NCBI GenBank assembly: GCA_964057225.1
Contig: OZ059897.1
Location: forward strand, 18,352,001-18,416,000
DNA length: 64,000 bases
Origin: Auanema rhodensis
Lineage: Eukaryota; Animalia; Nematoda
Direction of reading: 5' to 3'
Below are positions 1 through 64,000 of the stretch, piece after piece (the first letter of the stretch is position 1; each line of letters opens with the position of its first letter). Below the pieces are notes generated by a model. It was given only the letters and a program-made list of their open reading frames with translations. It was not told the origin of the DNA and did no database searches. A program made the position numbers and the translations under genes.

Positions 1-1
1 T

Positions 2-364
2 AGAGACATTCAACCGGGCGACATGGTGATGACGACTATAAAATCACACCAAATCGGCCAAAAGCTTCGGAAAAGCTATGATGGACCATGCGAAGTCATC
101 AACGTAGAAGGATCAAAAGTTCAAATCAGAAATTCATCAGGAAAACTACAAGATATCCACAAAGATAACTTGAAAATCTTCTCTCCTGCTTCACAAAACA
201 TCTCTTACAACACTCGCGCAAGGTTTCGAGAAAGTCAAGCAGAAGAAGATAGCGACATCGAAATAATAGAAGTGATCAACAGGAACAACAAGGATAGCAT
301 AGATACAGAGCCAGAAGATGAAAATGAAGACGAAATATGGCTTCCGAGGAATGAAGAAGAATAA
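2..364 (+). CDS. pol: 3' end of Ty3/gypsy-type pol: integrase C-terminal GPY/F (SH3-like) domain followed by an acidic tail; 5'-partial
   Basis: The frame is open from base 2. RDIQPGDMV...QKLRKSYDGPCEVINV...VQIR...DIHKDNLK matches the typical pattern PGDxV...KL..xY.GP..V...(V/I)H.d.LK. Integrase lies last, followed by PPT and LTR, as in Ty3/gypsy order. Confidence 0.88.
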   Translation, partial: RDIQPGDMVMTTIKSHQIGQKLRKSYDGPCEVINVEGSKVQIRNSSGKLQDIHKDNLKIFSPASQNISYNTRARFRESQAEEDSDIEIIEVINRNNKDSIDTEPEDENEDEIWLPRNEEE

Positions 365-521
365 CAACAAGATAATGCTACGTTATTTAAATTATTGTAA
401 CAAAATAACGATGAATTAAAAAAAAAAAAAAAAAATTAATGCTAAATAACATTCAAAATAAAAATAGCATTTAATAGAGATTGAGAAAGGAAAAATAAGG
501 CAAATTCTAAACGAGGAGATG

Positions 522-774
522 TTATGACTAATGGTTCCAAGTTACCGTAATCCTATGCGGACTAGAGGACATTTTGACAACCATCCGAGCTCCATGTGCC
601 TCTCCAAATAAGATGAGATGAACACTGGTAGGCGTATCAACCACAATTTCATCTTAAGTGGTAGTCTCCATTAGTAATCAAGGATTCACTCTGGGAGACA
701 TATGGAGACACATTATTAAATCATAATCTCGGTTCAATTTAGAAATGAGTACTTCTTGAGACCATTAGTCAAAA
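522..774 (+). other. Predicted nested RNA stem structure in the element 3' UTR
   Basis: 522-541 pairs with 755-774 (18/20 including G-U). 590-604 pairs with 693-707 (14/15 including G-U). 609-618 pairs with 647-656 (10/10 including G-U). The stems are concentric. Confidence 0.55.
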
Positions 775-1058
775 TAATAACATATTCCCATTCATTACTA
801 GCCCCTTTATTCTACAATCTCTATTAGGAAATGCTTGAATATTAAGATAATTAATTTATGAAATTAATAATATTCTAATTCATCGTCCCTTCATATTATA
901 TTGAACCCTTCTTATAAATTATTGTAATTTTGTTTGTATACTAACTAAAACTCTATCATACTATAGTTATTGTGAAGCTAAAACAATTGAACTCTAAAAC
1001 TCAGTTACATATAAGCCCAAATTTTTGTTTAAAATATCGCGAGGTCGCGACAATCTTT

Positions 1059-1067
1059 GAAAAAGGG
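1059..1067 (+). promoter_or_regulatory. Polypurine tract (plus-strand primer)
   Basis: GAAAAAGGG ends 2 nt (CA) before the LTR start at 1070; short but in the expected position. Confidence 0.7.
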
Positions 1068-1069
1068 CA

Positions 1070-1435
1070 CGTTCCATTCGGAGACTCTATATATGTAACT
1101 GCAGGGTTAGAGCCAGACCGACTAGAGGAATGAGGAATGGCACCGCCTTCCCTCATGCCCCTATTCGGGAGTTCGCCCCTTTGCAAGCCCATGGACGGTT
1201 TGCATCTAACTTAGTTAATCTTATATATTAGTCTTTGTCTTGTAAATGTAGTTTACTTTATCCTTGTGTTAATGTATTGTAATGATATTGTATTGTGTAT
1301 AATAAACCTATATATTTCCTTATCTTATGTAATCCTTATGCTCTGTTTCCATACCGCTACACTTATGGAATACTATACGCGTAGTTGAGCAGACTACAAT
1401 GGTCTGTTCAATATACGTAGGAGCATAATGGAACG
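1070..1435 (+). repeat. LTR copy 1 (366 bp), shared between two tandem element copies
   Basis: Identical by eye to 4975-5340. It has a 9-bp terminal inverted repeat CGTTCCATT...AATGGAACG, TATATA near 1088, AATAAA at 1301-1306, a PPT on the left and a PBS on the right. Confidence 0.93.
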
Positions 1436-1448
1436 TGGAGGTTCCACC
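1436..1448 (+). promoter_or_regulatory. Primer binding site complementary to the 3' end of tRNA-Gln
   Basis: TGGAGGTTCCACC directly abuts the LTR end and is the reverse complement of the metazoan tRNA-Gln 3' end (...GGTGGAACCTCCA). Confidence 0.88.
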
Positions 1449-2396
1449 TCGAACTCATTTTTGTCGCAAAAACTCGCATAAAAAGTCCATATTTTGATAT
1501 CTAAATTAAAACTTCCTCCACGGTTAGCAACATAATGAGGGCGCCAACTTGTATAAGGTGCAGGTACAAGGGATCTCTCTTTTAGAGAGCTAGGACTACA
1601 TAATTTTGAAATTTCACCCGCTGTCCCCACTCATAAAACCGTCTGAGTGTCCACCCTTATAATACCGTATCCTGCACCGCTTCTCTTGCATTTTTTTTTG
1701 AGGACGTTTGGATCGAAATAGGGGACAATTTCACCAAACGAAATTTTGATTACATTATTATTTGGCAACGAGGAGTTAGAATGAAATTTTGAAAGCGCAC
1801 AAAGTTTAATATTTTATTGTGGTCAGGACTAGAGATTTGAAAGTTAAATTCAGGCGTAAAAGAGCATGCTAACTAAATATTTTTGCGGGAGCCGTTATTC
1901 GGTTTTTATTTTTTTTTTGATTGTGAGAATAGACCACACTAGTCCGAAAAATCCTGGCACAAATTTTATTGCCTGTCAGGTCATTTTGGCGAAAGCACAT
2001 GGGCTACGGATGTTTTCTTCTCCGTAGAATGTGTCACCTTCCTCAGCTCATTTTTGTTGCTAACATCATAAGATATTCCCACACACCTACCGTAGTATTC
2101 ATATTGTAATATTCTATAAATTAGTAGAATGGTTTAAAGAAAAAAATTGCGTTTTATAAACGAGCTTTGGTCTCAGTCCATTAGTAAAATGAGCAATCTT
2201 TTTAAATATTCTCGGAATCTCATTAGCATGCCAAAATCATTCCGAAAAAGAATCGCCCACGGCTTTTAATAATAACGTGCACATGAGCCATTTTCCCAAG
2301 GCGCACGCACTCCTTCTTTATTAATAAGCTCGACCAAAGTTTGTGTTATGGAAAAAAAAAAAAAAGAGAGAGAGAACAAATGAGTGAAATTAAGTA

Positions 2397-2402
2397 TTTA
2401 TT
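2397..2402 (-). terminator. Candidate polyadenylation signal of the antisense gene
   Basis: AATAAA lies about 16 nt after the stop codon, with a downstream (TC)n/T-run at 2375-2352 on the minus strand. Confidence 0.5.
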
Positions 2403-2418
2403 ATATATGAAACAATTG

Positions 2419-2952
2419 TTAAAAGCCCCATTTAAAATGCAACTGTCTCACAAATTCTATAGGCTGTGAGATGGGCTCATCGCTAGGCTCTAAATACTGC
2501 GAATACACCGAATCCGCAGAGGTCCTTAGCAATAAGCCCATAGGAGACTGTTCATAAAATAAATAAATTTTAAACAAAATTTTAGACATATAATCATAAA
2601 AATCATGAGACTTATGCTCATACCAATTCCAAGGGGATGCGACCAGATTTGGGTTTTCATACCAATGCGCGCACAAGTCGGTGAGGCACCATCGCCGGAT
2701 AGCTGCAACCTCATCCGCTATTTCCTGCATTAGGGAGAAGTTTACTAATCCCCTTCCCAGATAATGCATCTTTAAATCCTCAATAAACTAAAAATTCTTA
2801 TTAAGATAACATGTTTCTTTGTTTTAACCAACCATCTTAATTATGTCTGGGTGCGGCCTATAAGCTAACACTTCGTCTTGATCATACAAGACGAGGTCAG
2901 CGTACAGCTTCCTCAAGACAAAAGTCATTCCCGATAGACCTTCATAAGCCAT
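2419..2952 (-). CDS. Predicted two-exon antisense accessory gene, 162 aa, unknown function (exon 1 2952-2833, intron 2832-2788, exon 2 2787-2419)
   Basis: Exon 1 encodes MAYEGLSGMTFVLRKLYADLVLYDQDEVLAYRPHPDIIKM. A 45-nt phase-0 intron GTTGGT...TTTTTAG contains the in-frame stops. Exon 2 encodes FIEDLK plus the 116-aa track ORF. Minus-strand AATAAA lies at 2402-2397 just after the stop, followed by a U-rich tract. Confidence 0.68.
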
Positions 2953-3365
2953 TCTTTGATTTATTTTTTTTTTTCAGCTCTACAAATATAAAGATTCTTA
3001 TGCATAAAAAGGGGACATAAAACGACTGAAAATCTCTCTCATACTTTCAAGAATTCAATTAGAGTAAAGTATTAAGATTGAGGCTAGAAAGAGCGAAGAC
3101 CAAAAAAAATTTATAATTGATGAACATCTGTGAAATAGAATAAAGAAAAGAGAATACGGTAGATAGGCGGAGCCAGATCTCAGGCCAAGATTTTAAAACT
3201 CTTTCTCATCTAATAACGATTCTCGGCGAAAGACGCCACGTCTCAATCTTCAAACGTTTCTTACTTTTCCTATAACCGACCCGAATTTCTTGTCACTCAT
3301 TCAACGTCAACATCCCCCATATAACGAAACACTCGCGGTTTTTCCGAACCAAGAGTGATTCCAAA
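2953..3365. promoter_or_regulatory. Candidate internal divergent promoter region
   Basis: It lies between two head-to-head genes. Plus strand: TATAA at 3271-3275 and Inr-like TCATTC at 3297-3302, about 28 nt apart. A GC-box-like AGGCGGAGCC lies at about 3165-3174. Minus strand: TATAAAT at 3115-3109. Confidence 0.45.
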
Positions 3366-5003
3366 GTGGCACGAAGATACTCTTCGGCCGTCCCTGCTCT
3401 ATACCCTTCTGAGTCCAGTGACGACATCGCAGTCGCCAGTCGAACCAGAAGCCGCACTCGACTCCTCAGTGTTCAGATTGAAGAGCCTGAACAAGAGGTA
3501 AAACCCAAAGTCGAGAAAACCTTCATTCCTCGAGAAGGCACGTATTCACCTCCGGACAACACCGAGGAGGACCCTGATTTCTATATTCAGGACTACAATA
3601 TTCAAACTTCAGCTTCAACTCCAAAGATAATACCGCTTATAAAGGCCAGACGAGCTGTCAACCCTTCATATTCAATTATTGACTGGGTTTCAGCACATCC
3701 CGAGAAGTTTTATTTCTTCTTAAGAAGTCCCGTATCTGATAAATCCATACAACGTTTCCTTCAAACATACGAAATACACGACCCTGAGGAAGCAATACTT
3801 TATTTTCTTGCGCAAAAGGAACTGGCAGCAACCACTCGCGGCGCTATACGGTATTTAACCTCACAACAATTATTAGAACAGATAGGTGACAGATTAACAG
3901 CACACGAATTTGACGAAAAACTGCTAGAAAAAGACGGATCCTACCGTGAAAGAGCCGAAAGCATAGCGATGGAGTTAGCTTATACACCGGTAATATTTGA
4001 AAACAATCTGTCGGTACCATCAAGGCAAGAGGTTTTAAAATCCTTTGTGAACATGCCGCCGATCCGACCAACTCTAACAACTGACAATGCTGATGAGCGT
4101 ATAGTACTTAGAAACACTCTTTACTTATACCATAACTTGATGACATTGCGAGTAATAAGGCCAAATAAAACAGCAGCAGCCGTAGATGATGAAAAGTTCC
4201 GACAATTAACAATCAATGTGCCAGATACCAACAAATTATATCGAGATAAAGATTCTAACTACGGTATATCGATAGGGCCCCACCCTCGCATTCAAAACCC
4301 AAGCGCAGATACACGCCAGCTACTTATAAAAACATTTTTACCACTGTTAGAGGATATTGAAACACCGCCTTATCTGACTAGAAGACTGTCATTAACGACA
4401 ACAACGGACAAACCCGCTTCACTAGTTCAGGAGACAACTAAAAGCCATACGACTCGGATTCCGACGACAACCACAGTTGAGACGACAACAGCCGCGATAA
4501 CTACGACTCTCTCGCCAACAACATTAGCAACAGTCACTGACACGGCGTCACGAATCTTAAGGAAACAAAGAACATCATCTCCACCCGTAGAAACCAGAGA
4601 AATTCAGGCTCAGGCAACGTATACAGCGTCAAAAGTGAACAACGAAATACAATTCAACCTCAACGTATCTCGCAGAATAGCTCAAGATCATCTACAATAT
4701 ACAACAACACTCATACAAGAAGAGCTACAGAAACATTTCATGGAATCTTATGAATCCATATGTGAGATTCAAAATAGATACCTCGAGCTATGGCGTTCTA
4801 TTTTACACATAGAACCTACAATAGCAATGAGGACTATTTTAGGAAGAGAGGATATTGCAGCCCGTTTCGTAGGCAGCGATATAGTTCATGTTCATATATG
4901 CCTACCTCTTCAACCTAAAGCTGTTTATCATAATCATAAGATCAATGATACATTTTTCAAGGCAAAGACGATGGCGTTCCATTCGGAGACTCTATATATG
5001 TAA
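3366..5003 (+). CDS. env: Envelope-like protein with a herpesvirus glycoprotein-B-like (class III fusogen) domain III segment; C-terminally truncated, with the last ~16 codons supplied by satellite and LTR
   Basis: LQYTTTLIQEELQKHFMESYESICEIQNRYLELWRSILHIEPTIAMRTILGREDIAARFVGSDIVHVHIC (4692-4901) aligns almost without gaps to the gB motif LQF.Y..(20)..WC..Q......EL.KINP......I...P.AARF.GD......C. It is preceded by a Thr-rich linker (about 4395-4545) and a minimal furin-type site RKQR (4560-4571). The start is uncertain: GTG at 3366, first ATG at 3969. Confidence 0.75.
   Translation: MARRYSSAVPALYPSESSDDIAVASRTRSRTRLLSVQIEEPEQEVKPKVEKTFIPREGTYSPPDNTEEDPDFYIQDYNIQTSASTPKIIPLIKARRAVNPSYSIIDWVSAHPEKFYFFLRSPVSDKSIQRFLQTYEIHDPEEAILYFLAQKELAATTRGAIRYLTSQQLLEQIGDRLTAHEFDEKLLEKDGSYRERAESIAMELAYTPVIFENNLSVPSRQEVLKSFVNMPPIRPTLTTDNADERIVLRNTLYLYHNLMTLRVIRPNKTAAAVDDEKFRQLTINVPDTNKLYRDKDSNYGISIGPHPRIQNPSADTRQLLIKTFLPLLEDIETPPYLTRRLSLTTTTDKPASLVQETTKSHTTRIPTTTTVETTTAAITTTLSPTTLATVTDTASRILRKQRTSSPPVETREIQAQATYTASKVNNEIQFNLNVSRRIAQDHLQYTTTLIQEELQKHFMESYESICEIQNRYLELWRSILHIEPTIAMRTILGREDIAARFVGSDIVHVHICLPLQPKAVYHNHKINDTFFKAKTMAFHSETLYM
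4951..4974 (+). repeat. 24-bp satellite remnant left of the solo LTR, ending in the left TSD ATGG (4971-4974)
   Basis: CATTTTTCAAGGCAAAGACGATGG is an exact piece of the 351-bp monomer and continues in register at 5341 with ATGG repeated. Confidence 0.92.
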
Positions 5004-5340
5004 CTGCAGGGTTAGAGCCAGACCGACTAGAGGAATGAGGAATGGCACCGCCTTCCCTCATGCCCCTATTCGGGAGTTCGCCCCTTTGCAAGCCCATGGA
5101 CGGTTTGCATCTAACTTAGTTAATCTTATATATTAGTCTTTGTCTTGTAAATGTAGTTTACTTTATCCTTGTGTTAATGTATTGTAATGATATTGTATTG
5201 TGTATAATAAACCTATATATTTCCTTATCTTATGTAATCCTTATGCTCTGTTTCCATACCGCTACACTTATGGAATACTATACGCGTAGTTGAGCAGACT
5301 ACAATGGTCTGTTCAATATACGTAGGAGCATAATGGAACG
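4975..5340 (+). mobile_element. Solo LTR (366 bp) inserted in the satellite with a 4-bp TSD ATGG
   Basis: Identical to 1070-1435 and flanked by ATGG at 4971-4974 and 5341-5344. Satellite lies on both sides; there is no PPT or PBS. Confidence 0.9.
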
Positions 5341-8300
5341 ATGGACAATGTTATTCAACGAAAAAATTAATTCTTCAGGGTGAAAATCGAGGATATAAGT
5401 GTGAACTTATATCAGTTGATATCTCGGTGCATTTTTAAGCTAGCGCAAATCTGATAACACAGATCGACGCAGCTTAAAAATCCGCATCGAATGCACTATA
5501 CTACATTGAGAAACGCTTAATACAAAAATTAGTTATGATCGTTTGAAAAATGATGCATTAGTGTATGTTGAGTTTCCATGTACACTCAATATTGCTTCCA
5601 AAAACATTTTGACAAAAATGTTTTCGAAAAATTTCAAAATAATTTAGCAAAAAGTAGATGTTTTTAGATTTCTTTTTTCAAGGCAAAGACGATGGACAAT
5701 GTTATTCAACGAAAAAATCATTTCTTCAGGGTGAAAATCGAGGATATAAGTGTGAACTTATATCAGTTGATATCTGGGTGCATTTTTAAGCTAGCGCAAA
5801 TCTGATAACACAGATCGACGCAGCTTAAAAATCCGCATCGAATGCACTATACTACATTGAGAAACGCTTAATACATAAATTAGTTATGATCGTTTGAAAA
5901 ATGATGCATTAGTGTATGTTGAGTTTCCATGTACACTCAACATTGCTTCCAAAAACATTTTGACAAAAATTTTTTCGAAAAATTTCGAAATAATTTAGCA
6001 AAAAGTAGATGTTTTTAGATTCCATTTTTCAAGGCAAAGACGATAGACAATGTTATTCAACGAAAAAATTAATTCTTCAGGGTGAAAATCGAGGATATAA
6101 GTGTGAACTTATATCAGTTGATATCTCGGTGCATTTTTAAGCTAGCGCAAATCTGATAACACAGATCGACGCAGCTTAAAAATCCGCATCGAATGCACTA
6201 TACTACATTGAGAAACGCTTAATACAAAAATTAGTTATAATCGTTTGAAAAATGATGCATTAGTGTATGTTGAGTTTCCATGTACACTCAACATTGCTTC
6301 CAAAAACATTTTGACAAAAATTTTTTCGAAAAATTTCAAAATAATTTAGCAAAAAGTAGATGTTTTTAGATTCCATTTTTCAAGGCAAAGACGATAGACA
6401 ATGTTATTCAACGAAAAAATTAATTCTTTAGGGTGAAAATCGAGGATATAAGTGTGAACTTATATCAGTTGATATCTCGGTGCATTTTTAAGCTAGCGCA
6501 AATCTGATAACACAGATCGACGCAGCTTAAAAATCCGCATCGAATGCTTTATACTACATTGAGAAACGCTTAATACAAAAATTAGTTATGATCGTTTGAA
6601 AAATGATGCATTAGTGTATGTTGAGTTTCCATGTACACTCAACATTGCTTCCAAAAACATTTTGACAAAAATTTTTTCGAAAAATTTCAAAATATTTTAG
6701 CAAAAAGTAGATGTTTTTAGATTCCATTTTTCAAGGCAAAGACGATGGACAATGTTATTCAACGAAAAAATTAATTCTTCAGGGTGAAAATCGAGGATAT
6801 AAGTGTGAACTTATATCAGTTGATATCTCGGTGCATTTTTAAGCTAGCGCAAATCTGATAACACAGATCGACGCAGCTTAAAAATCCGCATCGAATGCAC
6901 TATACTACATTGAGAAACGCTTAATACATAAATTAGTTATGATCGTTTGAAAAATGATGCATTAGTGTATGTTGAGTTTCCATGTACACTCAACATTGCT
7001 TCCAAAAACATTTTGACAAAAATTTTTTCGAAAAATTTCAAAATAATTTAGCAAAAAGTAGATGTTTTTAGATTCCATTTTTCAAGGCAAAGACGATGGA
7101 CAATGTTATTCAACGAAAAAAATAATTCTTCAGGGTGAAAATCGAGGATATAAGTGTGAACTTATATCAGTTGATATCTCGGTGCATTTTTAAGCTAGCG
7201 CAAATCTGATAACACAGATCGACGCAGCTTAAAAATCCGCATCGAATGCACTATACTACATTGAAACACGCTTAATACATAAATTAGTTATGATCGTTTG
7301 AAAAATGATGCATTAGTGTATGTTGAGTTTCCATGTACACTCAACATTGCTTCCAAAAACATTTTGACAAAAATTTTTTCGAAAAATTTCAAAATAATTT
7401 AGCAAAAAGTAGATGTTTTTAGATTCCATTTTTCAAGGCAAAGACGATGGACAATGTTATTCAACGAAAAAATTAATTCTTCAGGGTGAAAATCGAAGAT
7501 ATAAGTGTGAACTTATATCAGTTGATATCTCGGTGCATTTTTAAGCTAGCGCAAATCTGATAACACAGATCGACGCAGCTTAAAAATCCGCATCGAATGC
7601 ACTATACTACATTGAGAAACGCTCAATACAAAAATTAGTTATAATCGTTTGAAAAATGATGCATTAGTGTATGTTGAGTTTCCATGTACACTCAACATTG
7701 CTTCCAAAAACATTTTGACAAAAATTTTTTCGAAAAATTTCAAAATAATTTAGCAAAAAGTAGATGTTTTTAGATTCCATTTTTCAAGGCAAAGACGATG
7801 GACAATGTTATTCAACGAAAAAATTAATTCTTCAGGGTGAAAATCGAAGATATAAGTGTGAACTTATATCAGTTGATATCTCGGTGCATTTTTAAGCTAG
7901 CGCAAATCTGATAACACAGATCGACGCAGCTTAAAAATCCGCATCGAATGCACTATACTACATTGAGAAACGCTCAATACAAAAATTAGTTATAATCGTT
8001 TGAAAAATGATGCATTAGTGTATGTTGAGTTTCCATGTACACTCAACATTGCTTCCAAAAACATTTTGACAAAAATTTTTTCGAAAAATTTCAAAATAAT
8101 TTAGCAAAAAGTAGATGTTTTTAGATTCCATTTTTCAAGGCAAAGACGATGGACAATGTTATTCAACGAAAAAATTAATTCTTCAGGGTGAAAATCGAGG
8201 ATATAAGTGTGAACTTATATCAGTTGATATCTCGGTGCATTTTTAAGCTAGCGCAAATCTGATAACACAGATCGACGCAGCTTAAAAATCCGCATCGAAT

Positions 8301-11300
8301 GCACTATACTACATTGAGAAACGCTTAATACAAAAATTAGTTATAATCGTTTGAAAAATGATGCATTAGTGTATGTTGAGTTTCCATGTACACTCAACAT
8401 TGCTTCCAAAAACATTTTGACAAAAATTTTTTCGAAAAATTTCAAAATAATTTAGCAAAAAGTAGATGTTTTTAGATTCCATTTTTCAAGGCAAAGACGA
8501 TGGACAATGTTATTCAACGAAAAAATTAATTCTTCAGGGTGAAAATCGAAGATATAAGTGTGAACTTATATCAGTTGATATCTCGGTGCATTTTTAAGCT
8601 AGCGCAAATCTGATAACACAGATCGACGCAGCTTAAAAATCCGCATCGAATGCACTATACTACATTGAGAAACGCTCAATACAAAAATTAGTTATAATCG
8701 TTTGAAAAATGATGCATTAGTGTATGTTGAGTTTCCATGTACACTCAACATTGCTTCCAAAAACATTTTGACAAAAATTTTTTCGAAAAATTTCAAAATA
8801 ATTTAGCAAAAAGTAGATGTTTTTAGATTCCATTTTTCAAGGCAAAGACGATGGACAATGTTATTCAACGAAAAAATTAATTCTTCAGGGTGAAAATCGA
8901 AGATATAAGTGTGAACTTATATCAGTTGATATCTCGGTGCATTTTTAAGCTAGCGCAAATCTGATAACACAGATCGACGCAGCTTAAAAATCCGCATCGA
9001 ATGCACTATACTACATTGAGAAACGCTTAATACAAAAATTAGTTATAATCGTTTGAAAAATGATGCATTAGTGTATGTTGAGTTTCCATGTACACTCAAC
9101 ATTGCTTCCAAAAACATTTTGACAAAAATTTTTTCGAAAAATTTCAAAATAATTTAGCAAAAAGTAGATGTTTTTAGATTCCATTTTTCAAGGCAAAGAC
9201 GATGGACAATGTTATTCAACGAAAAAATTAATTCTTCAGGGTGAAAATCGAGGATATAAGTGTGAACTTATATCAGTTGATATCTCGGTGCATTTTTAAG
9301 CTAGCGCAAATCTGATAACACAGATCGACGCAGCTTAAAAATCCGCATCGAATGCACTATACTACATTGAGAAACGCTTAATACATAAATTAGTTATGAT
9401 CGTTTGAAAAATGATGCATTAGTGTATGTTGAGTTTCCATGTACACTCAACATTGCTTCCAAAAACATTTTGACAAAAATTTTTTCGAAAAATTTCAAAA
9501 TAATTTAGCAAAAAGTAGATGTTTTTAGATTCCATTTTTCAAGGCAAAGACGATGGACAATGTTATTCAACGAAAAAATTAATTCTTCAGGGTGAAAATC
9601 GAGGATATAAGTGTGAACTTATATCAGTTGATATCTCGGTGCATTTTTAAGCTAGCGCAAATCTGATAACACAGATCGACGCAGCTTAAAAATCCGCATC
9701 GAATGCACTATACTACATTGAGAAACGCTTAATACATAAATTAGTTATGATCGTTTGAAAAATGATGCATTAGTGTATGTTGAGTTTCCATGTACACTCA
9801 ACATTGCTTCCAAAAACATTTTGACAAAAATTTTTTCGAAAAATTTCAAAATAATTTAGCAAAAAGTAGATGTTTTTAGATTCCATTTTTCAAGGCAAAG
9901 ACGATGGACAATGTTATTCAACGAAAAAATTAATTCTTCAGGGTGAAAATCGAAGATATAAGTGTGAACTTATATCAGTTGATATCTCGGTGCATTTTTA
10001 AGCTAGCGCAAATCTGATAACACAGATCGACGCAGCTTAAAAATCCGCATCGAATGCACTATACTACATTGAGAAACGCTCAATACAAAAATTAGTTATA
10101 ATCGTTTGAAAAATGATGCATTAGTGTATGTTGAGTTTCCATGTACACTCAACATTGCTTCCAAAAACATTTTGACAAAAATTTTTTCGAAAAATTTCAA
10201 AATAATTTAGCAAGAAGTAGATGTTTTTAGATTCCATTTTTCAAGGCAAAGACGATGGACAATGTTATTCAACGAAAAAATTAATTCTTCAGGGTGAAAA
10301 TCGAAGATATAAGTGTGAACTTATATCAGTTGATATCTCGGTGCATTTTTAAGCTAGCGCAAATCTGATAACACAGATCGACGCAGCTTAAAAATCCGCA
10401 TCGAATGCACTATACTACATTGAGAAACGCTTAATACAAAAATTAGTTATAATCGTTTGAAAAATGATGCATTAGTGTATGTTGAGTTTCCATGTACACT
10501 CAACATTGCTTCCAAAAACATTTTGACAAAAATTTTTTCGAAAAATTTCAAAATAATTTAGCAAAAAGTAGATGTTTTTAGATTCCATTTTTCAAGGCAA
10601 AGACGATAGACAATGTTATTCAACGAAAAAATTAATTCTTCAGGGTGAAAATCGAGGATATAAGTGTGAACTTATATCAGTTGATATCTCGGTGCATTTT
10701 TAAGCTAGCGCAAATCTGATAACACAGATCGACGCAGCTTAAAAATCCGCATCGAATGCACTATACTACATTAAGAAACGCTTGATACAAAAATTAGTTA
10801 TGATCGTTTGAAAAATGATGCATTAGTGTATGTTGAGTTTCCATGTACAATCAACATTGCTTCCAAAAACATTTTGACAAAAATTTTTTCGAAAAATTTC
10901 AAAATAATTTAGCAAAAAGTAGATGTTTTTAGATTTCATTTTTCAAGGCAAAGACGATGGACAATGTTATTCAACGAAAAAATTAATTCTTCAGGGTGAA
11001 AATCGAGGATATAAGTGTGAACCTATATCAGTTGATATCTCGGTGCATTTTTAAGCTAGCGCAAATCTGATAACACAGATCGACGCAGCTTAAAAATCCG
11101 CATCGAATGCACTATACTACATTGAGAAACGCTCAATACAAAAATTAGTTATAATCGTTTGAAAAATGATGCATTAGTGTATGTTGAGTTTCCATGTACA
11201 CTCAACATTGCTTCCAAAAACATTTTGACAAAAATTTTTTCGAAAAATTTCAAAATAATTTAGCAAAAAGTAGATGTTTTTAGATTCCATTTTTCAAGGC

Positions 11301-14300
11301 AAAGACGATGGACAATGTTATTCAACGAAAAAATTAATTCTTCAGGGTGAAAATCGAAGATATAAGTGTGAACTTATATCAGTTGATATCTCGGTGCATT
11401 TTTAAGCTAGCGCAAATCTGATAACACAGATCGACGCAGCTTAAAAATCCGCATCGAATGCACTATACTACATTGAGAAACGCTTAATACAAAAATTAGT
11501 TATAATCGTTTGAAAAATGATGCATTAGTGTATGTTGAGTTTCCATGTACACTCAACATTGCTTCCAAAAACATTTTGACAAAAATTTTTTCGAAAAATT
11601 TCAAAATAATTTAGCAAAAAGTAGATGTTTTTAGATTCCATTTTTCAAGGCAAAGACGATGGACAATGTTATTCAACGAAAAAATTAATTCTTCAGGGTG
11701 AAAATCGAGGATATAAGTGTGAACTTATATCAGTTGATATCTCGGTGCATTTTTAAGCTAGCGCAAATCTGATAACACAGATCGACGCAGCTTAAAAATC
11801 CGCATCGAATGCACTATACTACATTGAGAAACGCTTAATACATAAATTAGTTATGATCGTTTGAAAAATGATGCATTAGTGTATGTTGAGTTACCATGTA
11901 CACTCAACATTGCTTCCAAAAACATTTTGACAAAAATTTTTTCGAAAAATTTCAAAATAATTTAGCAAAAAGTAGATGTTTTTAGATTCCATTTTTCAAG
12001 GCAAAGACGATGGACAATGTTATTCAACGAAAAAATTAATTCTTCAGGGTGAAAATCGAGGATATAAGTGTGAACTTATATCAGTTGATATCTCGGTGCA
12101 TTTTTAAGCTAGCGCAAATCTGATAACACAGATCGACGCAGCTTAAAAATCCGCATCGAATGCACTATACTACATTGAGAAACGCTTAATACATAAATTA
12201 GTTATGATCGTTTGAAAAATGATGCATTAGTGTATGTTGAGTTTCCATGTACACTCAACATTGCTTCCAAAAACATTTTGACAAAAATTTTTTCGAAAAA
12301 TTTCAAAATAATTTAGCAAAAAGTAGATGTTTTTAGATTCCATTTTTCAAGGCAAAGACGATGGACAATGTTATTCAACGAAAAAATTAATTCTTCAGGG
12401 TGAAAATCGAAGATATAAGTGTGAACTTATATCAGTTGATATCTCGGTGCATTTTTAAGCTAGCGCAAATCTGATAACACAGATCGACGCAGCTTAAAAA
12501 TCCGCATCGAATGCACTATACTACATTGAGAAACGCTCAATACAAAAATTAGTTATAATCGTTTGAAAAATGATGCATTAGTGTATGTTGAGTTTCCATG
12601 TACACTCAACATTGCTTCCAAAAACATTTTGACAAAAATTTTTTCGAAAAATTTCAAAATAATTTAGCAAAAAGTAGATGTTTTTAGATTCCATTTTTCA
12701 AGGCAAAGACGATGGACAATGTTATTCAACGAAAAAATTAATTCTTCAGGGTGAAAATCGAAGATATAAGTGTGAACTTATATCAGTTGATATCTCGGTG
12801 CATTTTTAAGCTAGCGCAAATCTGATAACACAGATCGACGCAGCTTAAAAATCCGCATCGAATGCACTATACTACATTGAGAAACGCTTAATACAAAAAT
12901 TAGTTATAATCGTTTGAAAAATGATGCATTAGTGTATGTTGAGTTTCCATGTACACTCAACATTGCTTCCAAAAACATTTTGACAAAAATTTTTTCGAAA
13001 AATTTCAAAATAATTTAGCAAAAAGTAGATGTTTTTAGATTCCATTTTTCAAGGCAAAGACGATAGACAATGTTATTCAACGAAAAAATTAATTCTTCAG
13101 GGTGAAAATCGAGGATATAAGTGTGAACTTATATCAGTTGATATCTCGGTGCATTTTTAAGCTAGCGCAAATCTGATAACACAGATCGACGCAGCTTAAA
13201 AATCCGCATCGAATGCACTATACTACATTAAGAAACGCTTGATACAAAAATTAGTTATGATCGTTTGAAAAATGATGCATTAGTGTATGTTGAGTTTCCA
13301 TGTACAATCAACATTGCTTCCAAAAACATTTTGACAAAAATTTTTTCGAAAAATTTCAAAATAATTTAGCAAAAAGTAGATGTTTTTAGATTTCATTTTT
13401 CAAGGCAAAGACGATGGACAATGTTATTCAACGAAAAAATTAATTCTTCAGGGTGAAAATCGAGGATATAAGTGTGAACCTATATCAGTTGATATCTCGG
13501 TGCATTTTTAAGCTAGCGCAAATCTGATAAGACAGATCGACGCAGCTTAAAAATCCGCATCGAATGCACTATACTACATTGAGAAACGCTTAATACAAAA
13601 ATTAGTTATGATCGTTTGAAAAATGATGCATTAGTGTATGTTGAGTTTCCATGTACACTCAACATTGCTTCCAAAAACATTTTGACAAAAATTTTTTCGA
13701 AAAATTTCAAAATAATTTAGCAAAAAGTAGATGTTTTTAGATTCCATTTTTCAAGGCAAAGACGATGGACAATGTTATTCAACGAAAAAATTAATTCTTC
13801 AGGGTGAAAATCGAGGATATAAGTGTGAACTTATATCAGTTGATATCTCGGTGCATTTTTAAGCTAGCGCAAATCTGATAACACAGATCGACGCAGCTTA
13901 AAAATCCGCATCGAATGCACTATACTACATTGAGAAACGCTTAATACATAAATTAGTTATGATCGTTTGAAAAATGATGCATTAGTGTATGTTGAGTTTC
14001 CATGTACACTCAACATTGCTTCCAAAAACATTTTGACAAAAATTTTTTCGAAAAATTTCAAAATAATTTAGCAAAAAGTAGATGTTTTTAGATTCCATTT
14101 TTCAAGGCAAAGACGATGGACAATGTTATTCAACGAAAAAATTAATTCTTCAGGGTGAAAATCGAGGATATAAGTGTGAACTTATATCAGTTGATATCTC
14201 GGTGCATTTTTAAGCTAGCGCAAATCTGATAACACAGATCGACGCAGCTTAAAAATCCGCATCGAATGCACTATACTACATTGAGAAACGCTTAATACAT

Positions 14301-17300
14301 AAATTAGTTATGATCGTTTGAAAAATGATGCATTAGTGTATGTTGAGTTTCCATGTACACTCAACATTGCTTCCAAAAACATTTTGACAAAAATTTTTTC
14401 GAAAAATTTCAAAATAATTTAGCAAAAAGTAGATGTTTTTAGATTCCATTTTTCAAGGCAAAGACGATGGACAATGTTATTCAACGAAAAAATTAATTCT
14501 TCAGGGTGAAAATCGAAGATATAAGTGTGAACTTATATCAGTTGATATCTCGGTGCATTTTTAAGCTAGCGCAAATCTGATAACACAGATCGACGCAGCT
14601 TAAAAATCCGCATCGAATGCACTATACTACATTGAGAAACGCTCAATACAAAAATTAGTTATAATCGTTTGAAAAATGATGCATTAGTGTATGTTGAGTT
14701 TCCATGTACACTCAACATTGCTTCCAAAAACATTTTGACAAAAATTTTTTCGAAAAATTTCAAAATAATTTAGCAAAAAGTAGATGTTTTTAGATTCCAT
14801 TTTTCAAGGCAAAGACGATGGACAATGTTATTCAACGAAAAAATTAATTCTTCAGGGTGAAAATCGAAGATATAAGTGTGAACTTATATCAGTTGATATC
14901 TCGGTGCATTTTTAAGCTAGCGCAAATCTGATAACACAGATCGACGCAGCTTAAAAATCCGCATCGAATGCACTATACTACATTGAGAAACGCTTAATAC
15001 AAAAATTAGTTATAATCGTTTGAAAAATGATGCATTAGTGTATGTTGAGTTTCCATGTACACTCAACATTGCTTCCAAAAACATTTTGACAAAAATTTTT
15101 TCGAAAAATTTCAAAATAATTTAGCAAAAAGTAGATGTTTTTAGATTCCATTTTTCAAGGCAAAGACGATAGACAATGTTATTCAACGAAAAAATTAATT
15201 CTTCAGGGTGAAAATCGAGGATATAAGTGTGAACTTATATCAGTTGATATCTCGGTGCATTTTTAAGCTAGCGCAAATCTGATAACACAGATCGACGCAG
15301 CTTAAAAATCCGCATCGAATGCACTATACTACATTAAGAAACGCTTGATACAAAAATTAGTTATGATCGTTTGAAAAATGATGCATTAGTGTATGTTGAG
15401 TTTCCATGTACAATCAACATTGCTTCCAAAAACATTTTGACAAAAATTTTTTCGAAAAATTTCAAAATAATTTAGCAAAAAGTAGATGTTTTTAGATTTC
15501 ATTTTTCAAGGCAAAGACGATGGACAATGTTATTCAACGAAAAAATTAATTCTTCAGGGTGAAAATCGAGGATATAAGTGTGAACCTATATCAGTTGATA
15601 TCTCGGTGCATTTTTAAGCTAGCGCAAATCTGATAAGACAGATCGACGCAGCTTAAAAATCCGCATCGAATGCACTATACTACATTGAGAAACGCTTAAT
15701 ACAAAAATTAGTTATGATCGTTTGAAAAATGATGCATTAGTGTATGTTGAGTTTCCATGTACACTCAACATTGCTTCCAAAAACATTTTGACAAAAATTT
15801 TTTCGAAAAATTTCAAAATAATTTAGCAAAAAGTAGATGTTTTTAGATTCCTTTTTTCAAGGCAAAGACGATGGACAATGTTATTCAACGAAAAAATTAT
15901 TTCTTCAGGGTGAAAATCGAGGATATAAGTGTGAACTTATATCAGTTGATATCTCGGTGCATTTTTAAGCTAGCGCAAATCTGATAACACAGATCGACGC
16001 AGCTTAAAAATCCGCATCGAATGCACTTTACTACATTGAGAAACGCTTGATACAAAAATTAGTTATGATCGTTTGAAAAATGATGCATTAGTGTATGTTG
16101 AGTTTCCATGTACACTCAACATTGCTTCCAAAAACATTTTGACAAAAATTTTTTCGAAAAATTTCAAAATAATTTAGCAAAAAGTAGATGTTTTTAGATT
16201 CCATTTTTCAAGGCAAAGACGATAGACAATGTTATTCAACGAAAAAATTAATTCTTCAGGGTGAAAATCGAGGATATAAGTGTGAACTTATATCAGTTGA
16301 TATCTCGGTGCATTTTTAAGCTAGCGCAAATCTGATAACACAGATCGACGCAGCTTAAAAATCCGCATCGAATGCACTATACTACATTGAGAAACGCTTA
16401 ATACAAAAATTAGTTATAATCGTTTGAAAAATGATGCATTAGTGTATGTTGAGTTTCCATGTACACTCAACATTGCTTCCAAAAACATTTTGACAAAAAT
16501 TTTTTCGAAAAATTTCAAAATAATTTAGCAAAAAGTAGATGTTTTTAGATTTCATTTTTCAAGGCAAAGACGATGGACAATGTTATTCAACGAAAAAATT
16601 AATTCTTCAGGGTGAAAATCGAGGATATAAGTGTGAACTTATATCAGTTGATATCTCGGTGCATTTTTAAGCTAGCGCAAATCTGATAACACAGATCGAC
16701 GCAGCTTAAAAATCCGCATCGAATGCACTATACTACATTGAGAAACGCTTAATACAAAAATTAGTTATGATCGTTTGAAAAATGATGCATTAGTGTATGT
16801 TGAGTTTCCATGTACACTCAACATTGCTTCCAAAAACATTTTGACAAAAATTTTTTCGAAAAATTTCAAAATAATTTAGCAAAAAGTAGATGTTTTTAGA
16901 TTTCTTTTTTCAAGGCAAAGACGATGGACAATGTTATTCAACGAAAAAATCATTTCTTCAGGGTGAAAATCGAGGATATAAGTGTGAACTTATATCAGTT
17001 GATATCTGGGTGCATTTTTAAGCTAGCGCAAATCTGATAACACAGATCGACGCAGCTTAAAAATCCGCATCGAATGCACTATACTACATTAAGAAACGCT
17101 TGATACAAAAATTAGTTATGATCGTTTGAAAAATGATGCATTAGTGTATGTTGAGTTTCCATGTACACTCAATATTGCTTCCAAAAACATTTTGACAAAA
17201 ATTTTTTCGAAAAATTTCAAAATAATTTAGCAAAAAGTAGATGTTTTTAGATTCCATTTTTCAAGGCAAAGACGATAGACAATGTTATTCAACGAAAAAA

Positions 17301-20300
17301 TTAATTCTTCAGGGTGAAAATCGAGGATATAAGTGTGAACTTATATCAGTTGATATCTCGGTGCATTTTTAAGCTAGCGCAAATCTGATAACACAGATCG
17401 ACGCAGCTTAAAAATCCGCATCGAATGCACTATACTACATTAAGAAACGCTTGATACAAAAATTAGTTATGATCGTTTGAAAAATGATGCATTAGTGTAT
17501 GTTGAGTTTCCATGTACAATCAACATTGCTTCCAAAAACATTTTGACAAAAATTTTTTCGAAAAATTTCAAAATAATTTAGCAAAAAGTAGATGTTTTTA
17601 GATTCCATTTTTCAAGGCAAAGACGATGGACAATGTTATTCAACGAAAAAATTAATTCTTCAGGGTGAAAATCGAGGATATAAGTGTGAACCTATATCAG
17701 TTGATATCTCGGTGCATTTTTAAGCTAGCGCAAATCTGATAAGACAGATCGACGCAGCTTAAAAATCCGCATCGAATGCACTATACTACATTGAGAAACG
17801 CTTAATACAAAAATTAGTTATGATCGTTTGAAAAATGATGCATTAGTGTATGTTGAGTTTCCATGTACACTCAACATTGCTTCCAAAAACATTTTGACAA
17901 AAATTTTTTCGAAAAATTTCAAAATAATTTAGCAAAAAGTAGATGTTTTTAGATTCCATTTTTCAAGGCAAAGACGATGGACAATGTTATTCAACGAAAA
18001 AATTATTTCTTCAGGGTGAAAATCGAGGATATAAGTGTGAACTTATATCAGTTGATATCTCGGTGCATTTTTAAGCTAGCGCAAATCTGATAACACAGAT
18101 CGACGCAGCTTAAAAATCCGCATCGAATGCACTTTACTACATTGAGAAACGCTTGATACAAAAATTAGTTATGATCGTTTGAAAAATGATGCATTAGTGT
18201 ATGTTGAGTTTCCATGTACACTCAACATTGCTTCCAAAAACATTTTGACAAAAATTTTTTCGAAAAATTTCAAAATAATTTAGCAAAAAGTAGATGTTTT
18301 TAGATTCCATTTTTCAAGGCAAAGACGATAGACAATGTTATTCAACGAAAAAATTAATTCTTCAGGGTGAAAATCGAGGATATAAGTGTGAACTTATATC
18401 AGTTGATATCTCGGTGCATTTTTAAGCTAGCGCAAATCTGATAACACAGATCGACGCAGCTTAAAAATCCGCATCGAATGCACTATACTACATTAAGAAA
18501 CGCTTGATACAAAAATTAGTTATGATCGTTTGAAAAATGATGCATTAGTGTATGTTGAGTTTCCATGTACAATCAACATTGCTTCCAAAAACATTTTGAC
18601 AAAAATTTTTTCGAAAAATTTCAAAATAATTTAGCAAAAAGTAGATGTTTTTAGATTCCATTTTTCAAGGCAAAGACGATGGACAATGTTATTCAACGAA
18701 AAAATTAATTCTTCAGGGTGAAAATCGAGGATATAAGTGTGAACCTATATCAGTTGATATCTCGGTGCATTTTTAAGCTAGCGCAAATCTGATAAGACAG
18801 ATCGACGCAGCTTAAAAATCCGCATCGAATGCACTATACTACATTGAGAAACGCTTAATACAAAAATTAGTTATGATCGTTTGAAAAATGATGCATTAGT
18901 GTATGTTGAGTTTCCATGTACACTCAACATTGCTTCCAAAAACATTTTGACAAAAATTTTTTCGAAAAATTTCAAAATAATTTAGCAAAAAGTAGATGTT
19001 TTTAGATTCCATTTTTCAAGGCAAAGACGATGGACAATGTTATTCAACGAAAAAATTATTTCTTCAGGGTGAAAATCGAGGATATAAGTGTGAACTTATA
19101 TCAGTTGATATCTCGGTGCATTTTTAAGCTAGCGCAAATCTGATAACACAGATCGACGCAGCTTAAAAATCCGCATCGAATGCACTTTACTACATTGAGA
19201 AACGCTTGATACAAAAATTAGTTATGATCGTTTGAAAAATGATGCATTAGTGTATGTTGAGTTTCCATGTACACTCAACATTGCTTCCAAAAACATTTTG
19301 ACAAAAATTTTTTCGAAAAATTTCAAAATAATTTAGCAAAAAGTAGATGTTTTTAGATTCCATTTTTCAAGGCAAAGACGATAGACAATGTTATTCAACG
19401 AAAAAATTAATTCTTCAGGGTGAAAATCGAGGATATAAGTGTGAACTTATATCAGTTGATATCTCGGTGCATTTTTAAGCTAGCGCAAATCTGATAACAC
19501 AGATCGACGCAGCTTAAAAATCCGCATCGAATGCACTATACTACATTAAGAAACGCTTGATACAAAAATTAGTTATGATCGTTTGAAAAATGATGCATTA
19601 GTGTATGTTGAGTTTCCATGTACAATCAACATTGCTTCCAAAAACATTTTGACAAAAATTTTTTCGAAAAATTTCAAAATAATTTAGCAAAAAGTAGATG
19701 TTTTTAGATTCCATTTTTCAAGGCAAAGACGATGGACAATGTTATTCAACGAAAAAATTAATTCTTCAGGGTGAAAATCGAGGATATAAGTGTGAACCTA
19801 TATCAGTTGATATCTCGGTGCATTTTTAAGCTAGCGCAAATCTGATAAGACAGATCGACGCAGCTTAAAAATCCGCATCGAATGCACTATACTACATTAA
19901 GAAACGCTTGATACAAAAATTAGTTATGATCGTTTGAAAAATGATGCATTAGTGTATGTTGAGTTTCCATGTACAATCAACATTGCTTCCAAAAACATTT
20001 TGACAAAAATTTTTTCGAAAAATTTCAAAATAATTTAGCAAAAAGTAGATGTTTTTAGATTCCATTTTTCAAGGCAAAGACGATGGACAATGTTATTCAA
20101 CGAAAAAATTAATTCTTCAGGGTGAAAATCGAGGATATAAGTGTGAACCTATATCAGTTGATATCTCGGTGCATTTTTAAGCTAGCGCAAATCTGATAAG
20201 ACAGATCGACGCAGCTTAAAAATCCGCATCGAATGCACTATACTACATTGAGGAACGCTTAATACAAAAATTAGTTATGATCGTTTGAAAAATGATGCAT

Positions 20301-23300
20301 TAGTGTATGTTGAGTTTCCATGTACACTCAACATTGCTTCCAAAAACATTTTGACAAAAATTTTTTCGAAAAATTTCAAAATAATTTAGCAAAAAGTAGA
20401 TGTTTTTAGATTTCTTTTTTCAAGGCAAAGACGATGGACAATGTTATTCAACGAAAAAATTATTTCTTCAGGGTGAAAATCGAGGATATAAGTGTGAACT
20501 TATATCAGTTGATATCTCGGTGCATTTTTAAGCTAGCGCAAATCTGATAACACAGATCGACGCAGCTTAAAAATCCGCATCGAATGCACTTTACTACATT
20601 GAGAAACGCTTGATACAAAAATTAGTTATGATCGTTTGAAAAATGATGCATTAGTGTATGTTGAGTTTCCATGTACACTCAACATTGCTTCCAAAAACAT
20701 TTTGACAAAAATTTTTTCGAAAAATTTCAAAATAATTTAGCAAAAAGTAGATGTTTTTAGATTCCATTTTTCAAGGCAAAGACGATAGACAATGTTATTC
20801 AACGAAAAAATTAATTCTTCAGGGTGAAAATCGAGGATATAAGTGTGAACTTATATCAGTTGATATCTCGGTGCATTTTTAAGCTAGCGCAAATCTGATA
20901 ACACAGATCGACGCAGCTTAAAAATCCGCATCGAATGCACTATACTACATTGAGAAACGCTTAATACAAAAATTAGTTATAATCGTTTGAAAAATGATGC
21001 ATTAGTGTATGTTGAGTTTCCATGTACACTCAACATTGCTTCCAAAAACATTTTGACAAAAATTTTTTCGAAAAATTTCAAAATAATTTAGCAAAAAGTA
21101 GATGTTTTTAGATTTCATTTTTCAAGGCAAAGACGATGGACAATGTTATTCAACGAAAAAATTAATTCTTCAGGGTGAAAATCGAGGATATAAGTGTGAA
21201 CTTATATCAGTTGATATCTCGGTGCATTTTTAAGCTAGCGCAAATCTGATAACACAGATCGACGCAGCTTAAAAATCCGCATCGAATGCACTATACTACA
21301 TTGAGAAACGCTTAATACAAAAATTAGTTATGATCGTTTGAAAAATGATGCATTAGTGTATGTTGAGTTTCCATGTACACTCAACATTGCTTCCAAAAAC
21401 ATTTTGACAAAAATTTTTTCGAAAAATTTCAAAATAATTTAGCAAAAAGTAGATGTTTTTAGATTTCTTTTTTCAAGGCAAAGACGATGGACAATGTTAT
21501 TCAACGAAAAAATCATTTCTTCAGGGTGAAAATCGAGGATATAAGTGTGAACTTATATCAGTTGATATCTGGGTGCATTTTTAAGCTAGCGCAAATCTGA
21601 TAACACAGATCGACGCAGCTTAAAAATCCGCATCGAATGCACTATACTACATTGAGAAACGCTTGATACAAAAATTAGTTATGATCGTTTGAAAAATGAT
21701 GCATTAGTGTATGTTGAGTTTCCATGTACACTCAACATTGCTTCCAAAAACATTTTGACAAAAATTTTTTCGAAAAATTTCAAAATAATTTAGCAAAAAG
21801 TAGATGTTTTTAGATTCCATTTTTCAAGGCAAAGACGATAGACAATGTTATTCAACGAAAAAATTAATTCTTCAGGGTGAAAATCGAGGATATAAGTGTG
21901 AACTTATATCAGTTGATATCTCGGTGCATTTTTAAGCTAGCGCAAATCTGATAACACAGATCGACGCAGCTTAAAAATCCGCATCGAATGCACTATACTA
22001 CATTAAGAAACGCTTGATACAAAAATTAGTTATGATCGTTTGAAAAATGATGCATTAGTGTATGTTGAGTTTCCATGTACAATCAACATTGCTTCCAAAA
22101 ACATTTTGACAAAAATTTTTTCGAAAAATTTCAAAATAATTTAGCAAAAAGTAGATGTTTTTAGATTCCATTTTCCAAGGCAAAGACGATGGACAATGTT
22201 ATTCAACGAAAAAATTAATTCTTCAGGGTGAAAATCGAGGATATAAGTGTGAACTTATATCAGTTGATATCTCGGTGCATTTTTAAGCTAGCGCAAATCT
22301 GATAACACAGATCGACGCAGCTTAAAAATCCGCATCGAATGCACTATACTACATTAAGAAACGCTTGATACAAAAATTAGTTATGATCGTTTGAAAAATG
22401 ATGCATTAGTGTATGTTGAGTTTCCATGTACAATCAACATTGCTTCCAAAAACATTTTGACAAAAATTTTTTCGAAAAATTTCAAAATAATTTAGCAAAA
22501 AGTAGATGTTTTTAGATTCCATTTTTCAAGGCAAAGACGATGGACAATGTTATTCAACGAAAAAATTAATTCTTCAGGGTGAAAATCGAGGATATAAGTG
22601 TGAACCTATATCAGTTGATATCTCGGTGCATTTTTAAGCTAGCGCAAATCTGATAAGACAGATCGACGCAGCTTAAAAATCCGCATCGAATGCACTATAC
22701 TACATTGAGAAACGCTTAATACAAAAATTAGTTATGATCGTTTGAAAAATGATGCATTAGTGTATGTTGAGTTTCCATGTACACTCAACATTGCTTCCAA
22801 AAACATTTTGACAAAAATTTTTTCGAAAAATTTCAAAATAATTTAGCAAAAAGTAGATGTTTTTAGATTTCTTTTTTCAAGGCAAAGACGATGGACAATG
22901 TTATTCAACGAAAAAATTATTTCTTCAGGGTGAAAATCGAGGATATAAGTGTGAACTTATATCAGTTGATATCTCGGTGCATTTTTAAGCTAGCGCAAAT
23001 CTGATAACACAGATCGACGCAGCTTAAAAATCCGCATCGAATGCACTTTACTACATTGAGAAACGCTTGATACAAAAATTAGTTATGATCGTTTGAAAAA
23101 TGATGCATTAGTGTATGTTGAGTTTCCATGTACACTCAACATTGCTTCCAAAAACATTTTGACAAAAATTTTTTCGAAAAATTTCAAAATAATTTAGCAA
23201 AAAGTAGATGTTTTTAGATTCCATTTTTCAAGGCAAAGACGATAGACAATGTTATTCAACGAAAAAATTAATTCTTCAGGGTGAAAATCGAGGATATAAG

Positions 23301-26300
23301 TGTGAACTTATATCAGTTGATATCTCGGTGCATTTTTAAGCTAGCGCAAATCTGATAACACAGATCGACGCAGCTTAAAAATCCGCATCGAATGCACTAT
23401 ACTACATTGAGAAACGCTTAATACAAAAATTAGTTATAATCGTTTGAAAAATGATGCATTAGTGTATGTTGAGTTTCCATGTACACTCAACATTGCTTCC
23501 AAAAACATTTTGACAAAAATTTTTTCGAAAAATTTCAAAATAATTTAGCAAAAAGTAGATGTTTTTAGATTTCATTTTTCAAGGCAAAGACGATGGACAA
23601 TGTTATTCAACGAAAAAATTAATTCTTCAGGGTGAAAATCGAGGATATAAGTGTGAACTTATATCAGTTGATATCTCGGTGCATTTTTAAGCTAGCGCAA
23701 ATCTGATAACACAGATCGACGCAGCTTAAAAATCCGCATCGAATGCACTATACTACATTGAGAAACGCTTAATACAAAAATTAGTTATGATCGTTTGAAA
23801 AATGATGCATTAGTGTATGTTGAGTTTCCATGTACACTCAACATTGCTTCCAAAAACATTTTGACAAAAATTTTTTCGAAAAATTTCAAAATAATTTAGC
23901 AAAAAGTAGATGTTTTTAGATTTCTTTTTTCAAGGCAAAGACGATGGACAATGTTATTCAACGAAAAAATCATTTCTTCAGGGTGAAAATCGAGGATATA
24001 AGTGTGAACTTATATCAGTTGATATCTGGGTGCATTTTTAAGCTAGCGCAAATCTGATAACACAGATCGACGCAGCTTAAAAATCCGCATCGAATGCACT
24101 ATACTACATTGAGAAACGCTTGATACAAAAATTAGTTATGATCGTTTGAAAAATGATGCATTAGTGTATGTTGAGTTTCCATGTACACTCAACATTGCTT
24201 CCAAAAACATTTTGACAAAAATTTTTTCGAAAAATTTCAAAATAATTTAGCAAAAAGTAGATGTTTTTAGATTCCATTTTTCAAGGCAAAGACGATAGAC
24301 AATGTTATTCAACGAAAAAATTAATTCTTCAGGGTGAAAATCGAGGATATAAGTGTGAACTTATATCAGTTGATATCTCGGTGCATTTTTAAGCTAGCGC
24401 AAATCTGATAACACAGATCGACGCAGCTTAAAAATCCGCATCGAATGCACTATACTACATTAAGAAACGCTTGATACAAAAATTAGTTATGATCGTTTGA
24501 AAAATGATGCATTAGTGTATGTTGAGTTTCCATGTACAATCAACATTGCTTCCAAAAACATTTTGACAAAAATTTTTTCGAAAAATTTCAAAATAATTTA
24601 GCAAAAAGTAGATGTTTTTAGATTCCATTTTTCAAGGCAAAGACGATGGACAATGTTATTCAACGAAAAAATTAATTCTTCAGGGTGAAAATCGAGGATA
24701 TAAGTGTGAACCTATATCAGTTGATATCTCGGTGCATTTTTAAGCTAGCGCAAATCTGATAAGACAGATCGACGCAGCTTAAAAATCCGCATCGAATGCA
24801 CTATACTACATTGAGAAACGCTTAATACAAAAATTAGTTATGATCGTTTGAAAAATGATGCATTAGTGTATGTTGAGTTTCCATGTACACTCAACATTGC
24901 TTCCAAAAACATTTTGACAAAAATTTTTTCGAAAAATTTCAAAATAATTTAGCAAAAAGTAGATGTTTTTAGATTCCTTTTTTCAAGGCAAAGACGATGG
25001 ACAATGTTATTCAACGAAAAAATTATTTCTTCAGGGTGAAAATCGAGGATATAAGTGTGAACTTATATCAGTTGATATCTCGGTGCATTTTTAAGCTAGC
25101 GCAAATCTGATAACACAGATCGACGCAGCTTAAAAATCCGCATCGAATGCACTTTACTACATTGAGAAACGCTTGATACAAAAATTAGTTATGATCGTTT
25201 GAAAAATGATGCATTAGTGTATGTTGAGTTTCCATGTACACTCAACATTGCTTCCAAAAACATTTTGACAAAAATTTTTTCGAAAAATTTCAAAATAATT
25301 TAGCAAAAAGTAGATGTTTTTAGATTCCATTTTTCAAGGCAAAGACGATAGACAATGTTATTCAACGAAAAAATTAATTCTTCAGGGTGAAAATCGAGGA
25401 TATAAGTGTGAACTTATATCAGTTGATATCTCGGTGCATTTTTAAGCTAGCGCAAATCTGATAACACAGATCGACGCAGCTTAAAAATCCGCATCGAATG
25501 CACTATACTACATTGAGAAACGCTTAATACAAAAATTAGTTATAATCGTTTGAAAAATGATGCATTAGTGTATGTTGAGTTTCCATGTACACTCAACATT
25601 GCTTCCAAAAACATTTTGACAAAAATTTTTTCGAAAAATTTCAAAATAATTTAGCAAAAAGTAGATGTTTTTAGATTCCATTTTTCAAGGCAAAGACGAT
25701 AGACAATGTTATTCAACGAAAAAATTAATTCTTTAGGGTGAAAATCGAGGATATAAGTGTGAACTTATATCAGTTGATATCTCGGTGCATTTTTAAGCTA
25801 GCGCAAATCTGATAACACAGATCGACGCAGCTTAAAAATCCGCATCGAATGCACTATACTACATTGAGAAACGCTTAATACATAAATTAGTTATGATCGT
25901 TTGAAAAATGATGCATTAGTGTATGTTGAGTTTCCATGTACACTCAACATTGCTTCCAAAAACATTTTGACAAAAATTTTTTCGAAAAATTTCAAAATAA
26001 TTTAGCAAAAAGTAGATGTTTTTAGATTCCATTTTTCAAGGCAAAGACGATGGACAATGTTATTCAACGAAAAAATTAATTCTTCAGGGTGAAAATCGAG
26101 GATATAAGTGTGAACTTATATCAGTTGATATCTCGGTGCATTTTTAAGCTAGCGCAAATCTGATAACACAGATCGACGCAGCTTAAAAATCCGCATCGAA
26201 TGCACTATACTACATTGAGAAACGCTTAATACATAAATTAGTTATGATCGTTTGAAAAATGATGCATTAGTGTATGTTGAGTTTCCATGTACACTCAACA

Positions 26301-29300
26301 TTGCTTCCAAAAACATTTTGACAAAAATTTTTTCGAAAAATTTCAAAATAATTTAGCAAAAAGTAGATGTTTTTAGATTCCATTTTTCAAGGCAAAGACG
26401 ATGGACAATGTTATTCAACGAAAAAATTAATTCTTCAGGGTGAAAATCGAAGATATAAGTGTGAACTTATATCAGTTGATATCTCGGTGCATTTTTAAGC
26501 TAGCGCAAATCTGATAACACAGATCGACGCAGCTTAAAAATCCGCATCGAATGCACTATACTACATTGAGAAACGCTTATTACAAAAATTAGTTATAATC
26601 GTTTGAAAAATGATGCATTAGTGTATGTTGAGTTTCCATGTACACTCAACATTGCTTCCAAAAACATTTTGACAAAAATTTTTTCGAAAAATTTCAAAAT
26701 AATTTAGCAAAAAGTAGATGTTTTTAGATTCCATTTTTCAAGGCAAAGACGATGGACAATGTTATTCAACGAAAAAATTAATTCTTCAGGGTGAAAATCG
26801 AAGATATAAGTGTGAACTTATATCAGTTGATATCTCGGTGCATTTTTAAGCTAGCGCAAATCTGATAACACAGATCGACGCAGCTTAAAAATCCGCATCG
26901 AATGCACTATACTACATTGAGAAACGCTTAATACAAAAATTAGTTATAATCGTTTGAAAAATGATGCATTAGTGTATGTTGAGTTTCCATGTACACTCAA
27001 CATTGCTTCCAAAAACATTTTGACAAAAATTTTTTCGAAAAATTTCAAAATAATTTAGCAAAAAGTAGATGTTTTTAGATTCCATTTTTCAAGGCAAAGA
27101 CGATGGACAATGTTATTCAACGAAAAAATTAATTCTTCAGGGTGAAAATCGAGGATATAAGTGTGAACTTATATCAGTTGATATCTCGGTGCATTTTTAA
27201 GCTAGCGCAAATCTGATAACACAGATCGACGCAGCTTAAAAATCCGCATCGAATGCACTATACTACATTGAGAAACGCTTAATACAAAAATTAGTTATAA
27301 TCGTTTGAAAAATGATGCATTAGTGTATGTTGAGTTTCCATGTACACTCAACATTGCTTCCAAAAACATTTTGACAAAAATTTTTTCGAAAAATTTCAAA
27401 ATAATTTAGCAAAAAGTAGATGTTTTTAGATTCCATTTTTCAAGGCAAAGACGATAGACAATGTTATTCAACGAAAAAATTAATTCTTCAGGGTGAAAAT
27501 CGAGGATATAAGTGTGAACTTATATCAGTTGATATCTCGGTGCATTTTTAAGCTAGCGCAAATCTGATAACACAGATCGACGCAGCTTAAAAATCCGCAT
27601 CGAATGCACTATACTACATTAAGAAACGCTTGATACAAAAATTAGTTATGATCGTTTGAAAAATGATGCATTAGTGTATGTTGAGTTTCCATGTACAATC
27701 AACATTGCTTCCAAAAACATTTTGACAAAAATTTTTTCGAAAAATTTCAAAATAATTTAGCAAAAAGTAGATGTTTTTAGATTCCATTTTTCAAGGCAAA
27801 GACGATGGACAATGTTATTCAACGAAAAAATTAATTCTTCAGGGTGAAAATCGAGGATATAAGTGTGAACCTATATCAGTTGATATCTCGGTGCATTTTT
27901 AAGCTAGCGCAAATCTGATAAGACAGATCGACGCAGCTTAAAAATCCGCATCGAATGCACTATACTACATTGAGAAACGCTTAATACAAAAATTAGTTAT
28001 GATCGTTTGAAAAATGATGCATTAGTGTATGTTGAGTTTCCATGTACACTCAACATTGCTTCCAAAAACATTTTGACAAAAATTTTTTCGAAAAATTTCA
28101 AAATAATTTAGCAAAAAGTAGATGTTTTTAGATTCCTTTTTTCAAGGCAAAGACGATGGACAATGTTATTCAACGAAAAAATTATTTCTTCAGGGTGAAA
28201 ATCGAGGATATAAGTGTGAACTTATATCAGTTGATATCTCGGTGCATTTTTAAGCTAGCGCAAATCTGATAACACAGATCGACGCAGCTTAAAAATCCGC
28301 ATCGAATGCACTTTACTACATTGAGAAACGCTTGATACAAAAATTAGTTATGATCGTTTGAAAAATGATGCATTAGTGTATGTTGAGTTTCCATGTACAC
28401 TCAACATTGCTTCCAAAAACATTTTGACAAAAATTTTTTCGAAAAATTTCAAAATAATTTAGCAAAAAGTAGATGTTTTTAGATTCCATTTTTCAAAGCG
28501 AAGACGATAGACAATGTTATTCAACGAAAAAATTAATTCTTCAGGGTGAAAATCGAGGATATAAGTGTGAACTTATATCAGTTGATATCTCGGTGCATTT
28601 TTAAGCTAGCGCAAATCTGATAACACAGATCGACGCAGCTTAAAAATCCGCATCGAATGCACTATACTACATTGAGAAACGCTTGATACAAAAATTAGTT
28701 ATGATCGTTTGAAAAATGATGCATTAGTGTATGTTGAGTTTCCATGTACACTCAACATTGCTTCCAAAAACATTTTGACAAAAATTTTTTCGAAAAATTT
28801 CAAAATAATTTAGCAAAAAGTAGATGTTTTTAGATTCCATTTTTCAAGGCAAAGACGATAGACAATGTTATTCAACGAAAAAATTAATTCTTCAGGGTGA
28901 AAATCGAGGATATAAGTGTGAACTTATATCAGTTGATATCTCGGTGCATTTTTAAGCTAGCGCAAATCTGATAACACAGATCGACGCAGCTTAAAAATCC
29001 GCATCGAATGCACTATACTACATTGAGAAACGCTTAATACAAAAATTAGTTATAATCGTTTGAAAAATGATGCATTAGTGTATGTTGAGTTTCCATGTAC
29101 ACTCAACATTGCTTCCAAAAACATTTTGACAAAAATTTTTTAGAAAAATTTCAAAATAATTTAGCAAAAAGTAGATGTTTTTAGATTCCATTTTTCAAGG
29201 CAAAGACGATAGACAATGTTATTCAACGAAAAAATTAATTCTTTAGGGTGAAAATCGAGGATATAAGTGTGAACTTATATCAGTTGATATCTCGGTGCAT

Positions 29301-32300
29301 TTTTAAGCTAGCGCAAATCTGATAACACAGATCGACGCAGCTTAAAAATCCGCATCGAATGCACTATACTACATTGAGAAACGCTTAATACATAAATTAG
29401 TTATGATCGTTTGAAAAATGATGCATTAGTGTATGTTGAGTTTCCATGTACACTCAACATTGCTTCCAAAAACATTTTGACAAAAATTTTTTCGAAAAAT
29501 TTCAAAATAATTTAGCAAAAAGTAGATGTTTTTAGATTCCATTTTTCAAGGCAAAGACGATAGACAATGTTATTCAACGAAAAAATTAATTCTTCAGGGT
29601 GAAAATCGAGGATATAAGTGTGAACTTATATCAGTTGATATCTCGGTGCATTTTTAAGCTAGCGCAAATCTGATAACACAGATCGACGCAGCTTAAAAAT
29701 CCGCATCGAATGCACTATACTACATTGAGAAACGCTTAATACAAAAATTAGTTATAATCGTTTGAAAAATGATGCATTAGTGTATGTTGAGTTTCCATGT
29801 ACACTCAACATTGCTTCCAAAAACATTTTGACAAAAATTTTTTCGAAAAATTTCAAAATAATTTAGCAAAAAGTAGATGTTTTTAGATTCCATTTTTCAA
29901 GGCAAAGACGATAGACAATGTTATTCAACGAAAAAATTAATTCTTTAGGGTGAAAATCGAGGATATAAGTGTGAACTTATATCAGTTGATATCTCGGTGC
30001 ATTTTTAAGCTAGCGCAAATCTGATAACACAGATCGACGCAGCTTAAAAATCCGCATCGAATGCACTATACTACATTGAGAAACGCTTAATACATAAATT
30101 AGTTATGATCGTTTGAAAAATGATGCATTAGTGTATGTTGAGTTTCCATGTACACTCAACATTGCTTCCAAAAACATTTTGACAAAAATTTTTTCGAAAA
30201 ATTTCAAAATAATTTAGCAAAAAGTAGATGTTTTTAGATTCCATTTTTCAAGGCAAAGACGATAGACAATGTTATTCAACGAAAAAATTAATTCTTCAGG
30301 GTGAAAATCGAGGATATAAGTGTGAACTTATATCAGTTGATATCTCGGTGCATTTTTAAGCTAGCGCAAATCTGATAACACAGATCGACGCAGCTTAAAA
30401 ATCCGCATCGAATGCACTATACTACATTGAGAAACGCTTAATACAAAAATTAGTTATAATCGTTTGAAAAATGATGCATTAGTGTATGTTGAGTTTCCAT
30501 GTACACTCAACATTGCTTCCAAAAACATTTTGACAAAAATTTTTTCGAAAAATTTCAAAATAATTTAGCAAAAAGTAGATGTTTTTAGATTCCATTTTTC
30601 AAGGCAAAGACGATAGACAATGTTATTCAACGAAAAAATTAATTCTTTAGGGTGAAAATCGAGGATATAAGTGTGAACTTATATCAGTTGATATCTCGGT
30701 GCATTTTTAAGCTAGCGCAAATCTGATAACACAGATCGACGCAGCTTAAAAATCCGCATCGAATGCACTATACTACATTGAGAAACGCTTAATACATAAA
30801 TTAGTTATGATCGTTTGAAAAATGATGCATTAGTGTATGTTGAGTTTCCATGTACACTCAACATTGCTTCCAAAAACATTTTGACAAAAATTTTTTCGAA
30901 AAATTTCAAAATAATTTAGCAAAAAGTAGATGTTTTTAGATTCCATTTTTCAAGGCAAAGACGATGGACAATGTTATTCAACGAAAAAATTAATTCTTCA
31001 GGGTGAAAATCGAGGATATAAGTGTGAACTTATATCAGTTGATATCTCGGTGCATTTTTAAGCTAGCGCAAATCTGATAACACAGATCGACGCAGCTTAA
31101 AAATCCGCATCGAATGCACTATACTACATTGAGAAACGCTTAATACATAAATTAGTTATGATCGTTTGAAAAATGATGCATTAGTGTATGTTGAGTTTCC
31201 ATGTACACTCAACATTGCTTCCAAAAACATTTTGACAAAAATTTTTTCGAAAAATTTCAAAATAATTTAGCAAAAAGTAGATGTTTTTAGATTCCATTTT
31301 TCAAGGCAAAGACGATGGACAATGTTATTCAACGAAAAAATTAATTCTTCAGGGTGAAAATCGAAGATATAAGTGTGAACTTATATCAGTTGATATCTCG
31401 GTGCATTTTTAAGCTAGCGCAAATCTGATAACACAGATCGACGCAGCTTAAAAATCCGCATCGAATGCACTATACTACATTGAGAAACGCTTAATACAAA
31501 AATTAGTTATAATCGTTTGAAAAATGATGCATTAGTGTATGTTGAGTTTCCATGTACACTCAACATTGCTTCCAAAAACATTTTGACAAAAATTTTTTCG
31601 AAAAATTTCAAAATAATTTAGCAAAAAGTAGATGTTTTTAGATTCCATTTTTCAAGGCAAAGACGATGGACAATGTTATTCAACGAAAAAATTAATTCTT
31701 CAGGGTGAAAATCGAAGATATAAGTGTGAACTTATATCAGTTGATATCTCGGTGCATTTTTAAGCTAGCGCAAATCTGATAACACAGATCGACGCAGCTT
31801 AAAAATCCGCATCGAATGCACTATACTACATTGAGAAACGCTTAATACAAAAATTAGTTATAATCGTTTGAAAAATGATGCATTAGTGTATGTTGAGTTT
31901 CCATGTACACTCAACATTGCTTCCAAAAACATTTTGACAAAAATTTTTTCGAAAAATTTCAAAATAATTTAGCAAAAAGTAGATGTTTTTAGATTCCATT
32001 TTTCAAGGCAAAGACGATGGACAATGTTATTCAACGAAAAAATTAATTCTTCAGGGTGAAAATCGAGGATATAAGTGTGAACTTATATCAGTTGATATCT
32101 CGGTGCATTTTTAAGCTAGCGCAAATCTGATAACACAGATCGACGCAGCTTAAAAATCCGCATCGAATGCACTATACTACATTGAGAAACGCTTAATACA
32201 AAAATTAGTTATAATCGTTTGAAAAATGATGCATTAGTGTATGTTGAGTTTCCATGTACACTCAACATTGCTTCCAAAAACATTTTGACAAAAATTTTTT

Positions 32301-35300
32301 CGAAAAATTTCAAAATAATTTAGCAAAAAGTAGATGTTTTTAGATTCCATTTTTCAAGGCAAAGACGATGGACAATGTTATTCAACGAAAAAATTAATTC
32401 TTCAGGGTGAAAATCGAAGATATAAGTGTGAACTTATATCAGTTGATATCTCGGTGCATTTTTAAGCTAGCGCAAATCTGATAACACAGATCGACGCAGC
32501 TTAAAAATCCGCATCGAATGCACTATACTACATTGAGAAACGCTCAATACAAAAATTAGTTATAATCGTTTGAAAAATGATGCATTAGTGTATGTTGAGT
32601 TTCCATGTACACTCAACATTGCTTCCAAAAACATTTTGACAAAAATTTTTTCGAAAAATTTCAAAATAATTTAGCAAAAAGTAGATGTTTTTAGATTCCA
32701 TTTTTCAAGGCAAAGACGATGGACAATGTTATTCAACGAAAAAATTAATTCTTCAGGGTGAAAATCGAAGATATAAGTGTGAACTTATATCAGTTGATAT
32801 CTCGGTGCATTTTTAAGCTAGCGCAAATCTGATAACACAGATCGACGCAGCTTAAAAATCCGCATCGAATGCACTATACTACATTGAGAAACGCTTAATA
32901 CAAAAATTAGTTATAATCGTTTGAAAAATGATGCATTAGTGTATGTTGAGTTTCCATGTACACTCAACATTGCTTCCAAAAACATTTTGACAAAAATTTT
33001 TTCGCAAAATTTCAAAATAATTTAGCAAAAAGTAGATGTTTTTAGATTCCATTTTTCAAGGCAAAGACGATGGACAATGTTATTCAACGAAAAAATTAAT
33101 TCTTCAGGGTGAAAATCGAGGATATAAGTGTGAACTTATATCAGTTGATATCTCGGTGCATTTTTAAGCTAGCGCAAATCTGATAACACAGATCGACGCA
33201 GCTTAAAAATCCGCATCGAATGCACTATACTACATTGAGAAACGCTTAATACATAAATTAGTTATGATCGTTTGAAAAATGATGCATTAGTGTATGTTGA
33301 GTTTCCATGTACACTCAACATTGCTTCCAAAAACATTTTGACAAAAATTTTTTCGAAAAATTTCAAAATAATTTAGCAAAAAGTAGATGTTTTTAGATTC
33401 CATTTTTCAAGGCAAAGACGATGGACAATGTTATTCAACGAAAAAATTAATTCTTCAGGGTGAAAATCGAGGATATAAGTGTGAACTTATATCAGTTGAT
33501 ATCTCGGTGCATTTTTAAGCTAGCGCAAATCTGATAACACAGATCGACGCAGCTTAAAAATCCGCATCGAATGCACTATACTACATTGAGAAACGCTTAA
33601 TACATAAATTAGTTATGATCGTTTGAAAAATGATGCATTAGTGTATGTTGAGTTTCCATGTACACTCAACATTGCTTCCAAAAACATTTTGACAAAAATT
33701 TTTTCGAAAAATTTCAAAATAATTTAGCAAAAAGTAGATGTTTTTAGATTCCATTTTTCAAGGCAAAGACGATGGACAATGTTATTCAACGAAAAAATTA
33801 ATTCTTCAGGGTGAAAATCGAAGATATAAGTGTGAACTTATATCAGTTGATATCTCGGTGCATTTTTAAGCTAGCGCAAATCTGATAACACAGATCGACG
33901 CAGCTTAAAAATCCGCATCGAATGCACTATACTACATTGAGAAACGCTCAATACAAAAATTAGTTATAATCGTTTGAAAAATGATGCATTAGTGTATGTT
34001 GAGTTTCCATGTACACTCAACATTGCTTCCAAAAACATTTTGACAAAAATTTTTTCGAAAAATTTCAAAATAATTTAGCAAAAAGTAGATGTTTTTAGAT
34101 TCCATTTTTCAAGGCAAAGACGATGGACAATGTTATTCAACGAAAAAATTAATTCTTCAGGGTGAAAATCGAAGATATAAGTGTGAACTTATATCAGTTG
34201 ATATCTCGGTGCATTTTTAAGCTAGCGCAAATCTGATAACACAGATCGACGCAGCTTAAAAATCCGCATCGAATGCACTATACTACATTGAGAAACGCTC
34301 AATACAAAAATTAGTTATAATCGTTTGAAAAATGATGCATTAGTGTATGTTGAGTTTCCATGTACACTCAACATTGCTTCCAAAAACATTTTGACAAAAA
34401 TTTTTTCGAAAAATTTCAAAATAATTTAGCAAAAAGTAGATGTTTTTAGATTCCATTTTTCAAGGCAAAGACGATGGACAATGTTATTCAACGAAAAAAT
34501 TAATTCTTCAGGGTGAAAATCGAAGATATAAGTGTGAACTTATATCAGTTGATATCTCGGTGCATTTTTAAGCTAGCGCAAATCTGATAACACAGATCGA
34601 CGCAGCTTAAAAATCCGCATCGAATGCACTATACTACATTGAGAAACGCTCAATACAAAAATTAGTTATAATCGTTTGAAAAATGATGCATTAGTGTATG
34701 TTGAGTTTCCATGTACACTCAACATTGCTTCCAAAAACATTTTGACAAAAATTTTTTCGAAAAATTTCAAAATAATTTAGCAAAAAGTAGATGTTTTTAG
34801 ATTCCATTTTTCAAGGCAAAGACGATGGACAATGTTATTCAACGAAAAAATTAATTCTTCAGGGTGAAAATCGAAGATATAAGTGTGAACTTATATCAGT
34901 TGATATCTCGGTGCATTTTTAAGCTAGCGCAAATCTGATAACACAGATCGACGCAGCTTAAAAATCCGCATCGAATGCACTATACTACATTGAGAAACGC
35001 TTAATACAAAAATTAGTTATAATCGTTTGAAAAATGATGCATTAGTGTATGTTGAGTTTCCATGTACACTCAACATTGCTTCCAAAAACATTTTGACAAA
35101 AATTTTTTCGAAAAATTTCAAAATAATTTAGCAAAAAGTAGATGTTTTTAGATTCCATTTTTCAAGGCAAAGACGATGGACAATGTTATTCAACGAAAAA
35201 ATTAATTCTTCAGGGTGAAAATCGAGGATATAAGTGTGAACTTATATCAGTTGATATCTCGGTGCATTTTTAAGCTAGCGCAAATCTGATAACACAGATC

Positions 35301-38300
35301 GACGCAGCTTAAAAATCCGCATCGAATGCACTATACTACATTGAGAAACGCTTAATACAAAAATTAGTTATAATCGTTTGAAAAATGATGCATTAGTGTA
35401 TGTTGAGTTTCCATGTACACTCAACATTGCTTCCAAAAACATTTTGACAAAAATTTTTTCGAAAAATTTCAAAATAATTTAGCAAAAAGTAGATGTTTTT
35501 AGATTCCACTTTTCAAGGCAAAGACGATGGACAATGTTATTCAACGAAAAAATTAATTCTTCAGGGTGAAAATCGAGGATATAAGTGTGAACTTATATCA
35601 GTTGATATCTCGGTGCATTTTTAAGCTAGCGCAAATCTGATAACACAGATCGACGCAGCTTAAAAATCCGCATCGAATGCACTATACTACATTAAGAATC
35701 GCTTGATACAAAAATTAGTTATGATCGTTTGAAAAATGATGCATTAGTGTATGTTGAGTTTCCATGTACACTCAACATTGCTTCCAAAAACATTTTGACA
35801 AAAATTTTTTCGAAAAATTTCAAAAAAATTTAGCAAAAAATAGATGTTTTTAGATTCCATTTTTCAAGGCAAAGACGATGGACAATGTTATTCAACGAAA
35901 AAATTAATTCTTCAGGGTGAAAATCGAGGATATAAGTGTGAACTTATATCAGTTGATATCTCGGTGCATTTTTAAGCTAGCGCAAATCTGATAACACAGA
36001 TCGACGCAGCTTAAAAATTCGCATCGAATGCACTATACTACATTAAGAAACGCTTGATACAAAAATTAGTTATGATCGTTTGAAAAATGATGCATTAGTG
36101 TATGTTGAGTTTCCATGTACAATCAACATTGCTTCCAAAAACATTTTGACAAAAATTTTTTCGAAAAATTTCAAAATAATTTAGCAAAAAGTAGATGTTT
36201 TTAGATTCCATTTTTCAAGGCAAAGACGATGGACAATGTTATTCAACGAAAAAATTAATTCTTCAGGGTGAAAATCGAGGATATAAGTGTGAACCTATAT
36301 CAGTTGATATCTCGGTGCATTTTTAAGCTAGCGCAAATCTGATAACACAGATCGACGCAGCTTAAAAATCCGCATCGAATGCACTATACTACATTGAGAA
36401 ACGCTTAATACAAAAATTAGTTATGATCGTTTGAAAAATGATGCATTAGTGTATGTTGAGTTTCCATGTACACTCAACATTGCTTCCAAAAACATTTTGA
36501 CAAAAATTTTTTCGAAAAATTTCAAAATAATTTAGCAAAAAGTAGATGTTTTTAGATTCCATTTTTCAAGGCAAAGACGATGGACAATGTTATTCAACGA
36601 AAAAATTAATTCTTCAGGGTGAAAATCGAGGATATAAGTGTGAACTTATATCAGTTGATATCTCGGTGCATTTTTAAGCTAGCGCAAATCTGATAACACA
36701 GATCGACGCAGCTTAAAAATCCGCATCGAATGCACTATACTACATTAAGAATCGCTTGATACAAAAATTAGTTATGATCGTTTGAAAAATGATGCATTAG
36801 TGTATGTTGAGTTTCCATGTACACTCAACATTGCTTCCAAAAACATTTTGACAAAAATTTTTTCGAAAAATTTCAAAAAAATTTAGCAAAAAATAGATGT
36901 TTTTAGATTCCATTTTTCAAGGCAAAGACGATGGACAATGTTATTCAACGAAAAAATTAATTCTTCAGGGTGAAAATCGAGGATATAAGTGTGAACTTAT
37001 ATCAGTTGATATCTCGGTGCATTTTTAAGCTAGCGCAAATCTGATAACACAGATCGACGCAGCTTAAAAATCCGCATCGAATGCACTATACTACATTAAG
37101 AAACGCTTGATACAAAAATTAGTTATGATCGTTTGAAAAATGATGCATTAGTGTATGTTGAGTTTCCATGTACAATCAACATTGCTTCCAAAAACATTTT
37201 GACAAAAATTTTTTCGAAAAATTTCAAAATAATTTAGCAAAAAGTAGATGTTTTTAGATTCCATTTTTCAAGGCAAAGACGATGGACAATGTTATTCAAC
37301 GAAAAAATTAATTCTTCAGGGTGAAAATCGAGGATATAAGTGTGAACCTATATCAGTTGATATCTCGGTGCATTTTTAAGCTAGCGCAAATCTGATAACA
37401 CAGATCGACGCAGCTTAAAAATCCGCATCGAATGCACTATACTACATTGAGAAACGCTTAATACAAAAATTAGTTATAATCGTTTGAAAAATGATGCATT
37501 AGTGTATGTTGAGTTTCCATGTACACTCAACATTGCTTCCAAAAACATTTTGACAAAAATTTTTTCGAAAAATTTCAAAATAATTTAGAAAAGTAGATGT
37601 TTTTAGATTCCATTTTTCAAAGCAAAGACGATGGACAATGTTATTCAACGAAAAAATTAATTCTTCAGGGTGAAAATCGAGGATATAAGTGTGAACTTAT
37701 ATCAGTTGATATCTCGGTGCATTTTTAAGCTAGCGCAAATCTGATAACACAGATCGACGCAGCTTAAAAATCCGCATCGAATGCACTATACTACATTAAG
37801 AAACGCTTGATACAAAAATTAGTTATGATCGTTTGAAAAATGATGCATTAGTGTATGTTGAGTTTCCATGTACAATCAACATTGCTTCCAAAAACATTTT
37901 GACAAAAATTTTTTCGAAAAATTTCAAAATAATTTAGCAAAAAGTAGATGTTTTTAGATTCCATTTTTCAAGGCAAAGACGATGGACAATGTTATTCAAC
38001 GAAAAAATTAATTCTTCAGGGTGAAAATCGAGGATATAAGTGTGAACCTATATCAGTTGATATCTCGGTGCATTTTTAAGCTAGCGCAAATCTGATAACA
38101 CAGATCGACGCAGCTTAAAAATCCGCATCGAATGCACTATACTACATTGAGAAACGCTTAATACAAAAATTAGTTATAATCGTTTGAAAAATGATGCATT
38201 AGTGTATGTTGAGTTTCCATGTACACTCAACATTGCTTCCAAAAACATTTTGACAAAAATTTTTTCGAAAAATTTCAAAATAATTTAGCAAAAAGTAGAT

Positions 38301-41300
38301 GTTTTTAGATTCCATTTTTCAAGGCAAAGACGATGGACAATGTTATTCAACGAAAAAATTAATTCTTCAGGGTGAAAATCGAGGATATAAGTGTGAACTT
38401 ATATCAGTTGATATCTCGGTGCATTTTTAAGCTAGCGCAAATCTGATAACACAGATCGACGCAGCTTAAAAATCCGCATCGAATGCACTATACTACATTG
38501 AGAAACGCTTAATACAAAAATTAGTTATAATCGTTTGAAAAATGATGCATTAGTGTATGTTGAGTTTCCATGTACACTCAACATTGCTTCCAAAAACATT
38601 TTGACAAAAATTTTTTCGAAAAATTTCAAAATAATTTAGCAAAAAGTAGATGTTTTTAGATTCCATTTTTCAAGGCAAAGACGATGGACAATGTTATTCA
38701 ACGAAAAAATTAATTCTTCAGGGTGAAAATCGAAGATATAAGTGTGAACTTATATCAGTTGATATCTCGGTGCATTTTTAAGCTAGCGCAAATCTGATAA
38801 CACAGATCGACGCAGCTTAAAAATCCGCATCGAATGCACTATACTACATTGAGAAACGCTTAATACAAAAATTAGTTATAATCGTTTGAAAAATGATGCA
38901 TTAGTGTATGTTGAGTTTCCATGTACACTCAACATTGCTTCCAAAAACATTTTGACAAAAATTTTTTCGAAAAATTTCAAAATAATTTAGCAAAAAGTAG
39001 ATGTTTTTAGATTCCATTTTTCAAGGCAAAGACGATGGACAATGTTATTCAACGAAAAAATTAATTCTTCAGGGTGAAAATCGAGGATATAAGTGTGAAC
39101 TTATATCAGTTGATATCTCGGTGCATTTTTAAGCTAGCGCAAATCTGATAACACAGATCGACGCAGCTTAAAAATCCGCATCGAATGCACTATACTACAT
39201 TGAGAAACGCTTAATACATAAATTAGTTATGATCGTTTGAAAAATGATGCATTAGTGTATGTTGAGTTTCCATGTACACTCAACATTGCTTCCAAAAACA
39301 TTTTGACAAAAATTTTTTCGAAAAATTTCAAAATAATTTAGCAAAAAGTAGATGTTTTTAGATTCCATTTTTCAAGGCAAAGACGATGGACAATGTTATT
39401 CAACGAAAAAATTAATTCTTCAGGGTGAAAATCGAGGATATAAGTGTGAACTTATATCAGTTGATATCTCGGTGCATTTTCAAGCTAGCGCAAATCTGAT
39501 AACACAGATCGACGCAGCTTAAAAATCCGCATCGAATGCACTATACTACATTGAGAAACGCTTAATACATAAATTAGTTATGATCGTTTGAAAAATGATG
39601 CATTAGTGTATGTTGAGTTTCCATGTACACTCAACATTGCTTCCAAAAACATTTTGACAAAAATTTTTTCGAAAAATTTCAAAATAATTTAGCAAAAAGT
39701 AGATGTTTTTAGATTCCATTTTTCAAGGCAAAGACGATGGACAATGTTATTCAACGAAAAAATTAATTCTTCAGGGTGAAAATCGAAGATATAAGTGTGA
39801 ACTTATATCAGTTGATATCTCGGTGCATTTTTAAGCTAGCGCAAATCTGATAACACAGATCGACGCAGCTTAAAAATCCGCATCGAATGCACTATACTAC
39901 ATTGAGAAACGCTCAATACAAAAATTAGTTATAATCGTTTGAAAAATGATGCATTAGTGTATGTTGAGTTTCCATGTACACTCAACATTGCTTCCAAAAA
40001 CATTTTGACAAAAATTTTTTCGAAAAATTTCAAAATAATTTAGCAAAAAGTAGATGTTTTTAGATTCCATTTTTCAAGGCAAAGACGATGGACAATGTTA
40101 TTCAACGAAAAAATTAATTCTTCAGGGTGAAAATCGAAGATATAAGTGTGAACTTATATCAGTTGATATCTCGGTGCATTTTTAAGCTAGCGCAAATCTG
40201 ATAACACAGATCGACGCAGCTTAAAAATCCGCATCGAATGCACTATACTACATTGAGAAACGCTTGATACAAAAATTAGTTATGATCGTTTGAAAAATGA
40301 TGCATTAGTGTATGTTGAGTTTCCATGTACACTCAACATTGCTTCCAAAAACATTTTGACAAAAATTTTTTCGAAAAATTTCAAAATAATTTAGCAAAAA
40401 GTAGATGTTTTTAGATTCCATTTTTCAAGGCAAAGACGATAGACAATGTTATTCAACGAAAAAATTAATTCTTCAGGGTGAAAATCGAGGATATAAGTGT
40501 GAACTTATATCAGTTGATATCTCGGTGCATTTTTAAGCTAGCGCAAATCTGATAACACAGATCGACGCAGCTTAAAAATCCGCATCGAATGCACTATACT
40601 ACATTAAGAAACGCTTGATACAAAAATTAGTTATGATCGTTTGAAAAATGATGCATTAGTGTATGTTGAGTTTCCATGTACAATCAACATTGCTTCCAAA
40701 AACATTTTGACAAAAATTTTTTCGAAAAATTTCAAAATAATTTAGCAAAAAGTAGATGTTTTTAGATTCCATTTTTCAAGGCAAAGACGATGGACAATGT
40801 TATTCAACGAAAAAATTAATTCTTCAGGGTGAAAATCGAGGATATAAGTGTGAACCTATATCAGTTGATATCTCGGTGCATTTTTAAGCTAGCGCAAATC
40901 TGATAACACAGATCGACGCAGCTTAAAAATCCGCATCGAATGCACTATACTACATTGAGAAACGCTCAATACAAAAATTAGTTATAATCGTTTGAAAAAT
41001 GATGCATTAGTGTATGTTGAGTTTCCATGTACACTCAACATTGCTTCCAAAAACATTTTGACAAAAATTTTTTCGAAAAATTTCAAAATAATTTAGCAAA
41101 AAGTAGATGTTTTTAGATTTCTTTTTTCAAGGCAAAGACGATGGACAATGTTATTCAACGAAAAAATCATTTCTTCAGGGTGAAAATCGAGGATATAAGT
41201 GTGAACTTATATCAGTTGATATCTGGGTGCATTTTTAAGCTAGCGCAAATCTGATAACACAGATCGACGCAGCTTAAAAATCCGCATCGAATGCACTATA

Positions 41301-44300
41301 CTACATTGAGAAACGCTTGATACAAAAATTAGTTATGATCGTTTGAAAAATGATGCATTAGTGTATGTTGAGTTTCCATGTACACTCAACATTGCTTCCA
41401 AAAACATTTTGACAAAAATTTTTTCGAAAAATTTCAAAATAATTTAGCAAAAAGTAGATGTTTTTAGATTCCATTTTTCAAGGCAAAGACGATGGACAAT
41501 GTTATTCAACGAAAAAATTAATTCTTCAGGGTGAAAATCGAGGATATAAGTGTGAACTTATATCAGTTGATATCTCGGTGCATTTTTAAGCTAGCGCAAA
41601 TCTGATAACACAGATCGACGCAGCTTAAAAATCCGCATCGAATGCACTATACTACATTGAGAAACGCTTAATACATAAATTAGTTATGATCGTTTGAAAA
41701 ATGATGCATTAGTGTATGTTGAGTTTCCATGTACACTCAACATTGCTTCCAAAAACATTTTGACAAAAATTTTTTCGAAAAATTTCAAAATAATTTAGCA
41801 AAAAGTAGATGTTTTTAGATTCCATTTTTCAAGGCAAAGACGATGGACAATGTTATTTAACGAAAAAATTAATTCTTCAGGGTGAAAATCGAGGATATAA
41901 GTGTGAACTTATATCAGTTGATATCTCGGTGCATTTTTAAGCTAGCGCAAATCTGATAACACAGATCGACGCAGCTTAAAAATCCGCATCGAATGCACTA
42001 TACTACATTGAGAAACGCTTAATACATAAATTAGTTATGATCGTTTGAAAAATGATGCATTAGTGTATGTTGAGTTTCCATGTACACTCAACATTGCTTC
42101 CAAAAACATTTTGACAAAAATTTTTTCGAAAAATTTCAAAATAATTTAGCAAAAAGTAGATGTTTTTAGATTCCATTTTTCAAGGCAAAGACGATGGACA
42201 ATGTTATTCAACGAAAAAATTAATTCTTCAGGGTGAAAATCGAAGATATAAGTGTGAACTTATATCAGTTGATATCTCGGTGCATTTTTAAGCTAGCGCA
42301 AATCTGATAACACAGATCGACGCAGCTTAAAAATCCGCATCGAATGCACTATACTACATTGAGAAACGCTCAATACAAAAATTAGTTATGATCGTTTGAA
42401 AAATGATGCATTTGTGTATGTTGAGTTTCCATGTACACTCAACATTGCTTCCAAAAACATTTTGACAAAAATTTTTTCGAAAAATTTCAAAATAATTTAG
42501 CAAAAAGTAGATGTTTTTAGATTCCTTTTTTCAAGGCAAAGACGATGGACAATGTTATTCAACGAAAAAATCATTTCTTCAGGGTGAAAATCGAGGATAT
42601 AAGTGTGAACTTATATCAGTTGATATCTGGGTGCATTTTTAAGCTAGCGCAAATCTGATAACACAGATCGACGCAGCTTAAAAATCCGCATCGAATGCAC
42701 TATACTACATTGAGAAACGCTTGATACAAAAATTAGTTATGATCGTTTGAAAAATGATGCATTAGTGTATGTTGAGTTTCCATGTACACTCAACATTGCT
42801 TCCAAAAACATTTTGACAAAAATTTTTTCGAAAAATTTCAAAATAATTTAGCAAAAAGTAGATGTTTTTAGATTCCATTTTTCAAGGCAAAGACGATAGA
42901 CAATGTTATTCAACGAAAAAATTAATTCTTCAGGGTGAAAATCGAGGATATAAGTGTGAACTTATATCAGTTGATATCTCGGTGCATTTTTAAGCTAGCG
43001 CAAATCTGATAACACAGATCGACGCAGCTTAAAAATCCGCATCGAATGCACTATACTACATTAAGAAACGCTTGATACAAAAATTAGTTATGATCGTTTG
43101 AAAAATGATGCATTAGTGTATGTTGAGTTTCCATGTACAATCAACATTGCTTCCAAAAACATTTTGACAAAAATTTTTTCGAAAAATTTCAAAATAATTT
43201 AGCAAAAAGTAGATGTTTTTAGATTCCATTTTTCAAGGCAAAGACGATGGACAATGTTATTCAACGAAAAAATTAATTCTTCAGGGTGAAAATCGAGGAT
43301 ATAAGTGTGAACCTATATCAGTTGATATCTCGGTGCATTTTTAAGCTAGCGCAAATCTGATAACACAGATCGACGCAGCTTAAAAATCCGCATCGAATGC
43401 ACTATACTACATTGAGAAACGCTTAATACAAAAATTAGTTATGATCGTTTGAAAAATGATGCATTAGTGTATGTTGAGTTTCCATGTACACTCAACATTG
43501 CTTCCAAAAACATTTTGACAAAAATTTTTTCGAAAAATTTCAAAATAATTTAGCAAAAAGTAGATGTTTTTAGATTCCTTTTTTCAAGGCAAAGACGATG
43601 GACAATGTTATTCAACGAAAAAATTATTTCTTCAGGGTGAAAATCGAGGATATAAGTGTGAACTTATATCAGTTGATATCTCGGTGCATTTTTAAGCTAG
43701 CGCAAATCTGATAACACAGATCGACGCAGCTTAAAAATCCGCATCGAATGCACTTTACTACATTGAGAAACGCTTGATACAAAAATTAGTTATGATCGTT
43801 TGAAAAATGATGCATTAGTGTATGTTGAGTTTCCATGTACACTCAACATTGCTTCCAAAAACATTTTGACAAAAATTTTTTCGAAAAATTTCAAAATAAT
43901 TTAGCAAAAAGTAGATGTTTTTAGATTCCATTTTTCAAGGCAAAGACGATGGACAATGTTATTCAACGAAAAAATTAATTCTTCAGGGTGAAAATCGAGG
44001 ATATAAGTGTGAACTTATATCAGTTGATATCTCGGTGCATTTTTAAGCTAGCGCAAATCTGATAACACAGATCGACGCAGCTTAAAAATCCGCATCGAAT
44101 GCACTTTACTACATTGAGAAACGCTTGATACAAAAATTAGTTATGATCGTTTGAAAAATGATGCATTAGTGTATGTTGAGTTTCCATGTACACTCAACAT
44201 TGCTTCCAAAAACATTTTGACAAAAATTTTTTCGAAAAATTTCAAAATAATTTAGCAAAAAGTAGATGTTTTTAGATTCCATTTTTCAAGGCAAAGACGA

Positions 44301-47300
44301 TGGACAATGTTATTCAACGAAAAAATTAATTCTTCAGGGTGAAAATCGAGGATATAAGTGTGAACTTATATCAGTTGATATCTCGGTGCATTTTTAAGCT
44401 AGCGCAAATCTGATAACACAGATCGACGCAGCTTAAAAATCCGCATCGAATGCACTATACTACATTAAAAATCGCTTGATACAAAAATTAGTTATGATCG
44501 TTTGAAAAATGATGCATTAGTGTATGTTGAGTTTCCATGTACACTCAACATTGCTTCCAAAAACATTTTGACAAAAATTTTTTCGAAAAATTTCAAAATA
44601 ATTTAGCAAAAAGTAGATGTTTTTAGATTCCATTTTTCAAGGCAAAGACGATGGACAATGTTATTCAACGAAAAAATTAATTCTTCAGGGTGAAAATCGA
44701 GGATATAAGTGTGAACTTATATCAGTTGATATCTCGGTGCATTTTTAAGCTAGCGCAAATCTGATAACACAGATCGACGCAGCTTAAAAATCCGCATCGA
44801 ATGCACTATACTACATTGAGAAACGCTTAATACATAAATTAGTTATGATCGTTTGAAAAATGATGCATTAGTGTATGTTGAGTTTCCATGTACACTCAAC
44901 ATTGCTTCCAAAAACATTTTGACAAAAATTTTTTCGAAAAATTTCAAAATAATTTAGCAAAAAGTAGATGTTTTTAGATTCCATTTTTCAAGGCAAAGAC
45001 GATGGACAATGTTATTTAACGAAAAAATTAATTCTTCAGGGTGAAAATCGAGGATATAAGTGTGAACTTATATCAGTTGATATCTCGGTGCATTTTTAAG
45101 CTAGCGCAAATCTGATAACACAGATCGACGCAGCTTAAAAATCCGCATCGAATGCACTATACTACATTGAGAAACGCTTAATACATAAATTAGTTATGAT
45201 CGTTTGAAAAATGATGCATTAGTGTATGTTGAGTTTCCATGTACACTCAACATTGCTTCCAAAAACATTTTGACAAAAATTTTTTCGAAAAATTTCAAAA
45301 TAATTTAGCAAAAAGTAGATGTTTTTAGATTCCATTTTTCAAGGCAAAGACGATGGACAATGTTATTCAACGAAAAAATTAATTCTTCAGGGTGAAAATC
45401 GAAGATATAAGTGTGAACTTATATCAGTTGATATCTCGGTGCATTTTTAAGCTAGCGCAAATCTGATAACACAGATCGACGCAGCTTAAAAATCCGCATC
45501 GAATGCACTATACTACATTGAGAAACGCTCAATACAAAAATTAGTTATGATCGTTTGAAAAATGATGCATTTGTGTATGTTGAGTTTCCATGTACACTCA
45601 ACATTGCTTCCAAAAACATTTTGACAAAAATTTTTTCGAAAAATTTCAAAATAATTTAGCAAAAAGTAGATGTTTTTAGATTCCTTTTTTCAAGGCAAAG
45701 ACGATGGACAATGTTATTCAACGAAAAAATCATTTCTTCAGGGTGAAAATCGAGGATATAAGTGTGAACTTATATCAGTTGATATCTGGGTGCATTTTTA
45801 AGCTAGCGCAAATCTGATAACACAGATCGACGCAGCTTAAAAATCCGCATCGAATGCACTATACTACATTGAGAAACGCTTGATACAAAAATTAGTTATG
45901 ATCGTTTGAAAAATGATGCATTAGTGTATGTTGAGTTTCCATGTACACTCAACATTGCTTCCAAAAACATTTTGACAAAAATTTTTTCGAAAAATTTCAA
46001 AATAATTTAGCAAAAAGTAGATGTTTTTAGATTCCATTTTTCAAGGCAAAGACGATAGACAATGTTATTCAACGAAAAAATTAATTCTTCAGGGTGAAAA
46101 TCGAGGATATAAGTGTGAACTTATATCAGTTGATATCTCGGTGCATTTTTAAGCTAGCGCAAATCTGATAACACAGATCGACGCAGCTTAAAAATCCGCA
46201 TCGAATGCACTATACTACATTAAGAAACGCTTGATACAAAAATTAGTTATGATCGTTTGAAAAATGATGCATTAGTGTATGTTGAGTTTCCATGTACAAT
46301 CAACATTGCTTCCAAAAACATTTTGACAAAAATTTTTTCGAAAAATTTCAAAATAATTTAGCAAAAAGTAGATGTTTTTAGATTCCATTTTTCAAGGCAA
46401 AGACGATGGACAATGTTATTCAACGAAAAAATTAATTCTTCAGGGTGAAAATCGAGGATATAAGTGTGAACCTATATCAGTTGATATCTCGGTGCATTTT
46501 TAAGCTAGCGCAAATCTGATAACACAGATCGACGCAGCTTAAAAATCCGCATCGAATGCACTATACTACATTGAGAAACGCTTAATACAAAAATTAGTTA
46601 TGATCGTTTGAAAAATGATGCATTAGTGTATGTTGAGTTTCCATGTACACTCAACATTGCTTCCAAAAACATTTTGACAAAAATTTTTTCGAAAAATTTC
46701 AAAATAATTTAGCAAAAAGTAGATGTTTTTAGATTCCTTTTTTCAAGGCAAAGACGATGGACAATGTTATTCAACGAAAAAATTATTTCTTCAGGGTGAA
46801 AATCGAGGATATAAGTGTGAACTTATATCAGTTGATATCTCGGTGCATTTTTAAGCTAGCGCAAATCTGATAACACAGATCGACGCAGCTTAAAAATCCG
46901 CATCGAATGCACTTTACTACATTGAGAAACGCTTGATACAAAAATTAGTTATGATCGTTTGAAAAATGATGCATTAGTGTATGTTGAGTTTCCATGTACA
47001 CTCAACATTGCTTCCAAAAACATTTTGACAAAAATTTTTTCGAAAAATTTCAAAATAATTTAGCAAAAAGTAGATGTTTTTAGATTCCATTTTTCAAGGC
47101 AAAGACGATGGACAATGTTATTCAACGAAAAAATTAATTCTTCAGGGTGAAAATCGAGGATATAAGTGTGAACTTATATCAGTTGATATCTCGGTGCATT
47201 TTTAAGCTAGCGCAAATCTGATAACACAGATCGACGCAGCTTAAAAATCCGCATCGAATGCACTTTACTACATTGAGAAACGCTTGATACAAAAATTAGT

Positions 47301-50300
47301 TATGATCGTTTGAAAAATGATGCATTAGTGTATGTTGAGTTTCCATGTACACTCAACATTGCTTCCAAAAACATTTTGACAAAAATTTTTTCGAAAAATT
47401 TCAAAATAATTTAGCAAAAAGTAGATGTTTTTAGATTCCATTTTTCAAGGCAAAGACGATGGACAATGTTATTCAACGAAAAAATTAATTCTTCAGGGTG
47501 AAAATCGAGGATATAAGTGTGAACTTATATCAGTTGATATCTCGGTGCATTTTTAAGCTAGCGCAAATCTGATAACACAGATCGACGCAGCTTAAAAATC
47601 CGCATCGAATGCACTATACTACATTAAAAATCGCTTGATACAAAAATTAGTTATGATCGTTTGAAAAATGATGCATTAGTGTATGTTGAGTTTCCATGTA
47701 CACTCAACATTGCTTCCAAAAACATTTTGACAAAAATTTTTTCGAAAAATTTCAAAAAAATTTAGCAAAAAATAGATGTTTTTAGATTCCATTTTTCAAG
47801 GCAAAGACGATGGACAATGTTATTCAACGAAAAAATTAATTCTTCAGGGTGAAAATCGAGGATATAAGTGTGAACTTATATCAGTTGATATCTCGGTGCA
47901 TTTTTAAGCTAGCGCAAATCTGATAACACAGATCGACGCAGCTTAAAAATCCGCATCGAATGCACTATACTACATTAAGAAACGCTTGATACAAAAATTA
48001 GTTATGATCGTTTGAAAAATGATGCATTAGTGTATGTTGAGTTTCCATGTACAATCAACATTGCTTCCAAAAACATTTTGACAAAAATTTTTTCGAAAAA
48101 TTTCAAAATAATTTAGCAAAAAGTAGATGTTTTTAGATTCCATTTTTCAAGGCAAAGACGATGGACAATGTTATTCAACGAAAAAATTAATTCTTCAGGG
48201 TGAAAATCGAGGATATAAGTGTGAACCTATATCAGTTGATATCTCGGTGCATTTTTAAGCTAGCGCAAATCTGATAACACAGATCGACGCAGCTTAAAAA
48301 TCCGCATCGAATGCACTATACTACATTGAGAAACGCTTAATACAAAAATTAGTTATGATCGTTTGAAAAATGATGCATTAGTGTATGTTGAGTTTCCATG
48401 TACACTCAACATTGCTTCCAAAAACATTTTGACAAAAATTTTTTCGAAAAATTTCAAAATAATTTAGCAAAAAGTAGATGTTTTTAGATTCCATTTTTCA
48501 CGGCAAAGACGATGGACAATGTTATTCAACGAAAAAATTAATTCTTCAGGGTGAAAATCGAGGATATAAGTGTGAACTTATATAAGTTGATATCTCGGTG
48601 CATTTTTAAGCTAGCGCAAATCTGATAACACAGATCGACGCAGCTTAAAAATCCGCATCGAATGCACTTTACTACATTGAGAAACGCTTGATACAAAAAT
48701 TAGTTATGATCGTTTGAAAAATGATGCATTAGTGTATGTTGAGTTTCCATGTACACTCAACATTGCTTCCAAAAACATTTTGACAAAAATTTTTTCGAAA
48801 AATTTCAAAATAATTTAGCAAAAAGTAGATGTTTTTAGATTCCATTTTTCAAGGCAAAGACGATAGACAATGTTATTCAACGAAAAAATTAATTCTTCAG
48901 GGTGAAAATCGAGGATATAAGTGTGAACTTATATCAGTTGATATCTCGGTGCATTTTTAAGCTAGCGCAAATCTGATAACACAGATCGACGCAGCTTAAA
49001 AATCCGCATCGAATGCACTTTACTACATTGAGAAACGCTTGATACAAAAATTAGTTATGATCGTTTGAAAAATGATGCATTAGTGTATGTTGAGTTTCCA
49101 TGTACACTCAACATTGCTTCCAAAAACATTTTGACAAAAATTTTTTCGAAAAATTTCAAAATAATTTAGCAAAAAGTAGATGTTTTTAGATTCCATTTTT
49201 CAAGGCAAAGACGATGGACAATGTTATTCAACGAAAAAATTAATTCTTCAGGGTGAAAATCGAGGATATAAGTGTGAACTTATATCAGTTGATATCTCGG
49301 TGCATTTTTAAGCTAGCGCAAATCTGATAACACAGATCGACGCAGCTTAAAAATCCGCATCGAATGCACTTTACTACATTGAGAAACGCTTGATACAAAA
49401 ATTAGTTATGATCGTTTGAAAAATGATGCATTAGTGTATGTTGAGTTTCCATGTACACTCAACATTGCTTCCAAAAACATTTTGACAAAAATTTTTTCGA
49501 AAAATTTCAAAATAATTTAGCAAAAAGTAGATGTTTTTAGATTCCATTTTTCAAGGCAAAGACGATGGACAATGTTATTCAACGAAAAAATTAATTCTTC
49601 AGGGTGAAAATCGAGGATATAAGTGTGAACTTATATCAGTTGATATCTCGGTGCATTTTTAAGCTAGCGCAAATCTGATAACACAGATCGACGCAGCTTA
49701 AAAATCCGCATCGAATGCACTATACTACATTAAGAATCGCTTGATACAAAAATTAGTTATGATCGTTTGAAAAATGATGCATTAGTGTATGTTGAGTTTC
49801 CATGTACACTCAACATTGCTTCCAAAAACATTTTGACAAAAATTTTTTCGAAAAATTTCAAAAAAATTTAGCAAAAAATAGATGTTTTTAGATTCCATTT
49901 TTCAAGGCAAAGACGATGGACAATGTTATTCAACGAAAAAATTAATTCTTCAGGGTGAAAATCGAGGATATAAGTGTGAACTTATATCAGTTGATATCTC
50001 GGTGCATTTTTAAGCTAGCGCAAATCTGATAACACAGATCGACGCAGCTTAAAAATCCGCATCGAATGCACTATACTACATTAAGAAACGCTTGATACAA
50101 AAATTAGTTATGATCGTTTGAAAAATGATGCATTAGTGTATGTTGAGTTTCCATGTACACTCAACATTGCTTCCAAAAACATTTTGACAAAAATTTTTTC
50201 GAAAAATTTCAAAATAATTTAGCAAAAAGTAGATGTTTTTAGATTCCATTTTTCAAGGCAAAGACGATGGACAATGTTATTCAACGAAAAAATTAATTCT

Positions 50301-53300
50301 TCAGGGTGAAAATCGAGGATATAAGTGTGAACCTATATCAGTTGATATCTCGGTGCATTTTTAAGCTAGCGCAAATCTGATAACACAGATCGACGCAGCT
50401 TAAAAATCCGCATCGAATGCACTTTACTACATTGAGAAACGCTTGATACAAAAATTAGTTATGATCGTTTGAAAAATGATGCATTAGTGTATGTTGAGTT
50501 TCCATGTACACTCAACATTGCTTCCAAAAACATTTTGACAAAAATTTTTTCGAAAAATTTCAAAATAATTTAGCAAAAAGTAGATGTTTTTAGATTCCAT
50601 TTTTCAAGGCAAAGACGATGGACAATGTTATTCAACGAAAAAATTAATTCTTCAGGGTGAAAATCGAGGATATAAGTGTGAACTTATATCAGTTGATATC
50701 TCGGTGCATTTTTAAGCTAGCGCAAATCTGATAACACAGATCGACGCAGCTTAAAAATCCGCATCGAATGCACTATACTACATTAAGAATCGCTTGATAC
50801 AAAAATTAGTTATGATCGTTTGAAAAATGATGCATTAGTGTATGTTGAGTTTCCATGTACACTCAACATTGCTTCCAAAAACATTTTGACAAAAATTTTT
50901 TCGAAAAATTTCAAAAAAATTTAGCAAAAAATAGATGTTTTTAGATTCCATTTTTCAAGGCAAAGACGATGGACTATGTTATTCAACGAAAAAATTAATT
51001 CTTCAGGGTGAAAATCGAGGATATAAGTGTGAACTTATATCAGTTGATATCTCGGTGCATTTTTAAGCTAGCGCAAATCTGATAACACAGATCGACGCAG
51101 CTTAAAAATCCGCATCGAATGCACTATACTACATTAAGAAACGCTTGATACAAAAATTAGTTATGATCGTTTGAAAAATGATGCATTAGTGTATGTTGAG
51201 TTTCCATGTACACTCAACATTGCTTCCAAAAACATTTTGACAAAAATTTTTTCGAAAAATTTCAAAATAATTTAGCAAAAAGTAGATGTTTTTAGATTCC
51301 TTTTTTCAAGGCAAAGACGATGGACAATGTTATTCAACGAAAAAATTAATTCTTCAGGGTGAAAATCGAGGATATAAGTGTGAACTTATATCAGTTGATA
51401 TCTCGGTGCATTTTTAAGCTAGCGCAAATCTGATAACACAGATCGACGCAGCTTAAAAATCCGCATCGAATGCACTTTACTACATTGAGAAACGCTTGAT
51501 ACAAAAATTAGTTATGATCGTTTGAAAAATGATGCATTAGTGTATGTTGAGTTTCCATGTACACTCAACATTGCTTCCAAAAACATTTTGACAAAAATTT
51601 TTTCGAAAAATTTCAAAATAATTTAGCAAAAAGTAGATGTTTTTAGATTCCATTTTTCAAGGCAAAGACGATAGACAATGTTATTCAACGAAAAAATTAA
51701 TTCTTCAGGGTGAAAATCGAGGATATAAGTGTGAACTTATATCAGTTGATATCTCGGTGCATTTTTAAGCTAGCGCAAATCTGATAACACAGATCGACGC
51801 AGCTTAAAAATCCGCATCGAATGCACTTTACTACATTGAGAAACGCTTGATACAAAAATTAGTTATGATCGTTTGAAAAATGATGCATTAGTGTATGTTG
51901 AGTTTCCATGTACACTCAACATTGCTTCCAAAAACATTTTGACAAAAATTTTTTCGAAAAATTTCAAAATAATTTAGCAAAAAGTAGATGTTTTTAGATT
52001 CCATTTTTCAAGGCAAAGACGATGGACAATGTTATTCAACGAAAAAATTAATTCTTCAGGGTGAAAATCGAGGATATAAGTGTGAACTTATATCAGTTGA
52101 TATCTCGGTGCATTTTTAAGCTAGCGCAAATCTGATAACACAGATCGACGCAGCTTAAAAATCCGCATCGAATGCACTTTACTACATTGAGAAACGCTTG
52201 ATACAAAAATTAGTTATGATCGTTTGAAAAATGATGCATTAGTGTATGTTGAGTTTCCATGTACACTCAACATTGCTTCCAAAAACATTTTGACAAAAAT
52301 TTTTTCGAAAAATTTCAAAATAATTTAGCAAAAAGTAGATGTTTTTAGATTCCATTTTTCAAGGCAAAGACGATGGACAATGTTATTCAACGAAAAAATT
52401 AATTCTTCAGGGTGAAAATCGAGGATATAAGTGTGAACTTATATCAGTTGATATCTCGGTGCATTTTTAAGCTAGCGCAAATCTGATAACACAGATCGAC
52501 GCAGCTTAAAAATCCGCATCGAATGCACTATACTACATTAAGAATCGCTTGATACAAAAATTAGTTATGATCGTTTGAAAAATGATGCATTAGTGTATGT
52601 TGAGTTTCCATGTACACTCAACATTGCTTCCAAAAACATTTTGACAAAAATTTTTTCGAAAAATTTCAAAAAAATTTAGCAAAAAATAGATGTTTTTAGA
52701 TTCCATTTTTCAAGGCAAAGACGATGGACAATGTTATTCAACGAAAAAATTAATTCTTCAGGGTGAAAATCGAGGATATAAGTGTGAACTTATATCAGTT
52801 GATATCTCGGTGCATTTTTAAGCTAGCGCAAATCTGATAACACAGATCGACGCAGCTTAAAAATCCGCATCGAATGCACTATACTACATTAAGAAACGCT
52901 TGATACAAAAATTAGTTATGATCGTTTGAAAAATGATGCATTAGTGTATGTTGAGTTTCCATGTACACTCAACATTGCTTCCAAAAACATTTTGACAAAA
53001 ATTTTTTCGAAAAATTTCAAAATAATTTAGCAAAAAGTAGATGTTTTTAGATTCCATTTTTCAAGGCAAAGACGATGGACAATGTTATTCAACGAAAAAT
53101 ATAATTCTTCAGGGTGAAAATCGAGGATATAAGTGTGAACCTATATCAGTTGATATCTCGGTGCATTTTTAAGCTAGCGCAAATCTGATAACACAGATCG
53201 ACGCAGCTTAAAAATCCGCATCGAATGCACTTTACTACATTGAGAAACGCTTGATACAAAAATTAGTTATGATCGTTTGAAAAATGATGCATTAGTGTAT

Positions 53301-56300
53301 GTTGAGTTTCCATGTACACTCAACATTGCTTCCAAAAACATTTTGACAAAAATTTTTTCGAAAAATTTCAAAATAATTTAGCAAAAAGTAGATGTTTTTA
53401 GATTCCATTTTTCAAGGCAAAGACGATGGACAATGTTATTCAACGAAAAAATTAATTCTTCAGGGTGAAAATCGAGGATATAAGTGTGAACTTATATCAG
53501 TTGATATCTCGGTGCATTTTTAAGCTAGCGCAAATCTGATAACACAGATCGACGCAGCTTAAAAATCCGCATCGAATGCACTTTACTACATTGAGAAACG
53601 CTTGATACAAAAATTAGTTATGATCGTTTGAAAAATGATGCATTAGTGTATGTTGAGTTTCCATGTACACTCAACATTGCTTCCAAAAACATTTTGACAA
53701 AAATTTTTTCGAAAAATTTCAAAATAATTTAGCAAAAAGTAGATGTTTTTAGATTCCATTTTTCAAGGCAAAGACGATGGACAATGTTATTCAACGAAAA
53801 AATTAATTCTTCAGGGTGAAAATCGAGGATATAAGTGTGAACTTATATCAGTTGATATCTCGGTGCATTTTTAAGCTAGCGCAAATCTGATAACACAGAT
53901 CGACGCAGCTTAAAAATCCGCATCGAATGCACTTTACTACATTGAGAAACGCTTGATACAAAAATTAGTTATGATCGTTTGAAAAATGATGCATTAGTGT
54001 ATGTTGAGTTTCCATGTACACTCAACATTGCTTCCAAAAACATTTTGACAAAAATTTTTTCGAAAAATTTCAAAATAATTTAGCAAAAAGTAGATGTTTT
54101 TAGATTCCATTTTTCAAGGCAAAGACGATGGACAATGTTATTCAACGAAAAAATTAATTCTTCAGGGTGAAAATCGAGGATATAAGTGTGAACTTATATC
54201 AGTTGATATCTCGGTGCATTTTTAAGCTAGCGCAAATCTGATAACACAGATCGACGCAGCTTAAAAATCCGCATCGAATGCACTATACTACATTAAGAAT
54301 CGCTTGATACAAAAATTAGTTATGATCGTTTGAAAAATGATGCATTAGTGTATGTTGAGTTTCCATGTACACTCAACATTGCTTCCAAAAACATTTTGAC
54401 AAAAATTTTTTCGAAAAATTTCAAAAAAATTTAGCAAAAAATAGATGTTTTTAGATTCCATTTTTCAAGGCAAAGACGATGGACAATGTTATTCAACGAA
54501 AAAATTAATTCTTCAGGGTGAAAATCGAGGATATAAGTGTGAACTTATATCAGTTGATATCTCGGTGCATTTTTAAGCTAGCGCAAATCTGATAACACAG
54601 ATCGACGCAGCTTAAAAATCCGCATCGAATGCACTATACTACATTAAGAAACGCTTGATACAAAAATTAGTTATGATCGTTTGAAAAATGATGCATTAGT
54701 GTATGTTGAGTTTCCATGTACACTCAACATTGCTTCCAAAAACATTTTGACAAAAATTTTTTCGAAAAATTTCAAAATAATTTAGCAAAAAGTAGATGTT
54801 TTTAGATTCCATTTTTCAAGGCAAAGACGATGGACAATGTTATTCAACGAAAAAATTAATTCTTCAGGGTGAAAATCGAGGATATAAGTGTGAACTTATA
54901 TCAGTTGATATCTCGGTGCATTTTTAAGCTAGCGCAAATCTGATAACACAGATCGACGCAGCTTAAAAATCCGCATCGAATGCACTATACTACATTAAAA
55001 ATCGCTTGATACAAAAATTAGTTATGATCGTTTGAAAAATGATGCATTAGTGTATGTTGAGTTTCCATGTACACTCAACATTGCTTCCAAAAACATTTTG
55101 ACAAAAATTTTTTCGAAAAATTTCAAAAAAATTTAGCAAAAAATAGATGTTTTTAGATTCCATTTTTCAAGGCAAAGACGATGGACAATGTTATTCAACG
55201 AAAAAATTAATTCTTCAGGGTGAAAATCGAGGATATAAGTGTGAACTTATATCAGTTGATATCTCGGTGCATTTTTAAGCTAGCGCAAATCTGATAACAC
55301 AGATCGACGCAGCTTAAAAATCCGCATCGAATGCACTATACTACATTAAGAAACGCTTGATACAAAAATTAGTTATGATCGTTTGAAAAATGATGCATTA
55401 GTGTATGTTGAGTTTCCATGTACACTCAACATTGCTTCCAAAAACATTTTGACAAAAATTTTTTCGAAAAATTTCAAAATAATTTAGCAAAAAGTAGATG
55501 TTTTTAGATTCCATTTTTCAAGGCAAAGACGATGGACAATGTTATTCAACGAAAAAATTAATTCTTCAGGGTGAAAATCGAGGATATAAGTGTGAACTTA
55601 TATCAGTTGATATCTCGGTGCATTTTTAAGCTAGCGCAAATCTGATAACACAGATCGACGCAGCTTAAAAATCCGCATCGAATGCACTATACTACATTAA
55701 AAATCGCTTGATACAAAAATTAGTTATGATCGTTTGAAAAATGATGCATTAGTGTATGTTGAGTTTCCATGTACACTCAACATTGCTTCCAAAAACATTT
55801 TGACAAAAATTTTTTCGAAAAATTTCAAAAAAATTTAGCAAAAAATAGATGTTTTTAGATTCCATTTTTCAAGGCAAAGACGATGGACAATGTTATTCAA
55901 CGAAAAAATTAATTCTTCAGGGTGAAAATCGAGGATATAAGTGTGAACTTATATCAGTTGATATCTCGGTGCATTTTTAAGCTAGCGCAAATCTGATAAC
56001 ACAGATCGACGCAGCTTAAAAATCCGCATCGAATGCACTATACTACATTAAGAAACGCTTGATACAAAAATTAGTTATGATCGTTTGAAAAATGATGCAT
56101 TAGTGTATGTTGAGTTTCCATGTACAATCAACATTGCTTCCAAAAACATTTTGACAAAAATTTTTTCGAAAAATTTCAAAATAATTTAGCAAAAAGTAGA
56201 TGTTTTTAGATTCCATTTTTCAAGGCAAAGACGATGGAGAATGTTATTCAACGAAAAAATTAATTCTTCAGGGTGAAAATCGAGGATATAAGTGTGAACC

Positions 56301-59300
56301 TATATCAGTTGATATCTCGGTGCATTTTTAAGCTAGCGCAAATCTGATAACACAGATCGACGCAGCTTAAAAATCCGCATCGAATGCACTATACTACATT
56401 GAGAAACGCTTAATACAAAAATTAGTTATGATCGTTTGAAAAATGATGCATTAGTGTATGTTGAGTTTCCATGTACACTCAACATTGCTTCCAAAAACAT
56501 TTTGACAAAAATTTTTTCGAAAAATTTCAAAATAATTTAGCAAAAAGTAGATGTTTTTAGATTCCATTTTTCAAGGCAAAGACGATGGACAATGTTATTC
56601 AACGAAAAAATTAATTCTTCAGGGTGAAAATCGAGGATATAAGTGTGAACTTATATAAGTTGATATCTCGGTGCATTTTTAAGCTAGCGCAAATCTGATA
56701 ACACAGATCGACGCAGCTTAAAAATCCGCATCGAATGCACTTTACTACATTGAGAAACGCTTGATACAAAAATTAGTTATGATCGTTTGAAAAATGATGC
56801 ATTAGTGTATGTTGAGTTTCCATGTACACTCAACATTGCTTCCAAAAACATTTTGACAAAAATTTTTTCGAAAAATTTCAAAATAATTTAGCAAAAAGTA
56901 GATGTTTTTAGATTCCATTTTTCAAGGCAAAGACGATAGACAATGTTATTCAACGAAAAAATTAATTCTTCAGGGTGAAAATCGAGGATATAAGTGTGAA
57001 CTTATATCAGTTGATATCTCGGTGCATTTTTAAGCTAGCGCAAATCTGATAACACAGATCGACGCAGCTTAAAAATCCGCATCGAATGCACTTTACTACA
57101 TTGAGAAACGCTTGATACAAAAATTAGTTATGATCGTTTGAAAAATGATGCATTAGTGTATGTTGAGTTTCCATGTACACTCAACATTGCTTCCAAAAAC
57201 ATTTTGACAAAAATTTTTTCGAAAAATTTCAAAATAATTTAGCAAAAAGTAGATGTTTTTAGATTCCATTTTTCAAGGCAAAGACGATGGACAATGTTAT
57301 TCAACGAAAAAATTAATTCTTCAGGGTGAAAATCGAGGATATAAGTGTGAACTTATATCAGTTGATATCTCGGTGCATTTTTAAGCTAGCGCAAATCTGA
57401 TAACACAGATCGACGCAGCTTAAAAATCCGCATCGAATGCACTTTACTACATTGAGAAACGCTTGATACAAAAATTAGTTATGATCGTTTGAAAAATGAT
57501 GCATTAGTGTATGTTGAGTTTCCATGTACACTCAACATTGCTTCCAAAAACATTTTGACAAAAATTTTTTCGAAAAATTTCAAAATAATTTAGCAAAAAG
57601 TAGATGTTTTTAGATTCCATTTTTCAAGGCAAAGACGATGGACAATGTTATTCAACGAAAAAATTAATTCTTCAGGGTGAAAATCGAGGATATAAGTGTG
57701 AACTTATATCAGTTGATATCTCGGTGCATTTTTAAGCTAGCGCAAATCTGATAACACAGATCGACGCAGCTTAAAAATCCGCATCGAATGCACTATACTA
57801 CATTAAGAATCGCTTGATACAAAAATTAGTTATGATCGTTTGAAAAATGATGCATTAGTGTATGTTGAGTTTCCATGTACACTCAACATTGCTTCCAAAA
57901 ACATTTTGACAAAAATTTTTTCGAAAAATTTCAAAAAAATTTAGCAAAAAATAGATGTTTTTAGATTCCATTTTTCAAGGCAAAGACGATGGACAATGTT
58001 ATTCAACGAAAAAATTAATTCTTCAGGGTGAAAATCGAGGATATAAGTGTGAACTTATATCAGTTGATATCTCGGTGCATTTTTAAGCTAGCGCAAATCT
58101 GATAACACAGATCGACGCAGCTTAAAAATCCGCATCGAATGCACTATACTACATTAAGAAACGCTTGATACAAAAATTAGTTATGATCGTTTGAAAAATG
58201 ATGCATTAGTGTATGTTGAGTTTCCATGTACACTCAACATTGCTTCCAAAAACATTTTGACAAAAATTTTTTCGAAAAATTTCAAAATAATTTAGCAAAA
58301 AGTAGATGTTTTTAGATTCCATTTTTCAAGGCAAAGACGATGGACAATGTTATTCAACGAAAAAATTAATTCTTCAGGGTGAAAATCGAGGATATAAGTG
58401 TGAACCTATATCAGTTGATATCTCGGTGCATTTTTAAGCTAGCGCAAATCTGATAACACAGATCGACGCAGCTTAAAAATCCGCATCGAATGCACTTTAC
58501 TACATTGAGAAACGCTTGATACAAAAATTAGTTATGATCGTTTGAAAAATGATGCATTAGTGTATGTTGAGTTTCCATGTACACTCAACATTGCTTCCAA
58601 AAACATTTTGACAAAAATTTTTTCGAAAAATTTCAAAATAATTTAGCAAAAAGTAGATGTTTTTAGATTCCATTTTTCAAGGCAAAGACGATGGACAATG
58701 TTATTCAACGAAAAAATTAATTCTTCAGGGTGAAAATCGAGGATATAAGTGTGAACTTATATCAGTTGATATCTCGGTGCATTTTTAAGCTAGCGCAAAT
58801 CTGATAACACAGATCGACGCAGCTTAAAAATCCGCATCGAATGCACTATACTACATTAAGAATCGCTTGATACAAAAATTAGTTATGATCGTTTGAAAAA
58901 TGATGCATTAGTGTATGTTGAGTTTCCATGTACACTCAACATTGCTTCCAAAAACATTTTGACAAAAATTTTTTCGAAAAATTTCAAAAAAATTTAGCAA
59001 AAAATAGATGTTTTTAGATTCCATTTTTCAAGGCAAAGACGATGGACTATGTTATTCAACGAAAAAATTAATTCTTCAGGGTGAAAATCGAGGATATAAG
59101 TGTGAACTTATATCAGTTGATATCTCGGTGCATTTTTAAGCTAGCGCAAATCTGATAACACAGATCGACGCAGCTTAAAAATCCGCATCGAATGCACTAT
59201 ACTACATTAAGAAACGCTTGATACAAAAATTAGTTATGATCGTTTGAAAAATGATGCATTAGTGTATGTTGAGTTTCCATGTACAATCAACATTGCTTCC

Positions 59301-62300
59301 AAAAACATTTTGACAAAAATTTTTTCGAAAAATTTCAAAATAATTTAGCAAAAAGTAGATGTTTTTAGATTCCATTTTTCAAGGCAAAGACGATGGACAA
59401 TGTTATTCAACGAAAAAATTAATTCTTCAGGGTGAAAATCGAGGATATAAGTGTGAACCTATATCAGTTGATATCTCGGTGCATTTTTAAGCTAGCGCAA
59501 ATCTGATAACACAGATCGACGCAGCTTAAAAATCCGCATCGAATGCACTATACTACATTGAGAAACGCTTAATACAAAAATTAGTTATGATCGTTTGAAA
59601 AATGATGCATTAGTGTATGTTGAGTTTCCATGTACACTCAACATTGCTTCCAAAAACATTTTGACAAAAATTTTTTCGAAAAATTTCAAAATAATTTAGC
59701 AAAAAGTAGATGTTTTTAGATTCCTTTTTTCAAGGCAAAGACGATGGACAATGTTATTCAACGAAAAAATTAATTCTTCAGGGTGAAAATCGAGGATATA
59801 AGTGTGAACTTATATCAGTTGATATCTCGGTGCATTTTTAAGCTAGCGCAAATCTGATAACACAGATCGACGCAGCTTAAAAATCCGCATCGAATGCACT
59901 TTACTACATTGAGAAACGCTTGATACAAAAATTAGTTATGATCGTTTGAAAAATGATGCATTAGTGTATGTTGAGTTTCCATGTACACTCAACATTGCTT
60001 CCAAAAACATTTTGACAAAAATTTTTTCGAAAAATTTCAAAATAATTTAGCAAAAAGTAGATGTTTTTAGATTCCATTTTTCAAGGCAAAGACGATAGAC
60101 AATGTTATTCAACGAAAAAATTAATTCTTCAGGGTGAAAATCGAGGATATAAGTGTGAACTTATATCAGTTGATATCTCGGTGCATTTTTAAGCTAGCGC
60201 AAATCTGATAACACAGATCGACGCAGCTTAAAAATCCGCATCGAATGCACTTTACTACATTGAGAAACGCTTGATACAAAAATTAGTTATGATCGTTTGA
60301 AAAATGATGCATTAGTGTATGTTGAGTTTCCATGTACACTCAACATTGCTTCCAAAAACATTTTGACAAAAATTTTTTCGAAAAATTTCAAAATAATTTA
60401 GCAAAAAGTAGATGTTTTTAGATTCCATTTTTCAAGGCAAAGACGATGGACAATGTTATTCAACGAAAAAATTAATTCTTCAGGGTGAAAATCGAGGATA
60501 TAAGTGTGAACTTATATCAGTTGATATCTCGGTGCATTTTTAAGCTAGCGCAAATCTGATAACACAGATCGACGCAGCTTAAAAATCCGCATCGAATGCA
60601 CTTTACTACATTGAGAAACGCTTGATACAAAAATTAGTTATGATCGTTTGAAAAATGATGCATTAGTGTATGTTGAGTTTCCATGTACACTCAACATTGC
60701 TTCCAAAAACATTTTGACAAAAATTTTTTCGAAAAATTTCAAAATAATTTAGCAAAAAGTAGATGTTTTTAGATTCCATTTTTCAAGGCAAAGACGATGG
60801 ACAATGTTATTCAACGAAAAAATTAATTCTTCAGGGTGAAAATCGAGGATATAAGTGTGAACTTATATCAGTTGATATCTCGGTGCATTTTTAAGCTAGC
60901 GCAAATCTGATAACACAGATCGACGCAGCTTAAAAATCCGCATCGAATGCACTATACTACATTAAGAATCGCTTGATACAAAAATTAGTTATGATCGTTT
61001 GAAAAATGATGCATTAGTGTATGTTGAGTTTCCATGTACACTCAACATTGCTTCCAAAAACATTTTGACAAAAATTTTTTCGAAAAATTTCAAAAAAATT
61101 TAGCAAAAAATAGATGTTTTTAGATTCCATTTTTCAAGGCAAAGACGATGGACAATGTTATTCAACGAAAAAATTAATTCTTCAGGGTGAAAATCGAGGA
61201 TATAAGTGTGAACTTATATCAGTTGATATCTCGGTGCATTTTTAAGCTAGCGCAAATCTGATAACACAGATCGACGCAGCTTAAAAATCCGCATCGAATG
61301 CACTATACTACATTAAGAAACGCTTGATACAAAAATTAGTTATGATCGTTTGAAAAATGATGCATTAGTGTATGTTGAGTTTCCATGTACACTCAACATT
61401 GCTTCCAAAAACATTTTGACAAAAATTTTTTCGAAAAATTTCAAAATAATTTAGCAAAAAGTAGATGTTTTTAGATTCCATTTTTCAAGGCAAAGACGAT
61501 GGACAATGTTATTCAACGAAAAATATAATTCTTCAGGGTGAAAATCGAGGATATAAGTGTGAACCTATATCAGTTGATATCTCGGTGCATTTTTAAGCTA
61601 GCGCAAATCTGATAACACAGATCGACGCAGCTTAAAAATCCGCATCGAATGCACTTTACTACATTGAGAAACGCTTGATACAAAAATTAGTTATGATCGT
61701 TTGAAAAATGATGCATTAGTGTATGTTGAGTTTCCATGTACACTCAACATTGCTTCCAAAAACATTTTGACAAAAATTTTTTCGAAAAATTTCAAAATAA
61801 TTTAGCAAAAAGTAGATGTTTTTAGATTCCATTTTTCAAGGCAAAGACGATGGACAATGTTATTCAACGAAAAAATTAATTCTTCAGGGTGAAAATCGAG
61901 GATATAAGTGTGAACTTATATCAGTTGATATCTCGGTGCATTTTTAAGCTAGCGCAAATCTGATAACACAGATCGACGCAGCTTAAAAATCCGCATCGAA
62001 TGCACTTTACTACATTGAGAAACGCTTGATACAAAAATTAGTTATGATCGTTTGAAAAATGATGCATTAGTGTATGTTGAGTTTCCATGTACACTCAACA
62101 TTGCTTCCAAAAACATTTTGACAAAAATTTTTTCGAAAAATTTCAAAATAATTTAGCAAAAAGTAGATGTTTTTAGATTCCATTTTTCAAGGCAAAGACG
62201 ATGGACAATGTTATTCAACGAAAAAATTAATTCTTCAGGGTGAAAATCGAGGATATAAGTGTGAACTTATATCAGTTGATATCTCGGTGCATTTTTAAGC

Positions 62301-64000
62301 TAGCGCAAATCTGATAACACAGATCGACGCAGCTTAAAAATCCGCATCGAATGCACTTTACTACATTGAGAAACGCTTGATACAAAAATTAGTTATGATC
62401 GTTTGAAAAATGATGCATTAGTGTATGTTGAGTTTCCATGTACACTCAACATTGCTTCCAAAAACATTTTGACAAAAATTTTTTCGAAAAATTTCAAAAT
62501 AATTTAGCAAAAAGTAGATGTTTTTAGATTCCATTTTTCAAGGCAAAGACGATGGACAATGTTATTCAACGAAAAAATTAATTCTTCAGGGTGAAAATCG
62601 AGGATATAAGTGTGAACCTATATCAGTTGATATCTCGGTGCATTTTTAAGCTAGCGCAAATCTGATAACACAGATCGACGCAGCTTAAAAATCCGCATCG
62701 AATGCACTTTACTACATTGAGAAACGCTTGATACAAAAATTAGTTATGATCGTTTGAAAAATGATGCATTAGTGTATGTTGAGTTTCCATGTACACTCAA
62801 CATTGCTTCCAAAAACATTTTGACAAAAATTTTTTCGAAAAATTTCAAAATAATTTAGCAAAAAGTAGATGTTTTTAGATTCCATTTTTCAAGGCAAAGA
62901 CGATGGACAATGTTATTCAACGAAAAAATTAATTCTTCAGGGTGAAAATCGAGGATATAAGTGTGAACTTATATCAGTTGATATCTCGGTGCATTTTTAA
63001 GCTAGCGCAAATCTGATAACACAGATCGACGCAGCTTAAAAATCCGCATCGAATGCACTATACTACATTAAGAATCGCTTGATACAAAAATTAGTTATGA
63101 TCGTTTGAAAAATGATGCATTAGTGTATGTTGAGTTTCCATGTACACTCAACATTGCTTCCAAAAACATTTTGACAAAAATTTTTTCGAAAAATTTCAAA
63201 AAAATTTAGCAAAAAATAGATGTTTTTAGATTCCATTTTTCAAGGCAAAGACGATGGACTATGTTATTCAACGAAAAAATTAATTCTTCAGGGTGAAAAT
63301 CGAGGATATAAGTGTGAACTTATATCAGTTGATATCTCGGTGCATTTTTAAGCTAGCGCAAATCTGATAACACAGATCGACGCAGCTTAAAAATCCGCAT
63401 CGAATGCACTATACTACATTAAGAAACGCTTGATACAAAAATTAGTTATGATCGTTTGAAAAATGATGCATTAGTGTATGTTGAGTTTCCATGTACAATC
63501 AACATTGCTTCCAAAAACATTTTGACAAAAATTTTTTCGAAAAATTTCAAAATAATTTAGCAAAAAGTAGATGTTTTTAGATTCCATTTTTCAAGGCAAA
63601 GACGATGGACAATGTTATTCAACGAAAAAATTAATTCTTCAGGGTGAAAATCGAGGATATAAGTGTGAACCTATATCAGTTGATATCTCGGTGCATTTTT
63701 AAGCTAGCGCAAATCTGATAACACAGATCGACGCAGCTTAAAAATCCGCATCGAATGCACTATACTACATTGAGAAACGCTTAATACAAAAATTAGTTAT
63801 GATCGTTTGAAAAATGATGCATTAGTGTATGTTGAGTTTCCATGTACACTCAACATTGCTTCCAAAAACATTTTGACAAAAATTTTTTCGAAAAATTTCA
63901 AAATAATTTAGCAAAAAGTAGATGTTTTTAGATTCCTTTTTTCAAGGCAAAGACGATGGACAATGTTATTCAACGAAAAAATTAATTCTTCAGGGTGAAA
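5341..64000. repeat. Satellite DNA array, 351-bp monomer, about 167 tandem copies, continuing past the window end; possibly centromeric or pericentromeric
   Basis: Monomer starts are at 5341, 5692, 6043...; the last start at 63956 equals 5341 + 167x351 - 2, with a single 2-bp deletion at about 37589. Copies differ mostly at about 15-20 recurrent sites. Confidence 0.99.

What the first reader, a model, noticed from the sequence alone, without database searches (positions are those of the whole stretch)
1..5344. Candidate new endogenous retrovirus-like family: gB-type env, CG termini, spliced antisense gene, inserted in satellite DNA
Seen in sequence: gypsy-type integrase end, PPT, identical LTRs, tRNA-Gln PBS, 4-bp TSD, gB-like ORF, antisense gene and a satellite target. 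Known: gB-like env genes occur in some invertebrate LTR elements (for example Ascaris Tas), and 4-bp TSDs are typical of the insect gypsy/errantivirus group. Inference: I do not recognise this combination of features, and it suggests a recently active, possibly infectious element living in satellite heterochromatin.
Basis: partly seen in the sequence, partly recalled or inferred. Interest (0 to 1): 0.88.

Follow-up and report, generated by a model that had tools for sequence, protein, structure and literature searches.

The report
Nematode envelope retrotransposon with CG ends
This is a broken, rearranged piece of a multi-copy retrovirus-like jumping gene, most likely from a nematode, whose herpesvirus-like envelope gene and overall layout are already described, but which has unusual CG ends and a small gene on the opposite strand that is likely spliced and has no known relative.

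Summary
The parts are real, but they are not one intact provirus. The window holds the integrase end of one copy, a shared 366-bp LTR, a second copy with a 2,694-bp in-frame deletion that is cut off inside env, 24 bp of satellite, and an identical solo LTR with an ATGG duplication in a 351-bp satellite. Public contigs give the family the order LTR-gag-env-pol-LTR, about 12 kb. All 26 relatives with a named organism are nematode proteins, the closest from Auanema. gB-type env, gag-env-pol order and a tRNA-Gln primer site match the published nematode errantiviruses (Chary and Hayashi, eLife 2026), so the kind is known; this scan also noted it on another genome. Not found in my searches: CG...CG LTR ends (confirmed at independent junctions), a 162-codon antisense ORF in the 5' leader whose 45-nt intron is skipped in one probable RNA run, and an env insert of at least 348 residues. 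Satellite targeting is unproven: one copy has an 11-kb low-depth flank. Infectivity is untested.

The parts
2..364 (+). End of pol of the upstream copy: integrase C-terminal (GPY/F-like, SH3-type) domain and acidic tail
   Evidence: ORF; Atlas look-alikes MLVIN_C 0.92, Integrase_p58_C 0.89; aligns to the C-termini of nematode polyproteins P0016 (E 4e-4) and P0032 (E 0.009) in a 42-protein set; no Pfam hit
515..790 (+). Predicted long RNA stem-loop in the 3' untranslated region
   Evidence: -80.3 kcal/mol, z -4.64, 0 of 200 shuffles; borders were chosen by eye, and fixed 200-nt windows over it were not significant
1059..1067 (+). Polypurine tract, followed by CA and then LTR1
   Evidence: sequence
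1070..1435 (+). LTR1, 366 bp, CG...CG, shared between two head-to-tail copies
   Evidence: contig branch points exactly at both ends
1436..1447 (+). tRNA-Gln primer-binding site, no spacer after the LTR
   Evidence: 12-mer identical to the Gln_UUG_CUG entry of two Caenorhabditis elements
2419..2787 (-). Antisense ORF exon 2 (122 codons plus stop)
   Evidence: no homologue
2788..2832 (-). 45-nt GT..AG intron, phase 0, 22% GC
   Evidence: skipped in X1, retained in X2 and X4 contigs
2833..2952 (-). Antisense ORF exon 1 (ATG at 2952, 40 codons)
3276..3626 (+). Open frame in the gag position, 117 codons, no in-frame ATG; gag identity inferred from position only
   Evidence: no Pfam hit; no hit among 42 relatives
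3625..3626 (.). Junction of a 2,694-bp (898-codon) in-frame deletion, AG shared by both sides
   Evidence: listed contigs of all 4 runs break here; X1 record 1 gives the length
3627..4953 (+). Middle part of a gB-type env: Cys-free helical insert, Thr-rich stretch, basic site, gB domain-III helix (about 4683-4931); cut off at the 3' end
4951..4974 (+). 24 bp of satellite, overlapping env by 3 letters; its last 4 letters are the left TSD
   Evidence: exact 24-bp match to 116 of 164 monomers; env contigs stop matching at 4953
4975..5340 (+). LTR2, solo LTR identical to LTR1
5341..5344 (+). Right target-site duplication ATGG
   Evidence: right LTR boundary fixed independently
5341..64000 (+). 351-bp satellite array, about 167 copies, 98.6% mean pairwise identity, no further LTR pieces

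Best explanation
The window shows rearranged remains of a multi-copy Ty3/gypsy LTR retroelement with the gene order gag-env-pol and a herpesvirus-gB-like env, likely from a rhabditid nematode close to Auanema and likely a member of the described nematode errantiviruses. Shown: LTR ends, PBS, PPT, 4-bp duplication, gene order from one public contig, in-frame phases, the deletion and the truncation. Inferred life cycle: a roughly 12-kb RNA from the 5' LTR is translated as one gag-env-pol polyprotein, as in Caenorhabditis relatives; tRNA-Gln primes reverse transcription; the DNA ends would read CA-CG...CG-TG, so that trimming two bases leaves CG-3' rather than the usual CA-3' for integrase, which cuts the target with a 4-base stagger. 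Env would let particles cross between cells (untested). The antisense gene is likely transcribed from an internal promoter upstream of gag and spliced to a 162-residue soluble accessory protein that most likely regulates the element's own RNA or its silencing (about 0.45 for that role). Inferred local history: two copies came to share LTR1; the second lost 2,694 bp; a separate insertion in satellite collapsed to a solo LTR; a deletion at a 3-letter microhomology joined the second copy to satellite 24 bp before that LTR.
For: X1 record 1 (10,394 bp) runs 2383-3626, 2,694 absent letters, 3627-4953, 4,060 letters, then 1-1081. Both gaps keep the env frame in phase with the upstream frame and the integrase frame (1 in 9 by chance); span about 12,073 bp. 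35 relatives at E<=1e-3; 32 checked, 26 named, all nematode, 6 without organism. In 11 of 20 scanned proteins the env segment lies before pol domains and in none after; P0036 has gag-gB-PR-RT-RH-IN in one chain. Domain-III identity 63-80% to five Auanema sp. proteins and 30-43% to the others, including one further Auanema protein; tree group with Auanema 93/93. eLife table: 36 of 36 nematode rows ENV_HSV, 8 of 36 tRNA-Gln, with LTRs of 173-424 bp, spans of 8.9-13.5 kb and the PBS at 0 to -1 from the LTR. Branch points at 1070 and 1435 in other insertions. The inverted repeat extends by CA/TG outside LTR1.
Against: No RT or integrase core lies in the window and no genome is held, so no pol tree was made. 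The gene order rests on one collapsed unitig that may join several copies. The gB hit is below Pfam's cut-off and fold searches of a pLDDT-58 model gave nothing. The env tree has 90 columns and no starred branch holds the window. No gag motif or start codon was found in 3276-3626. The intron skip is seen in one run whose kind is on record only as a guess ('DNA?'). The length of exon 2 alone is weak (71 of 1000 shuffles). No listed contig bridges the window's own junctions at 3626 or 4953-4975, though the table was cut.
Confidence: 0.85

Rival explanations
1. The family is as described, but the local arrangement (shared LTR, deletion, env-to-satellite joint) is an assembly error at the edge of a satellite array.
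For: The joints lie at a near-identical 59-kb array; no listed contig bridges them (434 rows not shown); no genome or raw reads were available.
Against: Both joints show short microhomology (AG; CAT), as natural deletions do; the deletion is an exact multiple of three; LTR2 has a clean 4-bp duplication.
Confidence: 0.15
2. The element actively targets the 351-bp satellite, which may be germline-restricted DNA, as a safe niche.
For: LTR2 sits in satellite with a TSD. In X2, short contigs at the LTR ends (32 bp at depth 238; 33 bp at depth 322, against 45.6 for the one long flank) suggest that several copies share the 2-3 letters next to the LTR. In Auanema rhodense, arrays of 167-504-nt units are mostly eliminated from the soma and the eliminated genes are enriched for TE sequences (passages).
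Against: n = 1 site. An 11,021-bp low-depth contig starts at the LTR's right end, which a near-identical tandem array would not give. No other LTR in about 167 monomers. The host species and the fate of this satellite are unknown. The same preprint argues that repeats accumulate there through weak selection.
Confidence: 0.15
3. The antisense ORF is not an element accessory gene but a captured host-gene fragment or a spliced non-coding antisense RNA.
For: No homologue found, none among 42 fetched relatives; the ORF length alone is borderline.
Against: The skip is one of 8 GT..AG 45-nt windows among 1,795 and joins an ATG-led exon in frame to the longest frame of the leader; exons are 40-44% GC against 22% for the intron and 31-32% for the flanks; the only listed indel inside the gene falls in the intron (2797). 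A host origin and a present role for the element do not exclude each other.
Confidence: 0.35
4. It is a BEL/Pao element of the Tas type, or an insect-type errantivirus.
For: gB-like env also occurs in BEL/Pao elements (PMC13524379 introduction); 4-bp TSDs are typical of Drosophila gypsy-group families (PMC3276498 passages).
Against: Relatives carry gypsy-type RT_RNaseH, Integrase_H2C2, rve and Ty3_capsid domains; no BEL/Pao marker family (names recalled) appeared in 36 scanned proteins; Drosophila Pao families have 5-bp TSDs; named relatives are all nematode.
Confidence: 0.02

Closest known systems
Nematode GAG-ENV-POL errantiviruses with HSV/gB-type env, above all the Caenorhabditis tRNA-Gln group (Clat_1-4, Cnig_3, Crem_1-2, Ctro_1; Chary and Hayashi, eLife 2026, PMC13524379; first reported by Sacco et al. 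2022, not held, known to me only through that citation)
   Same: gB-type env, env before pol, tRNA-Gln PBS abutting the LTR (identical 12-mer in 2 of 8), LTR about 370 bp, length about 10-13 kb, multi-copy. The paper's genome screen also had ENV-POL hits in two Auanema assemblies.
   Different: No Auanema element is in its table of intact elements. Its main text has 0 hits for 'antisense', 'target site' and 'satellite', so CG ends, TSD and antisense ORF are not addressed there; whether the Caenorhabditis members share them could not be tested. The env insert is longer here.
Unannotated env fragments from Auanema sp. JU1783 (P0001-P0008, P0010, P0018, P0019)
   Same: Same Cys-free helical insert and Thr-rich stretch before the domain-III helix; 63-80% identity in domain III for the closest five.
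   Different: 37-42% identity over the best local alignments: a sister family, not the same one; no element context is available for them.
C. elegans Cer1 (Ty3/gypsy) and its spliced accessory protein CERV (PMC10309623, passages)
   Same: Nematode gypsy element with a spliced accessory gene that serves the element's RNA.
   Different: CERV is sense-strand, includes an ORF after pol and is much larger; Cer1 has no gB env. A functional analogy only.
Plant Retand/Grande/RIRE2 elements with antisense ORFs (PMC7264820, PMC11963269, abstracts)
   Same: Conserved antisense extra ORFs inside gypsy elements, proposed regulators.
   Different: [quoted passage not shown]

Membership tests
Nematode gag-env-pol gB-type errantiviruses (Ty3/gypsy) | HSV/gB-type env | tested here: met
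   PF00606 E 3e-9, below cut-off; PDB gB rows; 35 relatives, most with gB or Monjiviricetes fusion hits
Nematode gag-env-pol gB-type errantiviruses (Ty3/gypsy) | env lies upstream of pol | tested here: met
   X1 record 1 leads from env (4953) through 4,060 letters to the integrase end and the LTR; one collapsed contig
Nematode gag-env-pol gB-type errantiviruses (Ty3/gypsy) | gag upstream of env | tested here: inconclusive
   117 open codons without motif or ATG; 898 codons are missing from this copy
Nematode gag-env-pol gB-type errantiviruses (Ty3/gypsy) | Ty3/gypsy pol (PR-RT-RH-IN) falling in the nematode clades of an RT/IN tree | not testable with these tools
   RT and IN core are outside the window and no genome is held; only the IN C-terminus, which is gypsy-like
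Nematode gag-env-pol gB-type errantiviruses (Ty3/gypsy) | LTRs with PBS and PPT; tRNA-Gln in the Caenorhabditis group | tested here: met
Nematode gag-env-pol gB-type errantiviruses (Ty3/gypsy) | Nematode host | tested here: inconclusive
   26 of 26 named relatives are nematode and the 45-nt intron fits, but the host itself is not named by any search
Nematode gag-env-pol gB-type errantiviruses (Ty3/gypsy) | Domain I/II cysteine-bridge pattern (C1a/d, C2a/c) | not testable with these tools
   Domains I and II fall in the part missing from this copy
BEL/Pao (Tas, chuvirus-glycoprotein elements) | BEL/Pao-type gag and pol domains; 5-bp TSD | tested here: not met
   4-bp TSD at the one site seen; gypsy-type domains in relatives
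Insect errantiviruses (gypsy, ZAM, Idefix) | gag-pol-env order; mostly Ser, Lys or Leu PBS | tested here: not met
   env before pol; Gln PBS; PBS types from PMC13524379 section 5
Infectious endogenous retrovirus | Enveloped particles that pass between cells | not testable with these tools
   needs observation in the animal

The most novel reading that the evidence does not exclude
A currently mobile nematode endogenous-virus lineage whose integrase joins CG-3' ends instead of the conserved CA-3', which encodes a spliced antisense accessory protein of a new family and an env with a new 250-residue helical domain, and which prefers germline-restricted satellite arrays so that its new copies are removed from the soma by programmed DNA elimination.
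Probability: 0.1. Interest if true: 0.78.

Novelty: new variant of a known kind. Interest (0 to 1): 0.38.

Why it matters
The kind is in print, so the headline claim falls. What remains is of use to specialists. CG...CG ends would be missed by LTR finders that demand TG...CA and raise the question of how this integrase reads its ends. A spliced antisense gene in the 5' leader of an animal Ty3/gypsy element is a candidate viral accessory gene. If the host undergoes programmed DNA elimination, a young family with countable copies makes it testable whether retroelements target or merely persist in germline-only DNA.

Tried and rejected
No whole genome held, so no flank table or pol tree. Word search for longer relatives of the fusion ORF: 0 of 7,975 candidates. 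Related loci: 0 of 193 pattern matches in metagenome contigs and 0 of 207 in viral contigs. Antisense exon 2 alone was searched, not the spliced product: Pfam none, word search no candidate (67-214 aa only), Atlas best 0.76, PDB best E 0.74; exon 1 Pfam none. Rfam on 1-6100: one chance row, E 0.93. AlphaFold of the env fragment: pLDDT 39 with 4 sequences, 58 with 11; Foldseek 0 matches at E<=1e-3 in viral and PDB libraries; VIA only generic coiled coils, best Z 6.2, with the insert barely tested. One search gave no flank letters, so flank identity is unknown. A 5-7-bp TSD was considered, because the LTR's last letters ACG equal the satellite letters before ATGG; rejected since the right end is fixed at 1435 by LTR1 and by another insertion. 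A second antisense gene in 365-1069 or 1436-2400 was looked for and not found. Sacco et al. 2022 is not held. Literature searches for CG ends, animal antisense ORFs and satellite targeting (listings only) showed no matching report; most subscription journals, Repbase, Dfam and GyDB were not searchable. bioRxiv supplements (repeat table of the Auanema preprint) were not seen and may bear on the satellite.

Full report
Observation. The first 5.3 kb of the window are retroelement DNA; the rest is a 351-bp satellite of about 167 copies, 98.6% alike among 160 full monomers. Two 366-bp LTRs at 1070-1435 and 4975-5340 are identical and their identity stops at both ends. They begin and end with CG inside a 9-bp inverted repeat. 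LTR1 has a purine tract before it and a primer site directly after it, so it is the 3' LTR of one copy and the 5' LTR of the next. LTR2 has ATGG on both sides, with 24 bp of satellite to its left (exact match to 116 of 164 monomers) and the array to its right: a solo LTR in satellite. The TSD therefore does not belong to the unit between the two LTRs.

What the family looks like. No genome is held. Fifteen public runs in four studies hold the stretch, 12 of them half or more of its words. Four were laid. One 10,394-bp contig of X1 follows the window from 2383 to 3626, carries 2,694 letters that the window lacks, rejoins to 4953, carries 4,060 more and then reads positions 1-1081. Listed contigs of X2, X4 and X8 also break at 3625/3626, and those of X2 and X4 stop matching at 4953. 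So the window's second copy has an internal deletion and is cut off inside env, and the family's order is LTR, leader, gag position, env, pol, LTR, about 12,073 bp. Both gaps preserve the reading phase, which fits one long polyprotein. This rests on one collapsed contig and on coordinates only.

Ends and copy number. On LTR1 alone (2 runs, 20 records, 16 shown), contigs branch exactly before 1070 and after 1435; an 11,021-bp contig at depth 45.6 starts with the last 30 LTR letters. That fixes the CG ends independently and makes the TSD 4 bp. LTR depth in X2 is about 2,100-2,240 against 784-1,085 for internal contigs, a ratio near two and some twenty times the long flank's depth. The tool warns that depth is no copy number, so I take only 'multi-copy, mostly two-LTR, homogeneous' from it: 9 of 9 X2 records were 99% or more alike. 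The long flank argues against strict satellite targeting.

Env. Residues 470-552 of the long ORF hit PF00606 (E 3e-9, below the cut-off), and a four-sequence profile returns herpesvirus gB in 32 of 33 PDB rows, weakly. A full HMMER search gave 35 relatives. Of 32 checked, 26 carry an organism name and all are nematodes (Auanema, Caenorhabditis, Heterorhabditis, Pristionchus, Steinernema, Aphelenchus); 6 have none; 3 were not looked up. In 11 of 20 scanned proteins the env segment precedes protease, RT, RNase H or integrase domains and in none does it follow them; P0036 (C. brenneri) has gag, gB, PR, RT, RH and IN in one chain. The closest are Auanema sp. JU1783 fragments; a 90-column tree of 32 rows (near-duplicates and one short fragment left out) groups the window with five of them at 93/93, unstarred. 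This subgroup has a long Cys-free insert between the domain I/II region and the domain-III helix. Fold searches were uninformative.

Integrase end. ORF 2-364 has no Pfam hit but resembles integrase C-terminal domains in the Atlas and aligns weakly to the C-termini of the nematode polyproteins.

Antisense gene. On the minus strand an ATG at 2952 opens 40 codons, a 45-nt GT..AG intron follows, then 122 codons to a stop at 2419. X1's contig skips exactly 2788-2832, while X2 and X4 contigs keep it. X1 is filed as 'DNA?', but its satellite depth is 3-12 against 10^4-10^6 in the other three runs, so I infer that it is RNA. Only 8 of 1,795 45-nt windows of the leader have GT..AG ends; exon GC is 40-44% against 22% in the intron; the length of exon 2 alone is reached by 71 of 1,000 shuffles. 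No homologue was found. A real spliced transcript is likely; a protein and its role are inferred.

Comparison. Chary and Hayashi (PMC13524379; read: abstract, part 1 of 2 of section 5, section 8, passages, and rows of supplementary tables) report that nematode errantiviruses carry only HSV/gB env in GAG-ENV-POL order, citing Sacco et al. 2022 (not held). All 36 nematode rows are ENV_HSV; 8 use tRNA-Gln, all Caenorhabditis, two with the window's exact 12-mer, six with the PBS abutting the LTR and two overlapping it by one. A search for the Gln label gave 10 element rows, while the summary sheet counts 19 for the three Gln 12-mers; I could not reconcile the two. Two Auanema assemblies had ENV-POL hits in their screen but none is in the intact-element table. 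Cer1/CERV (passages), plant antisense ORFs (abstracts), rotifer extra ORFs (passages) and Drosophila TSD lengths (passages) give analogies only. In Auanema rhodense most arrays of 167-504-nt units are eliminated from the soma (passages; supplements not seen); whether this satellite is such DNA is unknown.

Mechanism and verdict. It works like, and most probably is, a nematode gag-env-pol Ty3/gypsy errantivirus (0.85): tRNA-Gln priming, one polyprotein, 2-base end trimming to CG-3', 4-bp stagger, with env-mediated spread untested. The window's second copy is defective and the first is seen only at its end. The kind is known. The CG ends, the spliced antisense ORF in the 5' leader and the env insert were not found in my ten literature searches but may be shared by described relatives whose DNA I could not read. 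New variant of a known kind; interest 0.38.

Noticed in passing
window 1068-1069 and 1436-1437: The 9-bp terminal inverted repeat of LTR1 extends by two letters outside the LTR (CA after the PPT; TG, the first letters of the PBS), which would give symmetric 2-base overhangs if two tRNA-derived letters stay on the DNA end.
   Followed up: partly
window 1449-1456: After the PBS comes TCGAACTC, which looks like further complementarity to the tRNA T-loop region (tRNA sequence recalled, not tested).
   Followed up: no
window 3276-3626: The frame in the gag position has no in-frame ATG, and X1's contig has the same letters; a non-AUG start or a sense-strand splice is possible. ATGs at 3000 and 3120 are in the same frame but behind stops.
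   Followed up: partly
window 3625-3626: The deleted stretch ends in AG and the left side ends in AAG, as at a splice junction; its first two letters were not seen.
   Followed up: no
window 3627-4670: Env has at least 348 Cys-free residues before the domain-III helix; the Auanema relative P0006 has 415 from the last Cys, against 68-299 in the 14 other long relatives that have one. The first about 190 residues fold as a helical domain (blocks of pLDDT 55-85) of unknown kind.
   Followed up: partly
window 1168-1407 and 1430-2100: The same runs hold a diverged sister subfamily (27 differences in 240 bp of LTR) that keeps short blocks of the 5' leader.
   Followed up: no
window 515-790: Predicted long stem-loop in the 3' UTR (z -4.6), a candidate packaging or export signal.
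   Followed up: partly
window 5341-64000: The satellite has CpG observed/expected 1.4, short internal palindromes and four longer spacings between motif copies (700-721 bp); 29 of 164 monomers carry a variant at the LTR's target site.
   Followed up: no
runs X1-X15: Near-identical element DNA is held by runs filed under four organism codes in four studies; mislabelling, mixed samples or sharing between close species were not told apart.
   Followed up: no
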